A DNA stretch of 60,064 nucleotides, counting the filler, from Jimgerdemannia flammicorona (lineage: Eukaryota): the NCBI GenBank assembly GCA_003990765.1. It is 3 parts of 3 records of this genome, joined end to end, with 100 filler letters (N's around TTAATTAATTAA, not from the genome) between each part and the next. Parts side by side here need not be neighbours in the genome. Positions count along the whole stretch, not along the records: positions 1 to 19,957 come from RBNJ01001792.1; 2 more parts are not named here. One strand, written 5' to 3'. Position 1 is the first letter of the stretch. Every line of letters starts with the position of its first letter. Of this stretch, positions 1 to 60,064 are shown one piece after another. The notes below the pieces were generated by a model. That model searched no databases and was not told where the DNA came from. It saw nothing but the letters and a program-made list of their open reading frames with translations. The translations under genes were made by a program, and so were the position numbers.

Positions 1-643
1 CCCCCCCCAACACTGCCTGCCCGAAGTATGGCAGTTGCATCAAACAGTGACGCCTTCTAGTGAGAATACCACCCAAGAGGGTGTTGATTGAGCCGTCCGA
101 GGTGAGCTCCGGCCGTCTGGCATAAATCAATCCGGCATCCTTTGTATTGTCGTGACAAAGTGGTCTGAAGACCCTCATTGTCCGGATTCTTTTGGCCTTG
201 ATGTTTGTCCACTCGGATCGGAAAATTAATAAATAATGAAGGCTGTCTTGGACGGCGAGAGGGCCGCGTGTGCTGTTGTGATGAAATGTGTTGGTCAAAC
301 CAATCTGGACGATGTTGACCGTGTGGTGCTGCTGGAATGGATTGCATTGTCCTTGGACATTCTTTTTTGTGGAGATGGCAGCACTTATTGACAGGTCATT
401 TGTTCGTGTAGTGTGATATTGTGAGTGGGCTCTCTCAATCTGCTTGATGTTCGGATCCCCATTTCTTTGTGCGTTGACGGGCATGAAAACACAGAATAGT
501 ATATAATTTACACGGTGTATTATGTCATTGTTTTACGACATAATTATGTTGTAAACATAATTATGCCAAAATGATGTTTAGGTAATCTAGACCCTGTATC
601 AGAACTCAAATATCCATTAATGAATTAACAGACTGTCACATTC

Positions 644-1842
644 CTACCCAATCCCATCCACGAAACTCCTATGCAACACAACAGCCTTGAAATCGCCAAC
701 CTCGGCCCTCGCAAGTTCCCCGAACGTGCGCGCATCTAGCACAAGCACGAACGTCCTCATTCCATCGTTCGATTCTTTGTCGTTCACAACGTACAACAGG
801 ACCCCATCGTCCTCCCCCACGCCCTCCGGGTTCGGAATGAACACGGGCACCGACGCGCTCAGCCCCATCGCCTATTTCCCTCTCCGTTCTCCAGATCTAT
901 TTTCTTCAGCACGCTATTCCCCGAGTTCTCATAATTTCCTAGCCCATACGCATACCGGTACGCCTTCCGCTCATACCCGGGGTTGATCCTCGGAAGTTCC
1001 AGCTCCTGTGCCCGAACCTCGTCTCGAAGTGATGGGACTTGCCCGTGGCGTCGAGGGAGAAGGGAGTGAAAGTGGGTTTCATGCCCAAGTTTGTGACGAA
1101 ATTGAAGTACTCTAAAGTCGAGGCGTCGGTTTGATGATGAGAGGCGGACACCTGGCCGACCAGTTTCGAGTCGATGTCCGTGTACGTGAGTTTGGGCGGG
1201 GCGAAACGGGTTCAATAGACTGGATGAAGGAATCACCTACCCAGGGTCGCCGAGTCGAGTAGCTGCAGGAGATTCCCGTCCATCTTCACCACGAGGACCA
1301 ATTTATCCTCGGCCATCTCCTTGGCCAAGGGGACGTTGGGCGTGAGGGTGATATTAATATTCTCGCTGCTGGGGTCCTCATCACGCATGCGCTGCGTCGC
1401 CTTGGGATCAGCCGTGAAGCGGCGGTAGAAGCTCTGGAACCGGCCCAGCGTTGTCTGGCACGGATCACGCCCAAACACGAGATATGTATCATCTCGTCGC
1501 TCGTTCCGCTTGGCGATGCCGAGCGCCGTGTAGCGCGAGGTATAGCGGATTGAATTGCTGTTGCCCAGGAACTCGAAACGGGGACCTGCGCGAGGCCGTC
1601 GAAGGGGTGGTTGACATGGAAGGTTTTATTGTTGGGGAGGGGGATGTTGAACACGCCCTGACCTAATTGGAGGCGCAAGAATTAAAAGGAAATGAAGAGA
1701 GATATTGTCAGGATTCAATGCGTTCGAACGAAAGTCGGTATTCGGCACCAAAAGAGTGGCTTGCCAGTCTTGTACAGCGCCCCATCCAACCATTCCGGTA
1801 GCTTGGTTCTGAGGTCTCGGGACAGTTTGCAATCGTGATCAT
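644..1842 (-). pseudogene. Carotenoid cleavage oxygenase (RPE65 family) pseudogene
   Basis: Family motifs are spread over several frames: MITIANCPETSEP, LPEWLDGALYKTG/QGVF (across a GC-AG intron at 1663-1764), NHPFDGL, ENINIT, ELPRINPGYERKAYRYAYG, PVFIPNPEGVGEDDGVLL, LVLDARTFGELARA and HRSF. Several frameshifts and only ~1.1 kb of coding sequence imply large deletions. Confidence 0.85.
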
Positions 1843-3119
1843 TGTTGTTTGTTATTGTTGTTTGTTATGAGAGAGGGAGAGGAATGCCTTGAAGCAATCG
1901 GAGAAGCTTTCTACAACTTTGATCCTGCCCGAATTTAAACGTGTAACGATTTTCCTACGGAAAACCCATATTTGTTTAGTTGTATTCGCACAGACACCCC
2001 TCCCCGAAATGATGTTCTGAGTCTCGGTAAGACACTGGGATGGAGCTCCTTAACAACCCGCCCTAGCCATATTTGGCATCGGCTGTGCTCCTCAATCTCC
2101 GATTTACAACTAAGATCTGACTGTTGAGGGTTAAAAATGACACAGACTTCAAAAGAGTGGGATCTGAGAGAAATTCGGCAAACAGGAAACGGTTCCTAAC
2201 CTGACTTTTGTTGTTTCCATGAGAAAAATGACCAGACATGCATATATCGGGAACAAGAAGGCAAAAAGAACAAGATATTCCATATACCCAATAGCTGTAG
2301 TTTGTAAAACTAGGCACGGGCCCATGTGCAATTTATACAAACCGCGGACGATTACCGATGGATGATGCATACCGTCCACAAATGTTCATTGTTCTTACCT
2401 TCCGGTGCGCTGTGCTTAAATATATCTCACACCGCACACCAATGGGTGTTATATCATCCTTGGCGTGACTGCTCAAGTAACGTCACCGTCTCCAAGCATT
2501 GTCTCAACGACAATGGGGTGGGTGCATTGTACGTATAATTTAAACCCCCCTCCCCGTCTCAAAAAAAAAAAAACTACATCATAAGGCCTAGGAACGATTG
2601 AGAAAATCAACGGTAGAGGCAATTGTAATTCTTGACGTCGTTTCTTACCGTCCTACTTGCCACCTGCTGTTGCCTCTTCACCCTTCCAAATTGTATGCGT
2701 TTTGCATGCTGATCAATTCTCATTATAATATCCCTCTCCAAACAGATTAAAAACTCACGCGGAAGAGATTCGCCAATGTCTGGCATGCCGTAAAACAAAT
2801 TGAAAATGCGAATTCTTATATTGTGATTTCCCAATTTACAATCTGAAATCTTTTCCCGGCCTCCCTCTGCAGAAACCATAAATAATATTTTGGCCGATTG
2901 TTTCTCTACACTATATATAACATATACATTGCACTCATATTCAACATTTTTACAAGTTATCCCCGCCCCGCAAATGTCTGCTCGCCCTCATCCAGACCTC
3001 TTCCCATTTTCCTTGCTTCGCGCCTTCTGATCCCTGGATGCCTTATACCGCCGTGATAAAAAACTATACATCTCGTTCAACTGACATTACTCCAACCTCT
3101 ATCACTTTCCTAAACAACA

Positions 3120-6100
3120 TTATTGCCACGTCGGTGACAACTGCTCAGATTTTTCGCGCATCCGTCGCGCTCGCGTCATGATCTCTGCAAGAAAAAAAAA
3201 GAAAAAAAGAAAAAAAAGATTAGAAACCCGAACCCTAAATCGGACCTCTTACTTCACTCACCCAACACAAGCAAATAAACCCCAAACCAGCCAGTTCCTT
3301 TCTACTCACCTCGACTCTTCTCCCTTACCGCCTCGTCCGCGGAGACTTCCTCAATCCCCTCTCCATCATCCGTCCTCCTTTCCAGCTCCGCCTCGGGTAT
3401 GGCAACCAGGAACGTGAGTACATCAAAGAACCCCTCAGCGGCGGCGCAATGCATGGCCGTCCAACCCTCTGCATCCACGGCATTGACGTCCGCGCCGCGC
3501 TGCTCGACCAAGTACCGCACGATATGCTCGTGGTCGTACGACGCGGCGAGGTGCAGCGGCGTGAGTGACTTAGCCGTCAGGGGGGCGTTGACGTCCGTGC
3601 CGGGAAACTGCTCGAAGACGCGCCGAACCGCCGCCAGGTCACCCGACTGGCTGGCATCCATCAGGAGCGCGATCGGGTCGAAGGAGACCCGACGGACTAG
3701 ACGCGGTACGGGTGCGTCCGCGGTGTTGGGGAGTGGAGGGGGAACAGACGCCGAGCGTTGAATGAAGGCCACAGGCGGCGTGTTCATGTGATTAGAGGAT
3801 GGCGGGAGGAGCGAGTCAACGTGGCGGCGTGCTGGAGCCGAGGTTGAGACCGAGGCAGGGACCGAGGCTGGGGCCGAGGCTGGTGCCGGAGAAGGGAAGA
3901 GAAAGGTTGAGGGTGTGACAGGGAGATTTATTGGGAGGGACGTGGGACGTCGGGGGCAGGGGTCCGAGTGGGTTTGTCTTGGGCCGTTCGGCCACGCAGG
4001 AGGAGAGAGCAAGTTGGGACGGTTATCGGAGTCGTCGTCGTCCCATGCGTTTCGTCTCGGCTTGTTCTGTACCCGCATCTTCAGGCTGGATGGGGCCTCA
4101 TCCAGCCACGCAGGCGGGGAGGGCATGTTGGAGCGGCTGTCTAGGTCATCATCCCATTCGTTTTGTCTCAGCGTGTCCTGCACGCGCATCTTCAGGCTTG
4201 ATGGCAAGGAGGCCGGCAGCTCTGGCAGCGGATGCGGTTTCCTGAAGGCAGACGTCGGTCGCGAAACGGGCGAGTCCGGGTCCTGCGCTGCGGGTAGACG
4301 AAGTGCTGAGGGGACGTCGTCGTCCTCGCCATTGCGTGCCGAAGATGTGGGTATGTATGCTGAAGATGCAGTGTTCAGTACGGGGGATATCGATGCGGTA
4401 GACACGTACTGTTGCCTTGTGAAATTGAATATGCTATTGCCAATGGTATTGATATTGCTATTGCTATTTATCCGGGTATTATTATGCACATTGTCATTAC
4501 TATTCGTACGCTTCCCATCCTTCCGCAACCCATGGAACAAGACGGACTCCAACCCCGACATGGCCCTCTCAAGCCTGGTCATTCCCGCGACCTGCGCGTG
4601 ACGACCCTGGCCCGGGCCTTTCTCCTCGACGGGTGATGTTGCGAATTGTTTCTGCGTGGTGGCAATGATAGCGTCGGTCTCGCCCCACCAAATCTTTCCG
4701 CCGCCGCCGGCAGAGGCCAGGACTGGGGACGGGGACGAAGAGCAGGGGAGGTCAAAATAGGATGGGGAGTTCGAGGTCGTGCGGGTGGGTTGTTGTTGGA
4801 AGGTCTCTGGGGAGAGCACGCGCAAGGAAGCGGTTGAGGTCGAATTCGAGTTTGTATTTGAGTTCGAGGATGAAGACGAGGATGAGGATGAGGTGGAAGA
4901 GGAGGAGGCGGAGGCGGAAGTAGGCACGCGGAAAGAGGTAGCAGAGCGCGGGATCTCAAAGTAGGAAGTCGGCGAAGTGGTCATGGTGCCGAGAGCCGTG
5001 CGCGGGCGCGGACCGATTGTGCCGCTTGGAGTCGGGGCACGCGGAGTGCGCCAGGTCGGAGTTGTGGAGAGGGCTGGGGAGCCTCTGCTTATTGTGCCGC
5101 CGTATGAATTGAACGGGACGGCTGGAGGGCGAGAAGACGTACTCGGAAGGTTGGCGTCGATCGTGGGGGGAGGTGACTTTTGGGCGGCGCCGCGCTCGAG
5201 AGTGCGAGCACCCGGAGTAGGCGGCCGGGTAACGGGCGTGGTTGGACGAGTAGTTGAGGGTATAGTTGACCGAACTGTGGCTGGTGTAGCGGGCTGAGTG
5301 GGAGTGGGCGCACTCGCGGGGCGCTTGAACAGCGATGAGTCGATGCCGTCGCGCTCGTGGCGAGGTGCCGCGGTCCAGGTCTCGCGGCGGACAGTTGGGG
5401 GCTTGAACTTCGTCGTTTCGGCTACAGCCGATGCGCGTTCATTAGGCGCCAGGACGGTGTGTTCCATGATGGCAGGCAGGCGGCCCGATTCGTCCCTCGA
5501 GTTTCCTCGCTTTGGATTGATCACGGCGTTCGCCTTTGGTTTCGTCTCGCTTTCCACCGCCACGCCCTTCTCCAACAAAGCCGATCGAATCTTCGCGACA
5601 GACACGGTATCGACGACCGCAGGGTTCGACGCCGCGCGCCTTGGCGGAATCCGTCCACGCTCTTCGCTCTTCTTCACCTCTTCGCTCCTCCTCACCTCCT
5701 GCTTGTCATCCCCCTCTCCACCAATTCCTAAACTCCACACCGCGCTGGGTGTGGGGCACTTCCACCCCTCCTCGGGCTCTGGACTCGTTACTATCCGGCC
5801 CAGTGCTGACGCAGGCCTACTACGCACGGATCCGGTGGGCATGGGTGTAGTAGCCCTGGACGCCACCGGTGAGGGTAAGGGCGGCCTCTTTACGACAGCC
5901 GTCGGGAGTGGCGACGATGCCCTCGGGTCTACGGGGGACGACGTTGGAGGCCTCCTTAAGACAGCGGTGGGCAATGGGGAAGATGCCCTCGAGGAAGAGG
6001 GCGAGGAAATTACAGGCCCGCCGAACATGGCGACCTTATCAAGGATACGTGGGCTAAGGCGGGGGGGGGGCCCGCGTGAGAAGTTTATGAAACCCGGGCT

Positions 6101-7552
6101 GTTATTGGTTGGGTTGTCGGTGCTCGGAGCGAACGATCCGATGGGGATGCGGAGGTGCAGGGCGGGCGGACGGAGATTCTTGAGCGTGTTACCGAACGTC
6201 TGGGTCGGCGTTGGGGTCGTGGAGCGAGAGGTTTGGTCTGGTGCGCTCGTAGATAACGCAGGAGGGGAGGGGAGGGGCTTGGAGTTCGGATTGAAGGGCC
6301 TGGAAGGGAGCGGGATCCGTTCTTGAAAGGGAGAGGGTTGGTCCGAGTTGCTACGTCTAGGGAGGTTGTTAGGATTTGTTGGGTTGTCGGGACGAGGTTT
6401 GATGTTGTCGATAGCGTCGCGAGTCTCGGGGACGCCAGTCTTGGTGATGTTTGATCCTTGCGCGACCGGCGCGATCTCTCTCATCACCGGCTTGCTCTCG
6501 ATCGTTTTGGTTCGGTTCTCGCGGTTTTTATTGTTGGGCTCGATCAACGGGCTCTTCGTCCTTGTAGCAAGCGTGTGATGTTTGGCGCGCTGCTCGTTGG
6601 CTCTCGTATGTTCGTCATCGTCATCGCTCGGTTCGGTGAAGGACCCGTCACCCTGCGCATCAGAGCGATCCGTGTCTTCGTCATCGTCTTCCTCGTCGCT
6701 CTGCGAGGCAGAGTCAGTGAGGGCGCCCTTGGATCGGGTGACGACTTGATGTGAGATAGTTGTGAGGGGAGGTCGTGGATCGGTTGATGCGGATGTGAAC
6801 ATGATGCGGTTTTCAAAGTGATCGGGCGACAAAGAAACAATCAACAAACACTCAAACCCACCTTCACCAATCTCCCAAAACGCTGCGCTACAACTCTCGT
6901 CCGCGCAATCGACAGGCCTAAGCCCCTTCCCGTTTCTCCTATTCGGATTGGCACCCAGCCTCAGCAGCCTCGTGACCACTTGCGGCAGCGCATTAAAACT
7001 CGCGAGGTGTAGCGCGGTGTTTCCTTCGCCCCACTCCTGATCCATCATCACGTGGACGGGTCGATCGGATCTCATGACATCCCGCGACGCCGTGGCGAGG
7101 AACTCGAGCAGCTGGAGGGCGCAATCCTCAGCGCCGGCCATGCATGCGAGCTGGACGGCGTTGAGCGGGCCGATAGCGGCGCCGAGGAGCTTTGTCGATT
7201 CCGGGATAAGCTCCGGATCGAAACTGTAGTGCCCGCTGCCGCCGGGGGACGTCGGCCCGTTCTGGTGCGAGCAGGCGAGGAGGACGTGGATAGCTGCGAT
7301 AGGGTCGGCAGCATCGAGGTGGGAGCGGAGGGTGACTGGGTCATCGTCGGCGAGGGCACGGAGGATTAAGCGCCAGAGGGCACGCTCGTCAGGCCGGAAG
7401 GGCGAGGTGAGGAGGAAGGCGGTAAAGGCCGAGGTTGGGGAACTAGGACGAGTTGGTTGGGGAGGGGAAGGGTTCGGGGTGGGCGTGGGGTGTGGCGTAA
7501 ACGGGCGGTCGGCGCCGGGGTGTGGGAGAGGAGGTTGTTCGAATAGCATCAT
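3120..7552 (-). CDS. Large ankyrin-repeat protein: N-terminal ankyrins, long Pro/Ser/Thr-rich linker, C-terminal RVxF + ankyrin module (ASPP-like putative PP1 regulatory subunit)
   Basis: 1416-aa ORF with GNTALHLA, RRVSFDPIALLMDASQSGDL, LTPLHLAA and GWTAMHCAA. A GT-AG intron at 3185-3309 joins a last exon 3120-3184 (EIMTRARRMREKSEQLSPTWQ*). A probable in-frame intron lies at 6745-6861. Confidence 0.85.
3983..4204 (-). repeat. Intragenic tandem duplication, 2 x 111 nt (37 aa)
   Basis: PSSLKMRVQ...WDDD...SPPAW occurs twice; cgcatcttcagg starts at 4074 and 4185. Confidence 0.85.
5810..5992 (-). repeat. Intragenic tandem repeat, ~3 x 66 nt (22 aa)
   Basis: SRASSPLPTAVLRRPPTSSPVD / PRASSPLPTAVVKRPPLPSPVA / SRATTPMPTGSVRSRP. 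Confidence 0.8.
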
Positions 7553-9419
7553 CGATAGAGAATCATGGGAGATTGGTTGGGAGGACCAAGAGGCGAGCTG
7601 GGCTGGCCGTAGAGAGTCGGGCGTAAGAAGGGGGGGAGGGTGGTCGTGAATCGTGGTGGTCGATGATTTTGTTGGGTCGATGTCGATGTCGTGTGGATGG
7701 CGTGAAGGAAGGGTGGCACTAGGGCGGATGTGTGCAGTTAAGATGGTATTTTTTTTTTTTTTTCGCGGGGCAGAGAAACCGCGCTAGACTTGAACTTCAC
7801 CCGCTTGTATTTGACAGAACCGCGGTGACGAAAAGGGGCTAAGAGAAACCTTTCCCGAATGAAATAGCCGATCTCCTTTTCACGGCGATGCAATGTTTTA
7901 TTTTTATTTTTTTTTAAAGTATTTCGCTAAAGTGGTGCGATGATGTCCGCGTGTCTTTTCAGTTACGTCGTCGTCAGCAGTTCCAAGACCGTTAGCGCCA
8001 AGACGAAAAAGTGCAAGCTCATCGATCCGGTCGATAACTGGTCACCGGTGCGCGCCCCTCGAGCATTGTCGGCGCGCGGTTGCAAGATGATCTAATTGTG
8101 TGGTCATGGCGATAGCGGCGCACACCCGCACCACAGCGAAAAGACATAATGGTGACGTATTGGGCCCCCAGATCGGGCAGTCCCGTGATCCATTCCGGTA
8201 AATCGGGGGACGCAGTCACCCCCGTATTTGGCACGGGCGTGATGAATAACTCTGGTCCCCTACCCCCTTTACAAAAAACCTTTATTATTATATACAAACA
8301 CACCCGGTCGTTGCCGGGGCTTCGCCAAAAAGTCCCTTTTTGCGTAGTTTGATGTCCGTGCCCGGACTGCACGTGATTCTATTTATGGCGGCAAGGGTTG
8401 GTGGTGCGTAATGTTCATGTGTTCTTTCGATGGATAAGACCCAAAATGATTATCCAACTCCTCCCTCCTGGACGTAATGTTCATATGTTAATTGTCCTCG
8501 TGCACGCCGATCTCACATTAATGCACCCACTTATATATATCCATACTTGCTTGCTTGCTCATGTAATCCGGACGTTTGAACAAGCATGTAGCGACAGGAC
8601 CGCTAATTTTTTTTTCATGTGTAATTACTTCCCGCTCGACATGAATGCGCCGAACAAAAAACATCATCCAGTACATGCTGTTCATGGGTCCTCCAAATAT
8701 GGGCCTTCATTTCCTCCAACAGCCAAAAACATAGACCCTCGTCGAATGACCCGTGCGCACGTCGTTCATGTGTCCCCTGACGGATGGATATGGATTTCTC
8801 GAATGCGTACCCCAGACCCTTCCAAATTGTTTCATGTATATACCCCGTGCTCACGTGTTGATAGGACCCATTTCTACGCAACCCAGAAGGACGATCTCCC
8901 CGAGCTTTCATATGCACAGACGCTCATGTGTCCTCTCAACAAATGCATAATCTGAGACAAGAGCAAAACCGGCCCAATTCATTTGGTCCCATGGCACACA
9001 CGCGCACAAATAAATTCGAGATTAATGGCCCACTGCCGTAAATATCATATTGGACATTTTACGTCACTCATTTATCAGGCTTGAAGATTTTATTTCACTG
9101 TCACTTTGCTTGTGCTTTTTAATGATTCAATAACTAAAATAATTGTAGTAAGCAACAGAGCTATAGCCTAATGCTCTTCTGGGAGCAGAACATGAATTTT
9201 TTCAGAGAATGTTTCTTCATTTTCATACTATAAATTCCTCTATAACTGGATTATCATCAATAAAAATACCAAAATCTGGTGTATTTCTTTCATTCTGACA
9301 GAACCACCTTAAAGAAAAATAACTATTATTTTTTGTTTTGACTAAAATAATCTATATACTTAAAATAACTTTATAAAAGAAATATATAAGTATATAAAAA
9401 GAAAAATAAATATCAATTT

Positions 9420-10349
9420 ATGACAAAAAACATAATCAATGAACTCCAAGAGAAAAACAAAGAATTATTAAACCAAATCAAACAATTAAAAGCACCATTA
9501 TGAGTTAAGCAGTTGAATAATGAAGAAATTGAATAAGAGATAATCAAATATTTAGGGAATAGACACATTACTCATAATTCTGATCTAGTAGTAGTTGATA
9601 AAATTGCCCAAATTAATAATGAAGAATACTAATTAAGACTTTGCAAGAATTATCCTGCTGAAAGTTCTTAGTAAGGATAAATTTGCTTGCTTTATCAATA
9701 TATTAAATATTATGATAATTGATTTAAATACTATAATGAAATAAATGATACTAAAAAAGATATTTTCTCTACTCTACAAGATTTAGATTTAGAGGAAAGT
9801 AAGAAAATTATTGAAAAATTATTAGAAGAGGATAAGATAAAAAAGAAATCATTTGAAGAAGACCAAAGAGAAGAGTTTAGAAATTATTATGATCTTTATA
9901 GTGTTTCTCTTAAAGATATGGTAAAAGATATTTACTGAATAAACTACAAAAGTTAAAAATGAATATAAAAGTTTCAAGAAAACTATTAAGAAACTTTTAT
10001 TAGATTATTCTGAATTAATAGAAGAGGATATAGAAAATGAAAGAGCTTATTAATTAGAAGAAAAATTATAAAAATTATTAGAGAAAATCAAAAATAGTAA
10101 AGATAAACTCAATGAGGTTATTATGGGAATTATTAAGAAATGAGAAGTAGATATTAAAACTCACTTTATCTCTTTTACTGAAATTAGCAAAAAATGAAAT
10201 GATAAAAAGGAAGTTTCTTTAAAAGAGAAAATTAGAGATAAGTTGAAATTTTTGAAAAAAGAATATAAGAAAAATACTATTCAGAAAGCTAAGATTAAGG
10301 AACTTCAAGTAGAATTAAATAAGTAAAAAAGATTATTAGCAAAAGAGTA

Positions 10350-10442
<93 letters not shown>

Positions 10443-11262
10443 AAAACTCAAAAGGTAGAAAAAGAGAACTTGTAAAGATAATTATATTTATTCAAAAAAA
10501 GCTTTATTTAAAATACCAAGCAAGTTTAAGATATTAGAAATAAAAATAAAAGGTAAATTTTCACAATTATCAGAAAAAGTTAAGTCTTAAACTCAAGAAA
10601 TAGTTATTTAGATAGAAGTTAAAACTAAATATATAATAGTAAGAGAGTTAATTTACACAATTTTGAAATTAAAAGAGTAGAATAGAGAGAGTATTTGTGA
10701 TTTTTGCTCTCACTTTGAAAATAGTGAAAATCAATCTATCTATTAAATTAGAACTTATAGCAAAGTAGCTGGCAAAATAATTAAAAATGACTATATATAT
10801 ATAAACTGTAAAAAAAAGGGTTTAAATGATAAATTACTCAAATATAAAAGATATAAAAGATTAAAAACTAAACTAAATTTTGACTTTTAGAGTAATAAAT
10901 ATATTTGCTATTATAGATATAATGAAAATACAGAGAAAAAAGCACTTTCACTTTTACCTAATGAAGAGATAAGTTATTCAGTATTTTATAAAAGATAGAT
11001 AAATACTTTATAAGAGAAAAAAGATCAATTAGCAGTAGAAGTAGACAGATACTTATCTCAAAGTCTTAAAGTTGTCAAAGACTAACATAAAAGACAAAAG
11101 TAAGAAATATTAAACAAGATTAAAAAATTAGAGATAGAAGTAGAAAGGTTAAAAAAATTAACTCTTAAAGAACTAATAAGGAAAATTAATGAGTTAAAAG
11201 CCTAATTAGAGTAATAAAATAGCCAATTTGTAACTCAAATCAAAATTAAAAAGTGATCTTAA
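9420..11262 (+). pseudogene. Decayed intronless Lys/Glu-rich coiled-coil ORFs resembling genes of Mollicutes-related endobacteria (MRE)
   Basis: Frames stay coherent if stops are read through: MTKNIINELQEKNKELLNQIKQLKAPL*VKQ..., ...IIKK*EVDIKTHFISFTEISKK*NDKKE..., ...QEIVI*IEVKTK, then ...ICDFCSHF...LE**NSQFVTQIKIKK*S*. Many TAA/TAG fall where Gln fits and five in-frame TGA fall where Trp fits. Very AT-rich. Origin is inferred, not searched. Confidence 0.55.
10351..10441 (+). repeat. Interrupted poly(A) tract inside the MRE-like ORF
   Basis: About 90 nt of A broken by TAC, splitting a coding-like frame. Confidence 0.9.
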
Positions 11263-11290
11263 TCAAAAGTAAAGAAGTAAATATTTTTAT

Positions 11291-13140
11291 TTATTGAGAG
11301 TGTGGTTTTAGATAAGTAATATCTTTAAATTCATCTCTAATATAGAGGCAAATATTGTAATAAAGGTATTTCTGATATTTTAATTTTATATAAGGAGGTA
11401 CTAGTGCTAGAAATAACAAAGCCTTAATTTTTCTATGACTTTTGAAGCCTTGGATTTATATTTACTAGTCTTCAATAATTTTAATTCTTAAAAAGAACTA
11501 TTGGCAATTTCTTGGATTTTTACAGTATCTGAATTTACTTTGGTAAAAAGAAAATATTAAAACTTTTATATACTAGATAGCTTTTTGAAGTAGATTTCAA
11601 AGCTATTAAGAATATTAAAGTATTGAAAACCATCTTTGCTATTATAATACCAAACTTTATTTAGTTTAATAATACTGGATCTTTTCATCATATCAATAAT
11701 ATAATCTATATAATCTATTGTATTTTTATAATAAAGCCTTTTAATTAGGCCAAAACTACTATCATACTTGAATTTAGTATAGCTGAGTACTATAAAGTTC
11801 AACTCAATACTTTTATAATACCTATAAATTACTAAGTATATATAAAATCAAAGAGTGGTTTTATTTTTATTTTGTCTATCTATATTATTATAAGTAATTT
11901 TCAAATACTTCTCCAATTTATTCAATTTATTAATTCCATTAAAAACTAGACTAAGTATATTATTTAGGTCTTTTCCAAAAAGTTCATTCTTATTCAGTAT
12001 ATAGTTAATTTGCTTATATATTACTTTATCTTAGATCTTAAACAAATGTACTTTATAAGTACTAAGATAATATATTTTACTAATTTATTGATCTGAATAA
12101 GATATATAGATATTCTGAGCTTAGTTATAACTATAATGAGTAACTATATTAATACTATAGAATAATATCTTATCTTTTGGTATAAAATAATTCTAATCAA
12201 TAAGGTTTCTTTACTCTTCTACTAACTTGGTATTTTTGTTATAATAGTTTTATTTTAACTTGACTTTAGTGAAATGTTCTTTATATCTCTTTAATAAATC
12301 TTAAGTCTCTTTATCTTTATAAGCTTTAAATTATAAGTTATTCTGTAAATATTAATAAATATTATATGAATCTGTCTGTAAACTTATAATTTGAATATAC
12401 AGAGTTAGCTAATACTATAATTTGCAGAATATATTATATTTGAGAGTATGCAAAGTACTATCTTCTTCTAAACTGGCTAAAAAATCATATAAACAAACTT
12501 GTAGCTCATTTTTACCAGTAAAAAAATAATTAATTAAGTAACTTGATTAATATTTCTGATTGGGCTAAGCAATTCATAGACTTTGGTAAAATTTAAGTGA
12601 AAATTCTTCACTATAGTAGTTATATTTATATTGATGACTATCTTGGGTTTTCACTTAGACATTTTTTTGGTATTACTATAGAGCTGTGATAGAAGAATAT
12701 TATTTAGCAAATGATTTCTGATATTTTCAAAATAAGCTTAATCAATTTTTAGTATATTTAGATAGATTTTTTGATAAAGAGATATATTGTGATCTTAGTA
12801 ATATAATATTCTTTTATTAGTGTGTATCTTTTTCTTAAGATAGTAACTAGTACTTATAGATCTACCATCTATAGCTTTGAGTTGAGTTATTTAAAAGATA
12901 TCTTGTTCTGACTTAGAAAGAGCTTAAAAAGCCTTATATATTCTAGCAAATACTTTATTAGAAACTTTAAAAGAGCAACTATAACTACAACCTACTTTCA
13001 AAAACTCAAATGCTTTTTTATATTCAATTTGTTTGATTTTTAATAATATTGTATATTATATATAGGTATATATATATATATATATGTATATATAACTTAT
13101 TTACATTAGATCCACTATGGAGCCTAGAAACTACAGCAGT
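11291..13140 (-). mobile_element. Hypermutated DDE transposase remnant, Sola-like
   Basis: Decayed motifs: ITYNNIDRQNKN (family DNCxGQNKN), ELNFIVLSYTKFKYDSSFGLIK (family F..GHTKF..D..FG.IK), YN*AQN, and C-terminal QKYLYYNICLYIRDEFKDITYLKP with a stop at 11291. The 5' boundary is approximate and no TIRs were identified. Confidence 0.7.
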
Positions 13141-13940
13141 TTGTATTCTCTTTTAAAGTAAAAAAATTATTCCTTAAACTAAGAAATACATAGTCTATTA
13201 AAAAATATTTAAATAAAGAAAAGATAACTTATGAAAAAGCTCTCAAACAGATATTGGTAGAATCATTTCAACCAAGAAAAAAAAAAAAATTAGAAGAATA
13301 GAGGACTCATTGGATCACAACATGATACATACAAAGGTCCCTGCCATAGTAGTAATAGTAACGATAATTGTTTAAGAGATGACTGAAAAGATTGCTTCTT
13401 TATCAACTAAATATATCTTATCTCTTACTTTTTTCTTGCATCCCTTCTTTGAATATCAGTCAAAGGCATAGCCAGCAAAGCCAAGACTCTTACAGTAGGT
13501 TGTTCCTGATCTCTGTTTGTGGAGGACAAAAGGTATTCTTTTTTTTTTTTTGCATTAGTACATAAATTCAGCATGCCCGACACCATTCCCACTTTATCAA
13601 CAAGTGATTTCGCGCATTGTTGCTTACGAATCACACAACATGCCTAATACTAAATCTTAGCTAGCTATGGAATTTTTTTTTAGAAGCGATCTGGATATTT
13701 GCACTGTGAATGAGACACGTAGTATCAGAAAAGCTTAACTAAAAGTTGTTATAAGAAATTTAAAAGAATCAATTGTCTTCAGAGGGAAATAGTAATCAGT
13801 TAGGAACAGTTAGGAAGATATCTCTCGATTGCTATCCTCAACAATTTACAATTATTTATGTGCTAATGCTAAAAGACAATTTGATTTGAATTACATGAGT
13901 AGAATGCAATCTAATATCATTTTCAGACTTATCACTCCTT

Positions 13941-16769
13941 TCACCCACTAATTGAGCCTGCCAAATTAAAATTTCCCAGTTGGCCATTATTGTCCAACCG
14001 GGAAAACAGAATCTTGCGAGAGCCAACAATGACTACCAGGTAAGCGGAAACATGTCCCTGCATGTGCATATTAGCAACATGCGGTCCATTCCAATAACTC
14101 GCCAACTGAGCGGCTGGTCCTCCTGGGAGTGTGATCCAATGAATGATAGAGTTTCCAGCTCGTCTCTCGTTTCCAATTCGGATAGTATCCCAAGAGCCAA
14201 ATAGAATTTGTAGTACATCATCTGCACTCGAATAGCCTTCTAGAGTTGATGCTTTATGAAGGCGATTGGCTCCAGCAATATTCAGAAAATCGATCTTAAT
14301 CACCTTAAATTCGATGATTATTGTGTTGCCTGTGCTTGGTATTTCGATGATCAAGTCTATCCAGTCCATTATCGCCATTGAACTGTGGAAATGTGTAAAA
14401 TGTGTAAGCAAAGTTATCGTTAGGTTGAATTATAGACAATCTTTCACATTCTTGCCTTTATGACTTTGAACTCTACGTGTCCTTGCAGAAGTGGATTCCT
14501 GAGAAGCGTGTAGTAGATGCTATAACGGTGATGCTCTTCTGCCTTGTTGAAGTCGTCGAAACCAACGTCACGTTGGCTCATCAACCTTTCATAGCAGCCC
14601 AACAACTGCGAGACATCTCCAGTGGTTGCAATTTTCCGAAGACCCTCCTCAATATCCGTTATGCGCAACTGGTAACGGCTCAAAACAGCCATTGCGAAGC
14701 GTTGAACTTGAACTAAGTTTGTAATTTGTAGCTGCTTCCCGGGCTCTTCTTCGGCATACGTTAGACCCCCAGCATAGCGCATAAAACTTAGCCATGCCGC
14801 TTTGCTCTTCATGGTTTCCTTCTTCAGAATATTTGGGCGGCAACAAAACATAAATATTCTTGTCGTAAAGGAAGCCAACATTAGACACACAGGACAAGAC
14901 TTATCGCATACCAAGTCGGAGAATCGGAATTGTAAAGGCAACGTGTTATATTCGATCGGATCACGCCAAATATCGGAACCCAATGCTGAATTACGGCCAC
15001 CGACCTTTTCGAGGATGTCGGCTGCAATAGGTGAGCTGGCAAGCATCTGGAGCAAAGTTTCGGATGTCTCCCAATTGGAAGGGTTGTTTGGATTGGTCGG
15101 TCTATTCCTTGCCAAACCCTAATATGTAAAGTTACAACGACAATGACAGTAAGAATACAGTAAAGATGATCATACAATGTCGAGAAAGATTTTTATAGCG
15201 CTTGTCACTCACCTGAAGATACTCTAAGCATGTATTTGTGTTAAAGACACGCTGAGCAGTAGCATATGGCGAGAAACGGTAGCCATTGTAGTGGCGCTCC
15301 ATGATACGGAAGTGCTTCTCGACATCTCCATTCGAGCAGAAGAGTTTCAGAGCGGAACGCACATCGCCATAACTGAGGCCACAGAATCCAGGGAGCTCTT
15401 CTTCATCGGAAACGTTCGTTGCGATATTAAAACCGCTAGTAGCGTCGGCCAGCGAGAGTGGCAACACTCCGGTAATGAAACATTTTTCAATTTTTTGATA
15501 GCCCATCCCAGATTTTACGCACGCCCAGAAGTCCTTAAGTGAGGACTGGCCCCTGTGGATATTGTCATAGCTTGTAGTGTCATTGAGATTCAAGTATTCG
15601 TTGAAAAAGGCGTCGTCGTATTCATCGGCCAGGAGGTATATCTGTAAGGAAATACATTTTAGGTCGCATGAGCAAGGCCATCATATTGGCGGAAAAACGA
15701 GATCATCTACTATATAGTTACCCCTTTCACGCCAGCAAGCAGATGTCCGGCATCTCCCTGGGGTACCGCTCGTAATGCCGCTTGGACAACCATAACATAC
15801 ATAGAAAGACTGTCGATAGCATCACTCAAGTTAATAAAAGTCTGTATTAATTGTAGGTCTTTGTAGTCACCCAGATAAGTCGCATATGTCATGTAAAAAT
15901 ATCGAATGGCAGTGTTGATCATGTTGAAGAGTTCAGCTTTGGCAATTTTGGGATCAGGATCACGGTCGACAGCAGAGAAATCGAGAGACAGAATGAGATA
16001 CTGGTGGGGCTTGATGGTGCCAGCCTGAACATCCTGGTCAACAGCAAGGTCCTACAAGCAATGGGCAGTAAGAGTTAACAACAACGGAGACAAACTCAAA
16101 AGAGAAAGTAAACAGATGACATCGCTACTGACCTTGAAGAGTTTATCATAATGCTGGCAGTGTTCCACCCCATGGAAATAGGCAAGCATACTGAGCGTCA
16201 GGGACTTGCCGAACCGGCGTGGCCGTAAAAAGAGTAGCACAAGATCCAGAAAAGATTCGAGTATAGTTATGTATCCAGTGCGATCGAAATATGCCACTCC
16301 AGGGGTAGTACGGATCCGATAAAAGTCAGAGAAGGCGTTTTGAGGAAAACCTCGGAATTGGCCATTGAACACCAGCGTTGACGTATTTGAATCACTTGAA
16401 ACATTTTCGGTGTTTTCTTGGGATTCCATCGAATCTAATTCCTCGAAGAGGAGATCTACAAAGGGCAAGTCAAAATGAATAATGAAAGGCAAAAGTGTTT
16501 GAGATATTGGAATGCGGTGTGGTGTAGTTTGGAGATAGTAATGTAAACGCAGCGTTCTACATACCCGCCGAGTATAAACAGGTGTTTAAAATTTCTGGGG
16601 TGATCCAGCCTTGAACGTTGTCGAGCTTTCCCATTAACAAGTCAGCACGATCATGATCGGTAACTTCGATCATCGCGCCAGGATAGAACGAAAGATAACC
16701 AGGAGTCAACGCATTGTAACCTCGGTCCGCTAGGTAATAACGGGAGGGGTTTTGCATGTCTGATTGCAT
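13941..16769 (-). CDS. SH3 + AAA-ATPase-like P-loop NTPase + PD-(D/E)XK nuclease (Crinkler-like architecture), 7 exons; last junction possibly frameshifted
   Basis: Exons 16769-16565, 16455-16133, 16051-15722, 15641-15213, 15118-14912, 14821-~14456 and 14382-13941. The first five introns are GT-AG and preserve frame. Motifs: SH3-like YLADRGYNALTPGYLSFYPGAMIEV...GKLDNVQGWI; YFDRT; Walker A LRPRRFGKSL; Walker B IYLLADEYD; FITGV; YNGYRF; nuclease IDLII...IIIEFK. Confidence 0.8.
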
Positions 16770-17054
16770 CTTAGGAGGGTACAAGGCAGAAAATAAAAGT
16801 GTAATTATGTAGACACGCGTTACCGGTAATTTTTTTGGCCAGTCCCGTGACGTCACGGTTCACTTTGTCTGGTTTTGTTGCAGCACGCCTCATATCATAT
16901 ATTATTATGGCACGGGTTACATTCAACGCGGATTAATGTATATCAGCGAGGATTGCGAGTAGTATATGGAATAGGTGGGTGAAATTTGAACTGAAAAGAT
17001 TTCTATTATGCGATGCAGGGTGTACGATATTTTTTTCTGTGTATTTTTTTCCGC

Positions 17055-17055
<1 letters not shown>

Positions 17056-17143
<88 letters not shown>
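17056..17143. repeat. Poly(T) run (88 nt)
   Basis: Direct observation; lies between the Pib2-like 3' end and the promoter of the SH3-ATPase gene. Confidence 0.9.
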
Positions 17144-17144
<1 letters not shown>

Positions 17145-17317
17145 ATTTCCGTTTGAGCAAAAAGCCGAGACGCTTATTTCTCAACATGACCGCACGGGAG
17201 AAGGAGAAAAGGGGTAGAGAGGGGCATCGACATTATAAACATGACCCGGCTCGCGCCGACCTTCACACACACCACGTCCAAAAATCCCAGCCGCCCAAAA
17301 AAGCCAACACACGCCGC

Positions 17318-18443
17318 TTAAAACGTCGACCACTGCCAGTCTGCCGGCACGGACGGAGTCGGATTGAAGTTCGTCTCTGGTGGAACGGGCAAAACGTACG
17401 GTTAACATTCGGAAAGGAAAGGGGTATATAAGCGCGAGATGGATCGACTCCATGATCTATCTGGCGGATTAAATGCCGATCTCATTCCACCTCTTCTCTC
17501 TCCCCCAAACGATCCAAAAGGGATAAAATGTGGCAATGCTGAGACATACCGGGAACGCGGCTTGACGCAATCTTGATGCCCTCGGGTTGTGGGCGGACGA
17601 TGTCTAAAGGTGGAAGGGGAAGAGGATGAATTTGATTTCCGATAAAGGCAAAAAAACCGATGCAAGCCGACCCACCGGCCCACCCCAAACAGCAAAACTA
17701 AAAAAATAAATAAAATACCCACCTTCCCTCCCCAGCTCTGTAACCCCTTCCATCCCCTGTGGCCCACCCCCAACCCTCCTGACAATCTTCCCGCTCGTCT
17801 GTCCCGGCGCCGCTGCCACCGCGGGCCCTGTGCTCGCCGTCTGGGTTCCCGGCGTCGACACCACGTTGCTCTTCCTCCTTGTGGCCCATCGATCAGCCTC
17901 CTTCGCGCATGCGTCGCACGCCTTGGCCGCGACACCGTTGGGGTTGAACTGAGCGTTCTGGTCGAGGCGGACGAAGCGCGTACAGTGTGCGGCGCAGAAG
18001 AGGTCGCCGCAGCGCCGGCAGTGGTGGCGCCGCTCGAAGAGACCAAAGAGGGTAGCGCAAGTCGGGTGCGCGCAGGTTGTAGCGGACGAGTCGGGCTATT
18101 TTTGGGTGAGGACGTGTGTACGGCGGTGTCTTGACGTGAGAAGGGATGCAGTTCCCACACGCCCACGGTCATACTTATTCCTTCCACTTACACCCACCTT
18201 CCAATGTTCCCTCGTCGGCGGTCCTGTCACTGTTTCCGAAAAACCCTCTACCGTACTTCCTCCCGCCACTATGACTTTCTCGCCTGCTGCCCCTTCCTTC
18301 CCCAGCATGACGGCCCTTCCCGTGGGCGTGGGAGTGCCCGGCTCAGAGGCCGACCCTACGGAGCTCCTGACTTCGGGGGTGGGATTGTTGGCCATGGTCA
18401 ACTGTGTCGGGCGCTTCTTAGTAGTGAGTGCGTAGATATCCAT
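17318..18443 (-). CDS. PIB2: Pib2-like FYVE-domain protein (~243 aa, 4 exons), putative TORC1 regulator
   Basis: Exons 18443-18198, 18095-17723, 17603-17550 and 17376-17318, all GT-AG, total 732 nt. FYVE signature HWKPD...RRHHCRRCG...ACDAC. C-terminal tail SVPADWQWSTF* resembles the yeast Pib2 tail motif. An alternative start is at 18395. Confidence 0.85.
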
Positions 18444-19636
18444 TAGAGGAGGGGAGTGGAATGAAGTAGGAAGCCGGAGAACGAAGAGTTGTTGTCTGTT
18501 GTTGGCGAGATCACGTGATCGGCGCGGGAACCTTATTCGTCACATGGAAGCACCGCGTGGCGCGTGGCCTCATTGCCATCGGGTCCATATGCACGGGCCA
18601 TCATTCGGATCTAGGTTGCATAGATCAAGATAAAGCCTCATCCACCTGGCTTTGTGTCATTCGCTTGCATTTCAATCTTGATATGTCGTGCATCTGACGC
18701 TTTCGTGGTGTTGTCGAGTGAGCAAAAGAGCTATTGAAAACCAAAACACCCAAACCTTTGTGGCAGTATCGCTTGCCGTGATAACGACGGGTCATTACAA
18801 CGAGTCGTTTCTCAGCAACGGCAAGGCCATTCCCACGTAATTATACTGCTGTATGGATTACCTCCTGGCGGTGCCTGACGTAACTTGGTTGATGATCGCC
18901 TATTGATTAGCTTGTCAGTTGTGATCCTGGTCACTATGAGCTACAGATATGTTTCGGTATGGCTTGCTCGTGGTAGTCAAGATTAACAAGGCAGAAAAAT
19001 CAAAAATGCACAATGATTCAATGAAATGCTCTATTTAGGCGACATGACGAGAAGCCAGTTTGTGTGATTGAAACTCTGTACATTATTATGGTGGTTGCTG
19101 ACGCCAGCTTAAATCACGAGATTATCAACGAGATAATCATCACGACCACACCCTTATTCTCCATATTTGTATCTTTCGTGCCTCTTTAAAAAAAAAGATG
19201 CAATGTATTGCGTCAATCAACAATTCCCTTGCGCAGTTGTAGCGAGGGCAGTGGAGGCACGGAGAAGTTAGTAAAAACCTTGGGATATATGTTGCCTTCA
19301 GAGAAATGACAACATAGATTTACGACCGAATATGCAAGTCATCGCCACCCCCAGGCATCACCGTCCAGCACCTTACGCTTGCCCTAGCTTCGCCCCATAT
19401 TGTCATCAACTCTCATCCTCTACTACGCCAACCAGTTTCGCGCCGTTCCGGCCGACCAGCGTTCTCCTAAGGACTAAGGTGTTGGCCCACTTCGTGCCGG
19501 GGTGTGGGTTGCGGGTGCTCACATACGCACTGCACGGCGGTGTGGTGAGGTCGTGGTTGGAGAGGTGTGATGGCATTGGAACATGTGTCGATGTGGACGC
19601 GGGTTTGAGCAGATGATGGGATTTTGTTGTCAATAT

Positions 19637-19640
<4 letters not shown>

Positions 19641-19684
<44 letters not shown>
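19641..19684. repeat. Poly(A) run (44 nt) followed by CT/T-rich low-complexity sequence
   Basis: Direct observation. Confidence 0.9.
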
Positions 19685-19689
<5 letters not shown>

Positions 19690-19926
19690 AGCACACCAAC
19701 TTCATACTGAAAATATCTCCCTCACTCTTGTGTCTGTTCTTTTCTTTTCTTTTCCTTTCTTTCCTCTCCTTTCTTTTCTTTTCTTTTCTTTTCTTTTCTT
19801 TTCTTTTCTTTTCTTTTTTTCTTTTTTTGCTTACGTAGCTTCACCTAGAAGTAAGGTTGAGGTGCTTCGACTTACCTTACGTCATGCCAGCTTGCTACCC
19901 TCCCGTCTAGATCACCCCCTGTTTTA

Positions 19927-19957
<31 letters not shown>

Positions 19958-20057
19958 NNNNNNNNNNNNNNNNNNNNNNNNNNNNNNNNNNNNNNNNNNN
20001 NTTAATTAATTAANNNNNNNNNNNNNNNNNNNNNNNNNNNNNNNNNNNNNNNNNNNN
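19958..20057. other. Artificial contig linker N44-TTAATTAATTAA-N44
   Basis: Exactly 100 nt with stop codons in all six frames. Confidence 0.98.
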
Positions 20058-23000
20058 CCAATCCCCCTAGGGGGGCCCCCCCCTCCCACCCCCACTCGCC
20101 CACTACTCTGTTTGCAGATCTCTTTCACCAGGCAATGACATTTACCACCCTGAGGACTCCAACCCACCTACCATCCAGTCATCAGATCCTCCATCAACCC
20201 TTCCCATCTTGACAACTTCTCCTGTAAATCCATCTGCCACCCCTCCTCGAAAACAAAGAGCCAATGTCCAGCTAGCCCTACTCACACTGCTAAAACCCAC
20301 CCTACAGTGAGCCAGCTATTGCCCACACCACCTACTAGCCTAGACTTCAAATCCTCCCAGCAACCTCTCTCTCCATCTGGTCTCCTTGCCACACCTAGCT
20401 GATTCTCTACTGCTATCCAAAAGTCTCCCAGAACCTCACACTCCCCCAGCCAATGTTCAGGCATTTGTATATAACCCCCTACTTACCCTACATTGTAACA
20501 CTCCTCACAATCTAAACAGCCACCCTCCACAAGATACCCAGCATGGAAATTCAACATGATATTCCTCCTCAACATCCACCACCAAACCACTCAGAACTTA
20601 GGAGAAAGCCACCACCACACTTCAGTACTCTATAACCAGACTCCTGCCCAGTCCCACTCCTCTTCAATCCCCACAGCCTGCCAGCTACTTGGCCATAGAT
20701 CCTGGCCAAGACCCTGCTGACACTCTACTCCATCACTAATATCAAACTCTGCAAGCAGAACACCCCTCAGAAGGAGTCTGTCCCATTGCCATATTACTGG
20801 ACCCTACAACACCTCCCTCTCATTGCCTTACCAGTGCAGTCCTATCCGGTGTGCTCCATCCACCACCCCTCACCAGAAGCCCTTATACTGTAGCTGTCGG
20901 CTTCCAGCCAGGCCCACCAGAGAAAGCAAATCTCCTGAGAACCCCCAAGGAGAGAACCTCATCTCCCATACCTTCTGCATCAGTGGCACCCAACCTCCCC
21001 CCTGCAGTTCAATAGCCCTCTTCAACCACCAAGCTCATAGGCAGTGCAGCCACCTAGGGAAGTCCACAAGGCCTAGTCCTCCTCTAACCACTGGTGTTGT
21101 AAGAGTATCCCAACTGATCTGGGACCTCCTCTCTGCCCAGATCCAATCTCTAGCCAGTTTTGTCCGTTGCTTCACCACCCAGGCCAGAAAGTCTAAATGG
21201 TAGGCTATATACCATAGCTTGGAGAACCAGTAGACATTCAAGATCAACATCTGCCCTGTCAGGGAGATGTGGCATCCTTCCCAACCTCTAAGAGCCTCTC
21301 CCCAAATGGCCACTCTCCTCTCCCACCATACTCATGGCAGAACAGATCTATATACAGAAAGGAAAATATCCAAATACTGCACCACCTCTCCTGCAGGGAC
21401 AATTGTTCCAATGACATCCCCTCTCACCAGCCCATTCCCTAACACCATTGTCTCACACTTATGCCAGTTGAGTTTTGCCCCAGAGTGCACCTTATACCAT
21501 TCCACTGTCTCCTTGAGCACCTCAATGTCTGCTATTGATCCAAGGCCAACTACCATATCATCTGCAAAGGCCCCCACCTTCCACACTACACCATATATAG
21601 AGAGCCCGGCCACCCTCTGACATAATCTATCCATCAAAGGTTCCAGTAAAAGGGTATAAAGGATGGGAGATAGTGGGTCTCCCTGAGGAACTCCTCTTCC
21701 CAAGGGAAATGCCAAACCCCTGTGGCCATTATACATCAGCACTGCCCTACTACCCTCTAACAAATTCAGCTTAGAAGCCTGAAACCTTGGGGGAATACTA
21801 ATTCTATCCAGCACCTTGCCTAGCCATACCCACTGAACATGGTTATAGGCCTTCTCCTGGTCTAAAAAGACCAGTCTACCATCTAGCCTGTAAGCCTGGG
21901 CCCCCTCAATGATGTCATGCACCCAGGCAGTCCCATCTCTGATAAGCCTGCCTCCTACAAAACCTCGCTGCTCCTTACCCAGAATCTGTTGGGCAACCTT
22001 CTGTAGCCTTGCAATAATCACCTTAGTCACCAACTTCCTATCCATATCCAGAAGCATAATCAGCCTCCAGTTCTTCCAGTCCTCCCTCCTCCCCTTGTCT
22101 TTATACAATAGGGCCACCAGTCCCAAGTCCTGCTCACCAACCCACATGCCATCCAAAAGAACATGGTCACAGAGGGCAGCCATCTCTGCTAATACTCCAG
22201 GAACCTTTGCCATCTTCTTCCAGAAGTCCCAAGGTAACCCATTCTCTCCTGGCACTGTCTCCAACTTAGTTGCTGCAAGGACCCTCTGGATCTCCTCCTC
22301 TTGGACCAGTAAGATCAAATCACCCAGTCCTTCTACTTGTGATAGCTCCCACTCCTCCAGCATGTCTTCAATTGCCCCCTCATCTGCCCCCCCTTCCCCC
22401 TCACTCCACAACCCCCTCCATTTCTCCTTCAGCACACCCAAGATCTGCTGCATACCATGCACCATATCTCCCTTATCATCCAAGACCCCTTCCCATTGGT
22501 GGTGCACCCTCCTAGTCTGGAGAAGCCTTGACAGGTACCTAGTGGGCCACTCTCTCTCCTCAAGCCCCTGCCACCATAGTCTGGCAGTCATTCCTTTCAT
22601 ATGGGTCTCCTCCTCTGCTTGCAATATTTGTTGCAGCTCCATTACCTCCAATTTCACTTGCTCCAACCTCCAATCCTCCACCTCTTCAGAATTAAGCAGC
22701 TCAGCCCACTCCATCTGCAATCTAATCAGCCTATTAGAAGTACACCATACTTGCTTCCTCCTCTGTCTCCCAGCCTCCCTACCAGCACTTCCCCAATAAA
22801 TTCTTGCAGCCTCCTTTAATCTCATCTACCAGATATCTACAGAAAAGCCCTCATGTATTCAGGTGGCCATTCTCACTTGGACATCCACTACCCATGGATC
22901 CCACAACTCCTTCTTGGCCAGCAGGGAGGAGTTAAGGCGCCAATGTCTGGGTCTATCTCTACTCCCCCCAAACTGGCCCTGCCCCAATAACCCCCAGTGA

Positions 23001-25816
23001 TTAGACCAAGGGCATCACTCCACCTTCAGAGTCCTCCAAACATCAGCCCCCCAACATTCAGCCATCAGAATCCAGTCAATCCTGGTACCCAGTCTATTTA
23101 TCCAGTGTGTATAGACTCTTTTGTCACCCCACCATGTTCTGCCCATATCCCCTAAGGAGCTAAGGTTCTCCACCTCCTCCCACTTATCCAGTCCACCACT
23201 CCTCCCACCCACACTCCTCCCTCCATCAGTTCTATCCAGCTGTGGATTCTGTACCATATTAAAGTCACCTCCCAGAATATTGACACCTTCTGCCAAGAAG
23301 ATACCCTCCTCTAACAGATCCCTAATCCACTCAATCTGCTCACCCCTAACTACAGGGCAGTAGCAGGAGCCAATCCTCACCGATTCCCACCCAGGTAGGT
23401 GTCATTCTCCCCAGACCAAATGGTCCCCCCAGCTCTGAATTCTGCCCAAGTCTCCTCTACCCTTCCTCACCAGAATCACCACTTTGCCATTCCAAGCAGT
23501 AGCCCCTCCCCATTCCTTAGTCCACTCCACCTGATCTTCCTCATCCTCATACCATATATCCTGCAGTAAGAAGAGATCAGCCTCCAATCCCTTAAGCCAA
23601 GTAAAAATGTTCCTACGCTGCCCTGATCCCTATAATCCATTCACATTTAGCAAGAAAATGTTAGTTGTACTGTTCATAGGGAATAATGTTGTTTGTCAAT
23701 TGCCCCCTCTACAACTCCATATTCAGCTCCTCCTGTGCCAAGTCCAAGACACATTCTGCAGTCAGTTCCTTCTCTTCAGTCACTCGCACCTCCAGCCCAG
23801 CCAGAAGTTCCACCATTGCCCTATCCTCCTTTTTCTCAAAGTCCTCCTGGTATTCTAGGCACGCCTCCTGCCAGAGTTGTAACCCATGATACTCTGCCCA
23901 ACAATAGGTAGCCCGCTCACCAGCAACAGTTGCCAACTCAGCCTCCCTCCTCTCATCCACCACATATCCCTCCTTCTCCTTGAGAATCACAAGGATCTCT
24001 GCCTTCAATGCCTCCATCACTCCATCTCCATGCAAAATCTGTGCCCAATGCTCCTCCAGTATCACACACAGATCAACTTCTCCCAATGCTTCAGCTGCAA
24101 GGTTATCTATCACCTTGCTCATCCACAGCAGGTTCCCCACCTCCTTCCCTCCAGGTATCCCTGGCCACCCAGCATCCAGCATTGTAGTATCAGCTCCCAC
24201 ACTGGTAGCCTCATCCCACTCCTCCTCTGGGACATCCACCAGCTCATCCTCACCAACCACCACCACCTGTCCCCCTTTTGCCACATCTGGGATCCCAAAG
24301 TGAACTCGCTGGGCCCCCTACATTGGCACATCCTCCACCTCCCCTCACTTTCCAACTGGGTCCCTCCTGATAAGTGAAGGGAGGGTGCTATCCAAATCCT
24401 CCTCCCAGACCTCAAATGTACCATCAGCATAGGGATCCTTGCTCAGTGCCTCTCCAGCCCCTTCCACATTCGCCACCACCTCCTCTTCTCCTTTGCTAGC
24501 CCAGATGCTGGCTTCGATGCCTCCAGACTCCTCAGCCCCATCCACCTTCTTCTTTGCTCCTTCTTTCATACTCACCAAAAGCTCCCTCTGCCTCCTATGC
24601 CCCTGGGCCCTCTCCCACTGCCTCTTGTTAGTGTGAATATGCTTCCCATCTATAATCTCCAGATGCATCGATTCCTCAAACACTCTCCAGACCTTCACCC
24701 TCCTCTCAACTGCACCACTCAACTCCTCCAGAGCCTCCAGCAAGTCCTCCTCCTCCTCTTCACTTCCTTTTATCCTTGACACCTTACAGACAAAAGCTCC
24801 CCACATTAGCACTGAGGGCCAGTTACTTGTCTTCTCTGTAGCCTCCTTTTCCACCAGCCAAATCCTGACATTGACATCACCCATCCTAAATGTGGTCCTC
24901 TCCTACATCTAGAATCCAATGTCCACCATGTCACCATACTCCCCCATCACCTCCTCCATCCTTTTTCTAGTCTCCATCTTTGTCACTGTTGGCACCCCCC
25001 TCACTAAGAGCTGTACCACTCTGGGGTCTCACCTCAAGCACTGTACCATGGGAACCACCACTTCCCCAACCACCACTCCAGTCTTCAAAGCCTCATCCAG
25101 TGGGCCCACCTCCTCAAAGTCCACCTCAATCCCCTCCAGTCCCTTCAGAAACTTCACCGAAGCTGCCACAGCCACCTGCTTCGAAATGAGCCCCAGGACC
25201 ATCCTCGCCGTCACTGCTAAGCCCCGAAAGCACAAGGTAGCCACGAACTCCGAGATTGACTTCTTGAGCAATAGGGCCACCACCAGCTCCATTATACCAT
25301 CTGCCAGGTCCCCCCTCTGCATTGGGAACCCCTGCCCTATCTGGCCATCAGCTGTCACATCTCTTTTTTTTTCCTGATCCCCCATCACACTCCCATCAGC
25401 AGTCATACCCCCAGCCACAGCCCCTCCAGCCCCTATGCTCTCATCTCTCCCCTGAGGGCCACTCCCTCTCCTGATGCTAGCCTTGCCCTTTCTCTCAGCA
25501 GCACCAGCCCTTGTTCCTGCAGGCCATCCACCCACCTTCACCTTGTTGGCAAAGCTTGAGAGACCCAGCCTTCCATCAGACCCACCAGACCCCAGTCCTC
25601 CTCCTGAGCCTCCACCACCCTTCGACCCTCCAAAAGCCTCCATTCCCAATCCATACCCTCTTCCCACCTGCTGCCAACTGAAAGCCCCAGGTCCACCTAA
25701 CCCAGCACACCCGTCAGAACTCTTGCTTGATGACATTTTTATAGTACCTTTTCTCTAAGTTATGCTGAAAACCATTGCTTGAAGTTTGTGTAATGCGAAT
25801 TGTACAGGAGAAAGGT
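20058..25816 (-). mobile_element. L1/Tx1-like non-LTR retrotransposon, copy 1 (near full length, 3' end cut by contig start)
   Basis: ORF1 runs from 25736 and ORF2 from ~23677. ORF2 has APE motifs (NVNG, LLQD, GGDFN, RIDW), RT motifs (WRLIMLL, DQEKAY, GVPQGDPLSP, FADD) and a C-terminal HWLGEC zinc-finger remnant. Premature stops are present. Confidence 0.92.
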
Positions 25817-28800
25817 TGCCAATCCTTACTCTCTGCCAATCACTTGACCAAAGATCCTGGCTAAGTCTCTGCTGACATTCTACTCTATTATCAATATTGA
25901 ACTCAGCCAGCAGAATACCCCCCAGAAGTAGTCTGTCCCATCGCCATATAGCCAGACCCCACTGCACCTCCCTCTCATTGCCTCTCCAGCATAGGCCTAT
26001 TTGGTGTGCTCTATCTACCACCCCCCACCAGAAGCCCTTGTACCATAGCTGGCAGCTCCCATTCAGACCCACTAGAGAGAGCAAGTCTCCTGAGGACCCT
26101 TGAGGGGAGAATCTCATCTCCCACACCTTCTATATCAGCAGCACCCAACCCCCTCCCTGCAGTTCAACAGCTCTTTTCAACCATCAAGCTCACAGGCAGT
26201 GCAGCCTCTTAGAGAAATCCACAAGATCAAGTTCTCTCCTAACCACCAGTGTTGCAAGAGTATCCCATCTGATCTGAGACCTCCTCTCTGCCCAAATCCA
26301 ATCTCTAGTCAGTTTTGTCAGCCTCTTCACCACCCAAGCTGGGAAGTCTAAGTGATAGATCACATACTATAGCTTGGGAAACCAGTAGACATTCAGAATC
26401 GACACCCACCCTGCCAGGGAGATGTGGCAACCTCCCCAACCTCTAAGAGTCTCCCTCCAAATGGTCACTCTTCTCTCCCACCATACTTATGGCAAGATAG
26501 ATCCATATACAAAAAGGAAGATGCCCAGATACTACACCACCTCTCCTGTAGAGACAATTGTTCCAATGATGTCCCCTCCCACTAGTCCATTCTCTAACAC
26601 CATTGTCTCACACTTATGCCAGTTGAGTTTTGCCCCAGAATGTGCCTCATACCATTCTACTGTCTTCTTAAGTGCCTCAATATCTGCTACTGAGCTAAGT
26701 CCAACTACCATATTATCAGCAAAAGCCCCCACCCTCCACACTACACTATATATAAAGAGCCCTATCACCTTCTAGTAAATCCTATCCACCAAAGGTTCCA
26801 AGGAAAGGGCATAGAGAATAAGAGACAGTAGATCTCTCTGAGGAACTCCTCTTCTCAAGAGAAACACCAGACCCCAGTGACTATTACACATCAGTGCAGC
26901 CCTACTGCCCTCCAACAGATTCAATATAGAAGCTTAAAATCATGAGAGAACACCAATTCTATCCAGCACCTTGCCCAGCCATATCTGCTAAACATGGTCA
27001 TAGGCCTTCTCCTGGTCCAGAAAGACCAGTCTTCCATCCAGTCCACAAGCCTGTGCCCCTTCAATGATGCCATGCACCCAGGCAGTCCCATCTCTGATAA
27101 GCCTGCCTCCAACAAAGCCCTGCTGCTCCTCACCTAGCATCTGTTGGGCAACCTTCTGTAGCCTTGTAACAATCATCTTAGTCACCATCTTCCTATCCAT
27201 ATCTGGAAGCATAATTGGTCTCCAGTTCTTCCAGTCCTCTCTTCTCTCTTTGTCTTTGAACAATAAGACCACCAGCTCTAAGTCCTGCTCATCAACCCAC
27301 TTGCCATTCAGAAGCACATGGTCACAGAGGGCTACCATCTCCCCTAACACTCCAGGGATCTTTGCTATCTTCTTCCAAAAATCCCAAGGTAACCCATCCT
27401 CTCCAGATGCTGTCTCAAGCTTAGTTGCCACAAAGATTCTCTGGATCTCCTCCTCTTGGACTGGTAGGATCAGGTCACTAAGTCTCTTTACTTGTAGTAG
27501 TTCTCACTCCTCCAGTGTGTCTCCAATTGCCTCTTCATCTGCATCCCCTTCCTCCTCACTCCACAGACCCCTCTATCTCTCCTTCAATACCTCCAGGATC
27601 TATTGTATACCATGCACTATTTCTCCCTCTGCATCAAAGACCCCATCCTATTGATGTCATACCCTCTGAGCTTGGAGGAGCCTAGACAAGTATCTAGTAG
27701 GCCACTCTTCCTCCTCAAGCCCCTGCCATCTTAGCCTAGCAGCTATTCCTTTCATGTGAATCTTCTCCTCCTTTTGTAATACCTGTTGTAGCTCCACTAT
27801 CTCCAATTTTGCTCATTCTAACCTTCAATCCTCCACCTCAGCAGAAGAAAGCAAATCAGCCCATTCCATCTGCAATCTCATCAGCTTATTAGAAGCACAC
27901 CAAACTCACTTCCTTCTCTGCCACCCAGCCTCTCTACCAGCTCCTCTCCAATAAACCCTCACAGCCTCCTTCAATCTCATTCAATAAACACCTATAGATA
28001 AACCCTCATATATCCAGATAGTAATCTTCACCTGGATGTTCTCTACCCATGGGTCCTACAACACCTTCTCAGCCAGCAGGGAGGAGTTAAGATACTAATG
28101 TCCAGGTCCATCTCCACTCCCCCCAAACTGCTCCTACCCTAATAGCTTCCAATAATCAGACCATGGGTACTACTCTACCTCCAAAGTCTTCCAAATATCA
28201 ACACCCCAACATTTGGCCATCAGAATCCAGTCAATCCTTATATCCAATCTATTCACCCAATGTATGTAGACCCTCATGTTGCCCCACCATGTTCTGTCCA
28301 TATCCCCTAAGGAGGCTAAGGTTCTCTACCTCCTCCCATGTATCCAGACCACCACTTCTCTCTCCTGCATTTCTCCCTTCATTAGTTCTATCTAACAGCA
28401 GATCCCACACTATATTAAAATCACTACACAGAACATCTACTCCTTCCTCCAAGAGAATACCTTCCTCTAGCAGATTCCTAATCTATGTAATCCTCTCACC
28501 CCTAACTGCAGGGCAGTAGCAGGAGCCAACCCTCACTAATTTCCACCCAGGCTGATGCTATTCTCCCTAGACCAAATGGTCACCCCAGCTCCTAATTCCA
28601 CCCAAATCTTCTCTACTCTTCTTCACCAGAATTGCCACTTTATCAATCCAAGCAATAGCTCCACTCTATTCTCTAGTCTACTCCATCTGATCTTTCTCCC
28701 CCTTATACTGTATATCCTGCAGTAAAAAGAGATCAGCCTCCAATCTCTTAAGCCAAGTAAAAATGTTCTTATACTACTCAGATCCCCATAACCCATTCAC

Positions 28801-30974
28801 ATTCAGAGAGAAAATGTTAGTTGTACTGTTCATAAGGAATAATGTTGATTATCAATTACATCCTCTACAAATCTGCATTCAACTCCTCCTGTGCTAAGTC
28901 TAAGTTATGTTCTGCAGCCAGTTCCTTCTCTTCAGCCTTCTGTGCCTCCAACCCTATCAGAAGTTCAGCCATTGCCCCATCCTCTTTTTCCTTGAAGTCC
29001 TCACAATATTCTAGGTATACTTTCTACCAGAGTTGCAACCCATGATGCTCTGCCCAACAGTTGGCAGCTCTCTCACCAGCAATGACTGCCAGCTCAGCCT
29101 CTCTTGCCTTATCAACCTCATATCCCTCCTTCTTCAGGAAAATTGCAAGTATCTCTGCCTTCAGTGCCTCCACCACCCTATCTTCACACAGAATCTGCAC
29201 CCAGTACTCCTCAGGCATCATATGTGGATCCACTTCCCCCAACTCCTCAGCTGCAAAGTTATCCATCATCTTGCTCATCCACAGCAGGTTCCCCACCTCT
29301 TTCCTTCCTGGCATCCCTGACCTTCTCACATCAAGCATCATGATATCTGCCCCTATACTGCCAGTCTCATCTCACTCCTCCTCTGGGACATTCACCAGCT
29401 CATCCTTGCTAACTGCTACCACCTGTCTACTTTTTATTATATCAGGAACTCCAAAGTGTACCCACTGCACACCTTTCATCAACACATCCTCTGCCACCTG
29501 ACCCCTTACAGCTAGACCCCACTGGATCAGAGGGGGAGTACTATCCAAGGTCAGTTCCCAGACTTCAAATGTGCCATCAACAAATAGGTCCATGCAAGGT
29601 ATCTTCCCAGCCCCCTCTAGGCCCTCCACCACATCTTCTCCTCTCTTACTAGCCCAGACACTTGCCTCTATACCCTCAGACTTCTCAGAGCTCCCAGCCT
29701 TCATCTTCACCCCTCCTTCTATGCTTGTCAGCAGCTCTCTCTATCTTCTACATCCTTGAGCCCTCTCTCACTGCCTCCTGTCAGTGCAAATACATTTTCC
29801 ATCTACAATCTCCAGATGTATCAACTCTACATACAACTTTCAGGCTTTCATCCTCCTCTTGACAGTACTACTCAACTTCTTCAGAGTCTCCAATAAGTCC
29901 TCCTCCTCCTCTTCACTCCCTTTCACCCTCAATATCTTATAGACAAATATCCCCCACATCAATACTGAGGGTCAGTCACTTGTCTTTCCTGTGGCCTCTT
30001 TCCCAGCCAGTTGATTCCTGACATCTATATCACTCATCCTGAAGGTGGTCCCCTCTCATATCTAGAAGCCAATATCCACCATATCACCATACTCTGCCAT
30101 CACCTCCTCCACCCTCTTCCTAGTCTCATTCTTTATCACTGTAGGCACTCCCTTCACTAGTAACTACACCACCCTGGGGTCTCACCTCAAGCACCATACC
30201 ATGGAGACCACTACCTCCCCTACTGTCACTCTAGATCTCAAAGCCTCCTCCAATGAGCCCTCCTCTTCAAAGCCCACCTAAACCCCCTCCAGACCCTTCA
30301 GGAACTTCACTGAGGCCACCCCAGCCACCTGCTTTGAGACAAGCCCCAGGACTATCCTCACCATTACTGCTAAGCCCCAGAAGCACAAAGTAGCTACAAA
30401 CTCTGAGATTGACTTCTTGAGCAACAGTGTCACTACCAGCCCCATCACACCATCCACCAGATCTCCCTTCCACATCAAGAACCCCTGCCCCACCTGGTCA
30501 TTAGCTATCATATCTCTTTTTTTTTTCTGATTCCCCATCACACTTCCATCAACAGTCACTCCCCCAGCCACAGCACCTCTAGCACCTATGCCTACAACTC
30601 CCACCTAAGTACCACTCCTCCACTCGATACTAGCCTTGCCCTTCCCTTCAGCAGCACCAGCCCTAGTTCCAGCCAGCCATCCACTTGCCTTCACCTTATC
30701 CGCAAAGCTGGAGGGGCCAGGCCTTCTCCCAGTTCCACCTGATACCAGTCCTCCTCCAGAGCCTTTGCCACCCTTCAACCCTCCAAAAGCCCCCATCCCC
30801 AGTCCATAACCTCTCCTCACATTCTGCCAACCAAATGCCCTGGGTCCACCTGACCCAGCATGCCCATCAGAACTCTTGCTCAATGATATTTTTATAGTAC
30901 CTTTCCTCTGAGTTGTGTCAAAAAACTGTTGCTTGAAGTTGGTGTAATGTGAATTGTACAGGAGAAAGATGGTG
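25817..30974 (-). mobile_element. Same LINE family, copy 2 (older, interrupted by copy 1)
   Basis: Shares the 5' UTR, ORF1, APE and RT (FADN). Its ORF2 3' region ends abruptly at the 5' end of copy 1. It has more stop codons than copy 1. Confidence 0.9.
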
Positions 30975-31448
30975 TCATCAGCATGTTTCCTATACATCCT
31001 TCATAATTATTTACATAGTTCATTTGTGATACTTAGAGGTAAATATAATAATTATAAAAAGAAAGAACAGAAAAGAGAAGAAAAAAAAAAGAAAAAAAAG
31101 TAAAATAATAATAATTTTTATCCAATTAATCTTTAGAATCAAGAGAAGCAGTCATATCTCATATCATATGAACTTCCTATGCAAACAATAGCCGAGAGTG
31201 GTTTGGATGCTCCATTTTATGTCTGGATCGCTGGTGTAGGCATCCTAACATTTGCACATAGGAAACGCATTGAAGGCGTGTTCCATAATTAAGTCCTTGT
31301 GTCGCGTAACTTAGCTTCTTTTGTCCGTCATAAACTTTGATGGCAGCACCACGATTCTGATATACCAAACAGAAGAGTTCCTTTCGCAGCCAAAAATCAC
31401 ACCTCAGTCATTCAAAAAACAACTCTTTGCTTCTCTCCTTCTATAAAC

Positions 31449-32733
31449 GTGGTCGAGCAATCCAATAGCGGTTTTAGTCTCAAGGACGACATCGCCTCCA
31501 TCTGGAAGGATTCAACTTACCACGATGTGACCATTGTCTGCGCTGATGGTGTCGAGATAGGCGCGTGCCATGCGGTACTCGCTTCAAGGTTTGCCCGATT
31601 TCGATTCTCTTATACAGTTTGTGGCTTTTATGACACTTTCCTCATATTTGATTCCATATGATTTCTTAAAAGATGCTCGGTCTTCAAGGCGATGCTTTAC
31701 GGAAACATGCGAGAGGATTCCTCTCCTCGCGTCATTCTCAACGATATCACCTATACAGTGCTCAACATCGTCCTCGGCTTCATTCACATAGAAGCCATCG
31801 ACAGTACTGTAAAAATTACCATCGCGGTAGGGATATACCACGCGGCAAGCTTTCTCCTCCCGAAGCTCATGAAAAAGGTATATACTGGAACGCGCTGATT
31901 TTGGTGCCACCTCATCGCTTCTCAATGAAGTCGTTGCCGCCATACTCTGGAGCGAAACCAACAAGGACTTCTACGATGTGCTTCTCAACCCCTTCGGTGC
32001 TCACAAGCTCGCCATCGGTGAGCTAACCGACCTCTCCGAAGAGGCGCCCGAGCTACTCCTCAACGAGGCAGTCACTCTTTCCACGCCCGAGCACGACTTG
32101 CTGTGCGTCGTCGACTGGGTCTGGGGACGCAACGAGAACACTCCATCGGCTTCGGAGCGCCATGTTGTTCTGCATGAAATCAACGACATGGTTGCGGGGT
32201 GCGACGGTACAGTCCGGCTAGGAGATGGTACGTCGCGTGCCTTGCTGCTCAAAATGATGAGCCACTTTGACCTCACGCTTGTTTGCCCACATCGACTCAA
32301 GACCCTCGCGGAGGCAGTTGACACGTTTTCGGAGACTACGTGGCGTTTCGCCATAACGTATGCAAAACACTTTATGTCCTACAGGTCATCCGTCCGCAAG
32401 TAGCGGAGAGGCGCGTCATAACATCAAGCTCCAGTGGGGCTTGTTGGAAAGGAGTTCACATATTTTGATAACCACATGTTAGACCGGCCACATTCATGGA
32501 ATTTCCACTCCTACAAAAACAATCGATATTAAATCCAATTTATTTCAAATTGTGGCAAACGTATTGAAAATGGCGATGTCTTAACCTTGCATCTAAACCT
32601 AAATGACCACACCTGTGCCATTTCTATCAATGGAATTAATTACGGGATAGCCTGGAGCAATCTCCCTGTCAAGGTATACCCTGCCGTTTCCTTGTATCAA
32701 CAATGCAAGTATCGGATAAAGGATCATCTATGA
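31449..32733 (+). pseudogene. BTB/POZ-SPRY pseudogene, tandem paralog of 33527-35022
   Basis: Colinear with the downstream gene, but the start is GTG, there are frameshifts near 31880 and 32340, and ~190 nt of SPRY coding sequence is deleted near 32440. Confidence 0.88.
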
Positions 32734-33526
32734 AGTCATGAATAGTTCATTTGCTCTTAGCATAGCAATAGTTATTATTCTATATCAAAGCCTATTTGTA
32801 TCATCTTAACATTTTCATGAGCTACAAATACTTCAATTGTAGCCATTTATATCTGTATTTCATTTTCGCTTAAATAAAACTGGTACAAATAGTTATTGAA
32901 TATGACAATAAAATTTTCTGTTTCATCATCAGTTATAAAGTCTGTATTTGAGATCTATACATTTGATCCAGAATCGGGATCGAAATTCATCGCAGTAAAA
33001 ACTACCAACGCCGGATGCTGGGGCCGAATGCATCTCCAATGGAACATGTGAATGGTCAAAATTTTATTATACTATATTGAAATAATGATCAAGAGCGGAA
33101 CCTCAACTTCGAAATTAGGCACATATACACATTTTCTTTTGCTTCATTGGTATGTTTTCTACGTATCCTTCGTAATTGTTTTGCCAACTTGACAATAACA
33201 AAAAAGAAAAGCAAAGAAGAAAATAATATCCATTTTCATCGAAGCGTTTGTATTTCATATCACGTGAACTTCCTACGAAAACAATGTACATCGGTGCTTA
33301 TGGCTGGGTCCACAATGCACGCCATTTTCATGCGCTGGATCGACGATGTAGGCATTTCGACATTTGCTGCATCGAAGGTGTGTTCAGTTCAATGATTAAA
33401 TCGATGTGTCGCGTATGACCAACCTTGTCATGCTGCGCCACGATTTAGATATAAAAAACAGCCGCAGCCAAAGCCACGCCTTAATTATCCTAAACAAACC
33501 TCTTTATTTCTCTCGCTTTTATAAAC

Positions 33527-35022
33527 ATGGTCGAGCAATCCGATAGCGGTTTTAGTCTCAAGGATGACATTGCCTCCATCTGGAAGGACTCGACCTACCA
33601 CGATGTCACCATCGTCTGCGCTGACGGTGTCGAGGTAGGCGCGTGCCGTGCCGTACTGGCTTCGAGGTTTGTCGATTTTGACTTACACAGTTTGTCGCTT
33701 TTCCAAGACAAATTCCTCATATATTATTTATATAATTTCTTAAAAGATGCCCGGTCTTCAAGGCAATGCTTTACGGAAATATGCGAGAAGGTTCCTCTCA
33801 TCGCGTCATCCTCAACGACATTACCTCCCCCGTGCTCAACATCGTCCTCGGCTTCATTCACACCGAAACCATCGCCAATTCTGTCAATATTTCCGTCGCG
33901 GTAGGAATATATCGCGCAGCAAGTTTTCTCCTCCTCCCGAAGCTCATGAAGATGGTACTGGAACGCGCGCACAACCTCGTTGATTTTGGTGTCGCCTCAT
34001 CGCTTCTTAACGAAGCTGTCGCCGCCATCCCCTGGAGCGAAACCAACAAGGACCTCTATGACGTGCTTCTAAACCCTTACCGTGCTCACAAGCTCGCCAT
34101 CGGCGAGCTAACCGACCTCTCCGAAGAGTCCCTCGAGCTGCTCCTCACCGAGGCAGCCACTCTTTCCACGCCCGAGCACGACCTTTTGCTGTGCGTCGTC
34201 GACTGGGTCTGGGGGCGCAGCGAGAGCGCGCCGCCGGTTTCGGAGCGCCGTTCTGTTCTGCATGACATCAACGATATGGCCGAGGGGTGCGGCGGTACGG
34301 TCCGGCTAGATGGTGCGTCGCGCGCCTTGTTGCTCAAAATGATGAGCCATTTTGACCTCACGCTCGTTTGCCCACATCGACTCAAGACCCTCACGGAGGC
34401 AGTTGACACATTTACGGAAACCTCTCCACACTACATGGCGTTTTGCCATCACGCCTGCAAGAATACCATATGTCCTACAGGTCATCCATCCGCAAGTCGC
34501 GGAGGGGCACGCCACAATGTCAGTCTCCAGTGGGATCGATCGAAAATCGGTTCTCGAGTGGTCGTTTCGGAAGATGGTCAAGTTGTGGAGCTTTCATCGG
34601 GGGTTTCACAGACAGCACGGCTTTCTGTCCCCGGGACGAAGACCCACACTGGTCTATGCGAATGGGACATTGTTGTTGAATCCATTGGATCGTATAACAA
34701 CTGTGGCATCTGTGTGGTTGGACTCGTTGGAGAGGAATTCGTACATTTTGATAATCTCATGTTACACCAGGCACATGCATGGACTTTCGACTCCTGCAAC
34801 AAAGTACAATGTACGGTGGTTGGAAAGAAAATAGTTAAGTATGGCGAACGTATTCGGAATGGTGATATCATAACCTTGCATTTAAACCAAAATGACCATA
34901 CCTGTGCCCTTTCGATCAATGGGATCAATTACGGGACAGCCTGGAGCAATCTCCCTAACAAAGTGTACCCTGCTGTGTCCTTATATCAACTATGCAAGTA
35001 TCGGATAAAGGATCGTCGATAA
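33527..35022 (+). CDS. BTB/POZ + helical (BACK-like) + SPRY/B30.2 protein (471 aa, 2 exons)
   Basis: Exons 33527-33666 and 33747-35022 (GT-AG intron). BTB motif DVTIVCADG...AVLASRCPVFKAMLYGNMRE. SPRY motifs WDIVVE, VVGLV, NGDIITLHLN, ALSINGINYG and VYPAVSL. Confidence 0.9.
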
Positions 35023-35199
35023 AGTTATCTGCTCTTAGCATAGCAATATTTATCATTCTGTATCAAAATATATTTGTATAATCTTAACATTTTTATGAGC
35101 TACAAATACTTTAACTGTAATCATTTATATTTATCTTTTATATTTGTCTTAAATAGCATTAGTACATATAGTGATTGAATGCTAATAATAATTTTTTCT

Positions 35200-35977
35200 A
35201 TAATAAAACTATATGCTGATAGAATTAATATATTGTGGATAATTAATAGTGTTTATCAACTCTAAGTTCTGTGCTCTTGAGAAAGCACTGAGTTCTAATT
35301 TCTTGTTATGGCAGAGTCTAAGTATCACTTTCAGATTCTTATACTGGTAGAAGTACTATGCTTATATTCTAAGTTAATTTGACTTAGAATTATTAACAAG
35401 TTAGATCTGAGAGTTTTGATGATAAGAATATTACTTTATTCTTATATTCAGAGAAAGCAGAGTTGAGGTTTCAATATACTTAGTATAGAGGATATTTATA
35501 TATATTTGAGACTTTGGCTAAATATAGTATACTGAGTATATCTATATATGATTATACTACTTTGGATAACTATAACTACTAGTTAGAATTTTTATAGGAA
35601 TTTTTGTAGAAATTTTTATAGAAATTTCTATTAGAATTTCCAGTGACTTTTATAGATATATAATAATTCATTATATTCTTCTCTTCTTTGCTTGAGTCTA
35701 CTTATTAGACTCAGTACTAAACTCTAGATACTTATCAAACTAAAGAGCAGTATACTAGATTACTTGAAAAATAATTTTTCTCTATTGTTTATTACTTAAA
35801 TTAATAATATTCTTAGAGGATACTCTATAGAGATAGTCAAGAACTTAAGGTTGAGTGCAGAAAAGAATATAGAGTCTTTTGGTAACAATATAGATATAAT
35901 TATTAATGAAAAGATAAGCTCATTATTTGGCAGTACTAAGAGTAGCTTATTGATAGATAAGATATTCTATCTCATAG

Positions 35978-36046
<69 letters not shown>

Positions 36047-38936
36047 CTCTCATAGTATTTCTTTAATTCTTATTGATAGCAGAAAGTCTGAAAATATTAT
36101 ATTCTTTCAAGATATTATTGGGCTTTATTTGAGTCTGGGTCTTTAGAGATTTATATGTTGATAGAAGATAGTTAAGTAGAATTCTATTGATATTTAATAA
36201 CTCTAAGAATAGTAGTAGTGATCTTATTCTTAACTTGTTCTTGGTATTATTACTGAGTACTTATATTGAAGTAAGTTATTTATATAGAATTATTTTAGGA
36301 TATTTATACTTCTCTTTATCAGGGTTATTTAGAGATATGACTGTTTTTCAGAAATTCTATCAGAATTTCCATTATATCAGATATTTATATCAGGTTACTA
36401 CTTCTTCTATATTTGGCAAAAGATTGTCTTTTTTTTTTCAAGTGATATTATACTTAGGGTATTCTTTCTATTTTACAAAATAGTACTAAGTAGACTTGAC
36501 AGCTTATTCAAATCAGTAATTCTTATAATCTAAGATATAGTCTACTTTATATTCTGATTATTGATTAATAATTACTTGATCTAGAGATAGCATAGTTCTC
36601 TCTTTAAAGATATTTAAGATATCTGACTAAAGTTGAGATATATAAAACACTGGATAAATTCTTCTTAATATTACTGAAAGGTCTAACTTATATATAACAG
36701 ATCTATATTTTTTAAGGATCTTAAATGATCTAATATAATGAGATCTAAGCTTCTTTTTGGAATCTATATTACTCAGAGTTAGATATTAAATACTGAGTAA
36801 TACTTGTTCTTCTTTTTCATAAGTAACTTCTTTTTAATTTTATCAGTATATATTACTTGTATCTTTTGTACTTCCATGAGAATATCTTATACTTACTGAA
36901 TATTATTTTATATAGTATCAATAATTCCTTATACTACTAATACTGTAGTTCAGATAGCAACTATAGAAGTTCATAGGTGTTGTTTATAATTTAAGTAGAA
37001 TGGTATCATCTTAACACTTTCACTTAAGCTATTATTATATGTGAATTCAGCTAGGGTCAGCTTTTTATCTCAATTATTTTGAAATAGATACTAAGTATCT
37101 ACTTTAGGATTTGATTAGTTCTTTATATCTGGCTATCTATTTGTGAGTATATACTGTAGATATTTTTAGTTACACTTCTAGGCTCTTGAAGAGTACTTGC
37201 TAAAAGTTGCTTGTAAATTTTACATTCTAATCTGAGATAATTATTAATAATAATCTATAAAGATGAAACATATTATCAATAAATAACTGTACTGTTACTG
37301 GTGCTGGTGCTGTTGCAGTAGTAGTCATTATGATAAAGTAGGTGATAATCAATAAAGATAATAATTACATTTCTTCTCTTCTTAGTTTTTAGCAATTAGA
37401 CAATAAAATCTATTCTAATATAATCCTAATTTTAGATAGAAATAGGTAGTGACTATAGAGTGTCAGCTAGTATCTGATTACTAGACTTATATCTTTAGTA
37501 GATATTATAGAATATAATATAATTCTTAATGTCAGATATTATTTTGGCCCAGTAGAAGTCTTGGGCAATATATTAGTATATCTTATCAAAAACTCATATC
37601 TAGCTATAGATGTATCATATAGTTCTTATAGGATTCATAAGTAAATGGGAGTATTGGAGACCTAGATTCTTGTATTATCAAGGTATATATATTTGTTTTG
37701 GATAGATATATTCTTATAGATTTTTTTTATAATATTGTTGCCTTCTTTGAGGATTTGTTTAGTAATTTCTTATATATTGGTATATTTAGTATACTCTTTT
37801 TTGATCTTTTTTAATAAGCTAGTGATGATATTGCTAATTGCAGTGAGATTATCTTTCTGAGTACTCTGAGAGAGTATATCAGCTACTTTATTCTTAATTC
37901 TAGTAATATGCTTAATTTTGATATCAAAGAGTATAAGAATCTGCATCTATTAGATCTGTCTTTTTATTAGAATTGACTATATTTAGATATATCAGAGAGC
38001 TTGATAGTCAGTCTATAAGATGAATATTTTACTAAAGAAAAAGTATCTCTATACTTACAAAGATCAGATGATAGTGAGGAGTTTTTTTGTCTTATATAGT
38101 ATAGTTTCTTTTATATTTATTAAGTTTTGGAGACAGATAGATAACAGAGTATTTATGTTGAGTTAGGATAGCTCTAATAGTAATATTTGAAATATCAGTA
38201 GTGATCATAAAGAGTTCTGTTAAATAGAAACTGATTAAGATTAGTATATTAGTCAGTATTCTCTTGAGAGTATTTATAGCTATAGTATATCTTTCTATCT
38301 ATTCTTTTTTAATATTGGCTCTCTTCTTAATAAGACTTGTGAGTGAGGCAGTAATTGTAGAGAATCCTTGAATGAATCTTCTATAATATTCTACTAGTCC
38401 ATTGAATCTTCATAGAGACTTAAAGGTTTTCAGAATAGGTTAATTATAGATTGCTTTGGTCTTCTTAGGGCTAACAGCAATACTATTTTCTAAGATAATA
38501 TATTCTAGATATTCAATTTTCTTTTTAATGAAGTAGCATTTTTTTCTTTTTTACTAAGAGCTTACATTTATAGAGTATGTTAAAGATCATTCATAAGTAT
38601 TATTGGTGAATAATACTACTTGTGCTATATACCAGAATGTTGTATAGATAGATCAGAATAAATACTCTGAGATATTTTTAAAAGATATTATTCATTAGTA
38701 TTTGAAAAGTTTCTAAGGCCAAATAGTATTATATAAAATTCATAATGTCCAAATCTTATTTGAAAGACTATTTTAAGAATACCTTCTTCTTTGATATAGA
38801 TTGGTAATATCTGAAGATAAGGTCAATGAGTGAGAAGATCTTGGTCTTATATACTTGATCAAGTAGTTTATTAATTTATAGAAGTATATATTAATTCTTA
38901 ATAGAGATCTTATTAAGTACTTAATAATCAATATAT
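35200..38936 (-). mobile_element. Heavily decayed Ty3/Gypsy chromovirus (RT-RNaseH-integrase-chromodomain)
   Basis: Decayed RT start YIDY*VLNKISIKN*Y...INKLLDQV...KIFSLIDL near 38930. Integrase tail YKLDLSVILRRIYPVFYISQL near 36660. Chromodomain EYKVDYILDYK...YYFVK*K near 36420-36560. The 35200-36400 part is assigned only by its matching AT-rich decay. Confidence 0.8.
35970..36057 (-). mobile_element. Poly(A)-only retro-insertion with target-site duplication
   Basis: A T66 run (35981-36046) is flanked by direct repeats tctcatagta at 35970-35979 and 36048-36057. Confidence 0.65.
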
Positions 38937-40013
38937 TGTAACGTGCCGGCTCAATGGAGGCAAATTACAAGGTTGGGGGTTGATGTAGTTTGGCTTGAGC
39001 CCCCAGTTACTTTGTTAAAAGCAACAAAATGTTCTTGGTGTTTAGTGGTATAATAGTCAAGATCTGGATACTGTGCGAGCGATTTCCTTATTGGGACAGC
39101 TCTCTGGGTGTAGCAGCAATTTGTGTGTCTTCTCCTTCTTGGGTCAACTGGTAATGGCACAATTTGTGTGTAGCACGAGCGGTTTCCTTCTTGAGTGACG
39201 ATCTTCTGATTTCTGCATGACGATCTCTGTGTAGCGCGACGATCTCCTTATGCGTGACGGTCTGGCAATTTAGCGGTTCTCCTTCTTGGGTGGCGGGCGA
39301 TTTCTTTGTGTAGTGCGACGGGTTTCCGAAAGTATGCGATTTCTGGCGGATAGCTCGATTTGGCTCACTGGGAATAGTATGGCGTGGATTCTTCTATACC
39401 GGGCTCACTGGGAATGACGAATAACTCAGATGTCACGGTTTCGGCTCCAACTGGGAATACTACTCGGATGACGTGGGTTTTCTGGGAATGCGGATAACTC
39501 GGAAGTGGCGGACGGCGCGGATTTGGCGGGCTTCTTGAAAACGGCGGCTTGACTGGGAATTAACTCGGATGGCGCGGATTGGCTTCAACTGGGAATACGA
39601 TGGATAACTCAAAGCGGCGGGTAACGCGGATAACTCAGATAACTCGGATGGCGCGGATTCTTCCTGAATCGGCGGGCTTCTAACTGGGAAACGGTGGCAA
39701 AGTTCTTCCTTGAACTTGGGCGGCAAATCTTCAAGCTTATCTGGCAAGCGAACTAATAATACCAAGGCGGTGAAGTTCTTCCTCGAACTTGGCGGCAAAC
39801 TTCAGGCTTTGTATCGGAAAGTGGACCGGAGTGGAAGAGAAGGGAACCAAGCTCACAACTTCTTGGCAGTGGCTTGTTGGCAGGCATATCTCCTAAGTGT
39901 TGCAATCCTTCCTGGATCAAGTGGCTTTTGGCAGGCGTTTCTCCTAAGTGTACCAGACAATTGACTTTTGCTTTGGTTTGTATTCAACTTTCGGACTGAG
40001 GTTTTATTCACTC
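38937..40013. mobile_element. Younger LTR terminus inserted into the RT of the decayed chromovirus
   Basis: Abrupt switch to CpG-containing sequence starting TGTAACG, a canonical LTR end, at the start of the RT. It contains short repeated motifs and is truncated by the contig end. Confidence 0.65.
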
Positions 40014-40113
40014 NNNNNNNNNNNNNNNNNNNNNNNNNNNNNNNNNNNNNNNNNNNNTTAATTAATTAANNNNNNNNNNNNNNNNNNNNNNNNNNNNNNN
40101 NNNNNNNNNNNNN
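40014..40113. other. Artificial contig linker N44-TTAATTAATTAA-N44
   Basis: Identical to the linker at 19958-20057. Confidence 0.98.
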
Positions 40114-43100
40114 CCCCTTCTCGATGAAAGACCACTTTATCCAATACCAACTCCACCCACCCATCACTCTGCTCACAGATCCCTTCCACCAGATGGTGAC
40201 ATTGCCCACCTTGCAGTCCCCATCCAACCCACCACCCAGTCAGCAAATCTGCCACCAACTCCTCCCATCTCAATAACTTCTCCCTTATCTCTATCTGTCG
40301 CCCCTCCTCAAAAACAAAGAGCCAATGTCCAGCCAACCCCACCCACACTGCCACAACCCACCCTATAGTAAGCCACCTATTGCCGACACCTCCCACAGGT
40401 TGAGATTCCAGATCTTCCCAGCGACCTCTCTCTCCATCTGATCTCCTTTCAACCCCAAGTCGGTCCCCTATAGCTATCCAAAAGTCCCCCAGAACCTCAC
40501 ACTCCCCCAGCCAATGTTCCAGCATTTGTACAAAACCCCCAACTTGCCCAACATTATAACACTCCTCACAATCCAGCTGCCCACCATCTACCAGATACCC
40601 AGCACAGAAGTTCAACATAACATTCCTCCGCAACATTCACCACCACACTACCCAGAACTTTGGAGGAAGCCACCACCGCACCTCCATACTCCAAGACCAG
40701 ATCCCTGCCCAGTCCCACTCTTCACCAATCCCCACCACCTGCCAACTACTCGGCCAAAGATCCTGGCCAATCCTCCGCTGACACTCCACCCCCTCGCCAA
40801 TATCAAACTCAGCAAGAGGAACTTCCCCTAAAAGCAGACAGTCCCATCACCACATAGCTGGACCCCATACCACCTCCCCCTCATTGCCATGCCAGCGTAG
40901 GTCTATCCGGTGCGCCCCATCAACCACTCTCCACCAGAAGCCCTTATACCGTAGCCATTGGCTTCCATTCAGATCCACCAAAGAGAGTAGATCCCCTGTG
41001 GACCCCCGGGGGGTGACTCTCATCTCCCACACCTTCTTCATCAATGGCACCCAATCTCCACCCTGTAGATCAACAGCCCTTCTCAACCACCAAGCCTGCA
41101 GGCAGTGTAGATGCTTAGGGAAATCAACAAGGTCCAGGCCTCCCCTAAGCACTGGCTCAACAAGAGTATCCCAACTGATCTGTGCCCTTCTACCAGTCCA
41201 AATCCAATCCCTAGCCAGTTTCATCAGCCTCTTCACCACCCAAGTAGAAAAGTCTAGGTGATATGCCACATACCACAGCTTGGGGAATCAGTATACATTC
41301 AGAATTGCCACCCTCCCTGCCAGGGAGATGTGACGACCCCCCCAACCTTTTAGAGCCTCTCCCCAAATGTCTACCCTCCTCTCCCACCAAACCGGTGATA
41401 GGACTGAGCCATATACAGAGAGGAAGATACCTAGGTACCGCACCACCTCTCCTGTGGGGACAATTGTTCCAATGACATCCCCTCCCACTAGCCCATTTCC
41501 CAGCACCATTGTCTCACACTTATGCCAGTTGAGCTTTGCTCCAGAGTGTGCCTTATACCACTCCACTGTTTCCTAAAGAGCTTCTATATTCACTACTGAT
41601 CCAAGACCAACTACTATATCATCTGCGAAGGCCCCCACCTTCCACTCCACATCATACACCAAGAGCTCAGTCACCCTCTTATGGATCCTGTCCATCAAAG
41701 GTTCCAAGGAGAGTGCATAAAGAATAGGGGACAGTGGGTCCCCTTGAGGGACTCCTCTCCCCAAGGGGAATGCCAAACCCCTGTGACCATTACACATCAG
41801 CGCTGCTCTACTCCCTTCTAACAAACTCAACATAGAGGCCTGAAACATTGGCAGAATGCCAATTCTGTCCAGAACCTTGCCCAACAAAACCTGCTGAACA
41901 CAGTCGTAGGCCTTCTCCTGGTCCAGAAAAACCAGTCTCCCATCCAGTCCACAGGCCCAGACTCCTTCAATAATGCCATGCACCCAGGCAGTTCCATCTC
42001 TGATAAGTCTACTACCTACAAAGCCCCACTGCTCCTCCCCCAGCACCTGTTGAGCAACTCTCTGTAGCCTTACAACAATCACCTTAGTCACCAACTTCCG
42101 ATCTATATCCAGAAGCATGATTGGCCTCCAGTTCTTCCAATCCTCATACCGGTCCTTATCTTTGTACAATAGGGCAACTAGCCCTAAGTCCTGCTCACCA
42201 ACCCACCTGCCATTCAGAAGAACATAGTCACAGAGGGCTGCCATCTCACCCAGTATCCCTGGGACTTTCACCATCTTCTTCCAGAAGTCCCATGGTAACC
42301 CATCCTCTCCTGGTGCCGTCTCAAGCTTAGTCACTGCCAGGACACCTTGTATCTCCTCCTCCTGTACTGGTAAGATTAAGTCACCCAACCCCTCTACCTG
42401 TGGTGGCTTCCACTCCTCCAGTGTGTCACCAATCGCCTCTGCATCAGCACTCCCTTCTTCCTCACTCCACAGACCCCACCAATTCTCTTTCAAAACTCCC
42501 AGGATCTGCTGTATGCCATGCACCAACTCTCCCTCAGCATCCAAAATCCCATCCCACCTATGCCTCACCTGTCTGGCCTTGAGGAGCCTGGACAAGTACC
42601 TAGTAGGCTGCTCCCCCTCCTCAAGCCCCTGCCATCTAAGCCTGGCTGCCATTCCTCACATATGAGTCTCCTCCTCCTCTTGCAACATCTGTTGCAGTTC
42701 TACAACTTCCAATTTTGCCCTCTCTCACCTCCAATCCTCCACCTCATCAGACGTAAGCAAATCTGCCCACTCCAACTACAATCTCCGCAGCCTATTTGAG
42801 GCATACTGTATTCACCTCCTCCTCCTTCTCCCTGCCTCCCTACCAGCTCCACCCCAATAAACCCTCGCAGCCTCCTTCAATCTCATCCAACGGACACCCA
42901 CAGGTAAATCCTCCTGCCTCCAAAGTGGAATCTTTGCCTGTATGTCCTCCACCCATGAGTCCTACAACCCCTTCTCGGCCAGCAGAGAGGAGTTAAGATG
43001 CCAATGTCTGGGTCCATCTCCACTCCCCCCAAACTGCTCCTGCCCAATCAGTCTCCAGTGATTAGACCACGGGCACTACACCACCTCCAAAGTCTTCCAG

Positions 43101-44847
43101 ACATCCACACCCCAACATTCAGCTGTCAGAATCCAGTCAATCCTCATCCCTAAGCCATTCACCCAGTGCATGTACCCTGGCATCGCCCCACCACTTTTGG
43201 CCCATATCCCCTAAGGAGTTAAGGCTTTTCACCTCCTCCCATGCATCTAGACTGCCACTCCTCCCACTGGCATTTCTTCCTCTGTCAGTCCTATCTAATT
43301 GCAAATCACAAACCATGTTAAAATCACCACCAAAAACATCAACCCCTTCCTCCAAGAGAATACCCTCCTCCAGTAGCTCCTTAATCCATGCAATCCTCTC
43401 TCCCCTAGCCGCTGGGCAGTAACATGAGCCCACCCTCACTAATTCCCACCCAGGCCAGTGCCAATCACCCCAGACCAATCGATCTCCCCAGTTCTTGATC
43501 CCCTCCAAATCTCCTCTACCCTTCTTTACCAGAATTGCCACCTTTCCAAACCAAGTGGTAGCCCCACCCCATTCCCTAGTCCATTCGACCCTCATCCTCA
43601 CACCGTACATCCTGCAGTAAAAAGAGATCAGCCTCCAATCCCTTTAGCCATGTAAAAATGTTCTTATGCCACCCAGATCCTCGAAGACCATTCACATTGA
43701 GAGAGAAAATGTTAGTTGTACTGTTCATGAGGAATATTGTTAAAGATTAAACCTCTCCTCTACAAATCTGCACTCAAGTCCTCCTGTGCCAAATCCAAGA
43801 CATGTTCTGCAGCCAATTCCTTCTTCTCAGCTCTCTGTGCCTCCAATCCCTCCAGCAGTTCAACCATTGCCCCATCCTCTTTCTCCTCAAAGTCCTTCTG
43901 ATACTCCCCACAGGCCTCCTGCCAGAACTGCAAACCATGGTGTTCTGCCCAACAGTAGGCCACCCTCTCACCCACAACAACCACCAGCTCCGCCTTCCTC
44001 ACCTCATCCACCTCATAACCCTCTTCCTCCAGTAGAATTGTAAGAATCTCCATCTTCAGCACCTCCACCACTCCCTTACCTCGCAGAATCTGTGCCCAGT
44101 ACTCCTCCAGCATAATCCTCAGATCTACTTCCCCCAACACCTCAGCCACAAGGTTATCCATCACCTTGCTCATCTACAGCAGATTCCCAATCTCCTTTCC
44201 TCCAGGGGTCCCTGGCCACCCTGCATCCAGCATTGTAGTATCTGCACCTACACTGGCATCCTCATTCCACTCCTCTTCTGGGACATCCACCAGCTCATCC
44301 TCACCAACAGCTACTACCTGGCCCCCTTTCGCCACATTGGGGACCCCAAAAGTAACCCGCTGGGCCCCCTGTATCAGTACATCCTCCACTGCCCCTTGCC
44401 GCCCCACCGGGTCCCTCCTGATAAGGGGGGGGGGGGTACCATCTGACTCCTCCTCCCAGACCTCGAAAGTACCATCTGTATAGGGATCCCTACCCAGCAC
44501 CTTTGCAGCCCATTCTTCTGTCACCACCTCCTCCTTCCTGCCTTCACTAGCCCATACACTGGCTTTGATACCTCCAGACCCTTCAACCCTATCAACCTTC
44601 TTCTTCTCCCCTCCTATCATACTCGCCAAGAGCTCCCTCTGCCTCAAGTACCCCTGGGCCCACTCTCACTGCCTCTTGTCAGTGCAGATACGCTTCCCCT
44701 CTATAATCTCCAAGTGCGTCGACTCCTCATAGTGCTTCCAGGCCTTTGTCCGCCATTCCACCACACCACTCATCTCCTCCAATGCCTCCAACAAATCCTC
44801 CTCCTCCTCCTCACTCCCCTTCACCCTTGACACCTTATAAATAAAGC
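40114..44847 (-). mobile_element. Same LINE family, copy 3 (5'-truncated within ORF1)
   Basis: RT ORF 41573-42652 (PQGDPLSP, FADD), APE 43137-43610 and zinc finger CEEC...HWLGEC. It begins mid-ORF1 at a junction with copy 4. Confidence 0.9.
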
Positions 44848-47800
44848 TGCACCTCTCTCTCTCTCACTCTACAGGCCACTCTATCTCTCCTTCAGAGATC
44901 CTAAAATCTGTTACATACTATGTACAAGTAAGTCCTCATCATCTAAGATTCCCTCCTACTATTGTTTCATCCTTTTTGTCTAAAGGAGCCTTGTAAGATA
45001 CTATAAAGGCCTTTCTCACTCTTCAAGCCCCTACTATCTCAGTCAGGTAGCCATCCTCTTCATATGCATCTCCTCCTCCTCTCTAAGTATCTGCTATATC
45101 TCAGTAATCTCAAGTTTGGCTCACACTAGTCTCCAGTCCTCCACTCCCTTCAAGTCTAATAACTCAGCCCACCTTAGCTACAGTTGTGCCAATCTAACAG
45201 AAGCCCATCTCACTCTTCTCTATTACTGGTTTCCAGCAAACCTACTAGCCTCTCCCCAGTAAGTCTTTGCCACCTCCTTCAGCGTTACCCACCTAACTGT
45301 AACCAGTGCTCCCTCAAGAATCCAACCTGTCATCTTCAACTGTATCTCTGCTTCCCAGAGATTTCACAGCTTACTCTCTACCAGTAGAGAAACATTAAGG
45401 TGTCAATGTCCAGACCCATCCCCACTCTCCCCTAACTGACCTTCCTCTATTATACTCCAGTGATCTGACCAAGGGCACTACTCTATCTCTAATAACTTCC
45501 AAACATCTCTCCCCTAACAGTCTGCCATCAGTATCCAGTCAATCCTTATACCCAGACCATTCATCCAATGAGTATATATCCTCTTCTCTCCCCACAGCAT
45601 CCTTCCTGTATCCCCCAAAGAGCTAAGACCCTCTACCTCCTCTCAGACATCCAGGTCACTACTTCTTCCTCCAGCACTCCTCTCTCTATCAGTTCTATCC
45701 AACAGAAGATTTCTGACCATATTGAAGTCACTCACCAGAATATCAACTCCATCCTCCACCAGAACACTCCCCTCCAATAGTCTATAAATCCATACCATCT
45801 GCTCACCCCTGACAGCTAGACAGTAGCAAGAGCTGACTACCACTGATGCCTAGCCTGGCTGAATCCATTCTCTCTACACCAACTGGTCACTTCAACTCCT
45901 GACTCTACCTATTTCTCCTCTATCATTTCTCACCAGAATTGTTATCTTGCTCTTCCATACTACAGTGCCCCCCCATTCTCTCATCTACTCTGCTTGATAT
46001 ACATCATCCTCACATCATACATCCTGCAACAGAAAGAGATCAGCCTCCAATTCCTTAAGTCAAGTAAAAATATTATGTCATCTCCCAGAGCCCTATAGCT
46101 CATTTATATTCAAAGATAAGATTTTGGTTGTACTGTTCATTGGGAATAATGTTAAAAGAAGAATGTTCTCTTCATAACTCCATGCTCATCTTCTCCCTTG
46201 CTAGATCTAATCTACACTCTGTAGTAATCTCCACATTCTCTATTCTTTTAGCCTCCAATCTAGCCAGAAGGTCAGCCAATTCCATATTCTTCTTTTCCTC
46301 TATTGTGTCTCTATACTCCTGGCATACTCTCTGCCAAAGTTGTAGCCTCTACCTCTGCTCCCACCAGAAGCTACCTATTTCCCTGCTGCTATTGCCAGTT
46401 CCTTCTCTCTTGCTTCATCAACCTCATATCCCTTCTCCTCAATGAAGATAGCCAATACCTCAACCTTAAGAGCCTCTACCACAGAGTACTCTCTCTCAAT
46501 ACTCCTCACTAATAACTTACAGGTCTTTATCTCTCAATTCCTCTACTACCAATTCCTCTACTACCAAGTTATACATTATGTGGCATATCCACCATAGGTC
46601 TCTAATATCCTTACCTTCAGGAGTATCAGACCACTCCTCATCTAGTATAGAAGTATTAACACCAGCACTAGCAGATTCTTCCCACTCCTTTTTAGAGATA
46701 TTGACCAACTCATCCTCCTTAGTTCCCACTACCTGCCCACCCATCTCTGTATCTAGCATTCCAAACTAAACTCTGTATATACCCCTCATCTCTACATCCT
46801 CACCAGCTTGCACCCTTTCTGCAGCTGCTGGTTCTCTACTCACCTTCTCCTCCTTCTAAACCTCCAGAACACCATTATCATACAGAGTCTGATCCCTAGT
46901 CACCCTACTTGTTTAATCATCCACCATCTTCTGCTCCTCTCCTCCACTGGTCCAAACACTTGTCTGTAATCCCTTGACAGTCTCTGATCCATCCAGCCCT
47001 ATGGCTGCCTTCTCTTTTAGACTTGCCAATAGCTCCCTCTGTCTCTTTCTTCTCTATTCTCTCTCCTACTACTCTTTGTCCACCTAAATACACTTTCTAT
47101 CTACTATCTCCAAATGTATTGAATTCATATAGGTCTTCCATATCTTCATTCTACATTCCACTGCTCCACTAAGTTCCTCCAGGGCCTCCAGTAGGTCCTC
47201 CTCCTCCTCCTTACTCTCCTTCACCCTTGACATCTTACAGATAAAGGCTCTCCACAGTATCACTGAAGACCAGTCTTGAGTCTTTCTAGTGGCCTTCCTC
47301 TCAGCTAGCCAAATCCTGACATCTATATCACTAGTCTAAAAAGTAGTCCCTTCTTACAACTAAAATTAAATATCAATCACTTCCCTATACTCTACCATGA
47401 CCTCCTCTATCCTATACCTCATCTCAACTATTATCACCATAGGTACCCTTTTCACCAGGAGCTGGACCACTATACCATAGATACTACCACTTCTCCAACA
47501 GCCAGTCCAGCCTTCAATGTCTCCTACAGCAGCCCTGTATTCTCAAAGCCCACCTCAATCTCTTTCATATCTCTCAGGAACTTTATGGAAGCTACACCTA
47601 CAATCTGCTTCAATATGAGCCCCAACACTATCTTTACTGTTACAGCCAGCTCTTGAAAACACAAGGTGACAGCAAACTCCAAGATTGACTTCTTGGTTAT
47701 ACCATTGGCCAAGTCTCTCTGTCTATTTTGGACTCTCTACCTAGTCCTCCCCATCAGTCATCATATCTCTTTTTTTTTTCCAGATCCACTATTACACTAC

Positions 47801-48230
47801 TATCAGCAGTCACTCTACTGTCTCCAGCCACAGTACTTCCAGTATCTATATTCACACCTTCAGACCAAGGGCCTCTCTCCCTCTCTATGCTAGCCTTGTC
47901 CTTTTCCTCAGCAATACCAGCTATAATACCTGCTGACCATCTACTCTTTCACCTTGTCAGCAAAACTTAGGGGCCCAGATCCTCCTCTATCTCTACCAGA
48001 TACTAATCACTCTCCAGAGCCCTCTTCCTCCTTCATACATCCAAAAGAGCCCATCCCCAGGCCATAATCTCTCCCTATATATTGCTAGCTAAATGTCCCA
48101 AGTCCATCTGACCCAGTATGCCTGTCAGAACTCTTACTCAATAATATTTTTCTAGTATCTTTTCTCTGAATTGTGTCAAAAAGTATTGTCTGAAGTTTTG
48201 TATAATATGAATTATACCAGAAAAAGGTGG
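44848..48230 (-). mobile_element. Same LINE family, copy 4 (old; 5' UTR, ORF1, APE, ends before RT)
   Basis: Homologous 5' UTR at ~48140-48230, decayed ORF1 and APE. Ends at a (CT)n tract next to copy 3. Confidence 0.85.
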
Positions 48231-48622
48231 TCTGATACTTAAATAACTATCTATTAGCTAAAATATTAGAAATTTTCTATATTTTTGATAGTAAAATAAT
48301 AGTATAAAAATATATATTTAATATTTACTAACTTTTACTATAATATCTAAAGCTTAACTTAATTAACTTAGTATCAATAATTACTAAAAGCTATTTTGCT
48401 AAAATTAATAATAATAAAAAATTAAAAACTATATTATAATTAGTTTTTTAAAGATAATTCAAAAAGTTTTAAGTAATTTAATTAAAAAGATATAGTCTAA
48501 TAAAAATAGCTTAATTGAGAAGAATTATTAAAAAATTAGTTAATTATTAACATAAGTTTAAATGATAAAATATATAAAAAGAAAGAGAATAATAAGTTTA
48601 ATAATAATAATGAGATAATGTG

Positions 48623-51600
48623 TATATCTTCCTGATATACCTCATGTTACACAAACACATATCACCTACTTTTACATCATTTTTTGAAGAAATATCTTAG
48701 GAAATTGAAGTTCTATAAAGTATACTGGGCAGGGTGGCCCCAGTGCATTTGGCAAGCAGTATGTAGAGAGGGGTCAGAGAGCAGGTTTGGGAATGCCAAG
48801 CACTTTGTTGAGAGAAAGGGGGGGTAGTGGCAGAGAAGGAGGAGGCATGATATAGTCAGGAGAGAAGTAGTTGATCTTTACTGACAAGGTCAAGATGAGA
48901 GCTCAGGTGATAGGACTAGATGGATGGTTGGAGCTGGGGAAGAGGAAGGCAGATACTGGAGGAAAGGAGGGAGCCTCTCTGGAGGGCCAGAATAGGAGGG
49001 CTAGTAGTGTAGTAGCCGAAGAGATGACTGCTGATAGGAGTGTGATGGGCAATCTGGAAAAAAATCTAGATGAGACTACTGATAATAGACTGAGCAGTGG
49101 AAAGAACATGAGGCCTAGTGACCTGGCTGATGGTGTAATGGGCCTGGCAGTGGCCCCATTACTCAAGAAGTTAATCTCAGAGTTCATGGTTACCTTGTGC
49201 TTCTAGGACTTAGTGGTGACAGCAAAAATTATCTTGGGGTTAATTGCTAAGCAGATGAATGGTACAGTATCTATTAAGTTCCTGAGGGGTCTGGAAGAGG
49301 TAGAGGTGGGCTTTGAGGAGGCAGGGCTATTGGAGGATGTGCTGAAGGTTGGGTTAACTATTAGAGAGATATGCATCTCAATGATATACTGCTTAAGGTG
49401 GAATCCCAGAGTAGTACAACTTCTGGTGAAAGGAGTTCCTATGGTGACCACTGTGGAGACAAAGAGGAGAGTTGAGGAAGTCATGGCTAAGTATAGAGTG
49501 GTGGTCAATGTCAGGTTTAGGGTCTAGAAAGAGACCTCCTTCCAGACAGAGAATATTGATGTCTGGGTTCAGTTGGCAGAGAGAGAGGCCACAGAAAAGG
49601 CTTGTGATTGATCTTTAGTGATAGTGTGAGAAGTCTTTATATATAAGATAATAAAGATAAAGAGAAGTGAGGAGGAGGAAGAGAACTTATTGGAGGTACT
49701 GAAGGAGCTAAGTAGTATAGTAGAGCAGAGGGCAAAGGCTTGAAAGATATATATAGAGTCAATGTATTTGGAGATTGTCAATGAGAGGTAAGTCTGCATT
49801 GATAAGAGGCTGTAGGAGAGATCCCAAGGATATAAGAGGCAGAGAGAGTTGCTGGCAAACTTAGAGGAAAAGATAAAGAGGGTTGTTAGTGGCATTGGGA
49901 ATACTAGAGGAGTCAAAGTGAGTGTCTGGGCCAGTGGAAGTAGAGGGAATATAGAGGTGGGTCTGGAGGAGGTGAGGAAAGTATCAAGCAAGAACCCATA
50001 TAAAGATGGTATATTTGAAGTCTGAGAGGACACTTCTCTTCTTATCAGATGGAGTCCAGCTATAAGAGGCAGGCAGTAGAGGATGTGCTAATGCATTGTA
50101 CCCAGTGAGTGCACTTTGAAGTCTCTGAGGTAGTTAAAGAGAGATAGGTGGTGGCAGCAAGTAAGGATGAACTGGTAGATATCCTAGAGGAGGAGTGGGA
50201 TGAGACCACAAGTACTGGGGCAGATACCTTGATACTGAGAGAAGGGAGACCAGCAACTCTGGGTGAGAAGGAAGTGGGAAATCTATAATGGATATGCCAG
50301 ATGATGAACAACTTGGTAGTTGAGAATTTGGGAGATATGGATCTGAGGGTGCTTAGTGATGTTCATTGGATATAGATCCTATGTGAAAATGGAGTAGTGA
50401 AGACACTGAAGGTAGAGGTGCTTGCAGTTTTCTTGAAGGAAGAAGGATATGAAGTTGATAAGGTGAGGAAGGCAGAGCTGATAGTTGCTGCTGATGAGTG
50501 AGCTGCCCTTTGGTGGGCAGAGCAATATGGATTACAGCACTGGCAGAAGGCCTACCTGGAGTATTATGAGGACTTTGAGAAAAAGGAGGATGGGGAGCTA
50601 GCTGAACTTCTGATTGGATTAGAGGCAAAGATAGTTGAAGAGAAGAAGGTGGCTGTGGAATGTGACTTGGACTTAGCATAGAAGGAGATGAATGTAGAAT
50701 TGTAGAGGATGAGCATAACTATTAATATTATTCCTTATGAATAGTATAACAAATATTTTCTCTATAAATGTGAATAAGCTGTAGGGTTCAGTTAGATATC
50801 AGAATATTTTTGCTTGGCTGAAGAGTTTAGAGGCTAATTTCTTTCTTTTGTAGGATATTAGATGTGAAGATGACTTGAACAGACTGATATAGATAACAGA
50901 ATGGGGAGGTGTGGTAGTTTGGAAGAGATTCTGGTCTAGAGAGGCAGAGGGGAGATATAGGATATAAGGAGCTAGGGAGACTAGCTGGTCTGGAGAGAGT
51001 GAATTTAACTAAGTTGGAAGCTAGTTACAGTAGATTTCTACTACTGTCCTACTGTATCCAGTGAGAGAGTGAATTGACTGAAGGGACTCCTAGAGAGTGG
51101 GACCCTCACAGAGGTTAGAGTGGATATTCTTGGAGGAGACTCAATATGGTCTGAGATATATTAGTAGATAAGACTGACAGAGGGTGGGGGACTGAGAGCA
51201 GGAGTGGGGGTCTGGAGATATGGGAGAAAGTGAAGAGGCTGAGCTCTCTGGTGGATGCTGGCAGAGGGTTCTGGAGAGATAGGAGGGTATATCATTAGTA
51301 GATGTAGAGGAATTAAGGAGGACTATAGAATGATATAAGAGAGACTCAACTGGTACAAGTGTGAGACTCTGGTGCTAGGTGGTGGAATTGTTGGTGGTAA
51401 TGTAATTGGAACAGTAGTCTCAGCAGGAGAACCAGTCCAGTACTTGAGGATATACTTCTTGATATATAGATCCCTTCTACTCTATGTATAGTGGAAACAG
51501 TAACTACTAGTATGGGGGAATAGACTTTTGAGGTGGGGTGGTTGGCATATATCCTTGGCAGGAAGGATGATAGTTCTGAATGTGTATTGGCTACTAAAGC

Positions 51601-52864
51601 TATAGTATGTAGGGTATAATCTGGACTTTCTGGCATGAGTGGTTGGGTGTCTTCTGAAGATAGCAAGATCATAGATTTGGACTGAGTGGTGAAGTCAGAT
51701 AGGCTGAAAGGTTCTGACCCTGTCTGTTGACAGAGGTGGGCTGAGCTTAGTAGATTTTACTAAGTATCTATACTGTCTAAGAGTATGGTGGCTGAAGAGG
51801 ACAGTGAGTTAAGAGGCTGGGAGTAGGTACCACTTATGCAGAGAGTGTGAGAAGTCTGTTACTCCCCTCATGGAGCAACTAGTGACCTGCTTGTAATGGT
51901 GGCCATAAATGGGAGCAGAAGAATATGTTACAAAGGCTTTTGGTGAAGAGTGGTAGATAGTGTAAGGAGAATTGGACTTCAGTAGAGAGATGATGAGGGG
52001 GAGGAGAACTGGGGATCACAGATGTGGAGATGGGACCAGCTACTGCTGGGAGGTATATTGGTAGAGAACTTTCAGCTTAGTGATGGAATAGAATATATAT
52101 GAGGACTTGGGGGTGATATATGGCCTAAAGTGTAGCAGAGGGTGGGGATTGGCAAAGAGTGAGATTGAAATGGTATTTGGCCTTAGAGTAAGCAGGTGAT
52201 ATACTGGCTTTCTCCCAAGTTCTGAGTGATATGGTTGAGGTTTCTAAGGTGGAATGTGATACTGAACTATCAGTTGGGGCACTTGGTGGCAGATGGCATA
52301 TTTGAGTATAAGGAGTGTATGGATATTGGTCAGGAGGGAGGAGTGGTATAAATGTCTGAATATTGGCTAAGAGAGTGTGAAGTTTTGGAGAGTTTTGGCA
52401 CAGTATTTCTAGTAGACTGAGATTGTGACCCCTAGTGGGGGAGGAGGGGGGGAGATGGGGGGACCTCTGGTGAAGGTTAGTGAGTGGGGTGAGTGATGAA
52501 TGGTTGATCTTGAGATGGGCCCTGGCAATTTAGATTGGGTTGGCCAGTCATTGGCTTCATATCTTTGAGGAGGGCCAGCAGGTTTCAATTGGAGTTAGGG
52601 TAGCACATTGGAAATAGTTAATACTGGACATTTTGAATGATTGGTGGAGAGGGTGGGGACCAGGTGAGGGGGGTCATCAGAATTTGGTGAGTTTTATTTG
52701 TAAAAAGAGTGGTAGGAGGGTTTAGGTAGTAGGTGGCTGAGTTGTCTTTCAGCAGAGAGAGATAGTGAGTGGGGAGGGAGATTCAAGGAGTATTGGCTGA
52801 GGGATTGTGGGTACATATGTTGTATTATTTATAGATTGAGTGGTAATAAATAGAAGTCTGAGTA

Positions 52865-52900
<36 letters not shown>

Positions 52901-54320
52901 TAGGAGGATATACATGTACTGGGCAAATGATCTGGAGATGAGGTTTGACTAGATGCTAATGGTAGACTACTGGGGCTTAGACATTTGGAAGTTACTGGAG
53001 GCTGAGTGGTATCTGTGATCTGATCACTAGGAGCTATTAGGGCAGGGTCATTTCCAAGAGAGTAGAGATGGGCCTGGACATTAGTGTCTCAATTCCTCTT
53101 TGTTGGCTGAGAAGGTATTGTGGGACAAGTGGGCAGAGGACATTTAGCAGAAAATAGAGGGTTGGATATAGGAGAGTGCCACAGTTGGTATCTAATGGGT
53201 GAGATTGAAGAAGGCTGCTAGTGTTTACTAGAGTGAAGCTGGCAAGGTAATAGGAAGATAGGCCAAAAGAGGAGGAGGATGACCTGGGCTTCTGCTAGAT
53301 TGGCTGGGCTTTTGGAAGATTGGGCTGGACTCTTGGCCCTGAAGGGAGTGAAGGACTAGAGGGTGATGTGGGCAAAGCTGGAGATTATAGAGTTACAACA
53401 GATATTGAGAGAGAAGGAGGAGATGTGAGTGTGGGGTTTGGCTACATAGCTATACTGGCAGGGGCTAGAGGAGGGAGAGAGGCCCTCTAAGTTCCTTTCA
53501 AGGATCCTTCAGGTAAGGAGAGCAAAGTAGAGATGAGAAGGAGTTCTTGATTCTGATAGTCTGCTGGTACATAGTTTATAAGACATTCTGGACTCATTGA
53601 AGGAAAGATGGAGTGGTTTGTAGAGTGAGGAGGAGGGTGGGGCTGATGCTGCTGCTATAGAACATATTTTGGAGAAATGGTACCTACTGAAAGTAGATGG
53701 GCTGGGCAGCTTGATAGTATTAGTTCAGGAGGAGAAATTTTGCTAGGTTCTTACCATAACTATACCAGACATAGTACCAGGAGAAGATGGTCTGCCCTGG
53801 GACTTTTGGAAGAAGATAGTGGATGTCCCTAGAGTGATGAGAGAGTTGATGACACTGTGTGACCTGATACTGTATTCTGAGAGGTAGGTGAGTGAGTAGA
53901 ATCTGAGGCTTATGGCTCTGCTTTTTAAGAATAAGGGTAGGAGAGAGGACTGGAAGAACTGACAGTCCATCATGCTACTGGATATAAATAGGAAGTTAGT
54001 TACTAAGATAGTGGTGGTGAGGCTGCAGAAGGTGGCCCAGCAAGTTTTGGACAAGAAGCAGTGAGGTTTTGTAGAGGGCTGGCTCATTAGAGATAGTACA
54101 GCCTAGATGCATGGTATTATTGAAGAAGCTCAAGCCTGTGGACTGGATGGGATATTGGTCTTCTTGGATCAGGAGAAAGCATATGACTATGTTTGGTAAG
54201 TCTGGCTGATGAAGGTTCTGGATAATATTGGTATCTCTCAACAGTTCTGAGTACCAATGATCAGCCTACTGGAAGAGAGTAGAGTGGCACTTATATGCAA
54301 TGAGTATAGAGGGATGGCAT
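48623..54320 (+). mobile_element. Same LINE family, copy 5 (old host element, split by copy 6 and truncated by copy 7)
   Basis: Segments 48623-51291 (5' UTR, ORF1, APE) and 52897-54320 (APE end to mid-RT) are colinear once 51292-52896 is removed. Confidence 0.85.
51292..52896 (+). mobile_element. Same LINE family, copy 6 (5'-truncated, poly(A)-tailed, 16-bp TSD)
   Basis: Starts at the end of the RT, runs through the 3' UTR with AATAAA to a poly(A) at 52871-52896. Flanked by gagataggagggtata (51276-51291) and gagataggaggatata (52897-52912). Confidence 0.88.
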
Positions 54321-57300
54321 GGCACCTTTCTCCAGTAACATTCAGGTTACACAATCTTTTGGCAATACTTTCGACACAGTTTCTGGAGAAAAGCTACTAG
54401 TATCATGGCGACCAATGAGCATCTGGAGGTGCATACTGGGCAGGGTGGCCCTGGAGCATTTGAATGGCAGCAAGTGGGGAGAGGCCCTGGCTTGGGGGGC
54501 AGTATGAGGGGCCTGCTGGCAGGAGGCCGTGGTGGAGGAGGAGGAGGAGCTGGAGGGCAAGGGTCTGGTAGAGTGAGCTTTGCAGAGAAGGTGAAGGGGG
54601 GTTGGCAAGAAGCTGGACTGGAGAGCTGGCTGAGAGGGGGGAAGATACCATTGAAGGCTACCAGGCAGCAACCTCTTGGGGGTTCCTCTCTGGAGGGCCA
54701 TAGGAGTAGAGCTAGGGGGGTTGTGGCTGGGGCGGGGACTGCTGATGGGGGTGTGACAGACGATCTAGAAAAAAATCTAGATGGGACTGCTGATGGTGAG
54801 CTGAGTGGTGGGAAGGGCATGAGGCCTGGAGACCTGGCGGATGGTGTAACGGGACTGGCGGTGGCTCCATTACTCAAGAAGTCGATCTCGGCATTCACAG
54901 TCACACTGTGCTTCCGGGGCTTGGCAGTGACAGTGAAAATGGTATTGGGGCTTATCACTAAGCAGGTGGCAGGAGCGGCTTTGGTAAAGTTTCTGAAGGG
55001 GCTGGAGGGGGTGGAGGTGGGTTTTGAGGAGGTTAAACTGCTGGAGGAGGCACTGAAGGTTGGATTGGTGGTTGGGGAGGTGTATGTTCTGATGGCGAGA
55101 TGTCTGAAATGGGATCCGAGGGTGGTTCAACTGCTGGTGAAAGGGGTACCCATGGTGACAGCGATGGAGATAAGGAAGAGAGTAGAGGATGTCATGGTGG
55201 AGTACAGAGAGGTGGTGGATATTGGATTCCGGGTCTGGGAAGGGACCATGCTCAGGACTGGAGATGTGGATATGAGGATTTGGCTGGCTGGGAAAGAGGC
55301 TACTGGGAAGATGAGGGACTGGCCTTCGGTGATGGTTTGGGGAGCATTCCTGTGCAAGGTGACGCAGGTGAAAGGAAGTGAAGAAGAGGAGGAGGATTTA
55401 TTGGAAGTGCTGGAGGAGCTGGATGGGGCTGTGGAATGGCGAGCTAAGGTCTGGAAGACTTTCGAAGAGTCAACGCACCTGGAGGTAGTGGATGGAAAGA
55501 GGATTCGAGTGGACAAGGTGCAGTGGGAAAGGGCTCAGGGGCGGAAGAGGCAGAAGGATCTGCTGGCTAAACTGGGGAGTAGACCACAGAAGGATGCAAG
55601 CATGATGACAGGTGCTGAAGGGGCCAGAGCGAGTGTCTGGGCTGGTGAGAGGAGTGGGAATGATGGGGCAAAGTCAGGGAAGGTGAAGGAGGCGAAGACT
55701 AGTGACCCATATGCTGATGGCACCTTGGAGGTTTGGGAAGAAGTCTGGGAGAATTCCCCCACTCCTTCCCCTCTTATCAGGTATGGCCCGGCTTCCAGGC
55801 ATAAGTCTGGGGAGGATGTGATGATGCTGGGGACCCAGTAGGTGAAATTCGGCATTCGGGAGGTAATGGATGGGGACCAAGTTGTGGCGGCTGGGGAGGA
55901 GGAGCTGGTGGATGTCCCAGAGGTGTGGGATGAGGACACGAGTGCTGGAGCTGACACCACAATACTGGATGGAGGGAGGCCGGTGACCCCTGGTAGGAAG
56001 GAGGTGGGGAACCTACTTTGGATGTGCTGGATGATGAATAACCTGGCAGCGGAAGAGCTGGGGGAGGTGGACTTGTGGGGATGGGTGATGAGCACTGGAC
56101 AAGAATTTTGCAGGGGGAAGGGGTAGTGATGGTGCTGAAGGCGGAAATTCTCGCAGTGTATCTGGAGGAGGAAGGGTATGAGGTGGATAAGGAAAGGGAG
56201 GCAGAGCTGGCAGTTGTCACTGGGGAGAAGGCTGAGTACTGTTGGAACAGGTGTCATGGGTTGCAGCTTTGGCAAGAGGCTTGCATCGAGTACAGGGAGG
56301 AGTTTGAGGAGAAGGCTGATGAGGAGATGAATGAGCTGTTAGCTGGACTGGAGGCTCAGAGGGCTGAAGAGGAAGAGGTGATGGCTGAACATAATCTGGA
56401 CATGGCGCAGGAGGAGATGGGCATGGAGCAGTAGAGATTGATTGAGAACAAACCATATTTCAATATGAACAGTATAACCAACATTTTTTCTTTGAATGTA
56501 AATGGGCTGAGGGGCACAGTTAGATGCAGGAACATTTTTTTCTGGTTGAAGGGATTGGAGGCTGATCTCTTCCTCTTGCAGGATGTCAGGTATAAGGATG
56601 ATTCTGATAGAATGGAATGGTCTAAGGAATGGGGTGGCATGGTGATTTAGAACAGTAAGGTCGGGATTCTGGTTTGGAAAGGCAGAGGGGAGATAAGAGA
56701 TGTGAGAAGTTGGGGGGAGAGACTGGTCTGGGGTGAGTGGATTCGTACAGGATGGGAGCCAGTTACTGTTGGCTCTTGTTACTGCTCTGCAGTATGGGGA
56801 GAGCATGTAGATTGGGTGATAAGACTCCTGGAGAGTGGGATCCTTGCTGAAGCTGGGTTGGATATACTTGGAGGCAATTTCAATATGGTTTAGGATGTAT
56901 GGCTGGATAGAACTGATGGAGGATGGGGTGCTGAGAGCAAGAGTGGGGGGCTGGTGATGTGAGAGGAGGTCGAGCAGCTTGGAGCACTGGTGGATGCTGG
57001 TAGGGAGTACTGGGGGGACAGGAGGGTCTATACACATTGGGCTGGAGGTCTGGGGATAAGGATTGACTGGATTCTGACAGCCGACTGTTGGGGCCACGAT
57101 GTTTGGAAGGTGCTAGAGGTAGAATGGTGTCCATGGTCTGATCATTGGGGCCTTTTAGGGCAGGGGTGTTTTGGGGGAAGTGGTGATGGGCCTGGACATT
57201 GATGCCTAAATTCCTCCTTGTTGGATGATGAGTCCCAGTGGGAGGAGTGGGCGAAAGACATTCAGCTGAAGGTGGCAAATTGGCAGCTGGAAGGGGCCGA

Positions 57301-60064
57301 AATTGGGGTTCGGTGGATGAGGATGAAAGAGATGGCCAGGATGTATTGGAGTGAGGCTGGCAGAGTGGCTGGGAAGCAGCGAAGGCAGAGAGTGTATTGG
57401 GCTTCTACTAGATTGGCTAGGCTCCTGGAGAAGTGGGTGAGACTGGCAGTAGTGGAGGGAGTAGAGGATTGGAGATTAATGAGAGTGAGGATGAAGGTAG
57501 GGGAACTATAACAGGTGCTGCGGGAAGAGGAAGAGTCAAGGATGCAAGGCCTGGTGGCATGGCTTCGCTGGCAGGGGCTGGAGGAAGGGGAGAGGCCTTC
57601 CAAGTTTCTCACAAGGATACTTCGAGCGAGACAGGTGCAGCAGCGGTGAGAAGGGGTACTTGACTCAGATGGTATACTAGTACATGGTGTACAGGATATC
57701 TTTGGAATACTGAAGGTGTGATGGGGTGGATTGTGGAGTGAGGAGGAGAGTGGGGCAGATGCTACAGCCATTGACCAAATATTAGAAGATTGGCACCCAC
57801 CACAAGCTGAGGGATTGGGAGACCTGATGATGCTGGTAAGGGAGGAAGAGATCCACCAGGTTCTTGCCACGACAGTCTCGGGTATGGTGCCTGGGGAGGA
57901 TGGCCTCCCCTGGGACTTCTGGAAGCAAATGGTTGGAGTCCTGGGCATGTTGGGGGAGTTGACAGCTCTGTGCAACTCTATATTACAGTCAGGGAGATGG
58001 GTGGGGGAGCAGGATCTTGGGCTGGTGATGCTGCTTTATAAGAACAAAGGAAGGCGAGAGGATTGGAAGAACTGGCGGCCAATAATGTTGCTAGATATGG
58101 ACAGAAAGTTGGTGACTAAGGTGGTGGTTGCAAGGCTACAGAAGGTGGCCCAGCAAATTGTGGGTATTGAGCAGAGGGGCTTGATAGGGGGTCGGCTTAT
58201 TTGAGATGGCACAGCCTGGGTACATGGAGTTATTGAAGGTGCTTGAGCCTGTGGACTGGATGGGCATCTTGTCTTCTTGGACCAGGAGAAGGCTTATGAC
58301 CAGGTGTGGCGAGTCTGGCTGGCAAAAGTATTAGATAGAATTGGGATTCCGGTCCCATTTTGGTTGGCAATGGTCAGCCTACTGGAAAGGAGTAGGGCTG
58401 CGCTCATGTGTAATGGGCATAGAGGGGTAGCATTCCCTCTGGATAGGGGAGTACCCCAGGGGGACCCATTGTCCCCCATTTTGTATGCTCTTTCCTTGGA
58501 GCCTCTAATGGACAGGATTCGGCAGAGGATAGTGGGGCTCTCTATTTATGGCATTGGCTGGAAAGTTGGGGCCTTTGCAGACAACATGGTGGTTGGTTTG
58601 AGAGTGACTGCGGATGTCGAGGAGCTCAAGAAGACAGTGGAGTGGTATGAGGAGAACTCTGGGGCGAAGTTGAATTGGCACAAGTGTGAAACAATGGTAC
58701 TGGGCAATGGCCTGGTGGGCTGAGAAGTTATTGGAACAATTGTCCCCACCAGAGAGACAGTGCAATACTTGGGCATCTATTTGTCGGTCTATGGGTCTGT
58801 TCTGCCCAGGCTGTGGTGGGAGCAGAGGATTGGAATTTGGGAGGAGGCCCTGTGGGGTTGGGGGGGAAGACATTTCTCTCTGGCAGGAAGGATCTCGATT
58901 TTGAATGTATACTGGCTGCCGAAGCTGTGGTACTTGGCTTATCATCTGGACTTCCCAGCCTGGGTGGTGAAGAGACTAGTGAAGGTGGCCAAGGGATGGA
59001 TTTGGGCTGGCAGATAGAGTCAGATTGGTTGGGAGACTTTGTCCCTACTGGTGGCAAGAGGTGGTCTTGGGCTGGTGGACTTCCCCAAACAACTACACTG
59101 CTTGAGGGCATGGTGGCTTTGGAGGGTGGTGGAGTTGCATGGAGGGGGCTGGGTTTCCCTGCTGCAGAAGGTTTGGGAGAGATAGACATCTCCAAGAGGC
59201 TTGACTGGGGATCTTCTTTCAATAGTTGGGCTTCAGAACACTGCTCAACTGCAATATAAAGGCTTCTGGTGGGGGATTGCTGAGGGGGCTTACTGCATTG
59301 GTATTCGCTGGCGAGGGGATGAGGGGGAGAGGGCTTGGGGCCTGGCAATGTAGAGATGGGATGGCATTCTTCTGAGAGGTATGCCTTTACTTGAGTTTGA
59401 CATTGGTGATGGAATCGAATACCAGAGGGGACCAGGCCAGGACCTGTGGCCTAGTGGTTGGCAAGGAGTAGGAATTGGTGAGGAGTGGGACTGGCATGGG
59501 GTTTGGACCTGGAGTGCCACAGTGAAAAGTTGGATGCCGCCAAAGTACTGGGTAGTCTGGTGGCGCATGCTGAGGAGGAATGTGATGCTTAACTTCCACT
59601 CAGGACACCTTGTTGTAGGAGGCTGCTTTGACTGTGAGAAGTGCCATAATGTAGGGCAGAAAGAGGGATTTGTACAGATACCAGAACATTGGCTAGGGGA
59701 GTGTGAGGTGTTGGGAGACTTTTGGCAGGCCATTGGGGACCGCTTGGGGGTGAGACATAGGGGTGATGGTGTGTGGGGGAGGTGGGAGGACCTGAGGGAT
59801 CGATTGATAGGAGGGGTAGGGGAGGAGTGGATTACTCTAGGCTGGGTGTTGGCTATTTGGGTTGGGCTGGCCAGTCACTGGCTATTTGTATTTGAGGAGG
59901 GGAGGCAACAGAGCTTGGGGAGTAGGTTGTCATGGTGGCAGGGCCTTATGGAGAATACCTTGACAGGCTGGTGGCTTGGTTGGGGGCTGCAGGGGGGTCA
60001 GAGGCACCACTTGGTAGTGAAAATCTGTGGTCAGAGTGGTGGGAGAGTTGGAGTGGTTGGTGAG
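54321..60064 (+). mobile_element. Same LINE family, copy 7 (apparently youngest, near full length)
   Basis: 5' UTR starting cacctttctcc. ORF1 at 54405-56434 (one stop, one frameshift). ORF2 from 56465 with APE, RT and CEKC...HWLGEC. Retains many CpGs. Inserted mid-RT of copy 5. Confidence 0.92.

Follow-up and report, generated by a model that had tools for sequence, protein, structure and literature searches.

A divergent SH3 head on a Crinkler-type ATPase and predicted nuclease body in Jimgerdemannia flammicorona

The locus at positions 13941-16769 of the DNA analysed here raises the question of whether an exon for an SH3-like domain belongs to the same gene as the ATPase and nuclease exons that follow it and, if so, what kind of protein the gene encodes. 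The stretch as a whole, referred to below as the window, comprises 60,064 nt (filler included) in three joined parts of assembly GCA_003990765.1 of Jimgerdemannia flammicorona, positions 1 to 19,957 deriving from RBNJ01001792.1. Read on the minus strand, the locus resolves into seven exons separated by six GT..AG introns of 65-109 nt, which together yield a single frame of 769 amino acid residues (model A). The features of this gene are listed below in the order of transcription.

16769, minus strand: start codon ATG, read from the sequence.
16565-16769, minus strand: exon 1 (205 nt, phase 1), the start codon and a 68-residue divergent SH3 domain (P0001), from translation, AF2, Foldseek and profile comparison.
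16456-16564, minus strand: intron 1 (109 nt, GTATGT...TTGTAG, phase 1), with exon 2 following in frame from 16455.
16133-16455, minus strand: exon 2, an acidic/Ser-rich linker and the start of PF09820 (E 2e-12, 47.8 bits).
16202-16225, minus strand: Walker A motif RPRRFGKS in exon 2, residues 146-153.
15722-16051, minus strand: exon 3, the middle of the ATPase domain, with phase-0 GT..AG borders.
15642-15721, minus strand: intron 3 (80 nt), removed in one contig of sequencing run X1.
15213-15641, minus strand: exon 4, Walker B and the end of PF09820 (E 2.7e-6), the most conserved exon.
15612-15629, minus strand: Walker B motif ADEYDD in exon 4, residues 291-296.
14912-15118, minus strand: exon 5, a middle region, with the junction ...FRFSDL/KKETMKSKAAWLSF.
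14448-14821, minus strand: exon 6 in model A, a middle region, the EEHHR helix and the first nuclease strand VEFKVIK, from the gene model and motifs.
14383-14447, minus strand: intron 6 in model A (65 nt, GTGAAA..CAG, with CTAAC inside).
13941-14382, minus strand: exon 7, the PD-(D/E)XK core, the QLASY helix and the VGSRK strand, from motifs aligned with the bacterial-type proteins P0021 and P0022.
14361-14364, minus strand: one-base length difference from the frame of the Paraglomus occultum relative (NGDNGQ-IDL), NGDNG lying one base off the IDLIIEIP frame.
14355-14357, minus strand: nuclease D, D632.
14304-14312, minus strand: nuclease E-F-K, E647-F-K649.
13941-13943, minus strand: stop codon, at the end of exon 7.

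Because the gene carries six spliceosomal-type introns and is matched by a spliced contig, bacterial contamination was ruled out as its source. The spacing at the exon 5 junction is that seen in the P. occultum relative P0002 and in more distant relatives, and exon 4 is 87% identical to P0002 and 84% identical to P0003 from Ambispora leptoticha.

As the first-pass annotation of this DNA had proposed, exon 1 encodes an SH3 domain. Its AF2 model (pLDDT 83.4, pTM 0.66) is a classical SH3 barrel, in which DSSP assigns four strands of at least three residues (10-14, 33-41, 44-49 and 52-56), after which a short C-terminal helix leads to a last strand at 65-67. In a Foldseek search of the PDB, 14 entries matched the model at E<=1e-3, and the listed rows, 44 in number, were SH3 entries without exception, the best being 3ehq_B (E 2.2e-4, TMq 0.80, rmsd 1.1). 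The fold is thus the same as that of the classical SH3 domains of OSTF1, myosin IB, Gads/Mona, Grb2, Src and intersectin, the best ten matches aligning over 54-60 columns with TMq 0.65-0.80 and rmsd 1.1-2.2 A. A profile built from five heads of this family likewise retrieved the SH3 domain of intersectin-2 from the PDB at E 1.1e-5, and 60 of the 60 chains listed were SH3-bearing by molecule name. In Pfam, exon 1 matched SH3 models only, the window head alone scoring 14-15 bits against SH3_1 (PF00018; E 0.018-0.039), below the cut-off of 22.9. SH3_1 was matched by four of the five heads at E<=1 (best 1.5e-4); the best-scoring relative head, P0027, reached 20.6-20.8 bits, the cut-offs of the Pfam SH3 models being 22.9 and 21.8, and no SH3 match at E<=0.1 emerged from Pfam scans of full-length P0002 and P0003.

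The residues through which SH3 domains canonically contact PxxP ligands are the two tyrosines of the ALYDY motif, the ligand-binding Trp and, in the 3-10 region, a Pro and a Tyr. Alignment of the heads to the intersectin-2 SH3 domain revealed that four of these five residues are substituted in every one of the five heads, the sole exception being the second Tyr of ALYDY, which three heads retain. The earlier description of exon 1 as a PxxP-binding module is accordingly unsupported or overstated. What the heads and classical SH3 domains do have in common is the pattern ...LSF..G..I.V......G.L....G.I...; in contrast to the latter, the head is the sole N-terminal domain on an ATPase-nuclease. An origin by exon shuffling, also suggested at first pass, fits, since the head is encoded by a separate exon.

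Whether this head is part of the same polypeptide depends on intron 1. Its splice sites are canonical and the same join is annotated in three relatives, and we therefore accept the in-frame splice at 16456-16564 that the first-pass annotation had put forward; judging from these sites, exon 1 is probably spliced to exon 2 in J. flammicorona. Transcript evidence came from a single sequencing run, X1, which is only guessed to be RNA (share 0.13). One X1 contig of 151 nt joins 15641 to 15722 with 0 differences, skipping 80 nt that have CT..AC ends on the plus strand and correspond to intron 3, the sole intron seen spliced out among contigs of this presumed RNA run. Other X1 contigs matched 15722-15816 and 15879-16053 with 0 differences, and no X1 read or contig lay across 16122-16828, where the exon 1-2 junction falls, or across 14304-15515, the region of the exon 6-7 junction. 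The gap over the exon 1-2 junction would suit an mRNA from which the SH3 exon is absent, the latter being a separate small gene or a prediction artefact, and the protein starting at a Met of exon 2 (MESQEN...). An in-frame ATG does occur early in exon 2, P0006 and P0007 are head-less relatives, and the databases hold P0025 and P0027 as stand-alone head ORFs. These last two, however, end in ...GM, as expected from read-through of the conserved G/GTATG donor and as does the ORF of the window; head and body are joined in three independent annotated models; the head shows 45-70% identity, with core and Gly positions kept; and the junction is both canonical and in frame. We consider a free-standing SH3 exon very improbable, and hereafter treat head and body as one protein.

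The same head, followed by PF09820, was found in P0002, P0003 and P0026, with identities to the window head of 37/53, 32/63 and 32/65, respectively. The head search of representatives gave seven matches at E<=1e-3, from which P0025, P0026 and P0027 were retained. P0023 and P0024 were dropped as head relatives, their matches being driven by repeats (FG-GAP repeats, Calx-beta), as were P0028 and P0029, in which internal repeats drive the match. Word-index searches with the head produced 20 candidates, none of which scored, and another query returned P0003 itself alone. In the tree, a six-row clade with an SH-aLRT of 100 groups the four SH3-headed rows (window, P0002, P0003 and P0026) with P0004 and P0010, the N-termini of which are missing; this clade nests with P0009 in a nine-row clade (96). 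The SH3-headed proteins thus form one clade. A metagenome scan returned nine loci. The two close ones, L001 (1518 bp) and L002 (1253 bp), have 76-78% nucleotide identity and are too short to take in either the head or the junction of exons 6 and 7. An apparent NifU_N head on P0011 was set aside as what is likely a fused gene model.

Turning to the body, the RPRRFGKS/DEYD ATPase recognized at first pass was borne out by both Walker motifs and by matches to PF09820 (AAA-ATPase_like) above the cut-off of 26.1 (47.8 bits for the exon 2 ORF and 27.8 bits for that of exon 4). The D...EFK nuclease fared less evenly: homology to bacterial carriers of PF08011 and the retention of its motifs speak for it, and the lack of a Pfam match and a doubtful reading frame speak against it. 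PF08011 (PDDEXK_9, formerly DUF1703) was matched only by the bacterial-type proteins P0021 (E 2.5e-11) and P0022; neither it nor any other Pfam nuclease model matched the nuclease-core ORF of the window at E<=1, and no Pfam nuclease model matched the eight relatives scanned at E<=0.1. By BLASTP, P0006 aligned to P0021 at E 8e-21, the alignment starting at Walker B and reaching the GRxD strand, which lies inside the PF08011 span of P0021. The D, ExK, QL..Y and GSRK motifs line up throughout the family and in the bacterial proteins as well, D632 and E647-x-K649 falling opposite the bacterial D and ELK. Between the fungal and bacterial tails, hhalign found no more than a local match of 42 columns, on QL..Y..G.RK (E 0.0018, probability 14.9). 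In the Atlas, all 30 of 30 feature matches were PF09820+PF08011 clusters, and residues 85-701 of P0002 aligned structurally to a bacterial cluster of this type (TM 0.65/0.77), with the head lying outside the alignment. The tail is thus homologous to that of bacterial PDDEXK_9 carriers.

The AF2 model of exon 7 (pLDDT 88.8) represents a partial domain devoid of its first helix and strand. Foldseek searches with this partial model yielded nothing at E<=1e-3; its best VIA match was human EXO5 (Z 4.7, rmsd 3.0, 77 residues aligned), and about 18 of the best 50 VIA rows were, in our own reading, PD-(D/E)XK-type nucleases, all with Z<5. The family profile, compared with PDB sequences, gave four rows, all at E>0.8. 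Nuclease activity is predicted for this protein.

Relative to the bacterial PF09820+PF08011 proteins (P0021, P0022 and the Atlas clusters), the product of the window gene has the same two-domain body, the same Walker motifs and the same D...ExK...QL..Y...G.RK pattern. It differs from them in being encoded by a eukaryotic gene with six introns, in its extra N-terminal SH3 domain, and in a tail that PF08011 no longer detects and that harbors an insert of ~45-60 residues after ExK. The body is common outside bacteria too, in Mucoromycota and in a truffle, and the statement that the module is mainly bacterial is unsupported or overstated.

The reading frame of the nuclease in the window copy is in doubt. 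Model A relies on a donor at 14447 (AT/GTGAAAG) that is of poor consensus and is the sole one to keep the last two exons in frame. Exon 6 may alternatively end at 14456 (a GC donor; model B) or at 14477 (as in P0002; model C), and the splice most consistent with the family, in which a K is followed by seven residues and IDL (GC donor 14455), is one base out of frame. Models B and C stop early, at residues 646 and 639, and model A places three extra residues between K and IDL compared to the family, as might be expected if the window copy were a decaying, nuclease-dead pseudogene, the product of which ends before D and ExK and the 769-residue frame of which arises by accident through a donor 8 nt downstream. 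NGDNG, kept in P0002, is encoded in the unused frame, which suggests that a single base has recently changed or that the assembly is in error, and the Geosiphon protein P0010 seems frame-shifted elsewhere, its C-terminal end matching the alternative frame of the window. Decay, on the other hand, sits poorly with a gene that is otherwise open and 80% identical to P0002 over 694 columns, with an exon 7 that stays open for 146 codons past the shift, and with a nuclease region (residues 591-769) that matches P0002 at 137 of 163 positions. A spliced contig, moreover, derives from this locus or an identical copy, and in model A intron 6 begins with GT, ends with AG and contains a CTAAC box. The automated gene models of all three close relatives each lose part of the nuclease core at this very intron, suggesting a non-canonical intron rather than decay. 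We regard a pseudogene as somewhat unlikely, and favor an intact gene.

The family to which this body belongs is also that of the Crinkler-type proteins. According to the review PMC5289972, which summarizes Zhang et al. 2016, most C-termini of Phytophthora CRN proteins combine NTPase, HTH and REase, under heads that are ubiquitin-like or alpha-helical. The Crinkler-type NTPase-REase plan assigned to this locus at first pass was supported by P0005 from Mortierella and P0009 from P. occultum, both outside the SH3 clade, which bear the Crinkler head PF20147 (2.8e-17 and 2.1e-19, respectively) together with PF09820, on a body homologous to that of the window protein. P0009 is identical to the latter at 133 of 238 positions in the ATPase and at 65 of 165 in the nuclease region, and has the same succession of a head, a linker, an NTPase and an REase. 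The heads, in contrast, are different, that of the window protein being an SH3 barrel and that of the Crinklers ubiquitin-like; PF20147 found no match on exon 1 in Pfam, and no motif of the LxLFLAK or HVLVxxP type was seen in the window protein. The window protein is thus a new head, SH3, on a known Crinkler-type toxin body. As to the novelty claimed for such a header, our literature search, with the head catalogue of Zhang et al. 2016 outside the comparison, turned up no published account of an SH3 head, and in that sense the claim stood; proteins bearing one (P0002, P0003 and P0026) are, however, already present, unannotated, in public protein sets.

Altogether, we think it probable that the locus is a real gene with introns, from an early-diverging fungus of the arbuscular-mycorrhizal type, encoding an SH3 domain, an acidic linker, PF09820, a helical middle region and a PDDEXK_9-like predicted nuclease, and acting as an ATP-gated protein in a conflict role. 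In this reading, the body belongs to the bacterial PF09820+PF08011 module as its fungal branch, and is the one that stands behind the ubiquitin-like Crinkler head in relatives outside this clade, with SH3 occupying that head position in one small clade. The protein may be an ATP-gated DNA endonuclease, the SH3 head of which would make a protein contact through a non-canonical surface and so serve to target, deliver or auto-inhibit it. Any toxic or immune role would be played in a conflict, whether among organisms or inside the genome, of the kind that has been proposed for Crinkler-type proteins. An intact protein of this build might, instead, be neither toxin, effector nor immune factor, and be a domesticated transposon-type ATPase-nuclease with an endogenous role in DNA processing or regulation, tethered by its SH3 domain to a host complex. 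The review PMC5289972 associates NTPase+REase modules of prokaryotes with transposable elements; no signal peptide-like N-terminus was found in the translated sequence, the window carries one copy of the gene, and identity is 72-87% across several fungal genera. The Crinkler head on relatives outside the SH3 clade, the multiple copies present in some genomes (eight of the 21 matches of the body search were Choiromyces venosus proteins) and the abundance of retroelements around the gene all weigh against domestication, and none of them is decisive. We deem domestication unlikely and retain a conflict role as the preferred reading.

A further-reaching proposal, which we put forward tentatively, is that a degenerate SH3 domain replaced the ubiquitin-like Crinkler head in this clade of arbuscular-mycorrhizal and related fungi and has since been maintained by selection. 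It would constitute a new class of head for these conflict proteins and would bind a non-PxxP partner, so as to aim or deliver the ATP-gated nuclease or to keep it inactive until it senses a target protein. Annotation based on Pfam misses both the head and the nuclease of these fungal proteins. Crinkler-type heads may serve in translocation, targeting or regulation, and an SH3 head offers a tractable handle on their function because a well-understood protein-binding fold here takes the head position on the same body. The partner of the SH3 head could be sought, and head swaps could be compared with a paralog in the same genus that carries a ubiquitin-like head.

Six ORF fragments spanning 13941-16859 were assembled into one minus-strand gene, the splice sites of which were read off the sequence and then verified by script, yielding the following exons:

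16769-16565, minus strand, exon 1
16455-16133, minus strand, exon 2
16051-15722, minus strand, exon 3
15641-15213, minus strand, exon 4
15118-14912, minus strand, exon 5
14821-14448, minus strand, exon 6
14382-13941, minus strand, exon 7

The six introns (109, 81, 80, 94, 90 and 65 nt) are all delimited by GT..AG (6/6), and the coding frame amounts to 2310 nt, or 769 amino acids. The intron proposed at 16456-16564 in the first-pass annotation coincides exactly with intron 1, which is in phase 1 and in frame. A single copy was found in the window by tblastn with P0002, from Paraglomus occultum, and the head-less relative P0006. Contigs identical to the window occur in sequencing run X1, the RNA nature of which is a guess, one of them joining 15641 to 15722 with exact excision of intron 3. 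No X1 contig spanned the exon 1-2 junction, and direct RNA support for the head-body gene model is thin.

Of 152 candidates in a search with exon 4, 21 proteins passed E<=1e-3, with P0002 (a partial sequence of 716 aa, 87% identical) and P0003 from Ambispora leptoticha (476 aa, 84% identical) at the top; in each, the N-terminus carries the head found in the window gene, with the corresponding linker and ATPase behind it. HMMER with the head against 1.84 billion representatives returned seven matches at E<=1e-3, three of them genuine, namely P0026 (head plus PF09820) and the head-only ORFs P0025 and P0027; the other four were repeat proteins and were rejected. The ORFs of P0025 and P0027 terminate in ...GM, like the window's own exon-1 ORF, an ending to be expected from read-through of a conserved G/GTATG donor. 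Head identity to the window was 37/53 for P0002, 32/63 for P0003 and 32/65 for P0026. The recurrence of this head-body join in the three proteins, with intron 1 in frame, supports the proposed splicing of exon 1 onto the ATPase; judged from these sequences, the SH3 head is very probably part of the ATPase-nuclease gene.

Against Pfam SH3_1, the window head scored below threshold (E 0.039 and 0.018; 14-15 bits for a cut-off of 22.9), and four of five heads matched this model at E<=1 (best 1.5e-4). AlphaFold2, run with a 3-row alignment, modeled the 68-aa exon-1 peptide as a small beta-barrel (pLDDT 83.4) which yielded 14 Foldseek matches in the PDB at E<=1e-3, SH3 entries accounting for 44/44 among the matches listed; the best was OSTF1 (3ehq_B; E 2.2e-4, TMq 0.80, rmsd 1.1 A over 59 columns). 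A profile of five aligned heads (A2) searched against PDB sequences matched the SH3 domains of intersectin-2 (1.1e-5) and myosin IB (1.6e-5), with 185 sequences at E<=1 and 60/60 among the matches listed being SH3-bearing by molecule name. Thus, the SH3 fold suspected for exon 1 was confirmed. Its description as a PxxP-binding module fared less well. Binding-site positions were taken from the intersectin-2 profile alignment and mapped back onto A2; among those which we take to be the canonical ligand positions (the ALYDY tyrosines, the ligand tryptophan, and Pro and Tyr in the 3-10 region), all were substituted in 5/5 heads except the second ALYDY tyrosine, kept in 3/5. Ordinary PxxP binding is therefore not to be assumed.

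In the body of the protein, exons 2 and 4 matched PF09820 above cut-off, and both Walker A (RPRRFGKS) and Walker B (ADEYDD) were found, in agreement with the predicted ATPase. The predicted nuclease stood by homology, not by a Pfam match: Pfam nuclease models matched neither the window nuclease-core ORF nor any of eight relatives scanned. P0006 aligned with the bacterial PF09820+PF08011 protein P0021 (E 8e-21) from Walker B into a GRxD strand within the PF08011 match of the latter, and in an alignment of the family the fungal D, ExK, QL..Y and G.RK columns corresponded to D, ELK, QL..Y and GARK in bacteria. Bacterial PF09820+PF08011 proteins resemble the window body in Walker motifs and nuclease motif pattern. 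In the ESM Atlas, PF09820+PF08011 occurred in 30/30 of the clusters nearest to P0002, and residues 85-701 of the P0002 model superposed on a bacterial cluster (TM 0.65/0.77), the head lying outside. Exon 7 folded alone gave a confident model (pLDDT 88.8) of a piece without the first helix and strand; Foldseek of this partial model found nothing in the PDB at E<=1e-3, and a VIA-wide search ranked EXO5 first (Z 4.7), the matches listed including many PD-(D/E)XK nucleases and all standing at Z<5. The family profile found no solved relative by sequence.

The frame of the window copy is in doubt at the exon 6-7 junction. Family spacing from the first strand to the catalytic Asp is K + 7 residues + (R)IDL, P0002 reading ...VNGDNGQIDL; in the window, NGDNG is coded one base out of frame relative to IDLIIEIP, the length difference being placed within 14361-14364. 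Splicing in phase 0 from the good GC donor AAG/GCAAGA (14455) leads to a stop at aa 646, and the P0002-like donor (14476) to one at aa 639; only the weaker donor AT/GTGAAAG (14447) restores the frame, ARISMAIMDW replacing the NGDNG stretch. Since the automated models of P0002, P0004 and P0010 each omit part of the nuclease core here, in three different ways, the sequences suggest a non-canonical intron across the clade. The chances that the window copy makes a whole nuclease are nearly balanced.

The Crinkler N-terminal domain PF20147 sits on the same body in P0005 (Mortierella) and P0009 (P. occultum), where it occupies the head position. A quick ML tree (23 rows) placed the SH3-headed rows together with P0004 and P0010, both truncated at the N-terminus, in a 6-row clade (SH-aLRT 100) nested in a 9-row clade (96) that also holds P0009, P0008 and P0011. 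P0011, from Jimgerdemannia flammicorona, bears a NifU_N domain ahead of the body, probably two adjacent genes merged by the gene model. Close relatives from several fungal genera, including proteins attributed to Paraglomus, Ambispora, Endogone and Geosiphon (P0002, P0003, P0004, P0010), share 72-87% identity with the window gene, Crinkler-headed P0009 just 58% in exon 4; at the nucleotide level, soil-metagenome contigs L001 and L002 are 76-78% identical to it. This pattern could be explained by strong constraint, by recent transfer or by assembly cross-contamination. According to PMC5289972, NTPase+HTH+REase is the majority C-terminus of Phytophthora CRN proteins, whose heads are of ubiquitin-like or alpha-helical type; the NTPase-REase pair is described there as prokaryotic in nature and linked with transposons. 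PMC6131194 reports Crinkler-like proteins with REase domains in Rhizophagus. The term SH3 occurs in neither text. An SH3 head was described nowhere in the literature searched; one may be listed in the primary catalogue of Zhang et al. (2016), which lay outside that search.

On one side the gene borders an AT-rich block poor in ORFs, on the other a FYVE-finger gene, with ankyrin genes, BTB/SPRY genes and reverse-transcriptase ORFs nearby:

3302-7783, minus strand, 1493-codon open frame (GC ~0.6), ankyrin repeats at the C-terminal end
17604-18095, minus strand, ORF with FYVE zinc finger
21332-22825, RVT_1 reverse-transcriptase ORF
33736-35022, plus strand, ORF with BTB and SPRY domains
41573-42655, RVT_1 reverse-transcriptase ORF

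Outside its ankyrin repeats, the 3302-7783 frame had no Pfam match; the BTB/SPRY and FYVE ORFs are ordinary eukaryotic neighbors. The AT-rich block (8001-14000; GC 0.20-0.37, long ORFs almost absent) adjoins the 3' end of the gene. A short element (16837-16899), some 70-130 nt upstream of the ATG, contains the palindrome GTGACGTCAC and occurs once in the window; as dozens of X1 contigs match 16847-16899 with 2-5 differences (summed depth ~5960), it resembles a dispersed repeat, or else a shared promoter or 5' element. An unbroken run of ~88 T (17056-17143, plus strand) separates the gene from its FYVE-finger neighbor. GC skew is very strong, ranging from -0.30 to -0.51 in 20001-32000 and 40001-48000 and from +0.33 to +0.51 in 48001-60000, all at 38-54% GC; these blocks look like retroelement copies of strongly strand-asymmetric composition.

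The window protein joins an SH3 head to an ATPase and a nuclease tail. It would most likely belong to the Crinkler-type conflict family and act as an ATP-gated DNA endonuclease, the atypical SH3 head perhaps contacting another protein so as to target or deliver the enzyme or to keep it auto-inhibited. For research on effector heads an SH3-headed body of this type would be of moderate interest, tempered by an exon 1-2 junction that no X1 contig spans, by the degeneracy of the binding surface and by the uncertain reading frame of the window copy.
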